From an uncultured Syntrophaceae bacterium (GTDB taxonomy: Bacteria > Desulfobacterota > Syntrophia > Syntrophales > UBA2210), in the NCBI GenBank assembly GCA_964540715.1, contig CAZINZ010000001.1, forward strand, positions 21,806 through 85,805: a stretch of DNA of 64,000 nucleotides, in the 5' to 3' direction. Positions 1 to 64,000 of the stretch are shown here, one piece after another; the first letter of the stretch is position 1; each line of letters starts with the position of its first letter. The notes under the pieces were generated by a model, which was given only the letters and a program-made list of their open reading frames with translations, had not been told where the DNA came from and ran no database searches. The position numbers and the translations under genes were made by a program.

Positions 1-210
1 CGTTTTTATCTCCAGTAATTCCTGGCGTGAATCTCCGAGGGCTCTTCTAAACCTTTTGATTTCCCTCGAGACAGATCCGCCTGTAGTCAATTTATGGAGT
101 GTTTCTTTGACGTCCTGGCGATTCAAGACATAGACACCACCAATCACTATGCCGGGAGAAACTCCTATACCCTTGAGGGCAATTGTCGTTTTCAGTTCAT
201 TTTCGCCCAA
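1..210 (-). CDS. ptsI: PTS Enzyme I (phosphoenolpyruvate-protein phosphotransferase), N-terminal fragment running off the window
   Basis: Not in the ORF track because it has no stop in the window. Reverse translation from TTG at 210 gives LGENELKTTIALKGIGVSPGIVIGGVYVLNRQD...REIKRFRRALGDSRQELLEIKT, a typical EI N-terminus. It starts directly after the HPr stop codon. Confidence 0.75.
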   Translation of the reverse strand, partial: MGENELKTTIALKGIGVSPGIVIGGVYVLNRQDVKETLHKLTTGGSVSREIKRFRRALGDSRQELLEIKT

Positions 211-480
211 TTATTCTTCTCCGAATTTATTTTCCACGAGTTCTTCAATCTCCCTCATGATATCATCCGCATCCAGACCGACGGCCTCAACCGTAATGCG
301 GCTTTTCATGGGACATGCAAGTGTTAATATATCAAGGATGCTTTTGCCGTCAACCTTTCGTCCGTCTTTCTCAAGTAACACACTGGCATCATATTTGTTC
401 GATGCATTTACTATCGTGGCTGCGGCTCTCGCATGAAGTCCCAGTTTATTTTTTAATGTGAATGTCTTGATTCTCTTCAT
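211..480 (-). CDS. ptsH: phosphocarrier protein HPr
   Basis: 89 aa. Contains the His-15 motif (LGLHARAAA) and the Ser-46 region (GKSILDILTL). Confidence 0.9.
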   Translation of the reverse strand: MKRIKTFTLKNKLGLHARAAATIVNASNKYDASVLLEKDGRKVDGKSILDILTLACPMKSRITVEAVGLDADDIMREIEELVENKFGEE

Positions 481-481
481 C

Positions 482-1213
482 TTATACTGTCACCACTAAT
501 AACAAGCACACCATTCCATAAAGGATTGCGATAGAAGATATCCCTCTGCCTACCAGCGAGAGACAGAGGAGAACAAGCGAGAATGTCCCCCCCACCGCCA
601 CCCACGGGGGGAAATCCGCAAGGATGATAGATGAGTCAACAAATACCGCACACAAAACGGCAAGAAGGATAGTAGTAACCCACTTCAATGTCCTGACTTT
701 ACCGGGAAGGTCTATCGCGCTTAGAAAACGAACCCCACCCTTTCCGTCCAGATAACCCTCGCAGAAACCCTTCAACCGTACCCATATGTGAATGGAATTG
801 AACATCATCAGAAAGATCAGCGGCGCTACGAGCAATCCTTCAAGTGCAAGGATAACTCCGACCACGGAAGTGAATGGCTTGAACCCTCCCCAGAAAAAGT
901 GATCCCCAATCGCAGCATACGGGGCCATCAGTGTCTCTTTGAGACGAACCGCTTCCGGGCAGTTACTGTCTTCAGAAGACTCCTCCATCCTGGCCACGGA
1001 CCCTATGATCGCCCCTGTAAGATACTGGTGCGAGCTGAACTGCTGAGTATGCCTTGTCAGCGCCCCGGAAACCCGCTCTTTGTCCACTCCAAATCTTCTG
1101 ACGAGAGGAATAAGGGAATATGCAAAACCCGTATTCTGCATCTTCTTAAAATTCCACGAAGATTGAACGAACAGAGACCTGAGAAACATCTCTATCAGGT
1201 CAACCTTTTTCAT
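482..1213 (-). CDS. PTS mannose/fructose/sorbose-family EIID component (membrane)
   Basis: 243 aa. The N-terminus MFLRSLFVQSSWNFKKMQNTGFAYSLIP matches the ManZ/EIID signature (RS..Q.S.N.E.MQ..G). The C-terminus is hydrophobic. Confidence 0.75.
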   Translation of the reverse strand: MKKVDLIEMFLRSLFVQSSWNFKKMQNTGFAYSLIPLVRRFGVDKERVSGALTRHTQQFSSHQYLTGAIIGSVARMEESSEDSNCPEAVRLKETLMAPYAAIGDHFFWGGFKPFTSVVGVILALEGLLVAPLIFLMMFNSIHIWVRLKGFCEGYLDGKGGVRFLSAIDLPGKVRTLKWVTTILLAVLCAVFVDSSIILADFPPWVAVGGTFSLVLLCLSLVGRGISSIAILYGMVCLLLVVTV

Positions 1214-1488
1214 TCTGCAATATCCCCCCTGTTTTCCTGAAAGCTTTCCAAAGTTTTTGAAGACATATTATTAGCAATCAGGGCGAAACATAAGTAACAT
1301 GTTTAACACATTCGGTCAATTGTCAAGAGGACATGCCACAGGGTTATTTTTTTATTGACACGATATATTTTATCTGTTAGTTACCGCGCCAGTTAATTCG
1401 GAACATATGTAATGTTGGGGCCGCCTGCGGCATGACGGTCCTTTTTTTTGTCCGATATATACTCAATCAAAAAAAGGGGGACGGTCCC

Positions 1489-1770
1489 ATGCTTTGCCAA
1501 ACGATCAAGAAAGATTACGAATGTATTTTTATGACCAAAAAAGGGTGTAGTTTTAACGGAGGCAGTTGTCATCCAATCATCGAAAAGTGTGAAGGATGCA
1601 GTAAGTGTATTGAATATTCTTCCGTTAAATATTGCCTCGTTTACCCGGATCCCGCCGGAAAATGGGCCATGGGAGGGTGTCCATCGGCTACACACATAAA
1701 GAAGGATGCGGAAGAAACTGCGCAGAAGATTAATCCTCTGAAGGCGTCAAAAAGAGGTTCCCAAAGATAG
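1489..1770 (+). CDS. small cysteine-rich protein with a P-x-x-K-W motif (PxxKW-type), function unknown
   Basis: 93 aa from the internal ATG at 1489, preceded by a GGGGG RBS at 1476-1480. It has 9 Cys (including CEGCSKC) and DPAGKW followed by GGCPSATH. The upstream part of ORF 1432..1770 looks non-coding. Confidence 0.6.
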   Translation: MLCQTIKKDYECIFMTKKGCSFNGGSCHPIIEKCEGCSKCIEYSSVKYCLVYPDPAGKWAMGGCPSATHIKKDAEETAQKINPLKASKRGSQR

Positions 1771-1852
1771 TTCTTCTCTTCACTTCGAAAGGCTTCAAAC
1801 TGGCTGTGGCGTGGCATCTGCAAAAAACACCGCCGGTATTAACAAAGTCACA

Positions 1853-1895
1853 AGAAAGGCTGGTCAAAGCCATCGGCTCTGACCAGCCTCTTTAT
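1853..1895. terminator. bidirectional rho-independent terminator between convergent genes
   Basis: 10-bp stem AGGCTGGTCA (1857-1866) / TGACCAGCCT (1880-1889), with a T-rich run on both strands. Confidence 0.6.
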
Positions 1896-1976
1896 GTAAG
1901 CCTGAAGGATCCAGCTTCAAAACGGGATCTTCACTTTTGCTCCGGCAGGTTGCGGTGAATTCGCCCACCGTCAAGC

Positions 1977-2306
1977 TCAACTGATAACTTCTCTTATCTC
2001 CCTCAGCCCTCTTTTGATGTCAATCAACCTGCCATCATCTCCAGACGGGATCTGCCCCTCTTGTCGATTTATATCAATCAGTCTCTTTCTGGCACCGGCT
2101 ATGGTGTACATCTCATTGTACAGCAGGGTCTTGATTGCCAGTAATTGTTCCACGTCTTTTTTCCTGTAAAGACGCTGGTCAGACCTGGTACGTACAGGTC
2201 TTACGGTCACAAACTCAGATTCCCAGTATCTGACGACGTAAGGCTTTACTCCCAGTATTTTGCTCACCTCACCAATACGGAAATAATTCTTATCAGGAAT
2301 AGTCAT
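1977..2306 (-). CDS. MerR-family transcriptional regulator
   Basis: The sequence YFRIGEVSKILGVKPYVVRYWESEF...DQRLYRKKDVEQLLAIKTLL is a MerR HTH. The start was chosen at MTIPDK (2306). Confidence 0.8.
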   Translation of the reverse strand: MTIPDKNYFRIGEVSKILGVKPYVVRYWESEFVTVRPVRTRSDQRLYRKKDVEQLLAIKTLLYNEMYTIAGARKRLIDINRQEGQIPSGDDGRLIDIKRGLREIREVIS

Positions 2307-2363
2307 AATAGAGAATCCGCAAATCAAGGGCAACCGTCCGGCACAAAACCAACCTTCAATTCA

Positions 2364-2639
2364 TCAGCTATTTAACGCTTTTTTCAACACCTGACTTGAT
2401 TTAAAGGTCAAGACCCTTCTGGCAGATATCTTCATTTCTTCGCCGGTTTGTGGGTTTCTTCCCCTGCGGGCTGCCTTCTCTTTTATATTTAATTTGCCGA
2501 ACCCGGAGATCTTCACATCCTCACCTTCGGCAAGGCTTTCCTTAATGATATCAAATACGGACTCCACAAAGCAGGCCGAATCGCTCTTTGATATACCTAT
2601 TCTTTCATGTACACTTCTTATGATATCAGCTTTTGTCAT
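2364..2639 (-). CDS. ihfA: integration host factor subunit alpha
   Basis: MTKADIIRSV...GFGKLNIKEKAARRGRNPQTGEEMKISARRVLTFK is a typical IHF/HU fold sequence. A GGAGGGG SD lies in front of the second ATG (2639). The gene sits downstream of pheT, as in many proteobacteria. Confidence 0.85.
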   Translation of the reverse strand: MTKADIIRSVHERIGISKSDSACFVESVFDIIKESLAEGEDVKISGFGKLNIKEKAARRGRNPQTGEEMKISARRVLTFKSSQVLKKALNS

Positions 2640-2664
2640 TTTCCCCTCCATGATCTGGTGTCAG

Positions 2665-5082
2665 CTAAATCTTGACCCCTCTGATCTGCGCACCAGTGTT
2701 TCTTGTTATCGTTTCAACTATCCTGTCATGAACCTCTTCAACTTCGAGGTCCGTCAGGGTCCTCGTGGTTGAACGATACGTAAACCTCACGGCCAGACTT
2801 TTCATCCCGTCTGGAACCCCTTTCCCGTCATATACATCAAATATGCCTGCATATTCAAGCAAATTCTCCCTTTTTTCGTGAGCAAGATTCAATATGGTTT
2901 TCCCTTCAACCGTTCTATCCAGCAAAAACGCAACATCTCTTGATATGGATGGAAACTTCGTAATATCTTTGTAGATCATTTCATCGCGTGGCAGAGCGAC
3001 AATCGTCCGGAGATCCAGCTCGAAGATTACCGCCTTCCCCTTTATATCCATCCTGTCAAGGACATCGGGATGAACATCACCGAGAAATCCGATGGTCTTA
3101 TTGCCAGACATAACATGGCATGACCTTCCTGGATGGAGAAAAGGCCTGTCGCAATCAGAGCTGAACCAGATATCACTGATTCTCAGAGCGTCAAACAGAT
3201 TTTCCACGCATCCCTTAAGGTCATAGAAATCGGATTGCAACCCGTCATCAAAGTGCCACAACCTGTCATATCTCGAACCGCTGACAAGTCCCCCCACCTT
3301 CTCATCCTCCACTGGGAGTTCTTCGTCAATATCAGTAAATATTTTCCCCATCTCAAATATTCTGAGGTCATGATTCCCGACACTGATGTTCTTTCTCATC
3401 GTCTCCAGAAGGCCATATACAAGACCTGTTCTCATGACGGACATATCTTCACCGAGCGGATCTTCAAGCTTTATCACCCTGCGTCCCTTATCATCCTTGT
3501 TCAAACCGAGGATGTCCGCCGTAGTCGGGGTTGTAAAACTGTAGTTGATAACCTCTGAATAACCAAAACCGTTAAATATGGTCCTTATCCTGTCTTCCAG
3601 CGCTCTTTTATCGTCTCTGGTTCCCGTTTCCGAAAGCTCCGGCAGAGATGCAGCGATGTCCTCGTAACCATGAATCCTTGCTATTTCCTCAGTCAGATCA
3701 ATCTCTCTTGAAATATCCACCCTGAAGGTTGGAGGTGTTACAAGATATCCCATCTCTCCATTATCCTTCACTGTCATCTCAAGGCCCTCGAGAATGTCTT
3801 TCATCTCTCCCGATTCAATCTGCGTGCCAAGGATACTGTTCACCTTTTCCGGTCGCAGAGGTATATCCTCTGCCGTTTCGATCTTCACTGGATATTCATC
3901 GATATATCCCCTGCATACGGAACCACCCGACAGACTGGCTATCAGTTGAGCGGCCCTGTTGAGGGCATTTACTACCCCTTCGGGATCAATACCCCTCTCA
4001 AAACGAAAGGCCGCATCTGTACCCATTCCCAGAAATCTTGCAGACTTGCGGATGGATGAAGGGTTGAAATATGCGCTCTCAAGGAAAATCTCTTTGGTAT
4101 CATCCTCAACCTCGGAATTAAGACCACCCATTATACCGGCAACCGCAACCGGCTTGACGCCGTCACATATCATAAGTGTATCGGCGGTCAATGTCCTTGC
4201 CTTTTCGTCCAGCGAAACAAATTCTTCTCCTTCCGTTGCGCCCCTCACCACAATCCTTTTTTCTTCCAGAAATCGGAAATCAAAGGCATGCAACGGTTGA
4301 CCGCATTCCATCATGACAAAATTTGTAACATCAACAATATTATTGATCGCGCGCAACCCCACTGCCTCGAGTCTCGTACGCATCCATGCGGGGGAAGGCC
4401 TGATTTCAACATCTTTTATCAGTCTCGCGGTATATCTGGGACAAAGGCTGGGGTCGAGTATCTTCACAGAGGTCAGGGCATCTGTATTCTCTCCCTTTTC
4501 TTCGAATCCTACATCCGGGCGCCTTACCTTTTTCCCGGTCATTGCGGCAATCTCTCTCGCCATGCCTATCATGCTCAGACAATCGGGCCGGTTCGGAGTA
4601 ATGGACACCTCAAGCACGACATCTTCAAGATCAAGGGCCGAGGTCAGATCCTCACCAAGGGTTAGATCATCGGGCAGTATCATGATACCTGTTGTATCTT
4701 CGCCTATGCTCAGTTCCTCTTCAGAACAGAGCATCCCCTCGGACAGCTCTCCTCTCAGTCTGGAGCTCTTTATCGTGTATCCACCCGGTATGGTTGCCCC
4801 CACTTTTGCGAGAGGTACAATATCGCCCGCTTTTATGTTTGCTGCGCCGCACACCACAGGAAAGGACTGCTCACCAGTTGAGACTTCACATAATGATAGT
4901 TTATCGGCATTGGGATGGGGCTTAATGGAAAGTATCTTAGCAACAACTACGCCGGAAAAAGCGGGGCTTATCCTGTCAATTGAATCAACCTCCAGCCCGG
5001 CCATTGTCAATTTATCGGCAATTTCCTCCGGGGTCAGCTCTACATCAATATAATCCCTCAACCACTTGAGACTGATTAACAT
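2665..5082 (-). CDS. pheT: phenylalanine--tRNA ligase beta subunit
   Basis: 805 aa starting MLISLKWLRDYIDV. It has tRNA-binding, B3/4, B5 and FDX-ACB-like regions by eye and follows pheS. Confidence 0.95.
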   Translation of the reverse strand: MLISLKWLRDYIDVELTPEEIADKLTMAGLEVDSIDRISPAFSGVVVAKILSIKPHPNADKLSLCEVSTGEQSFPVVCGAANIKAGDIVPLAKVGATIPGGYTIKSSRLRGELSEGMLCSEEELSIGEDTTGIMILPDDLTLGEDLTSALDLEDVVLEVSITPNRPDCLSMIGMAREIAAMTGKKVRRPDVGFEEKGENTDALTSVKILDPSLCPRYTARLIKDVEIRPSPAWMRTRLEAVGLRAINNIVDVTNFVMMECGQPLHAFDFRFLEEKRIVVRGATEGEEFVSLDEKARTLTADTLMICDGVKPVAVAGIMGGLNSEVEDDTKEIFLESAYFNPSSIRKSARFLGMGTDAAFRFERGIDPEGVVNALNRAAQLIASLSGGSVCRGYIDEYPVKIETAEDIPLRPEKVNSILGTQIESGEMKDILEGLEMTVKDNGEMGYLVTPPTFRVDISREIDLTEEIARIHGYEDIAASLPELSETGTRDDKRALEDRIRTIFNGFGYSEVINYSFTTPTTADILGLNKDDKGRRVIKLEDPLGEDMSVMRTGLVYGLLETMRKNISVGNHDLRIFEMGKIFTDIDEELPVEDEKVGGLVSGSRYDRLWHFDDGLQSDFYDLKGCVENLFDALRISDIWFSSDCDRPFLHPGRSCHVMSGNKTIGFLGDVHPDVLDRMDIKGKAVIFELDLRTIVALPRDEMIYKDITKFPSISRDVAFLLDRTVEGKTILNLAHEKRENLLEYAGIFDVYDGKGVPDGMKSLAVRFTYRSTTRTLTDLEVEEVHDRIVETITRNTGAQIRGVKI

Positions 5083-5111
5083 ATATATTCACCACCACTG
5101 ATTTAAATAGG

Positions 5112-6128
5112 TTAAAACTGCTCCAGGAATCTCCGGTCGTTCTCGAAAAACAGACGAATATCCGATATGCCATATTTGAGCATCGCAATTCTCTCCACAC
5201 CGAGACCAAAGGCAAAGCCCGTAACTTTTTCCGTATCGTAGTGTACTGTCTTGAAGACTTCAGGATCAACCATCCCGCACCCGAGGATCTCTATCCATCC
5301 GCTGTGACCGCAAACGCGACAGCCGGAGCCCTTGCACATCACGCATTGTATGTCAACCTCTGCGCTCGGCTCTGTAAAAGGGAAAAAACTGGGACGAAAC
5401 CTCAGCAGGGTGCCACCACCAAACATCTGCCGGAGAAAAAAAGTTAGGGTTCCCTTAAGATCCCCGAAGGTGATGTCCTCATCAACCAGCAATCCCTCAA
5501 CCTGATGGAACATGGGTGTATGTGATATGTCGGAATCGGGCCTGTACACCTTGCCGGGTGAAAGGATTCTTACAGGGGGAGATAGTTTTTCCATAGTCCT
5601 GATCTGGACTGGGGATGTATGGGTACGCAGGACAACATTATCGGTTATATAGAACGTGTCATGTATATCCCTCGCAGGATGATCTTCAGGGATATTGAGG
5701 GCCTCGAAATTGTAATAAGTCAATTCCACCTCAGGACCTTCTACGACGGAAAATCCCAGGGTTGAGAAGATATCGCATATCTCGCCCTCCACCCTCGTCA
5801 CAGGATGGAGTCTTCCGTACCTTATACCCCTGCCTGGAAGGGTTACATCAATCTTCTGGTCAGACAGAAGCCTGTCCTTTTCCCCGGATTCTACTCCTTT
5901 CAGGGAACTTTCAATCTTTTCCAGGAGGAAATTTTTTATGTCATTGGAAAGTTTGCCGAGACTTGGTTTATCTTCCGGGGAAACATCCTTCAAACCCCGA
6001 AGGATATCTGTGAGGAGCCCTTTTCTTCCAAGGTATCTGGTTTTTATTCCAAGTAACTCCTCCGCACTTTTGGCTGAATTTATCTCATCATGAGCCCTTC
6101 TCCTCAAATTTTCGAGAGCTTCCTTCAC
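5112..6128 (-). CDS. pheS: phenylalanine--tRNA ligase alpha subunit
   Basis: 338 aa with class II motifs (HPARDIHDTFY, FRPSFFPFTEPSAEVD, GFAFGLGVERIAML). Confidence 0.95.
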   Translation of the reverse strand: MKEALENLRRRAHDEINSAKSAEELLGIKTRYLGRKGLLTDILRGLKDVSPEDKPSLGKLSNDIKNFLLEKIESSLKGVESGEKDRLLSDQKIDVTLPGRGIRYGRLHPVTRVEGEICDIFSTLGFSVVEGPEVELTYYNFEALNIPEDHPARDIHDTFYITDNVVLRTHTSPVQIRTMEKLSPPVRILSPGKVYRPDSDISHTPMFHQVEGLLVDEDITFGDLKGTLTFFLRQMFGGGTLLRFRPSFFPFTEPSAEVDIQCVMCKGSGCRVCGHSGWIEILGCGMVDPEVFKTVHYDTEKVTGFAFGLGVERIAMLKYGISDIRLFFENDRRFLEQF

Positions 6129-6133
6129 GTAAA

Positions 6134-6484
6134 TTACTCACCTTTCGCTATACAGGCAATCCTGGAAAATGCTCCGGGATCATTGACGGCCAGTTCCGCA
6201 AGTATCTTTCTATCCAGATCAACTCCAGCGTTTTTTATCCCGCTTATGAATCTACTGTAAGTGATACCGTTCATACGGGCGGCGGCATTTATCCTCGCGA
6301 TCCAGAGCTTTCTGAAATCCCGCTTTCTAACTCTCCGATCCCTGTATGAATATTTCATCGCCCTTTCAACGGCTTCGGTAGCGGTTCTGTACAACCTGCT
6401 CCTCGCTCCGAAATATCCCTTCGCGAGCTTCAGTATCCCTCTTCTTTTCTTCCTGGCATGTATACTTCTCTTTACTCTTGGCAT
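6134..6484 (-). CDS. rplT: 50S ribosomal protein L20
   Basis: [35 protein letters not shown]. Confidence 0.95.
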
Positions 6485-6505
6485 ATATATCTCCCTGAAA
6501 CTATT

Positions 6506-6703
6506 TTATGCATAAGGAATCAGCTTCTTGATCCCATTCATATCGCTCTTGTCAAGGAGATCCGATTTCCTAAGACTTCTCTTCCTTTTAGTCGTCTTCT
6601 TGGTCAGGATATGGCTGGAATATGCCTTGCTCCTCTTTATCTTCCCTTTCGCGGTAAGGCGGAACCTCTTAGCCGCTCCCCTGTGCGTTTTTATCTTCGG
6701 CAT
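6506..6703 (-). CDS. rpmI: 50S ribosomal protein L35
   Basis: [24 protein letters not shown]. Confidence 0.95.
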
Positions 6704-6734
6704 TTTATCGCTCCCGGTTCTATTATGAAAACTG

Positions 6735-7247
6735 TCACTTTTTCGGAGGGGATAATACCATTATCATGTTTCTCCCCTCACGTTTTGGAAACTGGTCAAC
6801 AACACATATCTCGCCCAGTCTTTCCTTTATATTCTCCATTGTCTGTCTGCCCTTATCCGCATATACGACCTCCCTTCCCCTGAACATCATTGTTACCTTC
6901 ACCTTGTTGTTCTGTTCGAGAAAGCGTTGTATATGTCGGAGCTTCACCAGCAGGTCATGCTCCTCCGTCTTCGGCCTTATGCGAATTTCCTTCAGTTGAA
7001 CTGTGCTCTGGCTCTTCTTTGTACCATGAGTCTTCTTGCTCTGCTGGTACTGGTGTTTCCCGTAATCCATGATACGGCAAACAGGCGGCGAGGAATTTGG
7101 AGCTACTTCAACCAGATCAAGATCCAGTCCCTCCGCCTTCGCAAGAGCATCAGTAAGTGATATTATCCCCAACTGCTCACCGTCCGAACTGACCACCCTA
7201 ACCTTGTCAACCCTGATCTCGCTGTTGATTCTCAAATGCTTAGCTAT
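6735..7247 (-). CDS. infC: translation initiation factor IF-3 (probable non-canonical AUA start)
   Basis: [24 protein letters not shown]... is IF-3. The ORF track starts at TTG 7235. The AGGAGG SD (7254-7259) is 6 nt from an in-frame ATA at 7247-7245, and a TGA lies at 7253-7251. Confidence 0.85.
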
Positions 7248-7297
7248 GTGTCACCTCCTGAATTTTGCAGAAAATAATACGTTATTATAACACACTT

Positions 7298-9214
7298 TTA
7301 TTCATATTTGTCGCACTTTTCATTCACAATGGAAATAAAATCCTTGACGCTCATTGAACCAAGATTACTGCCATCCCGCTGCCTCGGTGAAATCGAGCCT
7401 GATTCTACCTCCCTGTCACCAATAACCAGCATATAGGGGACCTTCTGCATCTGTCCTTCTCTTATCTTATATCCAAGCTTCTCGTTTCTGAAATCTTTTT
7501 CGCAGCGTATCCCCGCATCCTTAAGTTGATTCCAGACATTCTCGCCGTGAGGAATGTGTTTATCGGTCACAGTAAGAACGCTTGCCTGCACTGGAGACAG
7601 CCATACAGGGAAGGCCCCGGCGTGGTGCTCAATCAGGATTCCCATGAAACGCTCTATTGCACCGAGAATGACCCTGTGAAGCATAACAGGCCTGTGTTTT
7701 TCCCCATCCGCTCCTATATATGACAAATCAAACCTGTCAGGAAGTGCAAAGTCACATTGTATCGTGGCACACTGCCACTTTCTTCCGAGGGCGTCTCTCA
7801 GCTTGAAATCTATCTTGGGACCGTAAAAAGCGCCGTCTCCTTCATTGACATCATACGCTATGTTATTATCTTCAAGCGCCTGTTTCAGGGCATCAGTTGC
7901 CAGTTCCCAGTCTTCATCAGATCCTATCGAGTTTTCTGGTTTTGTACTCAGCTCCACCTCATATTCAAAACCGAACACCCCCATGGAATAATCCACCAGA
8001 TCTGCGATAGCCCTGATCTCCGCGTTAAGCTGATCGGGCGTGCACAGGATATGGGCGTCATCCTGCGTGAACTGACGCGCCCGCATAAGACCATGCAGAA
8101 CACCCGTCTTCTCATGCCTGAGAACTGTCCCCAGCTCAAAATACCTCAGGGGCAGATCCCTGTAGCTCCTTATCTTCGATTTGTATATCAGCATATGGGC
8201 GAGACAGTTCATCGGCTTTATACCGTACAACTGTTCATCAACCTCGGTGAAATACATATTTTCTCGATAGTGTTCGAAATGCCCGGATTTTTTCCACAGA
8301 TCTCCCTTAAGTATCTGAGGTCCCATAACGATATCATAACCGCGCTTCAGATGTTCTCTTTTCTCCCAATCCTCTATGATCGTTCTTAAAAGGGCACCCT
8401 TGGGGTGAAATATCACCAACCCCGGTCCTGCCTCATCATTTATCTGAAAGAGATCAAGCTCTCTCCCAAGCCTCCGGTGGTCCCTCTTTCTGGCCTCTTC
8501 TATCACCTTGAGATAGTTATCAAGTTCCCCCTGTGTGGCAAATCCGGTACCATAGATACGTTGAAGCATCTTGTTCTTTTCATCTCCGCGCCAGTATGCC
8601 CCAGCGACATTCAGGAGTTTGAAGGCCACGATCATCCCCGTTGAAGGTATATGAGGTCCCCTGCAGAGGTCGACAAACTCTCCCTGGCTGTAGAGACTTA
8701 CAGCGGTGACATCATCAGGAAGGTCATTCAGCAATTCCACCTTATATAACTCACCTCTGTCCTCGAAGAAAGAAACCGCTTTCTCCCTGGACATCTCCCC
8801 GCGAGCGAAGGGATGGTCGGCGGATATAATCTCAAGCATTTTTTTCTCTATCCTGATAAGATCCTCCGGCGTAAAGGTGTCGGAATATTCAAAATCATAG
8901 TAGAAACCATCTTCTATGGATGGCCCTATGGTCACCATAACGCCTTCGAAAAGTTCCTGCACCGCCTGGGCCATTATATGTGAGATGCTGTGCCTCAACA
9001 CGTCCAGCCCATCTGCGGAGGATATATCAACAGGCTCGATTTCAGCGTCCATTAGCACAGGACAACTCAGGTCCACTATCTCCCCGCTAACCCTGGCCGC
9101 TACGGCTGAGGAAAGACCATCTTCGCCACGGGAAAAAAGCATCTCTCTGACTGTTGTTCCGGACTGGTATGTATCAACAGAACCATCCGGGAATTTCACA
9201 TTGATCTTTTTCAC
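7298..9214 (-). CDS. thrS: threonine--tRNA ligase
   Basis: 638 aa with TGS, editing and class II core regions ([22 protein letters not shown]). It uses a GTG start with a GGAGTGA SD. Confidence 0.95.
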
Positions 9215-9242
9215 AACATCACTCCAGGCGTTATACCCCTCT

Positions 9243-9275
9243 AAAGAAAAGGCATCATAACCACAGATGCCCCTT
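9243..9275 (-). terminator. hairpin plus U-run between tRNA-Val and thrS (terminator or attenuator)
   Basis: The minus strand reads GGCATC-tgtggttat-GATGCC followed by TTTTCTTT. Confidence 0.45.
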
Positions 9276-9299
9276 TACCATAATTGATATATTTAATAA

Positions 9300-9374
9300 T
9301 GGTAGGCACGCAGGGATTTGAACCCTGGACCCCCACCGTGTCAAGGTGATGCTCTCCCCCTGAGCTACGTGCCT
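9300..9374 (-). tRNA. tRNA-Val (anticodon GAC)
   Basis: The reverse complement folds as a cloverleaf: acceptor AGGCACG/CGTGCCT, D arm GCTC..GAGC, anticodon arm TCACC-TTGACAC-GGTGG, T arm CAGGG-TTCAAAT-CCCTG, with an encoded CCA. Confidence 0.9.
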
Positions 9375-9424
9375 ATGATCTGAAAAGACTGAATCATCTA
9401 ACAACAAATAGGCTTTCTGTCAAG

Positions 9425-9451
9425 AAGTATTATCAAAAGTATTATCAAAAG
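9425..9451. repeat. 12-nt tandem repeat (AAGTATTATCAA x2.25)
   Basis: Direct reading of 9425-9451. The repeat is intergenic between pgsA and tRNA-Val. Confidence 0.8.
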
Positions 9452-9452
9452 C

Positions 9453-9992
9453 CTATGAGTTGTTTATGAATTTTATACCTTTGAAGATATAATCAAATCC
9501 GGAAATAACTGTAAAAAAAGCGGTGATCCAGAACAAGGTCACGATCATCGTATAATTAATATATTCAGGCGTGGACCTGAACATCAGTACAAGAAAAACT
9601 GTGAATAATTGTAATACAGTTGTAGCTTTGCTCACGTAAGAGGGGCGTATCTCAAAGGAAACCGCCATAAGAAAAAGCACAGACACGCCAAACAGGATTA
9701 TACAATCCCGGCTTATGACAACCACAGCAAGCCAGCCCGGGATAATATCCATAATCGACAAGGCAACAAAGGACGTTATTATTAATGCCTTATCCGCCAG
9801 CGGGTCCAGATACGAGCCCAGTATCGTCTTCTGTTTCAGTACCCTTGCCAAAAACCCGTCCAGCCCGTCCGTAATACCAGCAATGACAAAGACTAAAAGC
9901 GCATAAGAAAAAGAACCATGCATCAGAAGTATGACAAAGATCGGGACCAGTACTATGCGAAATAGTGTAAGCGTATTGGGAATGTTCATCAT
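9453..9992 (-). CDS. pgsA: CDP-diacylglycerol--glycerol-3-phosphate 3-phosphatidyltransferase (CDP-alcohol phosphatidyltransferase family)
   Basis: NIPNTLTLFRI... and the DGLDGFLAR(x8)G(x3)DPLAD motif. The start was chosen at MMNIPN (9992). The ORF-track extension overlaps the upstream gene. Confidence 0.85.
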   Translation of the reverse strand: MMNIPNTLTLFRIVLVPIFVILLMHGSFSYALLVFVIAGITDGLDGFLARVLKQKTILGSYLDPLADKALIITSFVALSIMDIIPGWLAVVVISRDCIILFGVSVLFLMAVSFEIRPSYVSKATTVLQLFTVFLVLMFRSTPEYINYTMIVTLFWITAFFTVISGFDYIFKGIKFINNS

Positions 9993-10008
9993 CTGCGATT
10001 CTGTCCTT

Positions 10009-10647
10009 CTACCACAATCCCCAGAATCTTTTTTCTGGAGGCGTTTTCCGCACAGAATCGGGACCATCGGGGAGACTGGAAAGGGTTTCATCAACAATCT
10101 CCCGGACAGCCTGCTCATAAAACTGGCATGCCTTCAATTCAAGCCTCATTCGGGTAAAATCATAGTGCCTGTCCGCCACCCTGTATCTTGAACTCCAGAG
10201 AATTGCCCCCGTTTCCGCGTCTTTTAATTCAAACAAAATAGAGACTTTTGTGGATCCATAGACGGTGATGAAAGAGGATTTCCACTCAAGCAGACTACAG
10301 TACATAACGGCATCTACACCCAGCAGTTTCCCGATAACCTCCGGTGAAACATCGCATCCACTGTTTGTTTCAGGGTCCCACCCACAATCCGCAGTCAATC
10401 TTTCGTCTATCACATCAAGTGGTATCCTGGGATATCCTTTGAAATACAGGGTTTCAAATACATCCTCCCTCACGATTTGCCCCGCCTGCTTGTCATTCGT
10501 TCTGTTGTCAACTGGCATCAGGGCAATGAGCCTTATTCCCATCTTGTTATAATCAGGAACAATGGTATGTGGAATCCCGGAGGCACATCCTGAAATGACA
10601 CAGGCAACAACACACAATAAAAACACTTTCTCTATTTTATCAATCAA
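10009..10647 (-). CDS. lipoprotein, DUF799/GNA1162-like (by eye), function unknown
   Basis: Lipobox VISGC at the N-terminus. The pattern LMPVDNRTND...FKGYPRIP...LLGVDAVMYCSLLEW resembles the DUF799 lipoprotein family. Confidence 0.5.
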   Translation of the reverse strand: MIDKIEKVFLLCVVACVISGCASGIPHTIVPDYNKMGIRLIALMPVDNRTNDKQAGQIVREDVFETLYFKGYPRIPLDVIDERLTADCGWDPETNSGCDVSPEVIGKLLGVDAVMYCSLLEWKSSFITVYGSTKVSILFELKDAETGAILWSSRYRVADRHYDFTRMRLELKACQFYEQAVREIVDETLSSLPDGPDSVRKTPPEKRFWGLW

Positions 10648-10651
10648 ACAT

Positions 10652-11380
10652 CTACTCCTTCACCATGTTGAGTTCTATGACCTTAGAATTACCGTCGGTT
10701 AAATCCAGTGAAAAATTCCCGAATTTCTTCAATGTCAGGCTTTTGGCAAGCCCGGCGGCATTTCCCTGCATGTCAACGTCCATCACCGCGACATCCGCTT
10801 CGATCCTTCGCAGATGCACGGCATCCACCCATTTTATGTCTGTCTCTAATGCTTCCATAAGCATCCTGAAATAGCGGTATTTTTCTATCCCGCTTACCAC
10901 AACCTCTACAGTCACTGCCTCCACATCTTCTTCGGACTGCGACCCATCAGTGATAATGCCTGCCACTGCAAGATCATCCTTAATATCCCTCGCAGACAGA
11001 GTAACCCTCACGCTGACCCTGTAGTGGCCATCCGCTATTTTCTCCTTCAGGATTCTGTAATCTTGTATATAGCCCTCCGATTTTGAATAAATTCCCTCAT
11101 TTATAATGTCAGCATTCTCTATCACAACATCTTCGGAAACGTACTTATAAACTACCTGTTCCACCGCTTTTCGCATCGAATCATCAATCGCATTGTCACG
11201 TGCCGGTTTTCTGTCATTACCGTATACGGCACACGTACCCTCAGTTACAACAACAACGACATCATCGCGGCCAGCATACACACATGGCGGACAAAGCACA
11301 AAGAAAAACAGGGCCGTAGACAGGATGTAACAGAACGGGACCTTCAAAGATATCTCTCTCATATCATCGGACCCATGCAC
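10652..11380 (-). CDS. secreted protein with an FlgT_N/LPP20-like N-terminal domain (tentative)
   Basis: A signal-like hydrophobic N-terminus is followed by VTEGTCAVYGNDRKPARDNAIDDSMRKAVEQVV..GYIQDYRIL..YRVSVRVTL. The stop abuts the next gene by 4 nt. Confidence 0.4.
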   Translation of the reverse strand: MHGSDDMREISLKVPFCYILSTALFFFVLCPPCVYAGRDDVVVVVTEGTCAVYGNDRKPARDNAIDDSMRKAVEQVVYKYVSEDVVIENADIINEGIYSKSEGYIQDYRILKEKIADGHYRVSVRVTLSARDIKDDLAVAGIITDGSQSEEDVEAVTVEVVVSGIEKYRYFRMLMEALETDIKWVDAVHLRRIEADVAVMDVDMQGNAAGLAKSLTLKKFGNFSLDLTDGNSKVIELNMVKE

Positions 11381-11650
11381 CTACTCACCAAACCTCTCCT
11401 TCAACTTATTTATCTCTTCCCTGATAATCTTCTCGGCAATAGGTGGAAACATATCCCTGGCAACCCTCTCTGCAACTCTTGAAACAAGTTCGGAGGTCTC
11501 ATCGTCCAGTGTGTCAGCTGATACAGGTTTTTCAGATGTCTCATCGTCCAGTGTGTCAGCTGATACAAGTTTTTCCGATCCCTCATCAACCACATCCAAA
11601 AGATCATAAATCTTGTCATCCTTCGTCAGTATCCTGGCAAATTCACTCAT
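11381..11650 (-). CDS. small acidic protein with an internal 14-aa tandem repeat and an amphipathic C-terminal helix, function unknown
   Basis: 89 aa with the repeat ETSEK(P/L)VSADTLDD x2. The C-terminus reads VAERVARDMFPPIAEKIIREEINKLK. Its stop codon directly abuts the start of the next gene. Confidence 0.5.
   Translation of the reverse strand: MSEFARILTKDDKIYDLLDVVDEGSEKLVSADTLDDETSEKPVSADTLDDETSELVSRVAERVARDMFPPIAEKIIREEINKLKERFGE
11496..11579. repeat. 2 x 42-nt tandem repeat inside the small acidic ORF
   Basis: Units 11496-11537 and 11538-11579 share 30 identical leading nt (GTCTCATCGTCCAGTGTGTCAGCTGATACA on the + strand). Confidence 0.9.
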
Positions 11651-11744
11651 AGGGCAATCCCCCGACCTTTATGTTATTTAAGACCCCAACTACCACACAT
11701 GCACTACCAACTTCAAGAATTTTGCCCCCATGAATCTGCCACCA

Positions 11745-11778
11745 CAGAAAAAGGCCGGGAGCAAAAGCTCCCGGCCTC
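11745..11778 (-). terminator. rho-independent terminator after the Cache-protein gene
   Basis: The minus strand reads GGCCGGGAGC-tttt-GCTCCCGGCC followed by TTTTTCT. Confidence 0.8.
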
Positions 11779-11871
11779 CGGCTGTACGCCCTTTGAAAAA
11801 GATTTCACTCGGGGAAAACAGTACCCGAAAGTAAAAACTTCACTGAAATATTACCACGATATCTTCCTCTG

Positions 11872-13170
11872 CTAATCCTCATCATCGTAATAGTGCGGCT
11901 TCGCTCCTTCCGGAACTTCTGCCTCGATCGAACGAGTGATTCCCCTCGAAAGCAGTGTGGAGATCAGGAAGAGGATCAAGACCGCGATGACAAGAATTAA
12001 GATAATTGTTGTCAGCCACGCCTGCGCCTCTTTTTCTATCTTCTGAGAGGTCGCAAATGCCATCTCGTTAAATTTGTCTACATCAAGGCCCATCCCGATC
12101 CACCCAAAACCGGCAGGTTTGGGATAAGTTGCCGAGTAGAATGGGATCGGAGCATAGGCGACAAACTTGGTATGACTACCAAATTCATAGACCTTATCTC
12201 CCGAATTACCAGCGGTCGCTTCCTTCGCAACCTCAGGCAGCGCGGGATCCATGAAACCCAGTAAGGAGAGATTGAGAACCTCCTCACCCTTCTTCGTCAT
12301 ACTCTCCAATGTCTCACTCGTAAGAGGCAGAACGGGAGTTCCATCCGGGTATAGACCCGCTATATGGTAATCATCGGGGTGCGATATGACGAACCCCTTG
12401 TCATCAACCATATATGCGTAGTTTCCCGTAGATGAATCCGCTTCAAATACATAGCCTGCCTCGGTTGGTATAATACTGTCCGTAAATTTTGCAAGTTGCC
12501 TGACATCAAGGGCAAGAGTAATGAGACCTGCAAATCCCCGCTTATCAAACAGAGGTGTCGCCAGACGAATGATGCCCTCAAAGCGCTTTCCCTTTTCAAA
12601 ATCGGCCCGGTTCACATACCAGCCGGTAATGTGGGATACGTAGACATTTCCCTTGTCAAGATTTTTTGTCTTGATAAAAAAATCTTCCGACTTATAGGTC
12701 GTATTTTCGGGATCGCTCACATTCACCAGTTTGGATTTCGGCACGATCTTCCCGTCGACAATTTTGATAACCTCTTTACCCGCCTTGTTTACAAGGGCCA
12801 TTTCCACGTACAGAAGTTCGGAAGATTTGACAATTTTCCCGTTTCTCTTAATCCAGAGAGCCTTCCTGTTTTTAAGCATAAACTCCCTGTACGTCTCGGC
12901 TTTTGCTGGCAGAATGGTCGCCACGAGTGTGTCTTTCTCACATTCCTGCAGAAAAGAGGCAACATTCTCGGCCACGGCAACAGTGCGCATCATAATCTCT
13001 TCCTGCGCCTTCTGATCAAGTACAGCTGCCGCCCCTTTCTTCGATGTGTCCCCTAATTGGAAGATGCCATTGGCTATCAAAAAAGACGTCAGCAATAAGG
13101 GGATTACGATAAGCAGGAAGAATACCCTTGATACCGTAAAAAACTGCTTACCCTTTTTAGTTTCTGACAT
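11872..13170 (-). CDS. membrane-anchored periplasmic Cache-like sensor domain protein with no output domain
   Basis: 432 aa with an N-terminal TM (VFFLLIVIPLLLTSFLIANGIF) and a ~340-aa extracytoplasmic region with Cache-like blocks (ATPLFDKRGFAGLITLALDV, YAYMVDDKGFVISHPD). A second TM (WLTTIILILVIAVLILFLISTLL) is followed by only ~25 cytoplasmic residues. Confidence 0.65.
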   Translation of the reverse strand: MSETKKGKQFFTVSRVFFLLIVIPLLLTSFLIANGIFQLGDTSKKGAAAVLDQKAQEEIMMRTVAVAENVASFLQECEKDTLVATILPAKAETYREFMLKNRKALWIKRNGKIVKSSELLYVEMALVNKAGKEVIKIVDGKIVPKSKLVNVSDPENTTYKSEDFFIKTKNLDKGNVYVSHITGWYVNRADFEKGKRFEGIIRLATPLFDKRGFAGLITLALDVRQLAKFTDSIIPTEAGYVFEADSSTGNYAYMVDDKGFVISHPDDYHIAGLYPDGTPVLPLTSETLESMTKKGEEVLNLSLLGFMDPALPEVAKEATAGNSGDKVYEFGSHTKFVAYAPIPFYSATYPKPAGFGWIGMGLDVDKFNEMAFATSQKIEKEAQAWLTTIILILVIAVLILFLISTLLSRGITRSIEAEVPEGAKPHYYDDED

Positions 13171-13222
13171 TTTAATCTCCCCCTAACGTTTGTTAAATTT
13201 GAAGTTAGTTGCTCAGTGCTGA

Positions 13223-13600
13223 TTAACCCCAAAGAAAACTTGTGTAAGGGTTTGCATAGAGAAGAACAAGCGAAACGACAAGGGCATAAATGGCGATTGA
13301 TTCCGCCATAGCCATACCGACCAGCATTGTCATCATTATCTTTCCCTGAACGCCGGGGTTCCTTCCAACCGCACTACAGGCACCATTTGCGGCATTACCG
13401 ATACCGGCTCCGGCTCCGATCGCTCCGAGACCAATCGCCAAACCGGCTCCAATCATAGCACCTACGGCAAAGATAACCTTTATCAGAGCTCCCCCTTCAT
13501 CCGGGAGGGTCTCAGCTGCAAATACCATCGGTGAAGATAACAACAAAATCGCCGATGCCGCCAGCAGGGTTGATACCCATTTTACTGATTTCCTAAACAT
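13223..13600 (-). CDS. atpE: F-type ATP synthase subunit c paralog 1 with a signal-peptide-like N-terminal extension
   Basis: The C-terminal 85 aa are a classic c subunit (GLGAIGAGAGIG, GRNPGVQGK loop, MAMAESIAIYALVVSLVLLYANPY). The N-terminus MFRKSVKWVSTLLAASAILLLSSPMVFA-AE looks like a Sec signal with an AxA site. Confidence 0.85.
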   Translation of the reverse strand: MFRKSVKWVSTLLAASAILLLSSPMVFAAETLPDEGGALIKVIFAVGAMIGAGLAIGLGAIGAGAGIGNAANGACSAVGRNPGVQGKIMMTMLVGMAMAESIAIYALVVSLVLLYANPYTSFLWG

Positions 13601-13695
13601 TTTTTTCTCCTTTCCTCTTTGATACTTGGTTTTTATTCTTACTTTTTGCTCAAAAATCTTTTGGGCATGGCTCCTTTTGAAACCGCCAGTACACC

Positions 13696-13712
13696 TGCAA
13701 CAGATATGCCAA
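13696..13712 (-). promoter_or_regulatory. sigma-54 (-24/-12) promoter candidate for the atpE paralog 1 / Cache operon
   Basis: The minus strand reads TTGGCATATCTGTTGCA, with GG-N10-GC spacing and TGGCA/TTGCA cores matching YTGGCACGrNNNTTGCW. It lies ~85 nt upstream of the ATG at 13600. Confidence 0.6.
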
Positions 13713-13813
13713 TTGTGTCTTCACAACCATCTTTCTGTTTAACATACCGCGATTACTGTCAATATCACATATTACAATGCGGCGCAAGACGAGATCCGAT
13801 TCCGTCCGGTTTA

Positions 13814-13852
13814 ACCTTTCATTCAATTAGCCAGATAAATTGAACGAAAGGT
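13814..13852. promoter_or_regulatory. 15-bp-arm inverted repeat, candidate enhancer (UAS) for the adjacent NtrC-type activator
   Basis: ACCTTTCATTCAATT-N9-AATTGAACGAAAGGT with 1 mismatch, located ~105-140 bp upstream of the sigma-54 element in a divergent intergenic region. Confidence 0.5.
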
Positions 13853-13900
13853 AAAACGGTCGGGGGGGCGGGGGAGACAGGAAACTATAAATGATTTTTA

Positions 13901-13929
13901 TTGAAAATTAGCATCAAGGTCTGTAGAGT
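13901..13929 (+). promoter_or_regulatory. possible sigma-70 promoter for the small TM ORF / kinase / regulator operon
   Basis: TTGAAA (13901-13906), 17 nt spacer, TAGAGT (13924-13929). Confidence 0.3.
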
Positions 13930-14001
13930 ACCAATTCTTCAGTGCCCACTTTTTTAAAGCCTTTATTTCAAGATGGGAATACTAAAACGTGAGAGGTGAC
14001 A

Positions 14002-14178
14002 ATGCAGGAAATACTGACAGTGATAACCTATCTGGTTGTCTGGTTTATCTGCAAAAAGGTTCTGGGTATTCAGAGCGGACTTGTTACACTTGTCATCTCT
14101 CTTGGTGCGGCCGTGTCCGTTTATGTGATTTTCGCAACCAAGTGGTACGAAGACAAAAACAAAAATGATGACAGATAA
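14002..14178 (+). CDS. small membrane protein (two predicted TM helices), function unknown
   Basis: MQEILTVITYLVVWFICKKVLGIQSGLVTLVISLGAAVSVYVIFATKW. The ATG at 14002 lies 5 nt after GAGAGGTGA. It sits 30 nt upstream of the kinase gene. Confidence 0.4.
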   Translation: MQEILTVITYLVVWFICKKVLGIQSGLVTLVISLGAAVSVYVIFATKWYEDKNKNDDR

Positions 14179-14207
14179 AAAGAGGCTGTCTGGAATTTCA
14201 AGGAATC

Positions 14208-16883
14208 ATGGATAAGACAGACACTGGCAGCAATGGTTATAAGTCCTTCCGGCCCAATATGAGAATTTCCATCTGGCTGACCACAGCAGTTGTTATCGCA
14301 TTTATTCTCATCCTGGCGCTTACCGTCAACTATGCGCGCGAAAAGGGCATAGTTGAACAGTTCAGCCGGCAGCAGATGGCCATTGCCAGGGGAACAGCCA
14401 CCGGGATCGAAGATTTCATTTCCAGCGTTGAAAAGAGCATGATAATTATTTCCAGGCTGCCCTCATGCCCCCTATGCCCATGCGCCACGGAAATCACGCC
14501 CGAAACCACCAGACAGAGTATAAAGGTAATCTACGACGATCTGGGTGGAGCGGTTGAGTTTATAGTAGTAAAAAATAAGGCTGGCGTGGTGACAGCCAGA
14601 TATCCCCCTTCCATTTTTGAAAGAATAACAGATGAAAGCCTCAAAAACATTCCTTATCTTCAGAAGATACGAGAAACGGGAAAAACGTATATAGGTGACA
14701 TGGAACTGACATGGAAGGGAGAGGCAGAAAACAGAGTCCAATCTGTAGTCGTCGCCGTTCCCAAATACGATTCAGAGAACAGATTCTCCGGAGCAGTGAT
14801 GACGGTACTTTCTTTCTCCGCTATTATTGACCGCTATATCAAAGTCAAGAGCGAGATATCAGGCTGCTGCTGGATAATAAACAGTGACGGAACCATACTC
14901 GTACGCCCAGAAAAGACCCATGCCTGCACGGAACTGGAGACACTGGGAAACGCAAAAACTCTCGACGGAGCACGTCTTAAAGACATCCTTACGAACAGAA
15001 AAGAAGGTTATGGTGAATACATGTTTCCCGTAGTGCAGGGGGGAACGAAAAAAAACATTATAGCCTACGCCCCGATTAATGCAGGCTCGGGACGCTGGTT
15101 CATCGTAATCGCCACACCCTACAGCAAAACAGTTTTATTGGCGCGAAAGGGTTTTGGAAACATCATATTCGGGACCCTCGGACTTATTATCGCGGTTATT
15201 ATCGCCGGCATCTCGACAGCCTACTACGGCGTAAAACAACTGCGTTTCAAAGAAGAGCTGAAGCGACTCAGGGAAAGGGAGGGGTGGCAGGAAAAGCTGC
15301 TGAAAGAGCATAAAACAACGGAGGGTGTTATTGAAGGATCACCGATTCCCACCTTTGTTCTGGACAGAGAACATCGCGTCATCCTCTGGAACAGGGCTTG
15401 TTCCGAACTGACGGGTGCTGCCGCCGGTGACATGGTAGGCACAGATCATCATTCCATCCCCTTTTATAAAAGCAAACGTCCCACGATAGCCGACATAATC
15501 GTCGATTCCGATATGGATACCCTCAAACAATACTACGACACCAAGAACGTACGGGAATCGGAGACGGTTACGGGTGGGGCTTACGAAGCCACGGATTACA
15601 TCACAAATCTTGGAGGGGAAAACCGGCACATATATTTTCTGGCTGCCCCGATATATGATGAGACTGGAAAAATTATTGCGGCCATTGAAACCATTCAGGA
15701 TGTGACTTCACAGAGAGAAATGGATATCCGGCTGGAGGAATATGCCGAAACTCTCCAGAACGAACTGACCGAAAATATCGGCCTCCGCAGGGAGGTCGAG
15801 AAATTGTACAACTATCTCCAGTCCATCATCGACAGTTTGCCGGACAAGATTTTCGATCTCAGCAGGGACGGGATCATCAACTATGTAAGCAGGGATGTGA
15901 AGAAAGATGGAGGAATCATCTCCGAGAAATTTTGGGGGAAGCACTTCTCCGACTTTGTTGACGAGGAAAACAGGCAGTTTGTCATGGACAGATGGAAGGA
16001 CGCAAAGAAGGGAATATTCACTGCCTACGAAATGACGGTAACCGCAAAGGACGGTTCCCGGAGAAACCTGCTGATAACACCCCGACCGGTCAAGGAAACG
16101 GACCGATATATCCTTGTTCAGAGGGATATCACGGAGTTCAAGGCACTGGAGAGAAAATTCTACGAGAGCCAGAAGCTTGCCGCTATCGGACAGCTTTCAG
16201 CCGGCATAGCCCATGAGGTTCGAAATCCCTTGTCCTCGATAAAAATGAGTCTCCAGATCCTTGAAAAACGTATGAAGCCGAAGGGAAACGACTCGAAAAG
16301 ATTCCAGATTGCCGGGCGGGAAGTCGGACATCTTGAAAAACTCGTTAATGACATACTCATTTACGCCAGGCCATCCGATCCCATGAAAAAACCTTCTGAC
16401 ATAGAAAAGATCATCGGTCATGCCCTCGCGATGGCCGAAAAATCTGTGTCGGACAAACACATCCGGGTGGAGACAGTCCTCGCAGAAGATCTCCCTTCAC
16501 TGAACGTGGACCCGGCAATGCTGGAACAGGCCTTTCTTAATATCTATCACAACGCCATTGACGCGATGGAGGATGGCGGAAAACTCTCAATATCCACGAG
16601 GCAAACAAACGACCGGGTGCTCGTCGAGGTCACGGATGACGGGTGTGGAATCTCCAAGGAAGACATACCCCATATCTTCAACCCCTTCTTCACCAAGAAA
16701 AGTTACGGTACAGGACTCGGGCTTACACAGATCAAAAAGATTATGGACCTGCACCGGGGCACAATAGAAATCTCGAGCGAAGAGGGACAGGGAACCAGCG
16801 TCGTCGTAGCCTTTTCAGCGAAAACAGACGGAGAATATCATGAGCCGGAGAGAAACCATCAAGACTCTCCTGAAGAACCATAA
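14208..16883 (+). CDS. sensor histidine kinase (TM, periplasmic Cache-like domain, TM, 2 PAS, HisKA, HATPase)
   Basis: 891 aa with TM1 ISIWLTTAVVIAFILILALTV and TM2 IIFGTLGLIIAVIIAGISTAYYG. It has PAS-like blocks, the H-box SAGIAHEVRNPLSSI, N-box NIYHNAIDAM, and G-boxes DDGCGI and GTGLGL. Confidence 0.9.
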   Translation: MDKTDTGSNGYKSFRPNMRISIWLTTAVVIAFILILALTVNYAREKGIVEQFSRQQMAIARGTATGIEDFISSVEKSMIIISRLPSCPLCPCATEITPETTRQSIKVIYDDLGGAVEFIVVKNKAGVVTARYPPSIFERITDESLKNIPYLQKIRETGKTYIGDMELTWKGEAENRVQSVVVAVPKYDSENRFSGAVMTVLSFSAIIDRYIKVKSEISGCCWIINSDGTILVRPEKTHACTELETLGNAKTLDGARLKDILTNRKEGYGEYMFPVVQGGTKKNIIAYAPINAGSGRWFIVIATPYSKTVLLARKGFGNIIFGTLGLIIAVIIAGISTAYYGVKQLRFKEELKRLREREGWQEKLLKEHKTTEGVIEGSPIPTFVLDREHRVILWNRACSELTGAAAGDMVGTDHHSIPFYKSKRPTIADIIVDSDMDTLKQYYDTKNVRESETVTGGAYEATDYITNLGGENRHIYFLAAPIYDETGKIIAAIETIQDVTSQREMDIRLEEYAETLQNELTENIGLRREVEKLYNYLQSIIDSLPDKIFDLSRDGIINYVSRDVKKDGGIISEKFWGKHFSDFVDEENRQFVMDRWKDAKKGIFTAYEMTVTAKDGSRRNLLITPRPVKETDRYILVQRDITEFKALERKFYESQKLAAIGQLSAGIAHEVRNPLSSIKMSLQILEKRMKPKGNDSKRFQIAGREVGHLEKLVNDILIYARPSDPMKKPSDIEKIIGHALAMAEKSVSDKHIRVETVLAEDLPSLNVDPAMLEQAFLNIYHNAIDAMEDGGKLSISTRQTNDRVLVEVTDDGCGISKEDIPHIFNPFFTKKSYGTGLGLTQIKKIMDLHRGTIEISSEEGQGTSVVVAFSAKTDGEYHEPERNHQDSPEEP

Positions 16884-16936
16884 TTGTACCTACAGGGAAC
16901 AAATTTGAACCTCCAACAAAGGGAGATACACAGAAC

Positions 16937-18301
16937 ATGTCCAAGATTCTTGTCATTGACGACGATAGATCCATTTGCGAAAGCCTGAAACTCTACCTGA
17001 CAGAGGAGGGGCATGAAGCACACACCGCCTCCACCGGCACGGAAGGTTTGAACAAATTTGTAGGAACACAACCCGATGTGGTGATCCTTGACATCAGACT
17101 TCCTGACATAGACGGATTCACCGTCCTTGAGGACCTGCGGGAAGATGATGAAAAGGTCAAGGTAATTATGATAACCGCCCATCACGACATGGAAACAACG
17201 ATCAAAGCTATGAAGGAAGGTGCTTTCGACTATATCCATAAACCCATCAACATTGATGAACTGGACATAGCCATCAGAAAGGCACTGAACACCATAGAGA
17301 TGGAGAAAAAAATAAGCGGCCTTCTTATGGAACCATCACGTGATTTCAAGGTGGGAGATATTATAGGCACAGGAAGTGCGATGAAGGAGGTATTCAAGAC
17401 CATTGGTGTTGCCTCTCAGAACAAGGCAACCATACTGATACAGGGCGAGAGCGGCACGGGAAAGGAACTGATCGCCAAGGTGATACACTACAACACGTCA
17501 AGGGATGAGCCTTATATAGCGGTCAACTGTTCAGCCATTGTGGAGACTCTCCTGGAATCCGAACTGTTCGGCCACGAAAAAGGCTCCTTCACCGGGGCAA
17601 TAGCCAGAAAACAGGGGAAGTTTGAACTTGCCCGCTATGGCACAATATTTCTGGACGAGATAAGCGAGATGTCCATAAACCTTCAGGCCAAGCTTCTCCG
17701 GGTGCTTCAGGAAATGGAGTTTGAACGGGTAGGAGGGAAAGACAGTGTCAAGGTAAACGCGAGGATTATAGCCGCAACCAATAAGGACCTCCGAACGTTG
17801 GTGAAGGAGGGGAAGTTCAGAGATGATCTTTTCTACCGCCTGAATATCGTGTCCATACACATCCCGCCGCTGAGGAAAAGGCGCGAAGACATAGAACCGC
17901 TCGTTAAATACCTGCTCAACAAGATAAACAGGGAACTTCACAAACGGATTGCCGGTATTTCCGATAAGATGATGGACACCTTTCTCAAATACAAATGGCC
18001 CGGAAATATCAGAGAACTGGAAAACCTGCTGGTCAGGGCTGCTGTTGTTTCGAAAGGACAGATCCTCGGAAAAGAAGACTTTCCGGACCTCATGGAAGAT
18101 GCGAACAGCAAAGAGACAGACAGAGACATCGTCCGGGATGAACCGGAAAGGCCCATGACCCTCGACGAAATAGAAGAAATCCATATAAAAAAGGTTATCA
18201 GGGAAAACGAAAAAAACAAGGGAGAAATCTGCGAAATCCTCGGAATTTCCCGTCCCACCTTTGAGAGAAAGCTGGAAAAATATAATATTACCTTTGAATA
18301 A
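16937..18301 (+). CDS. sigma-54-dependent response regulator (NtrC family bEBP)
   Basis: Receiver domain (ILVIDDD...DVVILDIRLPDIDG), AAA+ domain (GESGTGKE, GSFTGA loop, RVGG, FRDDLFYRLN) and a C-terminal Fis-type HTH (ICEILGISRPTFERKLEKY). Confidence 0.9.
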   Translation: MSKILVIDDDRSICESLKLYLTEEGHEAHTASTGTEGLNKFVGTQPDVVILDIRLPDIDGFTVLEDLREDDEKVKVIMITAHHDMETTIKAMKEGAFDYIHKPINIDELDIAIRKALNTIEMEKKISGLLMEPSRDFKVGDIIGTGSAMKEVFKTIGVASQNKATILIQGESGTGKELIAKVIHYNTSRDEPYIAVNCSAIVETLLESELFGHEKGSFTGAIARKQGKFELARYGTIFLDEISEMSINLQAKLLRVLQEMEFERVGGKDSVKVNARIIAATNKDLRTLVKEGKFRDDLFYRLNIVSIHIPPLRKRREDIEPLVKYLLNKINRELHKRIAGISDKMMDTFLKYKWPGNIRELENLLVRAAVVSKGQILGKEDFPDLMEDANSKETDRDIVRDEPERPMTLDEIEEIHIKKVIRENEKNKGEICEILGISRPTFERKLEKYNITFE

Positions 18302-18308
18302 AAGCAAA

Positions 18309-18342
18309 GGGGGTTATCCTGACTCGTATCAGGATGACCCCC
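18309..18342. terminator. strong hairpin between the convergent regulator and atpB genes
   Basis: GGGGGT-t-ATCCTGA ctcgta TCAGGAT-g-ACCCCC. The T-rich tail (CTTTGCTTT) is only on the minus strand, so assignment to either gene is uncertain. Confidence 0.45.
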
Positions 18343-18486
18343 CATGTAAAATTCAACATTCACCATTCAACATCTACGATGAGAAAATCAGGAATGGTTA
18401 CCTCTTTTCCTAACCCCGATAAACGGGATAAGTGCGTTAACGAAATTATTTTCTGCCAAAGAACGCAGAAAGTAATTTCTAACTTT

Positions 18487-19140
18487 CTAATGTGCCTCCT
18501 CCATCGCGAGTTGTATATAGATCATCGACAACATGATAAAGACCAGGGTCTGGATGGCGGATGTAAAGATCATAAGCACAAAAACCGGAAGCGGAACGAG
18601 GAAGGGAACCAGCATCAGGACGATTGCCAGTACGAGATCCTCACCCATAATGTTCCCGAACAACCGCACTGAGAGAGAAATCGGTCGTGCGAGATGACTC
18701 ACGAGTTCGATGGGCAGCATAATGGGAGTCATCCACCAGACAGGCCCCATGAACTGCTTTACATACTTGAAACCGTGTACCCAGATTCCCACTATATGCG
18801 TCATAACAAACACGACCAGCGCCATGGAAACGGTGGTATTGAGGTTGCTTGTCGGCGACTCAAACCCGGGGATAAGGCCCAGCAGGTTGGCGGTTATAAT
18901 AAAGAGGGCAGATGTCGCTATCAGTGGGAAAAATCTGAGGCCAGTAGGTCCCATGACATCAAACATCAAATTCTTGATGCCCCCCAAAATTACTTCAAAC
19001 ACATGTTGCAATCTTCCGGGATATATGCTGAGTTTCCGAGTCGCCAAGAAAGAGAACAGGGCCAGCAACAGCATAACAACCCAAGTATACGTCACATGAG
19101 GTGGAAGGGGGATTTTACCTAAAAATAATAAGGGATGCAT
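18487..19140 (-). CDS. atpB: F-type ATP synthase subunit a
   Basis: 217 aa containing LPIELVSHLARPISLSVRLFGNIMGED, the conserved Arg helix of subunit a. Confidence 0.9.
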   Translation of the reverse strand: MHPLLFLGKIPLPPHVTYTWVVMLLLALFSFLATRKLSIYPGRLQHVFEVILGGIKNLMFDVMGPTGLRFFPLIATSALFIITANLLGLIPGFESPTSNLNTTVSMALVVFVMTHIVGIWVHGFKYVKQFMGPVWWMTPIMLPIELVSHLARPISLSVRLFGNIMGEDLVLAIVLMLVPFLVPLPVFVLMIFTSAIQTLVFIMLSMIYIQLAMEEAH

Positions 19141-19157
19141 TTTTCTTTTTGAACCTC

Positions 19158-19541
19158 CTATAATAATGGGTTTTTCAAATTTGTGCCTATAACTGTTACT
19201 ATGACATTTATCACAACCAGCGAAAGGCCGAGCAGAAGCCCGAAGACATCAACCGGAGCCCTGGTTATGACAAAAAAAAGCACAACTCCCGTAACAATGA
19301 ACCTGATATAATATTTTGCCATCATAAAGGGCTTTGCCCTGTGTGCGTGCTTCAGAAAGGTGCCCCGCAGATCCCTCGAGAGCCAGTAAAAATTTACTAT
19401 ACTAATAAACCCTCCCAGCAGCACCCCCAGCGTAAATCTCCCCGGCAGGAACAGAAAACTGACTGCAAGGAGCACACCGAGCACCACCCAGTTCCCTCTC
19501 TCAATGTTTCTCTGCATGATGGTTTTTTTTATGTCGACCAT
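19158..19541 (-). CDS. atpI: ATP synthase subunit I-like membrane protein
   Basis: 127 aa with 4 hydrophobic segments, positioned directly upstream of atpB. The start may be the internal MQRNIERGNW (19517). Confidence 0.6.
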   Translation of the reverse strand: MVDIKKTIMQRNIERGNWVVLGVLLAVSFLFLPGRFTLGVLLGGFISIVNFYWLSRDLRGTFLKHAHRAKPFMMAKYYIRFIVTGVVLFFVITRAPVDVFGLLLGLSLVVINVIVTVIGTNLKNPLL

Positions 19542-19791
19542 CGTCTACAGCCTCATCCGGGCTTTTCTCCTTATCGGGAAAGGTGCTCTTAATAAAAAGA
19601 TAAAAATTCCTGAAGCCGGCGGCAACACCTATCAACAAAAACAGGGGGGTAAAAATATTATCCGTCCCTAGCTTCTTGTCAAGATACACACCGATCATGA
19701 GACAGCCAAAGATCGCGATAACCATGGCAAGACCAAGGCTCGCGGCATATCCCATCTGGAACGCCATCTTCTTTTTACTGCCTTCACCCAT
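19501..19791 (-). CDS. atpZ: AtpZ/AtpR-type small membrane protein
   Basis: MAFQMGYAASLGLAMVIAIFGCLMIGVYLDKKLGT..FTPLFLLIGVAAGFRNFY matches the AtpZ (PF09527-like) pattern. The start was chosen at MGEGSKKK. Confidence 0.6.
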   Translation of the reverse strand: MGEGSKKKMAFQMGYAASLGLAMVIAIFGCLMIGVYLDKKLGTDNIFTPLFLLIGVAAGFRNFYLFIKSTFPDKEKSPDEAVDDGRHKKNHHAEKH

Positions 19792-19872
19792 TGCCGAGCC
19801 GCCTATAACACAGAGGTTTTGTGAAGTCAATCTATATTGAGGGAATCTGTATCAAGAGATCCGGACCCCATA

Positions 19873-20319
19873 TCACAGCCTGAATCTCGCATCGATCTTC
19901 AATCTGCGTTTAACTGGCATGCTTACAATATTGCTGATGCCAGTATCCTTCGAAATATCCGACAGCGACTTTTCAATCTCATTTTTAGTGGGCGCTATAA
20001 ACGTGAACCACACATTATATTCATAGGCCCTCAGGTAATTGTGGGTGACACCCCTGTAAGAATTGACAACATCCACAAACTGTTCAAGCCTGTCGGTGGG
20101 CACCTTCGCGGCACACAACGTACTCGTGAAACCAAGATTCCCGGTATCAAAAACAGCGCCTATCCTGCGGATAATGCCTTCATTTTTAAGCCTCCCGACA
20201 CGTTCCAGGGCATCGTCTTCATCGATACCAACAAGCTTTCCAATGGTCCTGAACGGCCTGGCGTCAAGGGGAAACCCTTCCTGTATTATGTTGAGAATTT
20301 CCCTGTCTAAACGATCCAT
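19873..20319 (-). CDS. siroheme decarboxylase subunit (AhbA/AhbB, Lrp/AsnC-like NirD/H family)
   Basis: 148 aa: LDREILNIIQEGFPLDARPFRTIGKLVGIDEDDALERVGRLKNEGIIRRIGAVFD...VTHNYLR...NVWFT. It is a paralog of the gene at 26078-26572. Confidence 0.75.
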   Translation of the reverse strand: MDRLDREILNIIQEGFPLDARPFRTIGKLVGIDEDDALERVGRLKNEGIIRRIGAVFDTGNLGFTSTLCAAKVPTDRLEQFVDVVNSYRGVTHNYLRAYEYNVWFTFIAPTKNEIEKSLSDISKDTGISNIVSMPVKRRLKIDARFRL

Positions 20320-20437
20320 AATAACTTCACGTTCACTTTTTCACACCTTAACCTCTATTCCTTTTTAGACTTTTAAAGGACACGGCATGTATCATTTTTA
20401 CCAATTTTCACATTCTCATGGGCTGACCGGTTTTTTC

Positions 20438-21577
20438 TTATACGCGATATCCTGTCATTATTTTCTCGATAACATAATCCTGCATCTCAGTGGTTAGTTC
20501 CGGATATATCGGCAGAGCGAGGGTGTGTTCCGCAGCGTATTCGCTGTTGGGAAAATCGCCCGCTTGATAGCCCAGGTACTGGAAACACTTCTGTTTGTGG
20601 AAGGGTACGGGATAGTATATTTCTGTGCCTATGTTGTTCTTCGCAAGATATTCTCGCAGTTCATCCCTTCGATTCATGACTGATATGACGTACTGGTTGT
20701 AGATATGATATTCTCTCTTGAAGACAATTGTGGGGGTTTTTACGCCTTTGATATTCATATTTTTATCGTAGTAGGCGGCATTCCCCTGTCTCATTGAATG
20801 CCATTTGTCGAGGTAAGACAATTTTACCGAAAGAATCGCCGCCTGTATCGGATCAAGCCGGAAGTTGCCTCCGATCAGCTCGTGGTAGTATTTCGGGTTG
20901 GCGCCATGGTTTCTGTGTTTCTTCAGTTTTTCATAAATGTTCGCATCTTTTGTAACAACCATCCCGCCATCGCCCATACCGCCAAGATTCTTGCTGGGGA
21001 AAAATGAAAAACAGCCAATTGTTCCCATGCTGCCGGCTTTTTTTTCTCCGTATTTTGAGGGATATCCAGCGCCGATTGCCTGAGCCGCGTCTTCAATGAC
21101 AGGAATGTTGTGTTGCTGCGCAATTTCAAGAATCGGGTCCATGTCCGCGCACTGCCCGTAGAGATGCACGGGGATTATTGCCTTTACCTTGCCAATCTTT
21201 TCCTTGCTTGCTCCAAACCAACGGCTCAGGGCGTCCGGGCTTAGATTATATGTGTCGGGCTCTATGTCAACGAACACGGGGGTCGCGCTAAGCCTTGCGA
21301 TAACGCCTGCCGTGGCGAAAAAGGAAAATGGTGTTGTGATGACGATATCGCCGGGGCCGACATCCAGTGTCATAAGAGAAATCAGCAGGGCATCGGTACC
21401 GGAAGAGACTCCCGTTGCGTATTTCGCACCCGTATACTCCGCGATCTGTTCTTCCAGCTCCGCGACTTTGGGACCCATGATATAATGGGTCGAATCAATA
21501 ACATCATTTACAGCATCCTTTACTTCTTTTTCAATTGCCTTTAATTGCTGCTTCAGGTCGAGTAACGGAACTTTCAC
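20438..21577 (-). CDS. DegT/DnrJ/EryC1/StrS-family nucleotide-sugar aminotransferase
   Basis: 379 aa with VPLLDLKQQ, GVSSGTDALLISL, FSFFPSKNLGGMGDGG (PLP-Lys region) and RNHG. Confidence 0.85.
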   Translation of the reverse strand: MKVPLLDLKQQLKAIEKEVKDAVNDVIDSTHYIMGPKVAELEEQIAEYTGAKYATGVSSGTDALLISLMTLDVGPGDIVITTPFSFFATAGVIARLSATPVFVDIEPDTYNLSPDALSRWFGASKEKIGKVKAIIPVHLYGQCADMDPILEIAQQHNIPVIEDAAQAIGAGYPSKYGEKKAGSMGTIGCFSFFPSKNLGGMGDGGMVVTKDANIYEKLKKHRNHGANPKYYHELIGGNFRLDPIQAAILSVKLSYLDKWHSMRQGNAAYYDKNMNIKGVKTPTIVFKREYHIYNQYVISVMNRRDELREYLAKNNIGTEIYYPVPFHKQKCFQYLGYQAGDFPNSEYAAEHTLALPIYPELTTEMQDYVIEKIMTGYRV

Positions 21578-21579
21578 TT

Positions 21580-22572
21580 TTACTCCTTTCCTTCCTGAAA
21601 ATATTGTATTGTTTTCTTGAGGCCTTCTTCAAGATCGGTCTTCGGTTTCCATCCAAGTTTTTCTGTGGCCAGGGAAATGTCCGGCTGCCTCTGCCTGGGA
21701 TCGTCCTGCGGGAGAGGTTGAAAAATAATCTTTGAATCTGAACCTGTGATTTCGATAATCTTTCTGGCGAGTTCAAGGATGGTAAATTCGCCGGGATTCC
21801 CCAGGTTTACGGGACCGATAAAGTCATCGGAACCATTCATCATCCGAATCATGCCTTCTATCAGATCATCTACATAGCAGAAGGATCTTGTCTGGGTTCC
21901 GTCGCCAAAGATTGTTATATCCTGATTCTTAAGGGCCTGGACGATGAAGTTGCTGACTACCCGGCCGTCGTCCGGTCGCATCCTCGGCCCGTAGGTATTA
22001 AATATCCGGATCACCCTGATGTTTACATTATTCTGCCGGTGGTAGTCAAAGAAGAGGGTCTCGGCACAGCGCTTGCCCTCGTCATAACAGGATCTTATGC
22101 CGATGGTGTTGACGTTGCCCCAGTAGTCCTCCTTCTGAGGATGAACAGCGGGATCTCCGTAGATCTCACTGGTGGAGGCCTGCAGGATCCTGGCGTTCAC
22201 CCGTTTTGCCAGTCCCAGCATGTGAATGGCGCCCATGACACTGGTCTTGACGGTCTTCACCGGGTTGTACTGATAGTGGATGGGCGAGGCGGGGCAGGCC
22301 AGATTATATATCTCGTCCACTTCAAGGAAGATGGGCTGTGCCAGATCGTGGCGTATCAGCTCGAAGTTAGACCTGCCAAGCAGATGCGCTACGTTTTGTT
22401 TCCCGCCGGTGAAAAAATTGTCGAGACACAAAACGTCATGTCCTTCATCAACGAGGCGATCACAAAGATGCGAGCCAAGAAATCCGGCGCCCCCGGTAAC
22501 GAGAATGCGATTTTGCACAATTTCTCCTTTCACTCGATCTACTGATACGTTGAACCCTCCCGGTAGCTGCAT
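21580..22572 (-). CDS. UDP-glucuronate decarboxylase (UDP-xylose synthase-like SDR)
   Basis: [63 protein letters not shown]. Confidence 0.85.
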
Positions 22573-22587
22573 CCGGTCGGTAGATAA

Positions 22588-23643
22588 TCAAACATTATTA
22601 ACATACCATTCATAAGTCTTTTCCACGCCTTTCTCAAGAGAAATGCCTGCCTTCCAGCCTTTGCCTCCAATTCTGGTGATGTCGAGCAGTTTCTTCGGGG
22701 TTCCATCCGGTTTTGTGTTGTCCCATTCGATCCGGCCTTTGTAGCCTGTAATCTGTGATATCATGTCCGCGAGTTCATTTAAGGTTATGTCTTTCCCGGC
22801 CCCGATATTGATAAATTCACCGGTGTTGTTCGCGTCATAATTTTCCATGAGGAAAACGCAGGCATCGGACATATCATCCGCATAGAGAAATTCTCTCCGT
22901 GGAGCTCCGGTTCCCCACAGCATCACTTTATCGGCATGAATACCGAAACCTGCGAGATGTTTTGTTATCAACTCCCGGCCAGCGGTTGAATCCTCCGGCA
23001 GTTTGTTCCCATATTTCTCAAGGTCGTTATTAATGGCTATGTAATCTTTTTGAGAAAGGAGCTTCGCGAGGTGCAGCTTGCGTATCAAAGCGGGGAGAGC
23101 ATGTGATGTTTCAAGATCGAAATTGTCATTCAGGCCGTAGAGATTTGTGGGCATGACGGACATGAAATTTGTCCCGTACTGCTCGTTATAATATCTGCAC
23201 AGTTTTATCGCTGCAATCTTTGCTATGGCATAGGGTTCGTTTGTCGGTTCCAGTTCCGATGTCAAAAGATATTCTTCCTTCAGTGGCTGTGGGGCACCTC
23301 TCGGATAGATGCAGGAAGAACCGAGGTTCAGGAGCTTTTTGACTCCGCATTTATAAGATGCATGGATCACGTTGGCAGCTATCATCAGATTTTCATAAAT
23401 AAACTGGGCCTTATAAGTACTGTTGGCCAGTATGCCCCCGACCTTTGCCGCACACAGGAAAACGAACTCAGGCCGCTCCTTTTCGAAAAAGTCTTCAACA
23501 TCCTGCTGCCTCATGAGATCAAGCTCGCCATGAGATCTACAAATAAGATTTTTGCAGCCCTTCGCCTCAAGCCTTCTCCTGATAGCTGAACCCACCATGC
23601 CGCGGTGGCCGGCGATGTATATCTTGTGGTTTCTCCGGTTCAT
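22588..23643 (-). CDS. fcl: GDP-L-fucose synthase
   Basis: IYIAGHRGMVGSAI, AAKVGGI, GSSCIYP, YAIAKIAAIKLC, PTNLYG. Confidence 0.85.
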   Translation of the reverse strand: MNRRNHKIYIAGHRGMVGSAIRRRLEAKGCKNLICRSHGELDLMRQQDVEDFFEKERPEFVFLCAAKVGGILANSTYKAQFIYENLMIAANVIHASYKCGVKKLLNLGSSCIYPRGAPQPLKEEYLLTSELEPTNEPYAIAKIAAIKLCRYYNEQYGTNFMSVMPTNLYGLNDNFDLETSHALPALIRKLHLAKLLSQKDYIAINNDLEKYGNKLPEDSTAGRELITKHLAGFGIHADKVMLWGTGAPRREFLYADDMSDACVFLMENYDANNTGEFINIGAGKDITLNELADMISQITGYKGRIEWDNTKPDGTPKKLLDITRIGGKGWKAGISLEKGVEKTYEWYVNNV

Positions 23644-23725
23644 TCGGTGTATCCCTTCGCCAACTAATTCTCCATTTCGCTAAACATCATTAGCTTCTGA
23701 GGTTTCTCACACAAACATCAACAAG

Positions 23726-24760
23726 CTAAGATGTGACCCACTGTCTATACCACTCTATGAATCTTTTTATTCCCTCGTCTATCGGCGTTGATGGTTTGAA
23801 ACCCGCGTCTCTTATCAGGTCATCCACATCGGCAAATGTCGCGGGGACATCTCCCTGCTGGAGGGGAAGCATGTTCTTTTCCGCCTTCATGCCGAGGGCG
23901 TTTTCAATGGTCTCGATGAACTTCATAAGTTCAACGGGGTTGTTGTTCCCGATGTTGTATATCCTGTATGGCGCGAAGCTCGTTCCGGGGTCCGGCCTGT
24001 CGCCGCTCCAGTCAGCGTCCGGCGCCGGAATCCGGTTCATTACCCTGACAATGCCTTCAATTATGTCGTCGATATAAGTGAAGTCCCTCTTCATCTTGCC
24101 ATGATTATAGACATCTATCGGCCTCTTGTTAAGAATGGCGTCGGTGAAGAGGAAGAGGGCCATATCGGGTCTTCCCCAGGGGCCGTATACCGTAAAGAAC
24201 CGCAGGCCGGTACACGGGATTTTGTAGAGAGCAGCGTAAGAGTGCGCCATGAGTTCATTCGCTTTTTTCGTGGCGGCGTAGAGACTTACCGGATGATCAA
24301 CATTCTGGTACACTGAAAATGGCATCGTGGTGTTAGCGCCATAAACGGAACTGGACGAGGCGAATACAAGGTGCGGCACACTTGCATGGCGGCAGCCTTC
24401 GAGGATATTGATAAAGCCGACAAGGTTGCTCTCCACATACGCGTGCGGATTTTCAAGACTGTACCGCACACCCGCCTGGGCGGCCAGGTGAACGACTCTG
24501 TCAAATGCGTGATCGGCGAAGAGCTTCCTTATCCCTTCCCGGTCGGATAGATCAAGCCGAACAAAACGAAATTTGTCAAATGGTTTCAGAATATCAAGAC
24601 GCGCCTCTTTAAGACTCACATCGTAATAATTGTTAAGATTGTCAAGACCAATGACATCATACCCGTCATCGAGAAGACGCCTGCACAGATGAAAACCTAT
24701 GAAACCGGCGACGCCTGTAACAAGAATGTGATTTTCAATGTTCGATTTTGAATCATTCAT
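23726..24760 (-). CDS. NAD-dependent nucleotide-sugar epimerase (UDP-glucuronate 4-epimerase-like)
   Basis: [71 protein letters not shown]. Confidence 0.8.
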
Positions 24761-24817
24761 TTGAAATCCCGTGACTGCAATTATTCATGTTAAATAGATG
24801 ACAGCAATTATTTCACG

Positions 24818-26077
24818 CTACGAAAATGCCGTCAAGGTTGCATCTATGTCTTCATCGGTATGAGCGAGGGAGACAAATGAGGCCTCAAACTGCGAAGGGG
24901 CAATCATAACTCCCTTCTCCCGCATATTTCCGAAATGGCGCGCAAACAGTATTGTATCGCCCTTCGCGGCTGTGGCAAAGTCGGTGACGTCCTCTCCGGT
25001 AAAGAACAGGGTGAACATGGACCCCACCCTGTTTATCCGGTATGAAATCTTCTTTTCTTCAAGTATCCGTTTGATCCCGTCACACAGGCGTTCCGTTTTT
25101 TCCTCAAGCTCATCGTATACCCCCGGCTCCCGCAGGCAGTCGAGGGTCGCGATGCCAGCCGCCATGGCGAGGGGGTTCCCCGAGAGGGTACCGGCCTGGT
25201 ACACCGGCCCTGTCGGGGCCAGCTTCTCCATTATATCCCTTCTGCCGCCAAATGCTCCAACGGGAAGGCCGCCGCCGATAATTTTTCCGAGACATGTCAG
25301 ATCCGGGCTGATGTTGAGAATATTCTGAAAACCACCATACGTCAGCCTGAAACCGGTAATCACCTCGTCAAATATCAATACAATGTCTCTCTCAAAGGTA
25401 ATCTCACGCAACCCCTCAAGAAATCCCGGGACCGGTGGAACAACGCCCATGTTTCCGGCAACCGGTTCAACGATGACGCACGCGATTTCATCACCATACA
25501 GGTCCACCGCAGATCTTGCAGCCTCAATATCGTTATAGGGAACCGTGATCGTCAGTTTCGCGAGCTCTTCAGGCACACCTGGGCTGCCGGGGATGCCCAG
25601 TGTCGCGACGCCTGATCCCGCCTTTACCAGAAGTGAATCGGCATGGCCATGGTAGCACCCCTCGAATTTTATGATCCTGTTTCTTTTTGTGTATCCACGC
25701 GCAAGTCTGATCGCACTCATCGTGGCTTCGGTCCCGGAACTGACCATCCGCACCATATCGATCGACGGGATTGCATCGACAATACGTCTCGCCATTTCGA
25801 TTTCCATCTCCGTCGGAGCACCGTAACTCGTACCCCTGCCGGCGGCCTGCCGTATCGCATCCACCACCGCCGGACAGGCGTGTCCGAGGATCATCGGCCC
25901 CCACGAACCAATGTAGTCGATATATTCCATTCCATCAACATCATACACCTTCGATCCGGAGGCTCTGCTTATAAATAACGGACTGGATCCGACCGATCCG
26001 CAGGCGCGCACGGGACTGTTCACTCCGCCGGGAATGTACCTCCGGGCCTCCTGGAAAAGTGATCCGGATATATCCAT
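24818..26077 (-). CDS. hemL: glutamate-1-semialdehyde 2,1-aminomutase
   Basis: 419 aa with [31 protein letters not shown] and [16 protein letters not shown]. Confidence 0.95.
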
Positions 26078-26572
26078 CTAAAAGTACTCCATACTGCTTT
26101 TTTTGAATTCCTTGAGACTCCTGAGAATTTTGAATTTCCCGATGCCGATGGCCGAGGCGACGTCGTCCGTAAATCGCTCCATCCCGTCTTTCTCTGAGGT
26201 CTCTTCGAGATCCTCCCCGGCCAGATGCACCATCGTGAAGATGTTATATACGCCCTCAAGCGGAGGCGTTCTCTCATAGCAATGGCTAATCTCCCTGTAT
26301 GACGCCAACAGTGCGCCCGTCTCTTTACATCTCTCTTCCGGAACGGCCCAGACGACCATGGCATTCTCGGCGAAACCCGCTTTCTGGTGCCTCAGAACCG
26401 CGCCGAATCTGCGCATGATTCCCCTCTCTTTCAATCCTTTCAATCCATCGATGACATCGTTTTCACTTATTCCGATTCTTTTCCCGATAGTGTCAAAAGG
26501 TCTTCTATCAAGAGGGATATTTCCCTGTACCTCCTGTGCGACTCTTTTGTCCCTATCTGTTATTACAGCCAT
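26078..26572 (-). CDS. siroheme decarboxylase subunit (second AhbA/AhbB paralog)
   Basis: ITDRDKRVAQEVQGNIPLDRRPFDTIGKRIGISENDVIDGLKGLKERGIMRRFGAVL...ISHCYER...YNIFTMVH. The start was chosen at MAVITD (26572). Its stop abuts the hemL ATG. Confidence 0.75.
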   Translation of the reverse strand: MAVITDRDKRVAQEVQGNIPLDRRPFDTIGKRIGISENDVIDGLKGLKERGIMRRFGAVLRHQKAGFAENAMVVWAVPEERCKETGALLASYREISHCYERTPPLEGVYNIFTMVHLAGEDLEETSEKDGMERFTDDVASAIGIGKFKILRSLKEFKKSSMEYF

Positions 26573-26781
26573 AATTCCCTGCTTCCCGATTGGTCCTCTT
26601 CCGCAGTCTCCATACCACATGCGGATATTTTTGACAAATTTTCCTTGACAACTGCTGCCTTCACTATTAGATATACTGGGTTGTTTTTTCACGTTAATCC
26701 TATCCCTGCGAATAAAGAGAGTCTGAGACAGGATCGTATCATGGGGAAATCGGCAAATATTATATTTGGAGGTATTTTGGT

Positions 26782-27153
26782 ATGAGAAAATCTTTAAAAG
26801 GCATCACTGTTTTTATGATCAGCGTGGGGCTTCTGCTTGTAACCGCCGCTATCGCGGTCGCAGCTGAGGCTTCCCCCGACACCATTGCCAATAATAAGGC
26901 TCTGGTAGTAGCGTGCAGTGTTATCGCCGCCGCTATTGTTATGGGGATAGGCGCACTTGGACCAGGACTGGGAATGGGACAGGCAACTGGCGGCGCTTCA
27001 AACGCAGTCAGCAGGAATCCCGACGCTCAGGGTAAGATTATGCTTACGATGCTGGTCGGCATGGCAATGACAGAATCCATCGCTATCTACGCCCTGGTGG
27101 TGGCACTGGTTATAGTCTACGCCAACCCTCTGCTCAAATTAATAGCTGGATAA
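26782..27153 (+). CDS. atpE: F-type ATP synthase subunit c paralog 2 with a signal-peptide-like N-terminal extension
   Basis: MRKSLKGITVFMISVGLLLVTAAIAVA-AE is followed by GALGPGLGMGQATGG, an SRNPDAQGK loop and MAMTESIAIYALVVALVIVYANPL. The SD is GGAGG. Confidence 0.85.
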   Translation: MRKSLKGITVFMISVGLLLVTAAIAVAAEASPDTIANNKALVVACSVIAAAIVMGIGALGPGLGMGQATGGASNAVSRNPDAQGKIMLTMLVGMAMTESIAIYALVVALVIVYANPLLKLIAG

Positions 27154-27175
27154 TCTTTTTACCAGGTCTTAATCG

Positions 27176-27220
27176 AAAAAGGGGAGGAACGAATAAAAAG
27201 TGTTTCTCCCCTTTTTTATT
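27176..27220. terminator. bidirectional terminator between atpE paralog 2 and the arfB-like gene
   Basis: GGGGAG(g)AAC ... GTT(t)CTCCCC followed by TTTTTTATT, with an A-run upstream. Confidence 0.65.
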
Positions 27221-27614
27221 CAATCTTTGAGCGCAGGGCCTTTTTCTCAGACTGTAGGTGTTTCAGTTTTAGCACCTTTTCCTTTGCCTTCTTTGATCGT
27301 CTTCTCTTCTGCCGTTTTATCTTCTCAATCTTCTGGCGCTGCAGGCTTGCCTTACCCTTCTTTATCCGCTCTATTCTGTCAAGCAGAATGCGCCTCGCAA
27401 GAAATCTATTCAGTTCACGGGAGCGCTCCTGCTGACACTTTACAGAAAGTCCAGTCGGAATATGCACGAGAAACACGCATGAGGACGTCTTGTTTACCTT
27501 CTGCCCCCCCGGGCCGGACGCCCTGATAAAAGTCTCTCGCAGGTCCTCCTCTTTTACACCCAGTTCCTCCATACGCAAGGAAAGTGAATCTTCTTTTTGC
27601 AGGGATACAACCAT
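27216..27614 (-). CDS. arfB: ArfB/ICT1-like peptidyl-tRNA hydrolase (RF-1 domain, GGQ)
   Basis: 132 aa with RASGPGGQKVNKTSSCV and a long Lys/Arg-rich C-terminal tail. Confidence 0.75.
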   Translation of the reverse strand: MVVSLQKEDSLSLRMEELGVKEEDLRETFIRASGPGGQKVNKTSSCVFLVHIPTGLSVKCQQERSRELNRFLARRILLDRIERIKKGKASLQRQKIEKIKRQKRRRSKKAKEKVLKLKHLQSEKKALRSKIE

Positions 27615-27666
27615 ATCCTAACAATAATCCTCGGGTAAGACGTAAAAAGAAGGCCATTGGACGTCT

Positions 27667-28170
27667 TCAGATCTTCTCTATCTGGAAGCCTTCAAGCTGG
27701 ATGGCCACAGAGCGTTGGAGCATGTCTATGGATACAACAAAAAGGCTCCTGCGGTAATCGGCCCGTACTACAATCCCTTCTATGTTCCTGAATGGACCGT
27801 CCGTTATCTTCGCCCGCTCACCTTCTTTCGGGTATATGTAAGGCTGAATTTCCACATCTGAAGCTATCAGGCGTTTGATCGCATCTATCTGCAAATCGGG
27901 GATACGTATCGGCTCGTAACTGTCCGGTTTGTCCAGCATCCTTACCACACCGGGAGTGGTGAGGACATTGATTTTTCTCTCATTTGTGTATTCAGGAAAC
28001 TCCACAAAAAGATATCCTGAAAACATGGGGATCATTATCTTCTTTCTTCTGTCTTTTCTCCGGCTCCAAACCTCTATCTTCGGGAAAAAAGTTTCCACCG
28101 ATCTCTCAACAAACCCGGCATATACCTTATCTTCGAAACGACTCTTTGTGTAAACCGCGTACCAGGGCAT
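27667..28170 (-). CDS. specialised NusG paralog (RfaH/UpxY-like antiterminator)
   Basis: 167 aa. The NGN-like N-terminus is WYAVYTKSRFEDKV...PMFSGYLFVEF, and the KOW-like region is GERAKITDGPFRNIEGIV. Confidence 0.7.
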   Translation of the reverse strand: MPWYAVYTKSRFEDKVYAGFVERSVETFFPKIEVWSRRKDRRKKIMIPMFSGYLFVEFPEYTNERKINVLTTPGVVRMLDKPDSYEPIRIPDLQIDAIKRLIASDVEIQPYIYPKEGERAKITDGPFRNIEGIVVRADYRRSLFVVSIDMLQRSVAIQLEGFQIEKI

Positions 28171-28171
28171 A

Positions 28172-29260
28172 TCAATTTTTTCTCCTTAAATATGTAACGA
28201 CATCCTCGCCGTTCCTGCGGACCCGTTCAATCTTCAGCGCAATACAATCGTCAATACGTGATACACCCAGATCACCCACCGCCTCTATCCCCCTGCCCAG
28301 TATCTTTGGCGCGGTGATGACAATTATTCTGTCAAAAAGTCCCTCCTCCACAAAGGAGGTGATAATACCCGCGCCTCCCTCAACGAGGACCGAGGATATC
28401 TGCCTTTCACCAAGTTCCGACAGCAGTGACTTCATATCCAGCTTGCCTTTATCGTCCACATCGACAGTCAGCGTCTCGACTCCTTTTTCATTTATTATGG
28501 ACAGTCTGTCACTCCCGTGAGAAGGCCCTGTGATAATGAGCGTCTTGGCAATATCCTGATTATCGAGGATGCGTGCGCCGTGCGGGATTCTCAGGATGGA
28601 ACCGGCAACAACCCTCAGCGGGTTCCTACCCCTGACCAGCCGAACCCGAAGATCCGGATCATCAGCAGAAACCGTCCCTGTCCCGACCAGGACCGCATCA
28701 TGCCTGGCCCTTAACCTGTGCGCGAATTTGAGAGATGGCTCCGAGCTTATCCACCGGGAGTGGCCTGTGGATGATGCTATCCTCCCGTCCAGGGTCTGGG
28801 CGTATTTCAGCGTAACAAAGGGCATGCCGGTTCTCATAAACTTGAAAAACTTTTCATTCAGCTTCTCGCACTGTTTTTCAAGGACTCCCACTTTCGTCTC
28901 TATACCGTGTTTTTTCAATGCTCCGATCCCTTTTCCTGAGACGAGAGGATTGGGGTCGACGGTTCCAATGATCACCCTTGATGGCTTTGCTTCGATGATT
29001 CTGTCAACACAGGGAGGCGTTTTTCCATGATGTGAACAGGGCTCCAGCGTAACATAAAAAGTGGCTCCTTCAACGGATGCGGACGCATCATTGATCGCGT
29101 TAACCTCCGCGTGCGCCTCTCCGTATCTCCTGTGATATCCACGCCCTATTACTTGTTTGTCTCTAACAATAACAGCCCCCACCATGGGATTGGGACTCGT
29201 CCATCCCTCTCCCCTGAGTGCAAGCCTTAGGGCCATCTTCATATAATATTCGTCAGTCAT
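28172..29260 (-). CDS. ribD: bifunctional riboflavin biosynthesis protein RibD (deaminase/reductase)
   Basis: YMKMALRLALRGEGWTSPNPMVGAVIV, HAEVNAI, TLEPCSHHGKTPPC, LKYAQTLDGRIA. The start was chosen at MTDEYY (29260). Confidence 0.9.
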   Translation of the reverse strand: MTDEYYMKMALRLALRGEGWTSPNPMVGAVIVRDKQVIGRGYHRRYGEAHAEVNAINDASASVEGATFYVTLEPCSHHGKTPPCVDRIIEAKPSRVIIGTVDPNPLVSGKGIGALKKHGIETKVGVLEKQCEKLNEKFFKFMRTGMPFVTLKYAQTLDGRIASSTGHSRWISSEPSLKFAHRLRARHDAVLVGTGTVSADDPDLRVRLVRGRNPLRVVAGSILRIPHGARILDNQDIAKTLIITGPSHGSDRLSIINEKGVETLTVDVDDKGKLDMKSLLSELGERQISSVLVEGGAGIITSFVEEGLFDRIIVITAPKILGRGIEAVGDLGVSRIDDCIALKIERVRRNGEDVVTYLRRKN

Positions 29261-29467
29261 GATCTTAAACCCGGAACAGAATGTCCATACCACGGACGGT
29301 ATACTATACGGCACGCATCATGTAAAGAAAAGTGATGGTCCCGCCCTTATCCGCATTATCCGGTTGTCATGGCCTTTCCAAATGTGCTATGAAGGCTTCA
29401 AAATCAGCCTAAGTGAAAGAACCGATCCCGACAAATCGGGAAGTGCACTGAACGAGAGGAGATATAC

Positions 29468-30196
29468 ATGAAGGGAATCGTTCTCGCGGGGGGGCTCGGC
29501 ACCAGGATGCACCCGCTTACAAAGGTCACCAACAAGCATCTGCTTCCAATCTATGACAAACCCATGATCTATTACCCGATCACCACTCTGGTGAATGCCG
29601 GGATAGACGAAATACTCATTGTGACGGGGGGTAATAACGCCGGCGATTTCCTGAAGCTGCTGGGAAATGGAAAGGAGTTCGGACTCAAACACCTGAATTA
29701 CACCTATCAGGAGGGAGAAGGCGGTATAGCGGACGCCCTGAGCCTGGCGGAATTCTTTGCCGATAATGACAAAATAGCCGTAATGCTCGGAGACAATATC
29801 ATTGAAAAGAACATAAGGGGCGCGGTCGAAGACTTCAAAAAGCAGAATGAAGGAGCCAAGGTGCTGCTCAAAGAGGTTCACGACCCGCAACGGTTTGGCG
29901 TTCCGGCATTCGAGAATGACAGAATTGTCGGCATCGAAGAAAAACCTTCAAAGCCCGCGTCTTCATACGCGGTTATCGGTATTTATATGTATGACAACAC
30001 CGTCTTTGATTTCATAAAGACACTGAAACCCTCGGGCAGGGGTGAGCTGGAGATAACCGACGTGAACAACTATTACATAGACAGGGGAACCATCACCCAT
30101 GACATCCTGGACGGCTGGTGGACGGACGCAGGGACATTTGAATCACTCCAGTACGCGGGAAACATGGTCGCACAAACCGGGGCCAACAGGGTGTAA
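29468..30196 (+). CDS. sugar-phosphate nucleotidyltransferase (short RmlA-like glucose-1-phosphate thymidylyltransferase)
   Basis: MKGIVLAGGLGTRMHPLTKVTNKHLLPIYDKPMIYYPI, GGIADAL, GELEITD. Confidence 0.8.
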   Translation: MKGIVLAGGLGTRMHPLTKVTNKHLLPIYDKPMIYYPITTLVNAGIDEILIVTGGNNAGDFLKLLGNGKEFGLKHLNYTYQEGEGGIADALSLAEFFADNDKIAVMLGDNIIEKNIRGAVEDFKKQNEGAKVLLKEVHDPQRFGVPAFENDRIVGIEEKPSKPASSYAVIGIYMYDNTVFDFIKTLKPSGRGELEITDVNNYYIDRGTITHDILDGWWTDAGTFESLQYAGNMVAQTGANRV

Positions 30197-30233
30197 CAAA
30201 CAGGAGACAGGGGTCAGCAAGCAAAATAAAACA

Positions 30234-30388
30234 CAATCGTTCACAGTTTACCGTTATCGGTTCACGGTTGAAAAAAACAGAGAATTAAAATCAATGCCAA
30301 AAACACTTCAATCGTTATGCTTCGCTAATAGTTTTATCGCTTACTGGAAAAACTGTGAACTGTGAACCGACAGCCGTGAACGATTACA
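30234..30388. mobile_element. MITE-like non-coding insertion between the rmlA-like and rmlC-like genes
   Basis: 10-bp perfect terminal inverted repeats AATCGTTCAC (30235-30244) / GTGAACGATT (30376-30385), with subterminal CGGTTCAC/GTGAACCG copies. It is flanked by a 9-bp direct repeat AATAAAACA (30225-30233 and 30388-30396). No ORF. Confidence 0.5.
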
Positions 30389-30416
30389 ATAAAACAACCA
30401 GTCAGGGGGCAGCATT

Positions 30417-30872
30417 ATGATAGAAGGGGTAAAAGTCAAGGCGTTGAAAGTTATACCTGATGAACGTGGAAGGTTGATGGAGATACTCCGCCGCGACGAT
30501 GAAATGTTCGCGGGATTCGGACAGGTTTACATGACAACCGCCTATCCGGGTGTGGTAAAGGGATGGCACTACCATAAGAAGCAGTCCGACAATATGGCCG
30601 TGGTAAAGGGCACCATGAAGATCGTCCTGTGTGACGGAAGAGAAGACTCCCCGACATACAGGGAGGTAAATGAGTTCTTTGTCGGAGAACACAACCCCAT
30701 CCTGGTACACATACCGCCTTATGTATATCACGGATTCAAGTGCGTCTCGCAGGAGGAGGCCATCGTTGTAAATACCCCAACCGAAACATACGACTACAAA
30801 GAGCCGGACGAATTCCGTGTCCACCCACACGATAATGACCTGCCTTATGACTGGGAAAGGAAGGATGGATAA
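30417..30872 (+). CDS. dTDP-4-dehydrorhamnose 3,5-epimerase-family cupin (short RmlC-like)
   Basis: 151 aa with PDERGRLMEILR, GQVYMTTAYPGVVKGWHYHKKQ and HIPPYVYHGF. Confidence 0.75.
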   Translation: MIEGVKVKALKVIPDERGRLMEILRRDDEMFAGFGQVYMTTAYPGVVKGWHYHKKQSDNMAVVKGTMKIVLCDGREDSPTYREVNEFFVGEHNPILVHIPPYVYHGFKCVSQEEAIVVNTPTETYDYKEPDEFRVHPHDNDLPYDWERKDG

Positions 30873-30951
30873 GGGCAGTAGTCAGGGGTCAGTGGCCAGT
30901 CCCAACGAATCGGGATTCAGCAACCCACCCGTTTTCTAACTCCTGCCTCCT

Positions 30952-32346
30952 TCACTTCTTAAGGTATTCATCAATTGCCCTGGCTGAATTTCTGCCGGCG
31001 CCCATGGCGAGAATAACAGTTGCTGAACCGGTCACTATATCTCCGCCGGCATAAACCCCCTTGCGGCTGGTCTCGCCCGTTTCCTCGTTCGCAACAATAT
31101 AGTCCCAGCGGTTTATTTCCAGCCCGGGAGTCGTGGAAGCAACCAGCGGATTGGCCATTGCCCCTACGGCAACCACAACCGTATCCACATCTATAACGAA
31201 CTCGGAATCTTTTACCGGAACAGGTCTGCGCCTGCCCGACTCATCCGGTTCACCGAGCTCCATACGGATGCATTTCATCCCTGTAACCCATCCATTCTCA
31301 TCGCCTGTATATTCTATCGGATTGGTCAGGAGTCTGAACTGTACGCCTTCTTCTTTCGCGTGATGAACTTCTTCGGCCCTCGCCGGCATCTCGATTTCGG
31401 TACGGCGATAGATGATGTACGCATTATCCGCACCCAATCTCAATGCGGTACGCACAGAGTCCATGGCGACATTACCACCGCCGATAACAACTACATTCTT
31501 GCCGCGAACTATCGGAGTGTCATACTCTGGGAATCTATATGCCTTCATCAGATTGGATCTGGTAAGATATTCATTGGCCGAATAAATGCCGGAAAGATTT
31601 TCACCCGGTATGTTCATGAAGACAGGAGCGCCAGCGCCAACTCCAAGAAAGACGGCATCAAAACCCTCTTCAAAAAGTTCATCCACCGTCTTTATCCTTC
31701 CTATTGCCGCATTGACTACGATTTTTACACCCAGTTTTTCAAGATAATTAACTTCCGCGTCCACGATGCTCTTTGGAAGACGAAACTCCGGAATGCCGTA
31801 AATTAAAACGCCTCCGGCTTTGTGAAGGGCCTCAAATACAGTAACATCATGGCCGACCTTTACCAGGTCCCCTGCAATCGTCAGCCCTGCAGGTCCGGCC
31901 CCTACAACTGCGACCTTTTTCCCGGTGGGCAAAGCAACCGCAGGAATCATTATATTGCCCGACTCACGTTCATAATCGGCAGCAAAGCGCTCCAGTCTCC
32001 CTATGGCAACAGGCTCACCCTTCTTTCCAAGAACACAAACCGCCTCACACTGGTCTTCCTGTGGACAAACCCTTCCGCAAATAGCGGGAAGCGCGTTTGT
32101 CTCCTTCAGCTTGAGGGCAGCCCCGATAAAATCCCCCTCGGCAATCAGTCTTATGAATCCGGGTATATCCACATCCACCGGACAACCAGTAATACATAAG
32201 GGTTTTTTACACTGGATACATCTCTTTGCCTCGAGCATAGCCTGCTCTTTCGTATAACCGAGAGGAACCTCATCGAAATTCGCGCTGCGAACCTTTGGAT
32301 CCTGCTCCGGCATATCCTGCCTGGGAATCTTGTCTATTTTACTCAT
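30952..32346 (-). CDS. nfnB: NADH-dependent reduced ferredoxin:NADP+ oxidoreductase subunit B (GltD-like)
   Basis: RCIQCKKPLCITGCPV, ICGRVCPQEDQCEAVC, VAVVGAGPAGLT, GGGNVAMDSVRTA, GGDIVTG. The start at MSKIDK (32346) overlaps the nfnA stop (ATGAGTAA). Confidence 0.8.
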   Translation of the reverse strand: MSKIDKIPRQDMPEQDPKVRSANFDEVPLGYTKEQAMLEAKRCIQCKKPLCITGCPVDVDIPGFIRLIAEGDFIGAALKLKETNALPAICGRVCPQEDQCEAVCVLGKKGEPVAIGRLERFAADYERESGNIMIPAVALPTGKKVAVVGAGPAGLTIAGDLVKVGHDVTVFEALHKAGGVLIYGIPEFRLPKSIVDAEVNYLEKLGVKIVVNAAIGRIKTVDELFEEGFDAVFLGVGAGAPVFMNIPGENLSGIYSANEYLTRSNLMKAYRFPEYDTPIVRGKNVVVIGGGNVAMDSVRTALRLGADNAYIIYRRTEIEMPARAEEVHHAKEEGVQFRLLTNPIEYTGDENGWVTGMKCIRMELGEPDESGRRRPVPVKDSEFVIDVDTVVVAVGAMANPLVASTTPGLEINRWDYIVANEETGETSRKGVYAGGDIVTGSATVILAMGAGRNSARAIDEYLKK

Positions 32347-33166
32347 GACATCTGCACCCCTTTCTGGCTTCCTCTTCTTCACCATTATACATCCTGAGGC
32401 GGTTCGTCAGGAGATCAAAGTCCACATCATGCCCATCAAACTCGGGACCGTCGACGCATGCAAATTTCGTCTTCCCTCCAACGGCAACACGACACGCACC
32501 GCACATACCGGTCGCATCTACCATGATCGGATTCAAACTTACGATGGTCTTTATTTTATAAGGTCTTGTGACCTCGCACAGAAACTTCATCATCGGAACC
32601 GGGCCTATAGCGAAAACCCTGTTAATAACCTCTCCAGATTCAATGAGATCTTGCAGCACATTCGTCACAAAACCATGCACTCCATAGCTTCCGTCGTCGG
32701 TGGCTACAATGAGCCTGTCACATATCTCCCGTATCTCGTCTTCAAGTATAAGAATATCTTTTGTCCTGGCGCCTATAATGGCTATCACCTTGTTGCCAGC
32801 CTCCTGGAGGGCTTTGATTATCGGATAGGCGACACCGATGCCCACACCGCCGCCGACAACTACGGTAGTCCCAAATTTTTCCATTTCCGTCGGCGTTCCG
32901 AGCGGACCCAGAACGGCAAAGAGGTCTTCTCCCTCCTTCATTGCCGCAAGGCACATAGTGGTCTTGCCAACGACTTGAAATATAATGGTCACCGTTCCCG
33001 CGTCTTTGTCGGAATCAACTATGGTCAGGGGTATACGTTCCCCTTTCTCATCGGTCATAATGACAACAAACTGCCCGGCTTCTCTCTTTGTCGCAATCTG
33101 GGGGGCATCAATCGTCATTCTGAATACATTTTCAGATAACCGCGTATTTTTCACTATTCTGTTCAA
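32339..33166 (-). CDS. nfnA: NfnA (sulfide/dihydroorotate dehydrogenase-like FAD/NAD-binding, 2Fe-2S)
   Basis: 275 aa with PGQFV-type RxYS region (AGQFVVIMTDEKGERIPLTI), GGGVGIGVAYPI and MCGACRV..FACVDGPEF. It uses a TTG start with a GGAGGTGA SD. Confidence 0.8.
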   Translation of the reverse strand: MNRIVKNTRLSENVFRMTIDAPQIATKREAGQFVVIMTDEKGERIPLTIVDSDKDAGTVTIIFQVVGKTTMCLAAMKEGEDLFAVLGPLGTPTEMEKFGTTVVVGGGVGIGVAYPIIKALQEAGNKVIAIIGARTKDILILEDEIREICDRLIVATDDGSYGVHGFVTNVLQDLIESGEVINRVFAIGPVPMMKFLCEVTRPYKIKTIVSLNPIMVDATGMCGACRVAVGGKTKFACVDGPEFDGHDVDFDLLTNRLRMYNGEEEEARKGCRCHE

Positions 33167-33271
33167 ATCCTCACCTCCAAAACCATCTTGTATATGTCAA
33201 TCATACAACTCTTAGGAATCAAGAATAAATAAGTTATACAGATTGCGCCGTAATTTTGTTTGTTTTTAAGG

Positions 33272-33313
33272 TGTGTTGAAGCAAGCATAACGTGTTATGT
33301 AAGCTTTGACACA
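33272..33313. promoter_or_regulatory. nested inverted repeat upstream of nfnAB
   Basis: TGTGTTGAAGC-aag-CATAAC-gt-GTTATG-taa-GCTTTGACACA. The outer arms are 11 bp (2 G-U if RNA) and the inner arms 6 bp perfect. It lies ~110-145 nt upstream of the nfnA start. Confidence 0.4.
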
Positions 33314-33410
33314 ACACAGAAAACAGGCAAAAGGACACTTGCTGACTTAGTACCATATTCTGACGGAGTGTCCATGTCAACCACTACCAGATGAAAACAG
33401 ACAGCTCGAA

Positions 33411-33440
33411 ACAAAAAAAGCGGAGACAAGCTCCGCTTTT
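33411..33440. terminator. terminator after the hdrL...flxA-like operon
   Basis: GCGGAG-acaag-CTCCGC, with AAAAAAA upstream (a U-run on the minus strand) and TTTT downstream. Confidence 0.75.
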
Positions 33441-33468
33441 CATAAAACATATCTGAAATCACATTAAT

Positions 33469-34320
33469 TCAGTATTCCTTTGTAAGTTTGTCCAGCTCTG
33501 CCAGCGAAAAGACCGGTCCGTCCTTGCATACGTACTTGCTGCCTACGTTGCAGCGTCCGCATTTCCCTATGCCGCATTTCATCCTCATCTCAAGAGAGGT
33601 GTAGATATTCTCCTTCGAAAAACCGAGCTTGAAGAAGACCGGAAGAGTAAATCGAATCATGATGGGGGGACCGCAGATGACTGCCACCGTGTTCTCCGCG
33701 CTGGGGGCAACCTCTTCGCATACCGTTGGAACAAATCCCTCTCGCCCCTTCCAGGTTTCGTCTCCCTTGTCCACCGTCACGTTCATGTCGATGTCGTCTC
33801 GCTTCTCCCAGGCCGCAAGCTCGTCCTTGTAGATCAGGAGACCTGGCTCACGGGCACCGTATACCACCGTGATCTTACCAAACTTTGCCCGGTTGTCTTC
33901 ATGGAGCATGTAGTTGATCAGGGACCGCAGGGTCGTAAAGGCGAAACCGCCTCCTACGATCACGATGTTCTTACCCTGGAGATACTCGATCGGCCAGGTG
34001 TTACCCAATGGGCCACGAACACCCATGCGGGTACCCTCTGCAAGCTCGTGAAGTTCCGACGTGACAACCCCAGCCTTCTGAACCGTAAATTCCAGATAGC
34101 CGGGATTGGTCGGCGATGAAGCTATCCCGATCGGTGACTCCCCCTTGCCGAAGATCGAAAGCTCCCCAAACTGACCGGGCAGATAGGCAAACTTATCCTC
34201 ATCCTCCTTGTTGACAAAGGTGAAACGAAAGGTCTTGATGTCCTTCGTCGTTACCTCCGTTATGATCTTATCCACATCAACGGGCATCGGTATGTATGGG
34301 TTTTGCATCAGTATCTCCAC
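33469..34320 (-). CDS. FAD/NAD(P)-binding oxidoreductase with C-terminal 2Fe-2S (FlxA / sulfhydrogenase gamma / AsrB-like)
   Basis: 283 aa with LPGQFGELSIFG, VGGGFAFTTLRS and CGIGKCGRCNVGSKYVCKDGPVF. Confidence 0.75.
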   Translation of the reverse strand: MEILMQNPYIPMPVDVDKIITEVTTKDIKTFRFTFVNKEDEDKFAYLPGQFGELSIFGKGESPIGIASSPTNPGYLEFTVQKAGVVTSELHELAEGTRMGVRGPLGNTWPIEYLQGKNIVIVGGGFAFTTLRSLINYMLHEDNRAKFGKITVVYGAREPGLLIYKDELAAWEKRDDIDMNVTVDKGDETWKGREGFVPTVCEEVAPSAENTVAVICGPPIMIRFTLPVFFKLGFSKENIYTSLEMRMKCGIGKCGRCNVGSKYVCKDGPVFSLAELDKLTKEY

Positions 34321-34323
34321 AAA

Positions 34324-35349
34324 CTATAGTTTAGAAATGTCTGTTACGATTTTTCGTATGTCAATATTCACAGGGCAGTACATCACACAGCGCCCGCATC
34401 CGACACAGGCAACGGCATCAAAGTTGTCCACAAAGTACTTGAACTTGTGCATGACCCGCTGACGCCACCGTTCCTTCTGGGAAGAACGGGGATTATGTCC
34501 CGACGTCTCCACCGTGAAGAGCCACGACATGCAGGAATCCCAGGAGCGGATTCTCCTGCCATCCTCTTTCTTGACCTCATCGGTTATATCAAAACAGTGA
34601 CAGGTGGGGCAGAGATACGTGCACGTGCCGCAGGCAAGGCAGCTCTGATGGATCGTATCCCAGAAGGGATCTTCAAAATTCTCATCCAACCAGGGCTTTA
34701 TCGCGCGTGCCGGTACCGCTCCGTTGACTTCCTTTTCAGCGGCATCGGACAGTTCCTGTTTCTTTACATCGAGAGCCTCATCCGCCACCGGGAGGTCTCC
34801 CATTTTTTTCAGAAGTTCTTCACCCTTCGGGGTTACGAACTCGGCGAGATAGGTATCCCCCATGTCTATCAGGCATACATCGGAACCTTCGGAAGAGAAG
34901 GGATGCCCGTCCACAGAGGTGCAGAAGCAGGTGGTGTAGGGGGGATGGACACAGGCCAGTGAAACGACGGTGGTCTTTTCCCGGCGCTCGATATAGTAAG
35001 GATCCTTGTATTTCGGATCGTTAAAGACATTGTCAAGGAGAACAAAGCTTCTTGCATCGCAAGGACGAACGCCGAACAGCACCGCTTCTTGTGCCGCTTC
35101 CTCCACGGTGGAGAGTTCCTTACCCCTCTCCGTTCTCATGTATCTCATCATGACTTCGGTCTGCGGGAAAAAGAAATTCTTCGGGGCGTTCTTCGTATTA
35201 TCAAAGGCCAGAAGAGGTTCCATCCCCTTCTCCAGGACCTTGAAGAGAACATTGTCCTCATCCCGGACGGGGGCATATACAACCGTGCTCTCTGCCATAT
35301 TCTTGATTATACCAGCCAAGGTGGATTTTTTTATTACTCTCTTTTCCAT
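34324..35349 (-). CDS. 4Fe-4S dicluster protein (FlxB / sulfhydrogenase beta / AsrA-like)
   Basis: 341 aa with CLACGTCTYLCPTCHCFD and CVGCGRCVMYCPVNIDI. Confidence 0.7.
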   Translation of the reverse strand: MEKRVIKKSTLAGIIKNMAESTVVYAPVRDEDNVLFKVLEKGMEPLLAFDNTKNAPKNFFFPQTEVMMRYMRTERGKELSTVEEAAQEAVLFGVRPCDARSFVLLDNVFNDPKYKDPYYIERREKTTVVSLACVHPPYTTCFCTSVDGHPFSSEGSDVCLIDMGDTYLAEFVTPKGEELLKKMGDLPVADEALDVKKQELSDAAEKEVNGAVPARAIKPWLDENFEDPFWDTIHQSCLACGTCTYLCPTCHCFDITDEVKKEDGRRIRSWDSCMSWLFTVETSGHNPRSSQKERWRQRVMHKFKYFVDNFDAVACVGCGRCVMYCPVNIDIRKIVTDISKL

Positions 35350-35394
35350 ATCTTCCCTTAGTTGCCTCGTTTATTGTGTCAAAATGTAAAAACC

Positions 35395-36246
35395 CTATAG
35401 CAACCCCAATGATGCCAGAAGGGGTCTCGGGTCAACGTTGTGCATCTTGAACCACTCTTCAGTCCCTTTCAGGCCCAGGGCAAGCGCTATCAGTTCTGTA
35501 AAGTAGAATGCCGGCAGCCTTCCCTTTTCACTGGCCCGTGTATCCAGGTTGGCGAAACAGATCGGGCACGCCGTCACGATGCAGTTCGCCCCGGCCTCTG
35601 TGGCCATCATCATCAGTTTGTCGACTAGATGTACGACTATCTGGGTATTGGTGAGGGTCAGGCTCCCTCCGCAACAGTCCGTTTTGCATGACCAGTTGCG
35701 GGCATTGGCACCCAATACGCTCATGATCCCATCCATCATATATGGATTTTCGTAATCGTCGAACTGGCATACCTCGGGCGGCCGCAGGAGAAGACATCCG
35801 TAATAGGAAACCGGCTTCAGGCCATCAAGCTTTCTGGTTACAGTTTTGCCCAGTTCCTCAAGGCCTACGTAATTGTATATAATGTCTATCGGGTTCCGTA
35901 CCGAGACACTGGCATCATACTTCGCGCCGATGATCCCCTCTACCTCAGCCTTCAGGGCGTCATCCCCTTCGAGGTGGTACTGTGCGCTCTTGAAACGATT
36001 AAAGCAAGCGGCGCAGGGGACCATCATGTCCCGATTATTATCCTTCTGCGCAGCAATAATATTTCGCGCCGGAAGGGCGACAGACAGCTTAAAATTGGTC
36101 ATATGGGCCGAAGACGCGCCACAGCAGGACCAGTCATCGACTTCCTGCAACTCAATCCCCAGGGCACGGCTGACGGCCTTCACCGACTGATCGTATTCCT
36201 TCCCCGTGGCGTGAAGCGAACATCCTGGATAGTATGAAACTTTCAA
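35395..36246 (-). CDS. hdrB: heterodisulfide reductase subunit B-like (two CCG domains)
   Basis: 283 aa with YYPGCSLH...WSCCGAS and YYGCLLLRP...DCCGGS. Confidence 0.85.
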   Translation of the reverse strand: MKVSYYPGCSLHATGKEYDQSVKAVSRALGIELQEVDDWSCCGASSAHMTNFKLSVALPARNIIAAQKDNNRDMMVPCAACFNRFKSAQYHLEGDDALKAEVEGIIGAKYDASVSVRNPIDIIYNYVGLEELGKTVTRKLDGLKPVSYYGCLLLRPPEVCQFDDYENPYMMDGIMSVLGANARNWSCKTDCCGGSLTLTNTQIVVHLVDKLMMMATEAGANCIVTACPICFANLDTRASEKGRLPAFYFTELIALALGLKGTEEWFKMHNVDPRPLLASLGLL

Positions 36247-36283
36247 CTACAGCCTCCTTCAACCCCGGGCAGAAGCTCACACG

Positions 36284-36808
36284 CTACTTGCCCGTTGATT
36301 TGAATATTTTTCGTACCGATTCCATATCCTTTGTCCTGGGAGAAATGGGCTTGATCTTTCCCTTCATGAACATACTCAGTCCCAGGCCCATATCGGAGAA
36401 CAGATCACCTGACTTCAGCTTGTAATGGACAAGCATTGTGGGTTCGTTGATCCGCCCGCCCATCTTGATATTTGAGAGGAATGCCTCGTGAAACTTGACA
36501 ATATTTTTCTCCCCCACCGACACACCGGTTTCTATCGCCATCTCTCTGAGAGTATCCATCATCCGCGCGATATCGACCTCATTGGGGCATCTCGTTACGC
36601 ATGTCTCACAGGAAGCACACAGCCATATGGTGGAGCTGCCCAGAACCTTATCCCTCATTCCCATCTGTATCATCTTGATGACGGTGTTGGGATTGTAGTC
36701 CATGGCAAACGCAACCGGACATCCCGCCGTGCATTTCCTACAGTGGTAACAGCTCTGTATCGGGACTCCACCTATCCTGTTATTGACTTCTTCTAGAAAG
36801 CTACTCAT
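36284..36808 (-). CDS. hdrC: heterodisulfide reductase subunit C-like (2 x 4Fe-4S)
   Basis: 174 aa with CYHCRKCTAGCPV and CASCETCVTRCPNEVDI. Confidence 0.85.
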   Translation of the reverse strand: MSSFLEEVNNRIGGVPIQSCYHCRKCTAGCPVAFAMDYNPNTVIKMIQMGMRDKVLGSSTIWLCASCETCVTRCPNEVDIARMMDTLREMAIETGVSVGEKNIVKFHEAFLSNIKMGGRINEPTMLVHYKLKSGDLFSDMGLGLSMFMKGKIKPISPRTKDMESVRKIFKSTGK

Positions 36809-36895
36809 TTTTTCTCCATTATGGTTGGTGACAAAGTAAAAAGTTGAACTTTGGAATACAAGATGGCTAAGTAAAAAGCTTCATATACAAGGCGT

Positions 36896-36951
36896 AGTGT
36901 TTTTAAAGGGCGAGGGCATACATATGGTATGTCGAGGTCTTTAAAAACACT
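36896..36951. repeat. long hairpin/inverted repeat in a 177-nt AT-rich gap inside the hdr operon
   Basis: 13-bp perfect arms AGTGTTTTTAAAG / CTTTAAAAACACT enclose an inner CATAC-atatg-GTATG. The flanking GCGT/ACGC extend the stem. Confidence 0.7.
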
Positions 36952-36985
36952 GCAACGCAGTAGATGGAGAGTTTTTACGACGCCA

Positions 36986-37996
36986 TCATGGTTCAAAGAT
37001 AAATCCTTCCTCATCATTCTCTGAATACACGCTCAGGGAGGGGAGACTGTCCATTGACTCACCGGCCCTGTTCTCAAAGAGCTGAAGATCGTCTTTGTCC
37101 AGCTTCTTGAGAAACTTTCTCAAATCAACACCCATGGGGCATACCTCCAGGCATGATCCGCAATCGACACAGCGGCCCGCAGTGTGGAAGATCCTCATGA
37201 TCTGGAATACCTGCGTGTCCGTCTCATCTATACCGGCGCCCACCCACCTGGGCTGACTCTGCTCGACAAAGCATACCTTGCAGTAACAGGAAGGACACGC
37301 GTTGCGACAGGCGTAACATCGTATGCATTTGCCCATCTCCTTCGTAAAATAGGCCCATCGTTCTTCTATGGGGAGATCTTCAAACGCATCAACGCCTTCA
37401 TATTCTTTTCCTGCATCGGGCATCGGCGGGGCCGCCTCGCCTATCATCACGTCCGACATGAGGGGGTTATTAAATCGACAGGTCAGACAATTGTCGGCCA
37501 ACACCTCTTTCAGGGAGACGGTCTTCTCTTCGTCTTTGGTCTGTACGGACAGGCTATCTCCCAGGTCGGAGCAGGCTATGACCTCTTTGCCGCCTACGGC
37601 AGCCGACATCTTCTTGTTTGCAACAAATCCCGTACAGGGAACACCGATAATCACAACCTGCTCGCGGTCATACTGTTTTTCCTGAAGGTGAATTGTAAGA
37701 GACCGGGTAGTACACCCACGGGCGACAATGCCGACGGTCTTTTTCGTCCTTTCCTCCGGCTTGGTTCGCTGCTGAGATTCCCTGTGCCGGGAAATGATGT
37801 CATGGGCATATTTTGCCAGGTTGACGGAGCAGAACCGGTTCCAGACAAGCCGCTCTGCGTCATCGGGGGCCGTTATGAAACAGGGCGCCGTCTGGAACGG
37901 AAGCGTGCCTCTTTCATATCCTATAACGACATCCACTGTGCCTTCGGCAAGCAGTTTCTTTGCGTGTTCCTGCATTTGTTTTTCTATATTTTCCAC
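36986..37996 (-). CDS. iron-sulfur protein (C-terminal 2 x 4Fe-4S; N-terminal region of FrhB/FdhB-like or FlxC-like appearance)
   Basis: 336 aa with CIRCYACRNACPSCYCKVC and CVDCGSCLEVCPMGVDL. The N-terminal half has conserved Cys (ARGCTT, GVPCTG), but no family was assigned with confidence. Confidence 0.55.
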   Translation of the reverse strand: MENIEKQMQEHAKKLLAEGTVDVVIGYERGTLPFQTAPCFITAPDDAERLVWNRFCSVNLAKYAHDIISRHRESQQRTKPEERTKKTVGIVARGCTTRSLTIHLQEKQYDREQVVIIGVPCTGFVANKKMSAAVGGKEVIACSDLGDSLSVQTKDEEKTVSLKEVLADNCLTCRFNNPLMSDVMIGEAAPPMPDAGKEYEGVDAFEDLPIEERWAYFTKEMGKCIRCYACRNACPSCYCKVCFVEQSQPRWVGAGIDETDTQVFQIMRIFHTAGRCVDCGSCLEVCPMGVDLRKFLKKLDKDDLQLFENRAGESMDSLPSLSVYSENDEEGFIFEP

Positions 37997-38030
37997 AGTT
38001 GTTGATCCCTCGCTCCTGTTGTTTGACAGT

Positions 38031-38465
38031 TTAGAGTTTCTTCACCAGCTTTTGTGCCGGGCCCAGGGCCTTTACCTTTTTAGTGACTCCCTTCATAACC
38101 TCGGCAAATTTTTCACCTTCCGAGGCGGAAATCCACGTGAAAATCGTCCTGTCAGGCTCAATGCCCACATAGGCAAGAAAGTTCTTCAGCAAGGCAAATT
38201 TTCGTCTGGCCGACATATTGCCACTGATATAGTGACATTCACCTGGATGGCAGCCAGAGACAAGGACACCGTCCACGCCTTCTTGCAGGGCCTTCACAAT
38301 ATAAAACGGATTCACCCTTCCCGAGCAGGGTACCCTGACCAGCCGGACATTGGGAGGATACTGCAACCTGCTTATCCCGGCCAGATCTGCCCCCGCGTAG
38401 GTACACCAGTTGCACACAAAAGCGATTATCTTCGGCTCCCAGTTTTCGTTTGCTTTTTCAGTCAT
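38031..38465 (-). CDS. mvhD: MvhD/FlxD-like protein (methyl-viologen-reducing hydrogenase delta subunit family)
   Basis: 144 aa with IIAFVCNWCTYAGADLAG, VRVPCSGRV and VSGCHPGECHY. Confidence 0.85.
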   Translation of the reverse strand: MTEKANENWEPKIIAFVCNWCTYAGADLAGISRLQYPPNVRLVRVPCSGRVNPFYIVKALQEGVDGVLVSGCHPGECHYISGNMSARRKFALLKNFLAYVGIEPDRTIFTWISASEGEKFAEVMKGVTKKVKALGPAQKLVKKL

Positions 38466-38483
38466 ATGTTCCTATTCCACCTC

Positions 38484-41400
38484 TTACAGAGCGCTTATCT
38501 GCGCCAGGATTTCTTCGTTGTTATAGCCATTGAGATCAATCGCGTTCATCCTGCAGGACGCCGTGCACACCCCGCACCCCTTGCACAGGACGGAATTGAC
38601 CACGGCACATCCTTCAATCTTATCCACCTCCACGGCGCTGAAGGGGCAATTAGCCTCGCAAAGCCCACAGGCCATACACCGATCTTTGTTGACATACGCC
38701 GTCTTGCCTTCCGCCTCGATGAAGTCCTTGCTTAAGATTATAGATGCACGCGCGACAGCCGCATTGGCCTGTGTGATAGTCTCATCGCTCAATTTGGGTG
38801 AATGAGCCATTCCACACATGAAGACACCATCCGTGGCAAAATCGACAGGCCTCAGCTTCACGTGGGCCTCAGCGAAGAAACCATCCTGATTGACTGACAG
38901 TTTCAGCATATTGCTAATGGCATGATTATCAGGATTCCCAAGGACACCAACACTGAGTGCCAGCAGGTCCGCTTCAATCTCTACCCGTTCATTCAATATG
39001 GGATCGAAGACCTTCACAGAAACCCCTGAATCACTGGAGCTCACCTCAGGTTTCCTGTCTTCATCTTCATAGCAGATGAACTTGATATTGGCCTCCCGGG
39101 CCTTTTTGTAATAATCCTCCTTGAAGCCATAGGCCCTGATGTCTCTATAGAGTATGGTGATATCCCTATCCGGGTTGTCCTCTTTTAATTTGAGGGCATT
39201 TTTCAATGCTTCGGTGCAACAGTATCTACTGCAATACGGTCTCTCCGCAGTCCTCGAACCGACACACTGTATCATAACCACACTTTTGGCATCGGCAACC
39301 TTTGAATCTTTTTCGTAAATAAGCTCCTCCAACTCTCTCTGGGTAACAACATTTCCATCCTGGCCATAGAGATATTCATCTGTCCTGTTCTCTTGTGCAC
39401 CGGTTGCCACTATGACCACGCCATGTTCAAACTGGTGTTCTTTTCCTCCGGATTCAACGGTTGTCTTGTAATTTCCAATAAACCCTTCGATATCTTTTAT
39501 CTCCGCCCCTTTGAAAACATGGATTAAATCACTTTTGTCGACACGGGCCAGCAGACGGGCCAGATGCTCCCTTGTATCAAGACCCTCCAGCGTACAGTAA
39601 AGCTTCTCATAATTCCCGCCCAACTCATTTTCCTTCTCGATAACATAGGATTCAAAACCCTGATCGGCAAGACTGAGAGCGGCAGTTATACCGGCAAGCC
39701 CACCGCCTAAGACAAGTGTGGCCTTATTTACACTGAGCTGACCCGGCTTCAGGGGTTTGAGATACTGGGCCTTGGCTACGGCCATTCGCACCAGATCTTT
39801 CGCCTTTTCGGTCGCCGCCTCGGGTTCATTCATGTGAACCCATGAATCCTGGTCCCGGATATTGGCCATTTCGAACAGATAGCGATTGAGTCCCGCCTTT
39901 TCACAGTTTTCCTGAAAAAGCCCCTCATGTGTCCGGGGCGAGCATGATGCCACCACAACCCGCGTGAGGTTATGCTCCTTGATCATCTCTCCCATCTTTA
40001 CTGCGGTGTCCTGAGAACAGGTAAAGAGGTTGTCCTCGGCAAACACCACATTGGGGAGGGTCTTGACATACTCGACCACCTCGGGGACATTAACCACGCC
40101 TCCGATATTGATACCACAGTGACAGATAAAGGCGCCTATCCGGGGACCGATACCCCTCATATCCATCTCTTCGGGAAGTTGTTCCGCAATGGTCAGCGAC
40201 CCGCGTCGCGAGGCCAGGAGGCTCTCTGCATGTGCCGCTGCGCCGCTCGCCTCCATAACCGTCTCCGGAATATCCTTGGGACCCCCAAAGACACCACAGA
40301 CAAAAACACCTTCACGGGAAGTCTTTACAGGATCTTCCAGCAGCGTTTTACAGAAACCATGTTCCTCAAGTTCTACGCCCAGGCTCTCTGCCAGTTTTTC
40401 CGCATCTTTCGGCGGAGTCAACCCAACGGAAAGAATAACCATATCAAACTCCTCCTCGATCAGCGTTCCATCTTCCTGAACGTATCCAAGGAGCAGATTT
40501 TTGGTCTGCTGGAGTTCCTTGATAGACGATGGCATGGATCTGATATATCTGACACCGTATTCATCCTTCGCCCTGTTTACAAAACGGTCAAAATCTTTCC
40601 CGTAGGCACGCATATCCATATAGAATATCGTGGGTTCGAGTGTTTTGATATGTTCTTTCCCGATAATGGCCTGCTTGGTCGCGTACATACAGCAGACGGA
40701 TGAACACCAGCTGTTTCCGCAATTGACGTCCCTTGAACCCACACACTGTATCCAGGCAACCTTTTTAGGTTCCTGGCCATTGGAAAGTCTCTGTACATGA
40801 CCGAAGAAGGGACCCGAAGCTGAGAGGATCCGCTCAAACTGAATACTGCTTACGACATTGTCGTAAATACCGAATCCATACTCACCCCTTAAGTGAGCAT
40901 CGAAGAGTTCGGTTCCCGGGGCAGCGATAATCGCACCCACCTCGATCGTTTCTTCCTCCTGCCTCATCTCGTGGTCGATCGCGCCGGCCACACAGGCATC
41001 GACACACTGGTAACACTCGGAGCAGATACCGCAGCTCAGACATCTCTTTGCCTCCCTGAGAACATCCTCTTCACTGTACCCCTTGGCGACCTCTTCAAAA
41101 TTGGTCCTACGTATTGAGGGCTCGAGCTCCGGCATCAACGGACGATTCTCCTTTACCACGGAGCTGTTGTCCGCCTTGTCGGCTATATTCTGTGTCCAGT
41201 CTCTCTCGCGCCCCAGATTGATGTCCGCACCACGCAGATACCGATCGATGGACTTGGCAGCTTCTTTGCCTGCATTGATGGCCTCAACCACCGTCGCCGG
41301 TCCGGTCACATCGTCACCACCAGCAAAAACCCCTTCTACATTAGTAGCAAAGGTCACCGTATCCACATCGAAGGTGTTCCACTTATTGACGGCTATCCCA

Positions 41401-42926
41401 CTTTGTTCGGTAACAAATGAAAGATCGCTCGTCTGCCCTATCGCGGGGATGATCGCGTCGGCCTCAATGGTAAACTCCGAACCCTCGATCGGCACGGGGC
41501 GTCTCCGGCCGCTTTCATCCGGCTCGCCCAGTTCCATACGGATGCACTCGATACCGGTCACCTTCCCCCCGGTTCCAAGCACCTTCATCGGGGCGGTGAG
41601 GAATTCCATGTTGATTCCTTCCTGCAGGGCCTCTTCGATCTCCTCATCGGCAGCAGGCATCTCGGCGCGCGTTCTTCTGTACAGGACAAATGCCTCTCTG
41701 GAACCGGTCCTCAGCGCCGTTCTGACGGCATCCATTGCAACATTACCACCGCCGACCACCGCAACACGATCACCGAGAAATACCTTCTCGCCCAATGCGA
41801 CCCTTCTCAGGAAATCTATCCCGTGGACAACACCGTTCAGTTCATCCTCACCGGAAACACCCAGCTTGCTGCTGACATGAGATCCCACACCGATGAACGT
41901 GGCGTCAAAATCATTCCGGAGGGTGTCCATGGTAATATCCTGGCCCACCTTCGTATTGTATTTTATTTCGACACCAAGCTCCTCAATGGTCTTGATCTCG
42001 GCATTCAGGACATCCTTGGGGAGACGGTATTCAGGGATACCGACGGTAAGCATGCCGCCGGCAACAGGGAGCGCTTCGAATATAGTGACCTGGTAGCCTT
42101 CAATAGCGAGGTAATACGCGGCCGTCAGGCCGGCAGGCCCAGCGCCTATTATCGCAACTTTTTTATCTTTCTTTTCCTTTATCTCGGGAATATATTTTGT
42201 CTCATCGTTCAGATCGAGGTCGGCAACGAAGCGCTTCAGATACATGATGGATACGGGGTCATCAACCTCAGCCCTCTTACAGGCCGCCTCGCAGGGATGG
42301 TTACAAACCCTGCCGCACACGGAGGGGAGCGGATTTTCCTGTTTGATAAGTTTCAGGGCCTCCTTGTACTTTCCTGCGGCGATGAGCGCCACATAGCCCT
42401 GAACACTGATATGGGTGGGACAGGCCGCCTTGCAAGGGGCCGTCCCTGTCTTTTCGATCGCAAACGCGCTGGGTATAGCCTGGGGAAACTTTCGGTAGAT
42501 GGCTTTCCTGTCATCCAGGTCCTCGTTAAAGGTGTTTGACAGCGTCACCGGGCAGACGTCGGCGCAGTCGCCGCACCCGGTGCACTTGTCGACATCGACG
42601 AATCTCGGCGCCCTCGCAAGCTTTACCTTGAAGCGCCCCGGCTCTCCGTCAACCGTCTCCACCGTTCTTTTCGTCAGGATTTCTACGTTCGGATGTCTCC
42701 CCACCTCGACGAGCTTGGGGGAAAGTATGCATGCAGAACAATCATTGGTCGGAAAGGTCTTGTCCAGTTGAGCCATAACACCGCCGATGCTGATGTCATT
42801 TTCGACAAGGTATACCTTCATTCCGGAATTCGCAAGGTCCAGAGAAGACTGGATTCCTGCTATCCCCGACCCTACAACCATAACAGCGCCGATCTTTTCG
42901 CTATCTTTTACCACCGCTTTTTGCAC
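38484..42926 (-). CDS. HdrL-type giant flavoprotein: HdrA module with an inserted NfnB/GltD-like NAD(P)H module, a thioredoxin/MvhD-like domain, and a second HdrA module with terminal ferredoxin domains
   Basis: 1480 aa with VVGSGIAGIQSSLDLA and TNDCSAC. The NfnB-like block is aa ~160-566 (CGRVCNHPCEAAC, IIGAGPAGLTAA, GGGNVAMDAVRTA, IRMELGEPDESGRRRPVP). There are two HdrA Cys motifs (CVGSRDVNCGNSWCSSVCC and CVGSRTAERPYCSRYCC) and a C-terminal CMACGLCEANCP / CKGCGVCTASC. The ORF-track start is GTG 42926; an alternative GTG at 42914 follows GAGGTG. Confidence 0.8.
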   Translation of the reverse strand: MQKAVVKDSEKIGAVMVVGSGIAGIQSSLDLANSGMKVYLVENDISIGGVMAQLDKTFPTNDCSACILSPKLVEVGRHPNVEILTKRTVETVDGEPGRFKVKLARAPRFVDVDKCTGCGDCADVCPVTLSNTFNEDLDDRKAIYRKFPQAIPSAFAIEKTGTAPCKAACPTHISVQGYVALIAAGKYKEALKLIKQENPLPSVCGRVCNHPCEAACKRAEVDDPVSIMYLKRFVADLDLNDETKYIPEIKEKKDKKVAIIGAGPAGLTAAYYLAIEGYQVTIFEALPVAGGMLTVGIPEYRLPKDVLNAEIKTIEELGVEIKYNTKVGQDITMDTLRNDFDATFIGVGSHVSSKLGVSGEDELNGVVHGIDFLRRVALGEKVFLGDRVAVVGGGNVAMDAVRTALRTGSREAFVLYRRTRAEMPAADEEIEEALQEGINMEFLTAPMKVLGTGGKVTGIECIRMELGEPDESGRRRPVPIEGSEFTIEADAIIPAIGQTSDLSFVTEQSGIAVNKWNTFDVDTVTFATNVEGVFAGGDDVTGPATVVEAINAGKEAAKSIDRYLRGADINLGRERDWTQNIADKADNSSVVKENRPLMPELEPSIRRTNFEEVAKGYSEEDVLREAKRCLSCGICSECYQCVDACVAGAIDHEMRQEEETIEVGAIIAAPGTELFDAHLRGEYGFGIYDNVVSSIQFERILSASGPFFGHVQRLSNGQEPKKVAWIQCVGSRDVNCGNSWCSSVCCMYATKQAIIGKEHIKTLEPTIFYMDMRAYGKDFDRFVNRAKDEYGVRYIRSMPSSIKELQQTKNLLLGYVQEDGTLIEEEFDMVILSVGLTPPKDAEKLAESLGVELEEHGFCKTLLEDPVKTSREGVFVCGVFGGPKDIPETVMEASGAAAHAESLLASRRGSLTIAEQLPEEMDMRGIGPRIGAFICHCGINIGGVVNVPEVVEYVKTLPNVVFAEDNLFTCSQDTAVKMGEMIKEHNLTRVVVASCSPRTHEGLFQENCEKAGLNRYLFEMANIRDQDSWVHMNEPEAATEKAKDLVRMAVAKAQYLKPLKPGQLSVNKATLVLGGGLAGITAALSLADQGFESYVIEKENELGGNYEKLYCTLEGLDTREHLARLLARVDKSDLIHVFKGAEIKDIEGFIGNYKTTVESGGKEHQFEHGVVIVATGAQENRTDEYLYGQDGNVVTQRELEELIYEKDSKVADAKSVVMIQCVGSRTAERPYCSRYCCTEALKNALKLKEDNPDRDITILYRDIRAYGFKEDYYKKAREANIKFICYEDEDRKPEVSSSDSGVSVKVFDPILNERVEIEADLLALSVGVLGNPDNHAISNMLKLSVNQDGFFAEAHVKLRPVDFATDGVFMCGMAHSPKLSDETITQANAAVARASIILSKDFIEAEGKTAYVNKDRCMACGLCEANCPFSAVEVDKIEGCAVVNSVLCKGCGVCTASCRMNAIDLNGYNNEEILAQISAL

Positions 42927-42976
42927 CTCGGATTTGACGTAGGACCTGTTGTGGCAGGTTCCCCGGATTACAAATT

Positions 42977-42991
42977 ATGACCGCCGGTCAT
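42977..42991. promoter_or_regulatory. 15-bp palindrome upstream of hdrL (candidate operator)
   Basis: ATGACCG-C-CGGTCAT, ~50 nt upstream of the hdrL start codon. Confidence 0.3.
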
Positions 42992-43127
42992 TTAAATTCA
43001 ACCGCGGGATGGTTACCAAGATTTACATTCCATGTCAAGACATAATTGTCAATTCTACGGGATTTATTTGAAAGGCCCTTAATGACGCATAGTAATGAAG
43101 GCGGGGGCAGAAACAAAAAATGAGGGA

Positions 43128-43718
43128 TCAGGAGTCAGGAGAGCAGGCGCCTTCTATCACCCTCCAAAGCTCGTCTTTGCCGTAGCGAGTCTTGGCGGAA
43201 AATGAAACAAGCTCATCATAGGAAACTCCGAGATGTTCTCCTATCTTTCTTCTCGATATATTAACCTGGCCTCTGGAAAATTTATCCACCTTTGTCAGCA
43301 CAAACACTATTTTGATATTATTACTGCGGAGCCACTGAATAAGCTGGTCATCATTTCCCGAGGGTTCTCTCCTTATATCGAGTATCATGACCACGAGGCG
43401 CAGGTTCTCACGACCTTCAAGATACCCTTCCACCATCGCCTTCCATCCCCTCTTTACGGAGACGGGCACCTTCGCGTACCCGTAACCGGGGAGATCGACA
43501 AAAGAAAGGCTTTTATTTATCATGAAGAAATTTACAAGCTGGGTGCGTCCGGGGGTATTGCTTGTCTTTGCAAGCCTCTTCCTGTTCACAAGGGTATTAA
43601 TAAGGGAAGATTTCCCCACATTCGACCTGCCGACAAAGGCCACCTCCGGCAACGAATCATCCGGATAATAAAAGAGGTCGACAGCGCTCTTTATGAATTC
43701 TGCTGATGTAACTTTCAT
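43128..43718 (-). CDS. engB: ribosome biogenesis GTPase YihA/EngB
   Basis: EVAFVGRSNVGKSSLIN, DLPGYGYA, TKVDK. Confidence 0.9.
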   Translation of the reverse strand: MKVTSAEFIKSAVDLFYYPDDSLPEVAFVGRSNVGKSSLINTLVNRKRLAKTSNTPGRTQLVNFFMINKSLSFVDLPGYGYAKVPVSVKRGWKAMVEGYLEGRENLRLVVMILDIRREPSGNDDQLIQWLRSNNIKIVFVLTKVDKFSRGQVNISRRKIGEHLGVSYDELVSFSAKTRYGKDELWRVIEGACSPDS

Positions 43719-43848
43719 GGACCTTCTCCGATTTTGAGGGCATCATAACACAACACGAAAGTAAATCGCAAAACAGATCAACCGGGAATATCCGAAACGC
43801 CATGATTTACAGATTCTGCTTGCAAAGAACCTGCATTAAGAGCTACTA

Positions 43849-45702
43849 ATGGTGAAAGTCCGGTTATTTAAAGGTCTTCAACAGACGCAAAATCAGATAT
43901 CATTCCGTGAACAACAATATCGGAAACCTATGCAAAGATTTTTAAAAAAGATATCCCTGCCACATCTGAATGTAAGCGAACATGCCATAATGATTTTTAT
44001 GGCGATTATCGTCGGGGTACTCGGTGGGTATGGAGCGATTGTCTTCAGATTGTTTGTTCGTTTTTCACAGTCCATTTTCTTCGGTCCGGGCGGGACAAGT
44101 TTTCTCGACCATGTGATGGCCCTGCCATGGTACGCAAAACTGATCCCACCTGCCACAGGCGGCCTGCTCGTCGGTGTCATTATCTATTTTTTCGCGCGTG
44201 AAGCGCGTGGACCGGGGGTATCCGAAACCATAGAAGCCGTCGCCCTGAAAGGTGGCTTGATCAGAAAGAGAGTGTTTTTCGTTAAGATTCTCACCTCGGC
44301 AATATCCATAGGATCGGGTGGTTCAGCTGGGAGAGAAGGCCCTATAGTACAGATAGGCTCGGCAATTGGCTCTCTATTCGGACAGATAACACGGGTTTCG
44401 GCTGACAGAATGAGAACCCTGGTCGGCTGCGGGGCGGCGGCGGGAGTCGCTGCAACCTTCAATGCACCCATTGCCGGTGTTATGTTCGCCATGGAAATTA
44501 TCATCGGAAACTACGGCATAGCCACATTCAGTCCGATAATAATATCTTCCGTCACGGCAACCGTCATCTCCAGGATCCATCTTGGAGACTATCCGGCCTT
44601 TCTTGTCCCACACTATAGCCTGGTAAGCCCTCTCGAGCTTCCCTTCTACGTGCTCCTTGGAATTGTCGCGGGTGTGACAGGGGCATTATTCATAACGCTC
44701 CTCTACAAAACGGAAGACCTGTTCGGCATGATGAAGATTCCCGAATATACAAAGGCAGCAGTGGGCGGTCTGATGGTCGGGACAATCGGAATATTTCTCC
44801 CTTATATATACGGCGTGGGGTATGACGCTATCAGTCTCGCACTTTGGGAGAATCTCGCCTGGTACATGTTGATTATTCTTGTATTCGTGAAGATTATCGC
44901 CACATCTCTTACAATTGGATCGGGAGGGTCAGGGGGAATCTTTGCCCCGTCCTTATTCATAGGAGCGATGGCGGGAGGGGCCTTCGGACACTTTATTCAT
45001 CAGATGTTCCCCGCAATAACGGCCTCTGCAGGGGCCTACTCCCTGGTGGGAATGGGAGCGGTCCTTGCGGCTACAACTCACGGACCCATTCACGCCATAC
45101 TCATCATATTCGAAATGACCGGAAATTATAAGGTCATAGTTCCCCTGATGCTTGCCTGTATTACAGGTTACGTTATAGCCTCTAACATCAACAGAGAATC
45201 CATCTTTACATTAAAGCTCGCAAGAAGAGGGGTGGATCTAAAAGCGGGAAGAGAAGTCAATATCATGAAATCCCTTCTCGTTAAGAATGCCATGACAACA
45301 GAGGTGTCAACGGTATCTGAAAATATGCACCTCAATAAACTGCTTAAGCATACCTTTTCAAGCAAACACTCGAGTTTTCCCGTCGTTGACAATAATGGTC
45401 TGCTAAACGGGATAGTAAGCTTTCAGGATTTCAAGGAGGTGGTTTTTGAGGAAGGCCTGGGAGACCTCGTTGTGGTAAAGGATATCGCCATCCCCGACGT
45501 CATAACCCTAACACGGGATGAAAGCCTGGATGAGGCACTGAAAAAGATAGGCCTGAAGAATATAGAACAGCTTCCGGTGGTCGACGAAAATAACCCGAGA
45601 AAGATAGTGGGCATACTCTCACGAAGGGATATATTCTCGGCATACAATAAGGCGCTTATCAACAGATCGCTGGCAGAAGACAGGATAAAGGATAAAGGAT
45701 AA
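43849..45702 (+). CDS. ClC-family chloride channel/antiporter with two C-terminal CBS domains
   Basis: GSGGSAGREGPIVQIG, GSGGSGGIFAPSLFIGA, and CBS-like repeats at the C-terminus. The true start may be the internal MQRFLKK (43930). Confidence 0.85.
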   Translation: MVKVRLFKGLQQTQNQISFREQQYRKPMQRFLKKISLPHLNVSEHAIMIFMAIIVGVLGGYGAIVFRLFVRFSQSIFFGPGGTSFLDHVMALPWYAKLIPPATGGLLVGVIIYFFAREARGPGVSETIEAVALKGGLIRKRVFFVKILTSAISIGSGGSAGREGPIVQIGSAIGSLFGQITRVSADRMRTLVGCGAAAGVAATFNAPIAGVMFAMEIIIGNYGIATFSPIIISSVTATVISRIHLGDYPAFLVPHYSLVSPLELPFYVLLGIVAGVTGALFITLLYKTEDLFGMMKIPEYTKAAVGGLMVGTIGIFLPYIYGVGYDAISLALWENLAWYMLIILVFVKIIATSLTIGSGGSGGIFAPSLFIGAMAGGAFGHFIHQMFPAITASAGAYSLVGMGAVLAATTHGPIHAILIIFEMTGNYKVIVPLMLACITGYVIASNINRESIFTLKLARRGVDLKAGREVNIMKSLLVKNAMTTEVSTVSENMHLNKLLKHTFSSKHSSFPVVDNNGLLNGIVSFQDFKEVVFEEGLGDLVVVKDIAIPDVITLTRDESLDEALKKIGLKNIEQLPVVDENNPRKIVGILSRRDIFSAYNKALINRSLAEDRIKDKG

Positions 45703-45746
45703 AGGCTGACAGTTTCAGCCTGAATGTCTACAGTCTGAACAACCTG

Positions 45747-47036
45747 TCAGGACACCTTAATAACAATATGCTGTTTTTTTCCTTTTCTCATGTGGATTTC
45801 ACCATCTTCGATATCGTCTGACCCGATCTTTTCGTCAAAGGCCCCCACCTGCCTGTCATTAACGTATGCTCCGCCCTGTGAGATCAGCCTTCTCGCTTCA
45901 CTTTTGGTCGCACACAAATCAACATCATGAAAAAGCTCAAAGGCGGGAATACCAGCCACAAATTCTTCCCTCGTCTTTTCCACCGTTGGTATTGCCGATG
46001 CTCCAACGTCAGCGCTACCCCTCGGTATCGAGCTTGACTGGAACAGGCTGGAACTTACCGGTTTCAGCCCGAAGTTATTCACTGCCGCCCCCCAGGCGGC
46101 AATCGCCGCGTCCTGTCCATGTGTAATCCTTGTAGCTTCGAAGGCCAGAACGGCTTTTGCCATGTTCAGATCGGAATCCACAAGGTTCTCTACCTCCTTT
46201 ACCTCTTCCATAGGCAGGAGTGTAAACAGTGCAAGAAATTTCCCGACATCAGCGTCTTCAGTGTTTATCCAGTACTGAAAATAATCATAGGGCGTGGTGA
46301 GTCCGGCGTCCAACCATACAGTACCTTTCTCGGTTTTGCCCATCTTATGTCCATGGGATGTGGTAAGAAGGGGGAAAGTCATTCCAAAGACCCTCTTACC
46401 TTCGAGTCTCCTTGTAAGGTCTATTCCCGCAACAATATTGCCCCACTGGTCATTGCCGCCCATCTGCATGACGCACCCATAATTTTTGCAGAGATAATAA
46501 AAATCGTAGGATTGCAGAAGCATATAATTAAATTCAATAAAATTGAGCCCCCTCTCCAGACGCATTTTGCAGCTCTCCGCAGTGAGCATACGGTTGACGC
46601 TGAAACAGCATCCTATATCCCTTAGAAATTCCAGATAGTTGAGCTCAGCCAGCCAGTCCGCGTTGTTCAACAGAAGAGCCCTGTCCTCTTTGAAATCCAG
46701 GTATTGTGAGAGCTGTTTCTTGATAGCCTCCGCGTTTATATCAGTTTCATCCCGCGTCAATATGCAGCGCATCTCGGTCTTGCCGCTCGGATCACCTATA
46801 AGGCCGGTCCCTCCGCCGACAAGAGCGATGATTTTGTGCCCGCAGTGCTGCATATGCATGAGCGACATTATCGGAACAAGACTCCCGATGTGAAGACTCA
46901 CTGCGGTGGGATCAAAGCCGATATAACAGGTGATCTCCTCCCGTTTCAAAAGATCCTTTATCGACTCCTCATCTGTTACCTGTTCTATAAAGCCTCTTTC
47001 TTGAAGTATGTCATACGCACTTTTCACGCCCATCAC
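45747..47036 (-). CDS. tyrS: tyrosine--tRNA ligase
   Basis: GFDPTAVSLHIGSLVP (HIGH), HKMGKTEKG (KMSKS) and a C-terminal S4-like domain. Confidence 0.9.
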   Translation of the reverse strand: MMGVKSAYDILQERGFIEQVTDEESIKDLLKREEITCYIGFDPTAVSLHIGSLVPIMSLMHMQHCGHKIIALVGGGTGLIGDPSGKTEMRCILTRDETDINAEAIKKQLSQYLDFKEDRALLLNNADWLAELNYLEFLRDIGCCFSVNRMLTAESCKMRLERGLNFIEFNYMLLQSYDFYYLCKNYGCVMQMGGNDQWGNIVAGIDLTRRLEGKRVFGMTFPLLTTSHGHKMGKTEKGTVWLDAGLTTPYDYFQYWINTEDADVGKFLALFTLLPMEEVKEVENLVDSDLNMAKAVLAFEATRITHGQDAAIAAWGAAVNNFGLKPVSSSLFQSSSIPRGSADVGASAIPTVEKTREEFVAGIPAFELFHDVDLCATKSEARRLISQGGAYVNDRQVGAFDEKIGSDDIEDGEIHMRKGKKQHIVIKVS

Positions 47037-47038
47037 TG

Positions 47039-47824
47039 TTAACCTTCCATATCAACACTCAGCCTTTCAATGGAAAGGCTCTTGCCTGTCTTGTTGTCAA
47101 TATCTATCAGCACCCCCTGGAGCCGGATATCCCCTTTCGCCATACTAAACCTGTTGGGCAGTTGAGTCCAAAATCTCTCAAGCGCCACCTCTTTTTTGAT
47201 TCCGAGGACAGAATCAAAGGGACCCGTCATACCGACGTCTGTTATGTAGGCAGTTCCATCGGGCAGCACCCTCTCATCCGCCGTCTGCACATGTGTATGC
47301 GTGCCCAGGACAGCGCTGACCTTTCCATCCAGAAACCAGCCCATCGCTTCCTTTTCAGATGTCGCCTCGGCATGCATGTCAACTATTATTATATTCGTTT
47401 TATCTTTCAGTCCTTCGATTTCTCTCTCGGCAACACGAAATGGACAATCGAGAGGTTTCATAAAGACTCGTCCTTCGAGATTCAACACGCCCATGGATAC
47501 TCCCAGTCTGGTGTCAATTACCACGCTCCCATTGCCCACGGTTCCTTCCGGATAATTGGCTGGTCTTAAAAGGGTCTCGTAGTCACCCATAAAACCACTG
47601 GTTTCTTTCTTGTCCCATATATGATTTCCTGATGTCAAAACGTCTATTTCGTGGTGGTAGAGCTCATCCACTATCTTCCTGGTTACGCCGAAACCGCCGG
47701 CCGCATTCTCGCAATTCGCGATGACAATGTCCACCCTGTGTCGTCCAACTATTCCGGGTAGGAGGGCTTTTACCGCCTGTCTCCCCGGTTTTCCGACTAT
47801 ATCTCCTATAAAAAATACTTTCAC
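47039..47824 (-). CDS. ymdB: YmdB-like metallophosphoesterase (TIGR00282 family)
   Basis: MKVFFIGDIVGKPGR, NCENAAGGFG, GNHIWDK, HAEATSEK. It lies directly downstream of rny, as in Bacillus. Confidence 0.85.
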   Translation of the reverse strand: MKVFFIGDIVGKPGRQAVKALLPGIVGRHRVDIVIANCENAAGGFGVTRKIVDELYHHEIDVLTSGNHIWDKKETSGFMGDYETLLRPANYPEGTVGNGSVVIDTRLGVSMGVLNLEGRVFMKPLDCPFRVAEREIEGLKDKTNIIIVDMHAEATSEKEAMGWFLDGKVSAVLGTHTHVQTADERVLPDGTAYITDVGMTGPFDSVLGIKKEVALERFWTQLPNRFSMAKGDIRLQGVLIDIDNKTGKSLSIERLSVDMEG

Positions 47825-47844
47825 TTTTCAAATCTTCTCTCTAT

Positions 47845-49410
47845 CTATTTTGCAAAATCGGATATACGTGTTTCCCTTATTACTGTAACTTTTATCTGTC
47901 CCGGGTAGGTAAGCTCCGATTCAATTTTTTTCGCAATATCCCTGCAGAGCATCACGGCATCATTATCAGAAACCTTTTCATTTTCTACAAGGATACGTAT
48001 CTCTCTCCCTGCCTGTATGGCATAACACTTGTCGACACCTTTGAAGGAAGTCGCTATCCCCTCCAGCTCGGTCAGCCGTTTCACATAAGTTTCCAACATC
48101 TCCCTTCGGGCACCCGGTCTCGCTGCTGAAAGAGTGTCCGCTGCCTGTATAAGAACATCCAGAACAGTGTTGTTACGCCCGTCGTCATGATGATGCGCTA
48201 TAGCCTGAACAATCCTGTCGGATTCACCAAACTTCGTGGCGTATTCCGCTCCAATGGTTGCATGAGGACCTTCTATTTCATGATCAACAGCCTTCCCGAT
48301 ATCGTGCAGCAACCCGGCTCTTTTTGCGTCTTTTACATTCATTCTCAGTTCGGCGGCCATCATACCCGCAAGATGCGAAACCTCAATGGAATGTTCCAGG
48401 ACATTCTGAGAATAGCTTGTCCGAAATCTCAACCTTCCGAGGAGCTTCAACAACTCAGGATGAACATCATGGACACCGGCATCGAACGACACCCTTTCAC
48501 CTGTTTCGCGAATCACCTTGTCAATATCGGATCTTACCTTCTTGACTATCTCCTCTATCCTGCCCGGATGAATCCTTCCGTCACTGATCAGATTTTCCAG
48601 GGATCTTTTGGCCACTTCCCGCCGCACGGGGTCGAAGCTCGAAACAACCACAGCCTCGGGGGTATCATCAATAATCAGGTCTGTACCGGTTGCGGCCTCA
48701 ATTGCCCTTATGTTTCGCCCTTCTCTACCGATTATCCTTCCCTTCATTTCATCCGAGGGAAGATTCACAACTGATACCGTCTTCTCGACCACAAAATCGG
48801 AGGCATATCTCTGAACCGCATACGCCAATATCTCCTGGGACCTCTTTTCGGATTCCCTTTTGGTCTCTTCCTCAATTCTCCTTATTACACCACTCGCTTC
48901 GTGCCGCGCATCATCCGTCATCAACTGAACAAGGTATTCCTTTGCCTGCTCTGATGAAATTCCGGCAATTTTTTCCAGCCTTTCTTTTTGCTCTTCAATA
49001 ACCTTATCCAGGTTGGAGTGTTTTTCATTCAAGAGCGACTCTTTATTCAGAACTGCATTTTCCTTCTTCTCTATACCGGTCTCTCTCTGGGCAAAAATGT
49101 CCGCCTTTTTGTCCAGATTCTCTTCCTTTTGCCGAAGTCTGTCTTCTATCTTCTCAAATTCTGTTCTTCTGTCTCTTGTTGATCTTTCGAATTCATTTTT
49201 GGACCTGAGAAGATTATCCTTGGCCTGGAGGACAGCTTCTTTTTTAATGTTCTCCGCTTCTTTCTTGGCCTCGCTTGTAATCCTCAACGACAGGCTCTCA
49301 GACGACTCCAGCATCCTGCTTGAAATGCTCTTTCTGGCAAAATATCCCAGCGCCATGCCTGCCGCAACAGACCCCAACATTATGAGTATTATAAAACTGA
49401 TGTTTGACAA
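47845..49410 (-). CDS. rny: ribonuclease Y
   Basis: 521 aa with an N-terminal TM, a coiled coil, KH ([15 protein letters not shown]) and HD ([20 protein letters not shown]) domains. It uses a TTG start with a GGAGGTGA SD. Confidence 0.9.
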
Positions 49411-49463
49411 ATTCCCTCACCTCCCCCGAAATTATAACATACAGAACCGGGAACTTAAGATTT

Positions 49464-49666
49464 GCAGCAACGGGAGGGGTCAGGAAAAGACATGTTGCGC
49501 CCGAGGAATGATAGCCCCGAGGCACAATCGCATAGGGACGGGCGCACGATATATCTCGCCCAATACCTTGAGAGAAATGGGACTGCTTCTGCCATATTTC
49601 TCCCCCGCCTATGCCGTAGTAACCACTTTTTTGAACCTTACAAAAGATTTGGCGCCCTGTTGCTGC
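49464..49666 (-). ncRNA. candidate structured RNA downstream of zapA (6S/SsrS-like position; unproven)
   Basis: This lies within a 350-nt gap with no plausible ORF. Nested long-range helices on the minus strand are GCAGCAAC(a)GGG (49666-49655) with CCCGTTGCTGC (49474-49464), and GCATAGGCGGG (49614-49604) with CCCG(tc)CCTATGC (49542-49530). Local hairpins also occur (GAGAAAT...ATTTCTC). Confidence 0.3.
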
Positions 49667-49762
49667 TTCAGGCTTCCCACACATCCCAACGTCAGGTTTC
49701 AGTGAGCATGCACACCACTAACAAGGAAGGGGCCCCGATTATAAGATTGTTGGTTCAAAAAA

Positions 49763-50074
49763 CTAAAGGTCATCACGCACATCGCAGGGGATTAACTTGC
49801 TTTTTTTATCTATATAACTTATTAACCCGTCTACTTCGTTTTCAAACCTGCTATGCAGGTCCTTTTTTTCTTCTTTTTCCTTAAACAATTCTTCGGCAAC
49901 ATTTAAAGCAACCAATATGGCAATATCTGAAGTTGTTACATCCTCTGAGACATCTTTTATTTCCTTAGCCCTCTCATTTATATAACGGACAATCTTACTT
50001 ACATATTCATCCCCTTTATCACTCAGGACTGAAAGCTCCCGTCCTATTACCCTTATTTCGAAACGCTGTTTCAA
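49763..50074 (-). CDS. zapA: cell division protein ZapA
   Basis: 103 aa: IRVIGRELSVLSDKGDEYVSKIVRYINERAKEI...ILVALNVAEEL. Confidence 0.8.
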   Translation of the reverse strand: MKQRFEIRVIGRELSVLSDKGDEYVSKIVRYINERAKEIKDVSEDVTTSDIAILVALNVAEELFKEKEEKKDLHSRFENEVDGLISYIDKKSKLIPCDVRDDL

Positions 50075-50091
50075 ATGCGATTCCCCTGTGT

Positions 50092-50319
50092 TTAATCCTG
50101 AGGCTCCTCTATATCACACAACATATCAAGGAGCATATCCACCTTGGTACGCACTGCATCCTTATCATGATTTAACGCCCGTATCCGATCGTTCGCATCA
50201 CCTAGTTCCACGCTTTTACTTTCCAGCAACTTTTCCAGTTCAAGATTCCGTTCCTTCAGCACGGAATACTCTTCTACGATTCCCTTTATTTTTTGTTCAA
50301 GCTCGTCAAATCTTCCCAA
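50092..50319 (-). CDS. ZapB-like coiled-coil protein
   Basis: 75 aa: FDELEQKIKGIVEEYSVLKERNLELEKLLE... It uses a TTG start and sits upstream of zapA. Confidence 0.6.
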   Translation of the reverse strand: MGRFDELEQKIKGIVEEYSVLKERNLELEKLLESKSVELGDANDRIRALNHDKDAVRTKVDMLLDMLCDIEEPQD

Positions 50320-50352
50320 CTCTTCACCCGGATTTCATCTTAGTTGCGTAGT

Positions 50353-50381
50353 GATATAATATTTTTGAGTGATTATGTCAA
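50353..50381 (-). promoter_or_regulatory. sigma-70 promoter candidate for zapB-zapA
   Basis: The minus strand reads TTGACA (50381-50376), 17 nt spacer, TATATC (50358-50353). Confidence 0.5.
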
Positions 50382-50400
50382 TTCACCCGATAAAAGTCAA

Positions 50401-50422
50401 GACGCTTTCTCGACGCTTTCTC
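50401..50422. repeat. 11-nt tandem repeat (GACGCTTTCTC x2)
   Basis: Direct reading. The repeat lies just upstream of the zapB -35 box. Confidence 0.8.
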
Positions 50423-50493
50423 GATGGCTGTTTGATGCACGGCGGGGGTACAGTTTCTAATGCACAGAAATACGCATCAGTCCATACGCCCGG

Positions 50494-50530
50494 CACAAAA
50501 AAAGGGGTTGCGTTGATACACAACCCCTGT
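50494..50530 (-). terminator. rho-independent terminator after tRNA-Phe
   Basis: The minus strand reads AGGGGTTG-tgtatcaacg-CAACCCCT followed by TTTTTTTTG. Confidence 0.8.
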
Positions 50531-50537
50531 AAATAAA

Positions 50538-50613
50538 TGGTGGGTCAGGGCAGAATCGAACTGCCGACACCGGGATTTTCAGTCCCGTGCTCTACCGACT
50601 GAGCTACCGACCC
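50538..50613 (-). tRNA. tRNA-Phe (anticodon GAA)
   Basis: The reverse complement is GGGTCGGTAGCTCAGTCGGTAGAGCACGGGACTGAAAATCCCGGTGTCGGCAGTTCGATTCTGCCCTGACCCACCA. It is a cloverleaf with the CTGAAAA anticodon loop. Confidence 0.95.
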
Positions 50614-50776
50614 ACACCATATATACCTGTAGAAGGTCTGCTTACTATACAATCCCTATTCTTTTGTCAAGTTTTTTTGCCTTCCGAAATCCATCAGATG
50701 AAGGACAATATGGATATCACCGGTGGCCCCTGATTCACCATTTATTGGCGATGGATTATGAGTTCATGGTTTATAA

Positions 50777-50805
50777 TTGACATCAGGTCACTGCACACTT
50801 ATACT
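50777..50805 (+). promoter_or_regulatory. sigma-70 promoter candidate for the lipoprotein gene
   Basis: TTGACA (50777-50782), 17 nt spacer, TATACT (50800-50805). Confidence 0.5.
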
Positions 50806-50847
50806 CCCTCAAAGAACGAATAAATCAAAAGGAGGAACGAAATCATC

Positions 50848-51519
50848 ATGAAACGCTGTCTTTCGTTAATAGCAACAGCCGCGGTCGTGCCACTGATTCT
50901 CCTCTATTCATGCACACCCGTAAACCTTTACACAATCAACATGAAATACACGCCGTCTGAAGCCGCTTCGGCCCAGGTTGAAGACACTGAAAGTGTTAAG
51001 CTTGTCGTAGCCAGATTCATCGATTCAAGAAGCGCGAAAGATAAGATGGTTATCGGCACAGTGGTGTCGTCTGACGGCGGCACGATACCGGTACTACCGA
51101 AATACATTAAGCCTGTGGACGCGGTTACCGACGGTATCAGAGAATGCCTGCTCGCGGCAGGATATTCTCTGTCCCCGGACATACCTGCGTGGAACCTCCG
51201 GAGCGATTCGATCAACAAAGGATGGGGAACAGTTCTGATTGGTGGCACTATCGACAAGCTTGAGGTTGTCTGTCACAAAGACGGGATAAAGAAACAATAC
51301 CACACGGATGTAAAACTGACGATAGTTTTTGCTGATATACGCGATGCACGCTTATTCCGCAAGCTGGAGATTGAAACGAACCCTTCGCTGGTACATGTGC
51401 GATTTTCCGAAAAGATACTGGAGGAACAGATAAACACTGCACTTTCAGATGCCATCGAACAGGTGTTCGGAGACAGGGAGACAATGCAGAAGATACTGGG
51501 TGAAGCGGCAGAGAAGTAA
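50848..51519 (+). CDS. lipoprotein of unknown function (YajG-like by eye)
   Basis: 223 aa with lipobox LLYSC. No recognisable catalytic motif. Confidence 0.5.
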   Translation: MKRCLSLIATAAVVPLILLYSCTPVNLYTINMKYTPSEAASAQVEDTESVKLVVARFIDSRSAKDKMVIGTVVSSDGGTIPVLPKYIKPVDAVTDGIRECLLAAGYSLSPDIPAWNLRSDSINKGWGTVLIGGTIDKLEVVCHKDGIKKQYHTDVKLTIVFADIRDARLFRKLEIETNPSLVHVRFSEKILEEQINTALSDAIEQVFGDRETMQKILGEAAEK

Positions 51520-51643
51520 TCAACGAACCCTCAACGGGGAACCCCTCTCAGATAGAAACTGGGACGTTAACCAGGCTCCCGGATTGCGATTCCCAGGGCA
51601 ATCATCATTCACTCAGGCGGGAAAAAATAGAGGAAAAAACATC

Positions 51644-51671
51644 TTGACTTACGTCCAAAATACTATATAGT
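51644..51671 (+). promoter_or_regulatory. sigma-70 promoter candidate for csp with a long 5'UTR
   Basis: TTGACT (51644-51649), 16 nt spacer, TATAGT (51666-51671). It would give a ~170-nt leader, as is typical of cspA-type mRNAs. Confidence 0.5.
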
Positions 51672-51844
51672 TTTTCCAATTAGAAAAAAGTGCTTTTGCT
51701 GACAGTCAGTTGGTGGGGTGCGGTAAAGTTAGGATTGAGACATTTTAAAGTACAAAATTGCACATTCGGATTTTCGGTATTCTGTTTTCTTTTTACATGT
51801 AGGCGATCCTGCTTTAGAAAAATCAAGAAAGGAGGATTGCCGTA

Positions 51845-52045
51845 ATGCCTGAAGGTACCGTAAAGTGGTTTAATTCAAGCAAGGGTTTCGGCTTCATTGA
51901 AAGCGATGAAGGCGGGGATGTTTTTGTTCATTACAGCGCCATTCAAACCGAAGGTTTCAGAACCCTGGAGGAGAACCAGCGCGTGACATTTGATGTTGAG
52001 CAGGGCAACAAGGGCCCGTCAGCCGCTAACGTCAAGATCATATAA
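51845..52045 (+). CDS. cold-shock protein (CspA family)
   Basis: [30 protein letters not shown] (RNP1/RNP2 motifs). Confidence 0.95.
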
Positions 52046-52060
52046 ATATTATTCCTAGCA

Positions 52061-52100
52061 AAAACCGGCGCCCTGATTATTTTCGGGGCGCCTTTTTTTT
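52061..52100. terminator. bidirectional terminator between csp and hemA
   Basis: GGCGCCC (52067-52073) / GGGCGCC (52086-52092) followed by TTTTTTTT, with an A-run on the other side. Confidence 0.8.
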
Positions 52101-52119
52101 GCGACCGCATCAACCCTGA

Positions 52120-53382
52120 TTATTCCAGCCTGAACAGCTTCTTTACCACTGCCAGATAAGGGCCGGCTTCACCATTGCGACCTTCTTTCTTCAGTCCCAC
52201 GACGGGATCATGCAGTATTTTGTTCACAATGGAATTGACAAGTATTTTTATATTTTCATTCTGTTCCCCGTCGAGGTCCTTCATCCATGAATGAGACTTC
52301 TCCATCTCTCCCTTAACTATGCCTTCCGTCTTGTTCTTCAACTCAACTATCGTGGGAACAACTTCCAGGGCGGCGAACCATCCGGAAAATCTGGCAACTT
52401 CTTCATCAATAATGGCTTCCGCCTTTTTTGCCTCGTTAAGGCGGCCTTCCATATTCTCATCAACTACCCCTTGTAAATCGTTAATATTGTACAGATACAC
52501 ATTGTCAATTTTTCCCGCGGCGGGGTCAATGTCTCTCGGAACCGCCACATCGATAAGAAACATCAGCCTGTTTTTACGCCTGCGCAAGGCCGTCGCGACC
52601 ATATCCACTGATATAATACAATCCGAAGAACCTGTGGAACTTATCACTATATCCACATCTCCGAGTTTCTCCTCCAGCAGTTCAAATTCAACAGGGAATC
52701 CGTGAAAGTCGTTCGCGAGTTTTACCGCGTTCCCGTAGGTACGATTGGAAAAGATTATCCGGTTAACCCCATTGTCCATGAGATGCTTCGCCGCAAGCTG
52801 CGCCATCTCGCCTGCACCGACAAGGAGTACCGTTTTTCTGTCAAGCTCTCCGAATATCTTTTTGGCAAGCTTTACCGCCGCGTAACTCACTGAGACCGCA
52901 TTGTTTGCTATAGATGTCTCCGTTCTCACCCTTTTTGCCACCGAAAAAGCATGGTGAAGGAGCCTATTTAATATGACACCGGATGTTTTTTGTCTCACAC
53001 ACAGGCGGTAGGCATCCTTGACCTGCCCCAGGATCTGTGGCTCCCCCATGATCATTGAATCGAGACTTGACGCCACCCTGAAGAGATGGCGCACCGCATC
53101 TTCATCACGGTACAGATAGAGACATTTTCCCATTTCTTCGGGAGAAAGGTTACCCTGCGATATGATAAATGCCTTTAAATCCTCCTCTATCGCGTCGCCG
53201 GATTTCGTGTTCACCAACACCTCAAACCTGTTGCAGGTGGAAAGATACATCACCTCGCCGGCATGAGGAATGTCCTTCAGTTGCGCGAGGGTCTTCTCCT
53301 CTTCCCCACATGATATGGACAGTCTCTCCCTTATATTCAGAGGGGCACTCCTATGATTTATTCCGAGGAGGGTTATGCTCAT
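52120..53382 (-). CDS. hemA: glutamyl-tRNA reductase
   Basis: 420 aa with LGINHRSAPLNIRE, LSTCNRFE and LVGAGEMAQLAAKHL. Confidence 0.95.
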   Translation of the reverse strand: MSITLLGINHRSAPLNIRERLSISCGEEEKTLAQLKDIPHAGEVMYLSTCNRFEVLVNTKSGDAIEEDLKAFIISQGNLSPEEMGKCLYLYRDEDAVRHLFRVASSLDSMIMGEPQILGQVKDAYRLCVRQKTSGVILNRLLHHAFSVAKRVRTETSIANNAVSVSYAAVKLAKKIFGELDRKTVLLVGAGEMAQLAAKHLMDNGVNRIIFSNRTYGNAVKLANDFHGFPVEFELLEEKLGDVDIVISSTGSSDCIISVDMVATALRRRKNRLMFLIDVAVPRDIDPAAGKIDNVYLYNINDLQGVVDENMEGRLNEAKKAEAIIDEEVARFSGWFAALEVVPTIVELKNKTEGIVKGEMEKSHSWMKDLDGEQNENIKILVNSIVNKILHDPVVGLKKEGRNGEAGPYLAVVKKLFRLE

Positions 53383-53391
53383 GTTCTCTCA

Positions 53392-54204
53392 TCAAAAATT
53401 GTGCATGGTTACAAAAATGATATTCACGCCAACAAAAGTGAAAAGGAGTCCCGCAAAAGCGATAATGGACAGAAGGGCCGCCTTCCTTCCCTTCCATCCC
53501 ATGGCTATCCTCTGGTGAATCAGAATGGCATAAATAAGCCAGGAGATTGCGGTAAATATCAGCTTCGGGTCCCAGTGCCAGCTATTACCCCAGATGGTCC
53601 GGGCCCATATCGAGCCGGCAATAATGCCGAACGTCAGCAGCGGAAATCCCCAGACAATACATATATGATTAATCCTGTCAAGATCCTGCAGGGACGGAAG
53701 CAGCCCACTGAACCCGCTCACATTCTTGCCCTTTATCAGATTGTCCTGCAACAGGTACATCATCCCTGCAAGGCATGCCAGCGCGAAGAGAGCCCCTCCG
53801 GTAAGCAGTAACACAACATGGACGGGAACCCAGTCTCCTCGCATGGCGGAAGGTATGGAGGCTCCATCCACCAATCCGGCGGATGCCGCTATCATCATAA
53901 CCAGAACCGCGGGGGACACAAAAGCGCCAAGTACCCGCGTCTTCGTCTTTGTCTGGAAAGCAAGATAAGCGCCGGAAACAGCCCAGGCGATGAATGACAG
54001 CGAACCATAGATGTCAGCGGACGGCACAGATTCGGCCCCAATCCATTGAATAACTACATAGATCGAGTGCAGAGCGAATGCCAGAGAAAACGCCCACATC
54101 GAGACCTTCGCCACCCTGACTCTCCCGACAGAAATCGAGATGATATATCCGGCCGTGCTCACAAAGTAAGCGACAAGCGACATCCTGAAAAACATCATCT
54201 CCAT
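53392..54204 (-). CDS. CcsA/HemX-like cytochrome c assembly family membrane protein
   Basis: 270 aa, polytopic, with the Trp-rich motif WGNSWHWDPK. It lies between sirC and hemA, like the hemX-type gene of hemA operons. Confidence 0.7.
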   Translation of the reverse strand: MEMMFFRMSLVAYFVSTAGYIISISVGRVRVAKVSMWAFSLAFALHSIYVVIQWIGAESVPSADIYGSLSFIAWAVSGAYLAFQTKTKTRVLGAFVSPAVLVMMIAASAGLVDGASIPSAMRGDWVPVHVVLLLTGGALFALACLAGMMYLLQDNLIKGKNVSGFSGLLPSLQDLDRINHICIVWGFPLLTFGIIAGSIWARTIWGNSWHWDPKLIFTAISWLIYAILIHQRIAMGWKGRKAALLSIIAFAGLLFTFVGVNIIFVTMHNF

Positions 54205-54302
54205 AGGTTCACCCGAGTGTTATAATCCCTGATTCCTCAAACCAGTTTTCTGTTCCCCTCGACCATTTGGCCCCTTGAATCCCGAACTCTTTTTTTCAGC
54301 CC

Positions 54303-54959
54303 TCACAGTTCCATCTGCTTGCCGGTGCAGTCTCTGAAGATCTCTCTTGCCTTGTCCCATTCCTCTTTTCTTATGTGCCGGAGTATATCGGAATCCAACA
54401 CAGATTCAAATATCCTTTTGTTTTCCGCAGACGTGTCTCCACGAGCAATTATTTTCTCCCTGAGATTACCCATGATATCGAGGAGAATGCCATATTCCGG
54501 GCCAAATTTCTCCTCCATATTTTCCCTCAGTCTTCTGGCCATCGCGGGGCTCTTTCCCCCGGTTGATACGGCTATAACAAGGTCTTTCCGACGAAAGATT
54601 GCAGGCAATATGAAATTGCATCTCGAGGGCTCATCTACTACATTCACCAATATTCCCCTGCCGCGCGAGTCACGATAGATTTTTTCATTGACCTCGCTCC
54701 GGTTGGTTGCCCCGATTACGAGAAAGGCACCTTCTATGTGTTCTTCACTGTAGTCATCAGGCACATGTTCTATAGCCTCATCATCCTTCATTGCACGCAA
54801 CCCCGGGGTCAGGATCTTCCCGACAACAACAACTGTCGCGCCACACTCGAGGAGTCTTATCACCTTTCTTTCGGCAACATCGCCTCCACCCACGACAACA
54901 CATCTTTCATTCGAGACATCAAGACTTACGGGATAAAATTTCATCAGCTCCATCCTCAT
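54303..54959 (-). CDS. sirC: precorrin-2 dehydrogenase / sirohydrochlorin ferrochelatase (SirC/CysG N-terminal-like)
   Basis: CVVVGGGDVAERKVIRLLECGATVVVVG. The start is uncertain among M16, M18 and M21 of the ORF-track product. Confidence 0.75.
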   Translation of the reverse strand: MRMELMKFYPVSLDVSNERCVVVGGGDVAERKVIRLLECGATVVVVGKILTPGLRAMKDDEAIEHVPDDYSEEHIEGAFLVIGATNRSEVNEKIYRDSRGRGILVNVVDEPSRCNFILPAIFRRKDLVIAVSTGGKSPAMARRLRENMEEKFGPEYGILLDIMGNLREKIIARGDTSAENKRIFESVLDSDILRHIRKEEWDKAREIFRDCTGKQMEL

Positions 54960-55057
54960 GTTAAAATAGAAGAAAGGAATATCATGAAGGCCGTGAAACT
55001 TCAAGTTGCTTGAAATAACGGCAAATGGATGATAGTTTCAGCATCAGGAGGTAAGCC

Positions 55058-55987
55058 ATGCCGGAAATAAAGGAGAAATGGATCGAGATAACCGTTCTGA
55101 CGCCGCCTGAGCTGGTTGACGCGCTGTCAAACTTCCTGGAGGAGATGGGGGCGGACGGCGTATTTCAGGAAGCTGAAATAGAAGATTCATTCACCGACCT
55201 TAAGACCTCCACAAGGGAAACGATAAAAGCCTACCTTCCGTGGGAACGCAGCGTGAAGAAACAGACCGCGCAAATCGAAGCATATATCAACAGTGTTTTC
55301 TCACTGTTTCCCGGAGTGGTAAAACCGCAATTCTCCACAAAGACAATCATCAATCCCGACTGGGGTGAACAGTGGAAGAAATTTTTTAAACCTCTCAGGG
55401 TGAGCAATAATATAGTGATTAAACCGACATGGGAACGATATTCCCCTGCCGGGCGGGATATTGTCATTGACATAGATCCAGGAATGGCCTTCGGCACTGG
55501 GCAGCATGCCTCAACGGTAATGTGCATCATGGCCATTGAGGACATACTGCTGAAAGACAGCAGGCGGGAGGAGTATGACATACTGGACGTCGGCACAGGC
55601 ACCGGCATACTCGCCATATGTGCCGCAAAGCTCGGCGCACGCATGGTAACAGGCATCGACATAGACCCAAAGGCTGTTGAGATAGCACGGACAAATATCG
55701 GCATAAACCGGGTGGAGAATCGGGTTGAGATTATCAATCGCGATATTGCCCAGTTCAGTGGCAGTTTCGACCTGATAGTGGCCAATCTGATATCGGGTGC
55801 ACTTATAAAGCTTCACTCGCAATTGATATCTCTGACAAAACCCGGGGGGCATATCATAGCATCGGGGATCACAGAGCAGGACGCGAAAGACGTAGAGATG
55901 ACATTCTGCAACGGTGAAACCGTGTTGCATGAAACAAAGCGGGAAAATGAATGGGTCTGTTTCACTTTTAAGAGGACCGACAGATAA
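55058..55987 (+). CDS. prmA: ribosomal protein L11 methyltransferase
   Basis: IDPGMAFGTGQHASTVMC, LDVGTGTGILAICAAKLGA, DIDPKAVE. Confidence 0.9.
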   Translation: MPEIKEKWIEITVLTPPELVDALSNFLEEMGADGVFQEAEIEDSFTDLKTSTRETIKAYLPWERSVKKQTAQIEAYINSVFSLFPGVVKPQFSTKTIINPDWGEQWKKFFKPLRVSNNIVIKPTWERYSPAGRDIVIDIDPGMAFGTGQHASTVMCIMAIEDILLKDSRREEYDILDVGTGTGILAICAAKLGARMVTGIDIDPKAVEIARTNIGINRVENRVEIINRDIAQFSGSFDLIVANLISGALIKLHSQLISLTKPGGHIIASGITEQDAKDVEMTFCNGETVLHETKRENEWVCFTFKRTDR

Positions 55988-56080
55988 CCCCCCTATACCA
56001 ACCTGTCTGCGTGCGGACACGCACATGCACGCGCATACAGGCACAGAGGTGCCCCAGGGCACAGGACAGGAAGACGGCGA

Positions 56081-56842
56081 TTGGCAATACCAAGAATCTA
56101 CAGCCCGCAGGAAATCAGTGCGGGAATAACTTCGAAATTAGGCAATGAATATTTTACCTACATAAAAGAAGTTCTGCGTCTCAATAAAGGAGATGAGCTG
56201 ATACTTTTTGACGGTTCCGGCCACGAATACCGATCAGTCATCAGGGATTTCAACACCCACAATGTCTGTCTTGATATTATCAGTAAAGAGATTATTAAAC
56301 TGCCGGCCATTCACATCACCCTCGCCCAGTCGCTCCCCAAGGGGAACAAAATAGAAATGATTATTCAAAAATCTACGGAACTGGGTGCAAGCAGGATATT
56401 ACCCTTTATATCCTCAAGATCCATATCAAGACCGGCAGGCACCCGGGCCACGAGCAAAGCTGCAAGGTGGCGCAAGATAGCCATAGAAGCATCCAGACAG
56501 TGCGGCAGGGGAGATGTACCGGAGGTGAGCGAGATAGTATCTTTCGATGAAATGCTGAGCAGCCCTGACAGTCATAATCTCCGTATAATCCTGTGGGAGG
56601 CGGAACCGGAAAGGGGAATAAGGGAGATATTGACGGAAAAAAAACACGCGAACGCGAACAGCTTTTTTGTCGTCATAGGTCCTGAAGGCGGATTCTCGTG
56701 GGAAGAGATTGAAAAGGCACAAAAATGTGATTTTATCACGGCAAACCTGGGAAGGCTTATCCTGAGGACCGAGACTGCCCCACTTGCCATCATCTCCATC
56801 CTCCAGTATGAAAAAGGAGTATTCGGTGCGCTCGCAGGATGA
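56081..56842 (+). CDS. rsmE: 16S rRNA (uracil1498-N3)-methyltransferase
   Basis: RLNKGDELILFDGSG, ITLAQSLPKGNKIEMIIQKSTELGA, VIGPEGGFS, RTETA. It uses a TTG start. Confidence 0.85.
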   Translation: MAIPRIYSPQEISAGITSKLGNEYFTYIKEVLRLNKGDELILFDGSGHEYRSVIRDFNTHNVCLDIISKEIIKLPAIHITLAQSLPKGNKIEMIIQKSTELGASRILPFISSRSISRPAGTRATSKAARWRKIAIEASRQCGRGDVPEVSEIVSFDEMLSSPDSHNLRIILWEAEPERGIREILTEKKHANANSFFVVIGPEGGFSWEEIEKAQKCDFITANLGRLILRTETAPLAIISILQYEKGVFGALAG

Positions 56843-56865
56843 AAGAAAAAGGAGATAATCGAACT

Positions 56866-57432
56866 ATGGTGTTCTACGGCGGATTCTGGCAAAGATTCGT
56901 GGCCTTTTCAATAGACATGTTCATACTTAATATATTCACCTTCATCATGTTATTAATGGGAAGTCTTATCGTCCCGTTTCAATGCGATCCAATGTATCTG
57001 ACGGACTCTTCTTCGGCATTTTTCCGATACTACGGCTTTACCATTTTGATAAACGCTGCCTATTTCACTTATTTTTACGGCACCACGGGTCAGACACCGG
57101 GAAAGAAACTGCTTGGTCTCAAGGTTGTTCGGACAGATGGAGAATCCATGACCCTTGGGACAGCCTTTCTGAGATGGGTAGGATACATAATATCCAAGCT
57201 GCCACTCTTCCTGGGTTTTATATGGATAGGATTCGATGGCAGGAAACAGGGATGGCATGATAAGATAGCGGGCACATATGTAATCAAAACCCACAGATAT
57301 CAGAAGATAGATGATCAGGTACCACCGGATGTCTCGTTCGGGCCTACCTTTGAAAACTGTTCGGGCAGAAACACCGTATTTGAAAATAAACAGAGCAATG
57401 ATGCACCAGAGAACACCCGATTCAATGGATAA
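56866..57432 (+). CDS. RDD-family membrane protein
   Basis: GGFWQRFVAFSIDMFIL...GQTPGKKLLGLKVV...GWHDKIAGTYVI. Confidence 0.75.
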   Translation: MVFYGGFWQRFVAFSIDMFILNIFTFIMLLMGSLIVPFQCDPMYLTDSSSAFFRYYGFTILINAAYFTYFYGTTGQTPGKKLLGLKVVRTDGESMTLGTAFLRWVGYIISKLPLFLGFIWIGFDGRKQGWHDKIAGTYVIKTHRYQKIDDQVPPDVSFGPTFENCSGRNTVFENKQSNDAPENTRFNG

Positions 57433-57471
57433 GCGCCTGTTCTCTACAGCAATGAGGGCGGGTTTTTGAGC

Positions 57472-57498
57472 TTGACATGATACGTAAAGTGATATAGT
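57472..57498 (+). promoter_or_regulatory. sigma-70 promoter candidate for rpsT
   Basis: TTGACA (57472-57477), 15 nt spacer ending in TGa, then TATAGT (57493-57498), i.e. an extended -10. Confidence 0.45.
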
Positions 57499-57536
57499 GA
57501 GACACCCTTCAAAACATCACAAGGGAGGAAATATTT

Positions 57537-57800
57537 TTGGCAAATCATAAGTCCGTGGAAAAAAGAGCCCGACAAAGCGAGAAGAGGAGGATGAGAAATG
57601 CCTCCGCGAAGACTCGCGTTAAGACAAGCGTCAAGGCGGTGCTCAAATCCGTTGATGAAAAGGATGTGGAAAATTCACGCAGCGTACTGTTCAACACAAC
57701 CAGAACAATAGCCAAGGCAGCCGCCAGCGGGCTGTTCCACAAAAAGACAGCTGCCCGCAAGATATCGAGATTGACAAAAAAGGTGAACTCACTGGGATAG
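57537..57800 (+). CDS. rpsT: 30S ribosomal protein S20
   Basis: ANHKSVEKRARQSEKRRMRNASAKTRVKT. It uses a TTG start. Confidence 0.95.
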   Translation: MANHKSVEKRARQSEKRRMRNASAKTRVKTSVKAVLKSVDEKDVENSRSVLFNTTRTIAKAAASGLFHKKTAARKISRLTKKVNSLG

Positions 57801-57802
57801 CA

Positions 57803-58318
57803 TCAGAATCCCGACATTATATTCCGAAATGCCTTATCTGCCATATCAATTGACAGCTCTCTGATGGCGACGTTTTTGTTCGCCGAGGTCGATGAGACGT
57901 CAGTTTGAACATTATAGGCCTCTCTTCCCGTGAGGCCTTTGTTAGTCCAGATAGATTTGCCATTGTCAGTTCTCGTAAACGCTACCTCCAGTACCATATA
58001 AACACGATCCTCTTTGGCCATATCACTGCTGCTGTACGCAACGTGGGATGTAGTGATGCTCTTTATCTTTCCGGCCAGAACCGCGTCAGCCCTGTCTTTG
58101 TCGGCGACAACAGTAAATCGGGAGCTCCTTCTAAAACGGGTAAAAAACGCGTTCCTAATATAGTTTTCAACATTCGCTTCGCTGGTGCTGTTGGAAAATT
58201 CGCCGACAAAAATCTCCTGTATTTCAGCGGCGATATTCTCTCCACCCGGAGAAAAATGATACCCACAGCCGAGACAGGTGAACAGCAGTAAAACATATAT
58301 AATCCATTTTGTTTTCAT
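57803..58318 (-). CDS. lptE: LPS-assembly lipoprotein LptE-like
   Basis: 171 aa with lipobox LGCGYHF, positioned directly downstream of leuS as in E. coli. Confidence 0.65.
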   Translation of the reverse strand: MKTKWIIYVLLLFTCLGCGYHFSPGGENIAAEIQEIFVGEFSNSTSEANVENYIRNAFFTRFRRSSRFTVVADKDRADAVLAGKIKSITTSHVAYSSSDMAKEDRVYMVLEVAFTRTDNGKSIWTNKGLTGREAYNVQTDVSSTSANKNVAIRELSIDMADKAFRNIMSGF

Positions 58319-58338
58319 GAAAAACCTCTCGTTTAAAG

Positions 58339-58380
58339 AGTTACGAGTTGCGAGTTGCGGGTTGCGGGTTGCGGGTTGCG
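58339..58380. repeat. heptanucleotide microsatellite, 6 units ((A/G)GTTGCG)
   Basis: AGTTACG AGTTGCG AGTTGCG GGTTGCG GGTTGCG GGTTGCG, located between the leuS stop and the lptE start. Confidence 0.9.
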
Positions 58381-58422
58381 CTGTCAGGATATCCCCGTGA
58401 CTTTTCCTCGAATACTTGAACC

Positions 58423-61005
58423 CTATTTAACAACAATATTGACCAGTTTTTTCGGGACATAAATTTCTTTGACTATATCCTTGTTCCCGGTAAACTGTTT
58501 TATTTTTTCATTATTCAGGGCAAGTTTCTTGATTTTCTCGTCGGTTTCATCCGCGTCGATCAGTATCCTGCTTCGCACCTTTCCATTGACCTGAATGACT
58601 ATGGTGATCTTTTCTTCCGCGACAACCGCTTCATCAAAAACAGGCCAGCCGGTTTCGGAAAGACCTCCACTTCTGCCGATCATTTCCCAGAGTTCTTCCG
58701 TTATGTGCGGCACTATGGGCGAAAGGAGAGTGATGATGCTTTCTACCGTTTCCCTTATCACAGAGAGGGCTTTTCTGTCATTCTTTTCCGGTCGTTCGGT
58801 CTGATAAAGCGTGTTTACAAGCTCCATGACCGCACTGATCGCCGTGTTGAAGTGAAACCTGTTTTCAATATCGGTGGTAACCTTTTTGATGGTCTGGTGC
58901 GTCTTCTTTCTCAGTTCCTTCAGATCACCTTCAATCTTTTCTCCGCTGTCAAAAGGCTCCACACCTCTAATATCATCAAGATAATCCACAACAATGCGCC
59001 ATACCCTGCCAAGGAAACGAAAAGCGCCGTCAACACCCTGATCGCTCCATTCCAGATCCTTCTCAGGCGGTGCAGCAAAGAGACAGAATATCCTGGCCGT
59101 GTCTGACCCATACTCGTCAATTATAAAATCGGGATCAACAACATTCTTTAGCGATTTTGACATCTTCTCGGTCTTTCCTACCTTTGCCTCAAGACCGCAA
59201 TGGGTGCATTTCCCGTCTTTCACCTCTTCGGGCAGAAGATATCCATGTTTCGCGCATCTCATGGTCTCTTTGCAGACCATCCCCTGGGTAAGCAGATTTG
59301 AAAAGGGTTCATCTATACCGATCACGCCGAAGTCCCTGAGCATCTTTGTGTAGAACCTCGCGTAAAGAAGGTGCAGGATGGCATGTTCGATTCCGCCAAT
59401 ATACTGGTCCACAGGCATCCAGTAATCCACTTTTGCCCTGTCGAGTCCAGGCTTCTCAGAACAATCCGCGCAGCAGAACCGGTCAAAGTACCATGAGGAT
59501 TCAACAAATGTATCCATTGTGTCCGTTTCCCTCTTTGCCGCTCCATGACAATTGGGACAGGTCACGTTTATAAATGAGTCCATCATCTCAAGCGGTGATC
59601 CGCCCTCCCCCGTTAACTCCACATCTTTCGGCAGAACAACGGGGAGGTCCTCTTCAGGAACAGGAACAGTGCCGCACTTTTCGCAGTTGATGATGGGAAT
59701 AGGAGTCCCCCAGTAGCGCTGCCGGGATATGCCCCAGTCCCTCAGACGATACTCGACGGTCTTTTTCCCTCTGTTTATCGATTCGAGGTATTCCGCGATA
59801 TCCTCCAGGGCCTGCATGTTTTTCATGCCGTCAAACTTTCCGGAATTAGCAAGAATTCCCTCATCCGCATAGGCCTCGGTCATAGTGTCGGCATCCAGCG
59901 GATTATCAGGATCCTGTATAACTACAATCTTCTCAAGGCCGTACTTTTCGGCGAATTCAAAATCGCGCTGATCATGCGTGGGGACTGCCATGACACATCC
60001 AGTGCCATACTCTGCAAGCACAAAATTCGCCGCGTAGATCGGCATCTTTTTGTCTGTAACCGGATTCAGGCACCAGGCATCCAGGAACACGCCCTCTTTA
60101 TCGTAATAATCGGACGTCCTCATCATCTTGTCCTGTTTGTTGACGCGCTTCACAAAGTCCCTGACTTCCTGCTCCACCGGTTTTCCCTTCGCTAACTCCA
60201 TTACGAGGGGATGTTCCGCCGCTATCAGCATGAATGTTGCGCCAAATATCGTATCCTGCCTGGTTGTAAAGACCTTGATTACATCATCGGAATCGACCAT
60301 TGGAAAAACTAATTCGCATCCGTAACTCTTACCGATCCAGTTTCGCTGCATCGTGAGGACCCTTTCAGGCCATCCGGGCAGTTTGTCGCAGTAATCCAGC
60401 AGTTCCTCCACATAATCAGTAATACGGAAAAACCACTGATCAAAATTCTTTCCAATGATCTCGCTTCCACATCTCCAGCACAGGCCCGCTTCCACCTGCT
60501 CATTGGCCAGGACTGTTTTGCATGTGGGACACCAGTTGACCGAACCGCCCTTCTTATAGGCAAGACCCTTTTCGTACATCCAGAGGAAAAAGAGCTGCTC
60601 CCACCGGTAATACTCCGGTTCGCATGTGGATATCTCCCTGTCCCAGTCATAACTGAACCCCATTGTCTTAAGCTGTTTCCTCATGGAGTCGATATTTTCA
60701 TTTGTCCACTTCGCGGGAGGTATCTCATGCTCAATGGCGGCATTTTCCGCCGGCATACCGAAGGAATCCCATCCTATGGGATGAAGAACATTGTATCCTC
60801 TCATTTTCTTGTACCGTGCCACCACATCGCCGATGGTATAGTTTCTCACATGCCCCATATGAATCCTGCCGGAAGGATATGGAAACATTTCGAGGAGATA
60901 AAATTTTTTCCTTTCCGTATCCTCGCTTACTATGAACGTCTTTTCATCCTCCCAGAATTTCTGCCATTTCTTTTCTATTTCCCGAGGATTATACTTTCTC
61001 TTCAT
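58423..61005 (-). CDS. leuS: leucine--tRNA ligase
   Basis: 860 aa with [17 protein letters not shown] (HIGH) and KMSKSLKN (KMSKS). Confidence 0.95.
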
Positions 61006-61096
61006 AACAATCTCCCTTAATAAAAGTGGAAGGAATCTCTAACATGTCTCAGGCATTCTTTCAATCCCATTTTTCCAATTATCATGGCCACCTTTC

Positions 61097-61125
61097 TTGA
61101 CATATGAAAAATCGATAAATATATT
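61097..61125 (+). promoter_or_regulatory. sigma-70 promoter for gmhA
   Basis: TTGACA (61097-61102), 17 nt spacer, TATATT (61120-61125). The ORF-track start at 61097 is in fact the -35 box. Confidence 0.55.
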
Positions 61126-61130
61126 ACGCT

Positions 61131-61157
61131 CCAGAAACGCCAGAAACGCCAGAAACG
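61131..61157. repeat. 9-nt tandem repeat (CCAGAAACG x3) in the predicted gmhA 5'UTR
   Basis: Direct reading. The repeat starts ~6 nt after the -10 box and ends 11 nt before the ATG at 61169. Confidence 0.9.
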
Positions 61158-61168
61158 GAGAAAATAAG

Positions 61169-61765
61169 ATGGAAGACATTGAAGACATGGTAATAAGAGC
61201 ATTCCGGGAAAGCGGCCGGGTCAAAGAAGTTTTCATAAATGAGAATGTTTCCAAACTCGTCAAAGTGGTCGATGTAATTACACAGGCCATGAGCGACAAC
61301 AATAAGGTAATGTTGTTCGGAAACGGGGGCAGCGCCGCGGATTCTCAGCACCTTGCGGCTGAATTTGTAAACAGATTCCTGATCGAGAGACCACCCCTCC
61401 CGGCAATCGCACTCACCACGGATACCTCAATCATAACAAGCATCGCCAATGATTATGATTTCTCAGATATCTTTTCCAAGCAGATAAGAGCCATCGGAAA
61501 CAAAGGGGATGTGGCTTGGGGCATAAGCACCAGTGGATCATCGCCCAACATATTGAAGGCTTTCGAAACCGCTGCCAGACTGGGAATGATAACCATCGCC
61601 TTTACCGGAAAAGATGGGGGCGAAATGGCAAAAGTAGCGGATCACTGCCTTAATGTTTCTTCCAGCAGCACGGCCCGCATTCAGGAAGCCCATATCACAG
61701 CGGGACATGTCATTTGTGACATGATAGACTATAAACTGTTCAGGAAACCGGATAATCCCTCCTGA
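61169..61765 (+). CDS. gmhA: SIS-domain phosphoheptose isomerase (GmhA/DiaA family)
   Basis: VMLFGNGGSAADSQHLAAEFVNRF, ISTSGSSPNIL, QEAHITAGHVIC. The ATG at 61169 is preceded by GGAGAA. Confidence 0.8.
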   Translation: MEDIEDMVIRAFRESGRVKEVFINENVSKLVKVVDVITQAMSDNNKVMLFGNGGSAADSQHLAAEFVNRFLIERPPLPAIALTTDTSIITSIANDYDFSDIFSKQIRAIGNKGDVAWGISTSGSSPNILKAFETAARLGMITIAFTGKDGGEMAKVADHCLNVSSSSTARIQEAHITAGHVICDMIDYKLFRKPDNPS

Positions 61766-61960
61766 CAACGGAGATCGTCAAATAGTTGAGTTGCTGAGAG
61801 TAAGTAAAAAGCATGGCAAAACGGCTCGTTAGGACTTTGGTCGCGCAAAACGTCAGATTTTCAGATGAACGATATTACGCGCATAACAATAGACTCTTAG
61901 CCATCTCTTTACTTATTCACTTAACGCGGACTGTTGGTAAAAAAGGATAATCATATAATT

Positions 61961-62506
61961 ATGAGTGACGATATAAAGAATGCAGAACATGACGAGAAAG
62001 ACAGCGGTGTTGCCCATGTAAAGCCGGCCTCGAAAAAAGAACTTCTCGCAAAGCTGGAGGAAGCAGACAAAAAAGCTGCCGAGAATCATGATAAGTATCT
62101 CCGCGCCTGCGCAGAATTTGATAATTATAAAAAAAGGGTGGCAAGAAATCGCGAGGATTATATAAAATATGGAAATGAAACCCTCATAAAAGACCTGCTG
62201 CCGACAATAGACAACATGGAGAGGGCGCTGGGACAAGCATCCAACTCGGAAGATTTTGAGGCATTTGTGGACGGACTCGCCATGATTCGCGACAGCTTTC
62301 TCGCTACACTCGGCAGGCATGGCGTTGAGAAAATAGATATCATCGGAAAGGATTTTGACCCAACCTTTCATGAAGCAATGATGCAGGTGGAGGGCAAAAA
62401 GAAGGAAGACAACAAGATCGTAGAAGAATTTGAAAAGGGATACCTTTTGAACAACAGGTTGCTGAGACCGTCTAAGGTATCCATCTCAAAACATGTAGAC
62501 AAATAA
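61961..62506 (+). CDS. grpE: nucleotide exchange factor GrpE
   Basis: [45 protein letters not shown]. Confidence 0.9.
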
Positions 62507-62535
62507 AAACAAATATCACAGGAGGTCTGATTAAA

Positions 62536-64000
62536 ATGGGTAAAATTATAGGAATCGATTTAGGAACAACAAACTCGTGTGTCGCCGTAATGGAAGGAAG
62601 CGAGCCTAATGTCATAGCAAACCAGGAAGGGGGGAGGACTACTCCATCAGTGGTCGCTTTTACAGACAGTGGCGAACGCCTCGTTGGTCAGGTCGCCAAG
62701 AGACAGGCAGTCACCAATCCGGAAAATACCGTTTACGCGATGAAGAGGTTGATTGGCAGAAAGTTTTCGTCAGAGGAAGTCCAGTACGATATCACCATCA
62801 GCCCCTTCAAAATTACAAAGGCAGGAAACGGCGACGCCCAGATAAAGATAAGAGACAAGAGCTACAGCACTCCGGAGATATCTTCGATGATACTGGCAAA
62901 GATGAAACAAACCGCCGAAGATTACCTTGGAGAAAAGATTGACGACGCGGTAATTACAGTTCCAGCCTACTTCAATGATTCACAGAGACAGGCGACAAAG
63001 GATGCCGGGAAGGTCGCGGGATTGAACGTCCTTCGAATAATAAACGAGCCGACTGCAGCGGCGCTCTCTTACGGTCTCGACAAAAAAGGAGACGAGAAGA
63101 TAGCGGTATTCGATCTGGGCGGGGGAACCTTTGATATCTCTATCCTGGAGCTGGGTGGCGGCGTTTTTGAAGTCAAATCAACCAACGGCAACACCCACCT
63201 CGGCGGGGAAGACTTCGATCAGAAGTTGATAGACTATATAGCGGATGAATTCAAAAAGGACCAGGGAATCGATCTGAGAAGCGACAAGATGGCCCTCCAG
63301 CGCATCAAGGAAGCGGCGGAAAAGGCAAAAATGGAACTCTCATCATCCATGGAGACAGACATAAATCTACCTTTTGTCACGGCCGACGCATCCGGCCCCA
63401 AACACCTCAACATGAAACTCACCAGGGCCAAGCTGGAAATGCTCGTTTCAGACCTGATAGAAAAACTCGCAGCTCCATGCAAGGCAGCATTGAAGGACTC
63501 CGGACTGAGCACTTCAGACATTAACGAGGTCATCCTTGTCGGAGGCATGACACGTATGCCGCTAGTGCAGCAGAAGGTCAAAGAGATATTCGGCAAAGAA
63601 CCAAGCAAGGGTGTAAACCCGGATGAGGTGGTCGCAGTGGGAGCCGCCATCCAGGCCGGTGTGCTGGCCGGTGATGTGAAGGATGTTCTCCTTCTCGACG
63701 TAACCCCGTTGTCTCTCGGGATAGAGACATTGGGAGGTGTTATGACCAAGCTTATCGAAAAGAACACCACCATCCCGACGAAGAAGAGCCAGGTCTTCTC
63801 CACGGCCGCAGACAATCAGCCCGCGGTGAGTATCCACGTCCTCCAGGGAGAACGCTCCATGGCGCCGGACAACAGGACACTCGGAAGATTTGAACTTACA
63901 GGTATTCCACCTGCACCTCGGGGACTTCCACAAATCGACGTTTCCTTCGATATTGACGCGAATGGCATAGTGCATGTGTCCGCCAAGGATCTCGGCACCG
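62536..64000 (+). CDS. dnaK: molecular chaperone DnaK (5' part; continues beyond the window)
   Basis: Not in the ORF track because it has no stop in the window. Translation from the ATG at 62536 gives [21 protein letters not shown]...[20 protein letters not shown]...DLGGGTFD. Confidence 0.95.

Follow-up and report, generated by a model that had tools for sequence, protein, structure and literature searches.

The window, by which we mean the whole 64-kb stretch of DNA that was analysed, carries a c-subunit gene of the F-type ATP synthase (c1) in one operon with a gene for a sensor-like membrane protein (the Cache-only protein), a divergent operon for a two-component system, and a fragment of the Fo operon. 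A second c-subunit gene (c2) is also present. Every sequence feature listed in an earlier note on this DNA was located where that note had placed it. The features are as follows.

about 11745..11779, minus strand: intrinsic terminator of the c1-Cache operon, GGAGGCCGGGAGC-UUUU-GCUCCCGGCCUUUUUC
11872..13170, minus strand: Cache-only TM-dCache-TM protein of 432 aa, with dCache_1 as its sole Pfam domain
13223..13600, minus strand: c1, F-type ATP synthase c-subunit paralog (PF00137, E 3e-19; TIGR01260 passed)
13696..13712, minus strand: sigma-54 (-24/-12) promoter TTGGCATATCTGTTGCA, called from uniqueness in the window and conservation
13809..13857, no strand given: enhancer (UAS), an inverted repeat with core TTTCGTTCAAT-N11-ATTGAAYGAAA
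13901..13929, plus strand: weak sigma-70-like promoter candidate for tm60-kinase-EBP, TTGAAA-17-TAGAGT, 9/12 matches, from a consensus scan only
13996..14178, plus strand: tm60, small two-helix membrane protein, first gene of the regulator operon (tblastn)
14208..16883, plus strand: sensor histidine kinase, dCache-PAS-PAS-HisKA-HATPase (Pfam)
16937..18301, plus strand: EBP, NtrC-class response regulator and sigma-54 enhancer-binding protein (REC; Sigma54_activat, E 3.5e-67; AAA_lid; HTH_8)
18310..18343, no strand given: long hairpin between the convergent EBP and atpB genes, GGGGGTTATCCTGA...TCAGGATGACCCCCC, read from sequence
18487..19830, minus strand: atpZ-atpI-atpB, Fo operon fragment without atpE (Pfam)
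18487-19140, minus strand: atpB (PF00119, E 2e-50)
19158-19541, minus strand: atpI (PF03899)
19501-19830, minus strand: atpZ (PF09527); the earlier-proposed ATG is at 19791
26782..27153, plus strand: c2, second c-subunit paralog, apparently monocistronic (PF00137-type; TIGR01260 passed)

A conserved cassette and its insertion beside atpB

In Syntrophales, c1, the Cache-only gene, tm60, the kinase, and the EBP form a conserved five-gene cassette, and in 80 species-level genomes c1 invariably lies directly upstream of the Cache gene. The two genes are adjacent in 74 of the 80 loci, the remaining 6 being interrupted by a contig end or a run of Ns, and their spacing of ~52 nt (52 nt in the window) and their pairing are kept in every testable locus. 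The tm60-kinase-EBP operon, divergent from c1, adjoins this pair in 46 of the 52 loci with enough flanking sequence; in the other 6 the pair has no such system beside it. The pair is likewise kept in a distant clade (P0123; L083 and L084), where it lies next to an rnf operon and has neither the sigma-54 promoter nor an adjacent two-component system. We found no published description of this arrangement of c1 and the Cache gene.

Among the regulatory genes, tm60 matched no family in Pfam or NCBIfam and was kept in the same position in 59 loci by tblastn. The EBP, 73 to 94% identical across loci, has the GSFTGA loop in its sigma-54 AAA+ domain and reaches the cut-off of no named NCBIfam equivalog (AtoC, 484 versus 714 bits; ZraR, 346 versus 760 bits).

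According to the earlier note, a two-component system splits the Fo operon. Its observation that no c-subunit gene follows atpB was borne out in the window, but the split itself was not. The three relatives examined that lie outside the clade of the window (L086, L087, and L088) likewise have no atpE downstream of atpZ-atpI-atpB. In the outgroup L087, the genes bordering the cassette in the window come immediately after atpZ-atpI-atpB, and in L088 it is c2, not c1, that is syntenic with atpZIB, together with arfB-like, ahbA-like, hemL, and gmd genes. In most Syntrophales the cassette lies elsewhere, between an engB-like GTPase gene and ppdK/rpoD/dnaG. Insertion of this autonomous cassette between atpB and the thrS-side genes took place in the window's lineage.

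Promoter, enhancer, and terminators

The sigma-54 promoter of c1 contains the only match to TGGCATATCTGTTGCA in the 64-kb window, at 13696-13711 on the minus strand. The motif alone is weak, with 0.33 matches expected by chance and one or more matches in 27 of 100 shuffled sequences. Across 1.13 Mb of related loci, however, 64 of the 67 matches to TGGCA-N6-TTGC[AT] fall 60 to 200 nt upstream of c1. The promoter is found in essentially all of the 74 testable loci, with GG and GC fixed and a variable spacer, and three loci that apparently lack it carry variant -12 elements.

The palindrome upstream of c1 proved real, and longer than the 15-bp arms first proposed for it: its arms (13809-13828 and 13838-13857) are 20 nt each and 90% complementary. 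No other copy of the core pattern turns up in the window, even when 3 mismatches are allowed (0.05 expected). In 56 of 71 loci both halves were recognized; their centre lies 123.5 +/- 2 nt upstream of the -24 TGG, and the spacer between them is not conserved. For the left half-site the count is at least 61 of 74 loci, at 126 to 142 nt from the promoter, and loci scored as enhancer negative have degenerate right halves in the same position. It is because both elements are conserved in relatives that promoter and enhancer lie well beyond chance. On the c1 strand, a consensus scan of the stretch from the enhancer to c1 returned no sigma-70-like promoter.

The strong terminator proposed for the end of the c1-Cache operon was confirmed by its 13-bp GC stem and U tract (dG, -37.2 kcal/mol; z = -3.9). 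The hairpin between the EBP gene and atpB is a probable bidirectional terminator, on which the terminator scan gave no call.

Taken together, the conservation of promoter, enhancer, and gene linkage supports the earlier proposal of a sigma-54-dependent unit in which the neighbouring kinase and EBP govern the c-subunit/Cache pair, and the scan of relatives that the note had suggested was positive on all three counts. The cassette's organization suggests that an extra c subunit and an output-less sensor-like protein are placed under a two-component system and a sigma-54 promoter.

The c subunits and the Cache-only protein

By sequence, c1 and c2 are standard F-type c subunits, 48% identical to each other. 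The best PDB sequence matches of c1 are F-type c rings, and the Acetobacterium woodii ring (4BEM) is the top match for both paralogs. The N-ATPase, an alternate F1Fo, likewise brings an additional F-type c subunit into a genome, but its atpDCQRBEFAG operon is absent here and both paralogs fall below the cut-off of its c-subunit model (TIGR03322; c1, 67.6, and c2, 74.5, versus 130.85 bits). In c1, Glu65, Ser66, Tyr70, and the R-N-P loop are kept in 74 to 75 of 75 orthologs, the Gly motif is also retained, and conservation is highest in the F1-contacting loop (identity, 0.97) and in helix 2 (0.92). It looks like a working rotor subunit.

In sequence comparison both paralogs lack the Na+ signature (no Gln32 and no Thr67 ligands), their ion-binding residues do not differ, and no residue consistently tells them apart. 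A functional reason for a switch between them is therefore not visible. Both also begin with a basic-hydrophobic-AxA extension of ~28 residues (MFRKSVKW...VFA, then AE) ahead of the standard hairpin. This putative signal peptide resembles the cleavable N-terminal signal peptide of the Aquifex aeolicus c subunit and, being common to c1 and c2, does not explain regulation specific to c1.

The c2 gene is a relevant fact that the earlier reading had left unused. Its orthologs share contigs or genomes with the c1 cassette, and the two paralogs coexist in at least four genomes, including that of the window. For two long-contig genomes, those of L010 and L015, no c2 ortholog was seen; should c1 be their sole c subunit, it would be a housekeeping gene rather than a conditional one. 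This bears on an alternative in which c1 serves these organisms as an ordinary housekeeping atpE. Sigma-54 and the two-component system would then fix its basal level of expression or link it to growth rate, the rotor would not be remodelled, and the Cache gene would be an unrelated passenger. The presence of c1 in every recovered locus, its full set of standard c-subunit features, and the missing atpE in the three relatives are all in keeping with that account. However, the paralog syntenic with atpZIB is c2, and a passenger gene is hard to reconcile with so strict and widespread a pairing, which extends to the distant clade. We regard this alternative as unlikely.

The Cache-only protein had been described as lacking a transmitter, and it is indeed a genuine sensor module without one. 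Its dCache_1 match is close to threshold (46.1 bits against a cut-off of 45), and structure prediction agrees with the sensor fold. The high-confidence AF2 model (pLDDT 89) has an N-terminal membrane helix, a double-Cache ectodomain, a C-terminal TM helix reaching to about residue 417, and a cytoplasmic part of only about 15 to 22 residues; its top Foldseek matches (E ~1e-10) are the dCache ligand-binding domains of Mlp24, vpHK1S-Z8, PctA/B, and TlpA/C. With the dCache_1 modules of this group (Mlp24, PctA/B/C, TlpA/C, and vpHK1S-Z8) it shares fold and membrane topology; unlike them, it has no output domain, ending ~20 residues beyond its second TM helix, and is always paired with a c-subunit gene. 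There are 279 relatives in species-level genomes. Homology to the sensor ends of kinases, MCPs, and HAMP-GAF proteins covers the entire module, which stops exactly where the HAMP domain of these homologs begins. In place of the R-x-W-Y signature that usually marks amino-acid binding, the sequence reads T-Y-K-S-E-D-F-F, which makes an amino acid an improbable ligand.

The earlier note also proposed that this protein feeds back on the kinase as a co-sensor, which is plausible. Taken as a full alternative, the protein would modulate the kinase much as ZraP does for ZraSR or YycH/YycI do for WalK, and c1 would merely be co-regulated. A complete sensor module encoded within the target operon of a divergent two-component system would fit this role, as would the high conservation of its first TM helix (0.80, its most conserved segment). 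Stand-alone Cache proteins are moreover atypical, more than 90% being fused to output modules (PMC12889525). Yet the pair persists in the 6 loci without an adjacent two-component system and in the clade without the sigma-54 promoter, and the protein has no detectable sequence similarity to the kinase's own dCache. Its ectodomain also evolves far more slowly than the periplasmic domain of the kinase (identity, 0.67 versus 0.38), which is unexpected for joint sensing partners. The persistence of the pair in the L083/L084 clade, which has neither the sigma-54 promoter nor an adjacent two-component system, the slower evolution of the ectodomain, and the highly conserved first TM helix, which fits this reading as well, point to c1 rather than the kinase as the likelier partner of the Cache-only protein. 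The co-sensor alternative is possible, if not probable. It is compatible with our main explanation.

A third account would make c1 and the Cache-only protein a membrane device independent of F1Fo, for example a c-ring ion conduit governed by the ligand-binding ectodomain. The strict pairing, the usual distance of the cassette from any atp gene, the rnf operon beside the distant pair, and the closest fused relative of the sensor, a kinase within an Mrp-type antiporter cluster, could all be read this way. Against it, the loop that binds F1 is the most conserved part of c1, and c1 passes the F0 subunit C equivalog model. A free-standing bacterial c ring with its own function has, to our knowledge, no precedent, and we consider such a device very improbable.

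Proposed mechanism and its meaning

We favor an explanation, to which we assign a probability of roughly 0.6, in which sigma-54 and the EBP control c1 and the Cache gene and the rotor is adjusted to a signal. The membrane dCache-PAS-PAS kinase, co-transcribed with tm60, would phosphorylate the NtrC-class EBP, which would bind the inverted repeat ~123 bp upstream of the -24 element and drive sigma-54-dependent transcription of the bicistronic operon up to the terminator at 11745-11779. Of the two products, c1 most likely joins the Fo rotor of the only F1Fo ATP synthase in the cell, whose atpZ-atpI-atpB genes come without a c gene of their own. There it would take the place of c2, which is encoded separately, or share the ring with it, so that rotor composition would respond to the signal. 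Conditional remodelling of the c ring, as the earlier note put forward, is thus plausible. The TM-dCache-TM protein, its transmitter lost, is most likely a membrane partner of c1 with a part in assembly or regulation.

In systems of the NtrC-AtoC-ZraR class, such as zraSR-zraP of E. coli, the genes for a kinase and a REC-AAA+-HTH activator point away from a sigma-54 promoter that has an inverted-repeat enhancer ~100 to 150 bp upstream, and the target operon includes an extracytoplasmic protein able to feed back on the kinase. The cassette shares the divergent arrangement, the enhancer, and the extracytoplasmic target protein with this class; it differs in that its targets are a rotor subunit paralog and a full TM-dCache-TM sensor module. 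For mixed rings there is a precedent in the F1Fo of A. woodii, where more than one c paralog is encoded and the paralogs mix in one ring. Those paralogs lie within the atp operon, include a duplicated hairpin-fused form, and build a Na+-binding ring, whereas c1 and c2 are single hairpins scattered in the genome, with c1 under sigma-54 and two-component control. If the proposed mechanism is true, these energy-limited syntrophs would tune the rotor of their ATP synthase to a signal.

The c1–Cache cassette and its control region

The features that the earlier note had read from the sequence were all found in the window, where they are arranged as follows.

Features of the cassette, its control region and the surrounding atp genes
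~11745-11779, minus strand: intrinsic terminator of the c1–Cache pair, 13-bp GC stem plus U tract
11872-13170, minus strand: Cache-only protein, 432 aa, with dCache_1 as sole Pfam domain, 52 nt past c1
13223-13600, minus strand: c1, a 125-aa c subunit (PF00137), 4.9 kb beyond atpB
13712-13696, minus strand: sigma-54 (-24/-12) promoter motif, TTGGCATATCTGTTGCA, GG-N10-GC, TGGCA-N6-TTGCA-like
13809-13828 and 13838-13857: palindrome (enhancer candidate), 20-nt arms
13996-14178, plus strand: tm60, a 60-aa two-helix protein, in the plus-strand block between c1 and atpB
14208-16883, plus strand: kinase, dCache-PAS-PAS-HisKA-HATPase
16937-18301, plus strand: sigma-54 enhancer-binding protein (EBP), REC / sigma-54-AAA+ / HTH_8, GSFTGA loop
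18310-18343: long, near-perfect hairpin between the convergent EBP and atpB genes, GGGGGTTATCCTGA...TCAGGATGACCCCCC
18487-19140, minus strand: atpB (PF00119)
19158-19541, minus strand: atpI (PF03899)
19501-19830, minus strand: atpZ (PF09527)
26782-27153, plus strand: c2, a second c-subunit paralog, 48% identical to c1, ~7 kb upstream of atpZ

The terminator that closes the c1–Cache pair has a dG of -37 kcal/mol (z = -3.9). EBP possesses PF00072, PF00158 (E value 3.5e-67), and PF02954 along with its GSFTGA loop, which is the architecture of group I (NtrC class) activators. It reached none of the named equivalogs, such as AtoC, NtrC, and ZraR; the best was AtoC, with 483.6 bits where 714 are required. 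The hairpin between EBP and atpB is probably a bidirectional terminator at the insertion boundary of the cassette, which comprises c1, the Cache-only gene, and the divergent tm60-kinase-EBP operon.

A profile of the Cache-only protein identified 279 relatives among species-representative genomes, and the best 80 loci were analyzed, nearly all of them labeled as Syntrophales, Syntrophaceae, or "Deltaproteobacteria" MAGs. In 74 of these 80 loci, c1 immediately precedes the Cache gene, with a median gap of ~52 nt; the other six are interrupted by a contig end or by a run of Ns inside c1. Upstream flanks of 5.5 kb or more are available in 52 loci, and in 46 of them the divergent tm60-kinase-EBP operon adjoins the pair.

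The promoter motif is correctly oriented, its 3' end 95 nt ahead of the c1 ATG, and TGGCATATCTGTTGCA (13696-13711, minus strand), in the divergent intergenic region, is its sole match in the window. On the window alone this is weak evidence, as 0.33 chance matches are expected. Across 1.13 Mb of the relatives' loci, both strands included, TGGCA-N6-TTGC[AT] occurs 67 times, and 64 of these matches fall 60 to 200 nt upstream of c1. At orthologous positions the six-base spacer differs by lineage and the GG and GC elements are invariant; the few loci lacking an exact match have variants instead, such as TGGCAC-N5-GTGCA. A search of the c1 strand from the enhancer to c1 turned up no sigma-70-like promoter, and an Rfam scan of the c1 leader returned no known RNA element.

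The palindrome noticed earlier does exist and is unique in the window (0.05 expected), and it is longer than first noted, with arms of 20 nt. The inverted repeat TTTCGTTCAAT-N11(-13)-ATTGAAYGAAA is complete, with both halves, in 56 of 71 loci; there the distance from its center to the -24 TGG downstream is 123.5 ± 2 nt, and its spacer is unconserved. The left half-site, allowing up to two mismatches, was found in 61 of 74 loci at 126 to 142 nt from the promoter (mode, 139), and most loci scored as negative for the repeat have the left half and a degenerate right half at an unchanged position. Right after the enhancer's right half-site comes a third conserved element with the sequence GTTAAAC or GTTCAAC (13809-13815 in the window, and orthologous positions elsewhere), which may be an additional EBP contact. 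The extended consensus reads aTTttActTTTcGTTCAAT-N11-aTTGAAtaAAAtGTTAAAc.

A conserved promoter with a repeat at a fixed distance is what a functional sigma-54 promoter and its enhancer would be expected to show. The scan of relatives for promoter, palindrome, and gene linkage that the earlier note had suggested was positive, and its proposal of a sigma-54-dependent c1–Cache unit under the adjacent kinase and EBP agrees with what is conserved. There is strong comparative support, at the level of sequence, for a route in which the kinase would act on EBP, EBP on the inverted-repeat enhancer, and the enhancer on the sigma-54 promoter, producing the c1–Cache transcript.

Insertion of the cassette beside atpB

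According to ORFs and Pfam, no c-subunit gene follows atpZ-atpI-atpB in the window, and the earlier note had taken this for an Fo operon split by the two-component system. Gene order in relatives argues instead for insertion of a cassette, as atpB lacks a following atpE outside the window's clade as well (atpZ-atpI-atpB has no downstream c gene in all three such relatives examined). The usual setting of the cassette in the wider Syntrophales order has an engB-like GTPase gene on one side and ppdK, rpoD, dnaG, yqeY, a HIT-family gene, and hisF on the other, with no atp genes nearby; it adjoins atpB only in the window's closest relatives (loci L002-L016).

Three gene orders bear on this. In the outgroup L087, whose atpB is 76% identical, atpZ-atpI-atpB is directly followed by a small ORF, FlgT_N-like, GNA1162-like, and FecR genes, and then pgsA, thrS, infC, rpmI, rplT, and pheS; these genes beyond atpB are those that border the other side of the cassette in the window. 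L088, on the same contig as L057, carries an arfB-like gene, c2, and then, divergently, ahbA-like, hemL, gmd, an epimerase gene, atpZ, atpI, and atpB, an order that matches the c2-to-atpB synteny of the window, again with no atpE after atpB. In the genome of L015, atpZ-atpI-atpB stands alone between two DDE transposase genes, and c1–Cache lies elsewhere, attached to the thrS side. Taken together, these gene orders indicate that in the window's lineage the cassette came to lie between atpB and the thrS-side genes by insertion, and c2 is the paralog that travels with atpZ-atpI-atpB. This also corrects the annotation: in the window's lineage, as in the three relatives examined, atpB is without a following atpE and neither c gene is attached to it.

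In the genome where c1–Cache is separated from atpB, the two transposase genes (DDE_3/HTH_33; L086, 880-1914 and 15359-16393) lie on either side of the isolated atpZ-atpI-atpB, consistent with IS-mediated rearrangement. Upstream of atpZ in the window are two siroheme-decarboxylase-like (NirDL-HTH/AsnC) genes (19873-20319 and 26078-26692, both minus strand), and between them lie hemL and a sugar-nucleotide block with DegT-like, UDP-glucuronate-decarboxylase-like, GDP-fucose-synthase-like, and GDP-mannose-dehydratase-like genes; the block looks like an insertion into a heme-biosynthesis pair. On the other side of the cassette, the longest ORFs of the pgsA-like gene (9453-10118, minus strand) and the GNA1162-like lipoprotein gene (10009-10647, minus strand) overlap by ~110 nt, and pgsA probably starts further downstream than its first ATG. 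Rfam hits at the gathering threshold include a 6S RNA (49598-49793, minus strand; 80.6 bits) and tRNA genes at 9303-9374 and 50541-50613 (both minus strand).

The two c subunits and the Cache-only protein

c1 scores 69.4 bits against PF00137 (cut-off, 24), and both paralogs pass the F0 subunit C model TIGR01260 (c1, 45.1 bits; c2, 49.4 bits; cut-off, 43.95). Assignment to the N-ATPase c subunit (TIGR03322) was rejected, with 67.6 bits for c1 and 74.5 for c2 against 130.85. PDB searches matched both to c rings of the F type, the heteromeric one of A. woodii ranking first for each, and they share a signal-peptide-like N-terminal extension of ~28 residues. In c1, GxGxGxG is present, Glu65 and Arg45 occur in 75 of 75 orthologs, and the most conserved parts are the F1-contacting RNP loop (0.97 identity) and helix 2 (0.92; 74 orthologs), as befits a working rotor subunit.

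Ion specificity was judged from the Na+ ligand set of I. tartaricus (Gln32, Glu65, Ser66, Thr67, and Tyr70 in its numbering). Glu65, Ser66, and Tyr70, as well as Arg45, are conserved in c1 and c2. Position 32 is Ile in c1 or Met in c2, and position 67 is Ile, Val, or Leu; with Gln32 and Thr67 replaced, neither paralog has a Na+ signature. A difference in ion site between c1 and c2 was also considered and rejected, as HMMER and MAFFT alignments gave no consistent distinction.

The c2 gene has its own signal-peptide-like N terminus and a downstream hairpin (GGGGAG...CTCCCC plus T6), and it is divergent from the ahbA-like/hemL block, a synteny kept in L088. A sigma-70 promoter scan of its upstream region on the coding strand gave nothing convincing. 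At least three relatives have a c2 ortholog on the contig or in the genome that bears the cassette; an indirect check showed none for the two long-contig genomes of L010 and L015. In one subclade (L038, L040, L058, and L070), a c2-like gene is convergent to the Cache gene, ~300 to 450 nt downstream, so that both c paralogs are adjacent. L045, a Syntrophales MAG locus with no adjacent two-component system, has V-type ATPase genes (B, D, I, and K, judged from ORF sequences; 54-3977) ~4 kb upstream of c1–Cache.

Stand-alone Cache proteins are atypical, output modules being fused to more than 90% of all Cache domains (PMC12889525). The earlier note's view of the Cache protein as output-less holds: a marginal dCache_1 (46.1 bits; cut-off, 45) was the only domain found, with no kinase, MCP, GGDEF, or other cytoplasmic transmitter, and the C terminus lies ~20 residues past the second transmembrane (TM) helix. 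A transmitter is likewise absent from 120 of 120 listed homologs of 429 to 449 aa. An AF2 model built on a 69-sequence alignment that included fused relatives reached pLDDT 89 (50 with 18 close homologs); in it, the N-terminal helix spans the membrane and continues as a long dCache stalk, followed by two PAS-like modules and a C-terminal TM helix to about residue 417. In Foldseek, chemoreceptor and kinase ligand-binding domains of the dCache type matched it with probability 1.00. The invariant residues of the protein are acidic or histidine (E123, E133, E162, D222, H225, D256, and H264; ectodomain, about residues 40-385), making cations and metals candidate ligands.

According to an exhaustive profile search, histidine kinases, MCPs, and HAMP-GAF proteins have sensor ends homologous to the whole TM-dCache-TM module. 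The idea that the protein is a truncated copy of the neighboring kinase's sensor was rejected, as it has no significant similarity to that kinase's dCache. Its closest fused relative is a kinase, P0122, with a 53% identical sensor. This dCache-PAS-GAF-PAS kinase lies in an Mrp/Mnh-type cation:proton antiporter cluster (L081/L082, 6001-9417 and flanks) that also has two Usp genes and two response regulators, a context hinting at ion or energy status as what the sensor family monitors. The dCache-HAMP-only relatives P0127 and P0128 have no c-subunit neighbor, so linkage to c is specific to the ~435-aa group.

It is possible that the Cache-only protein serves purely as a co-sensor, and a ZraP-like feedback role could coexist with one linked to c1. 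We favor the c1-linked role, for two reasons. First, a distant clade retains the c–Cache pair after loss of both its two-component system and its sigma-54 promoter: Cache-only proteins of the P0123 clade, 38% identical, again follow a c-subunit gene, at a locus with a sigma-70-like promoter, an rnf operon downstream, and no two-component system. Second, the Cache-only protein evolves like a structural component, far more slowly than the kinase dCache of the same genomes (ectodomain identity, 0.67 versus 0.38), its most conserved segment being TM1 (0.80). A metagenome scan for more P0123 members returned only two loci. At the P0123 pair L083/L084 (1235-9124), 222 nt separate the c and Cache genes, with a complete rnf operon immediately after the pair and, upstream, a PHO4 transporter gene in divergent orientation.

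A possible role in syntrophic energy conservation

Once expressed, c1 would enter the Fo ring, beside c2 or in its place, and the Cache-only protein would work together with it. One far-reaching and, in our estimate, rather unlikely reading is that the cassette is a signal-operated gear or brake of the ATP synthase, in which c1 swaps or mixes with c2 and the Cache-only protein docks on the ring to govern how it assembles or rotates. A cue picked up by the kinase would bring c1 into the ring, altering the ring's stoichiometry or properties and with them the ion/ATP ratio, and the ligand-binding Cache-only protein would dock on the periplasmic side of the c1-containing ring via its conserved TM1.

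Taken singly, every part belongs to a known kind: the two-component system is of the NtrC class, the promoter is of the -24/-12 type, the c subunit is F-type, and the sensor domain is a dCache. Their combination and the output-less, c-linked Cache family appear to be undescribed. Full-text literature searches returned neither sigma-54 control of a c subunit nor a c-subunit/Cache pairing, and the same wiring did not appear when three sigma-54 regulon surveys were searched by term. The earlier note knew of no such wiring, and searches on sigma-54 and atpE, the Syntrophus ATP synthase, and stand-alone Cache proteins likewise gave no description of it.

As far as sequence comparison can validate it, the cassette offers a sigma-54 promoter/enhancer pair for an EBP not yet characterized. 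The output-less dCache membrane proteins make up a large and strongly conserved family, and the partner they appear to have is a c subunit instead of a signaling domain. Members of the Syntrophales, Syntrophus and Smithella among them, subsist on very small increments of free energy, near the thermodynamic limit. Decisive for them are two quantities, the ATP synthase's ion/ATP ratio and what reverse electron transport costs. A conserved, signal-controlled second rotor subunit would offer a concrete, testable handle on how syntrophs tune energy conservation.
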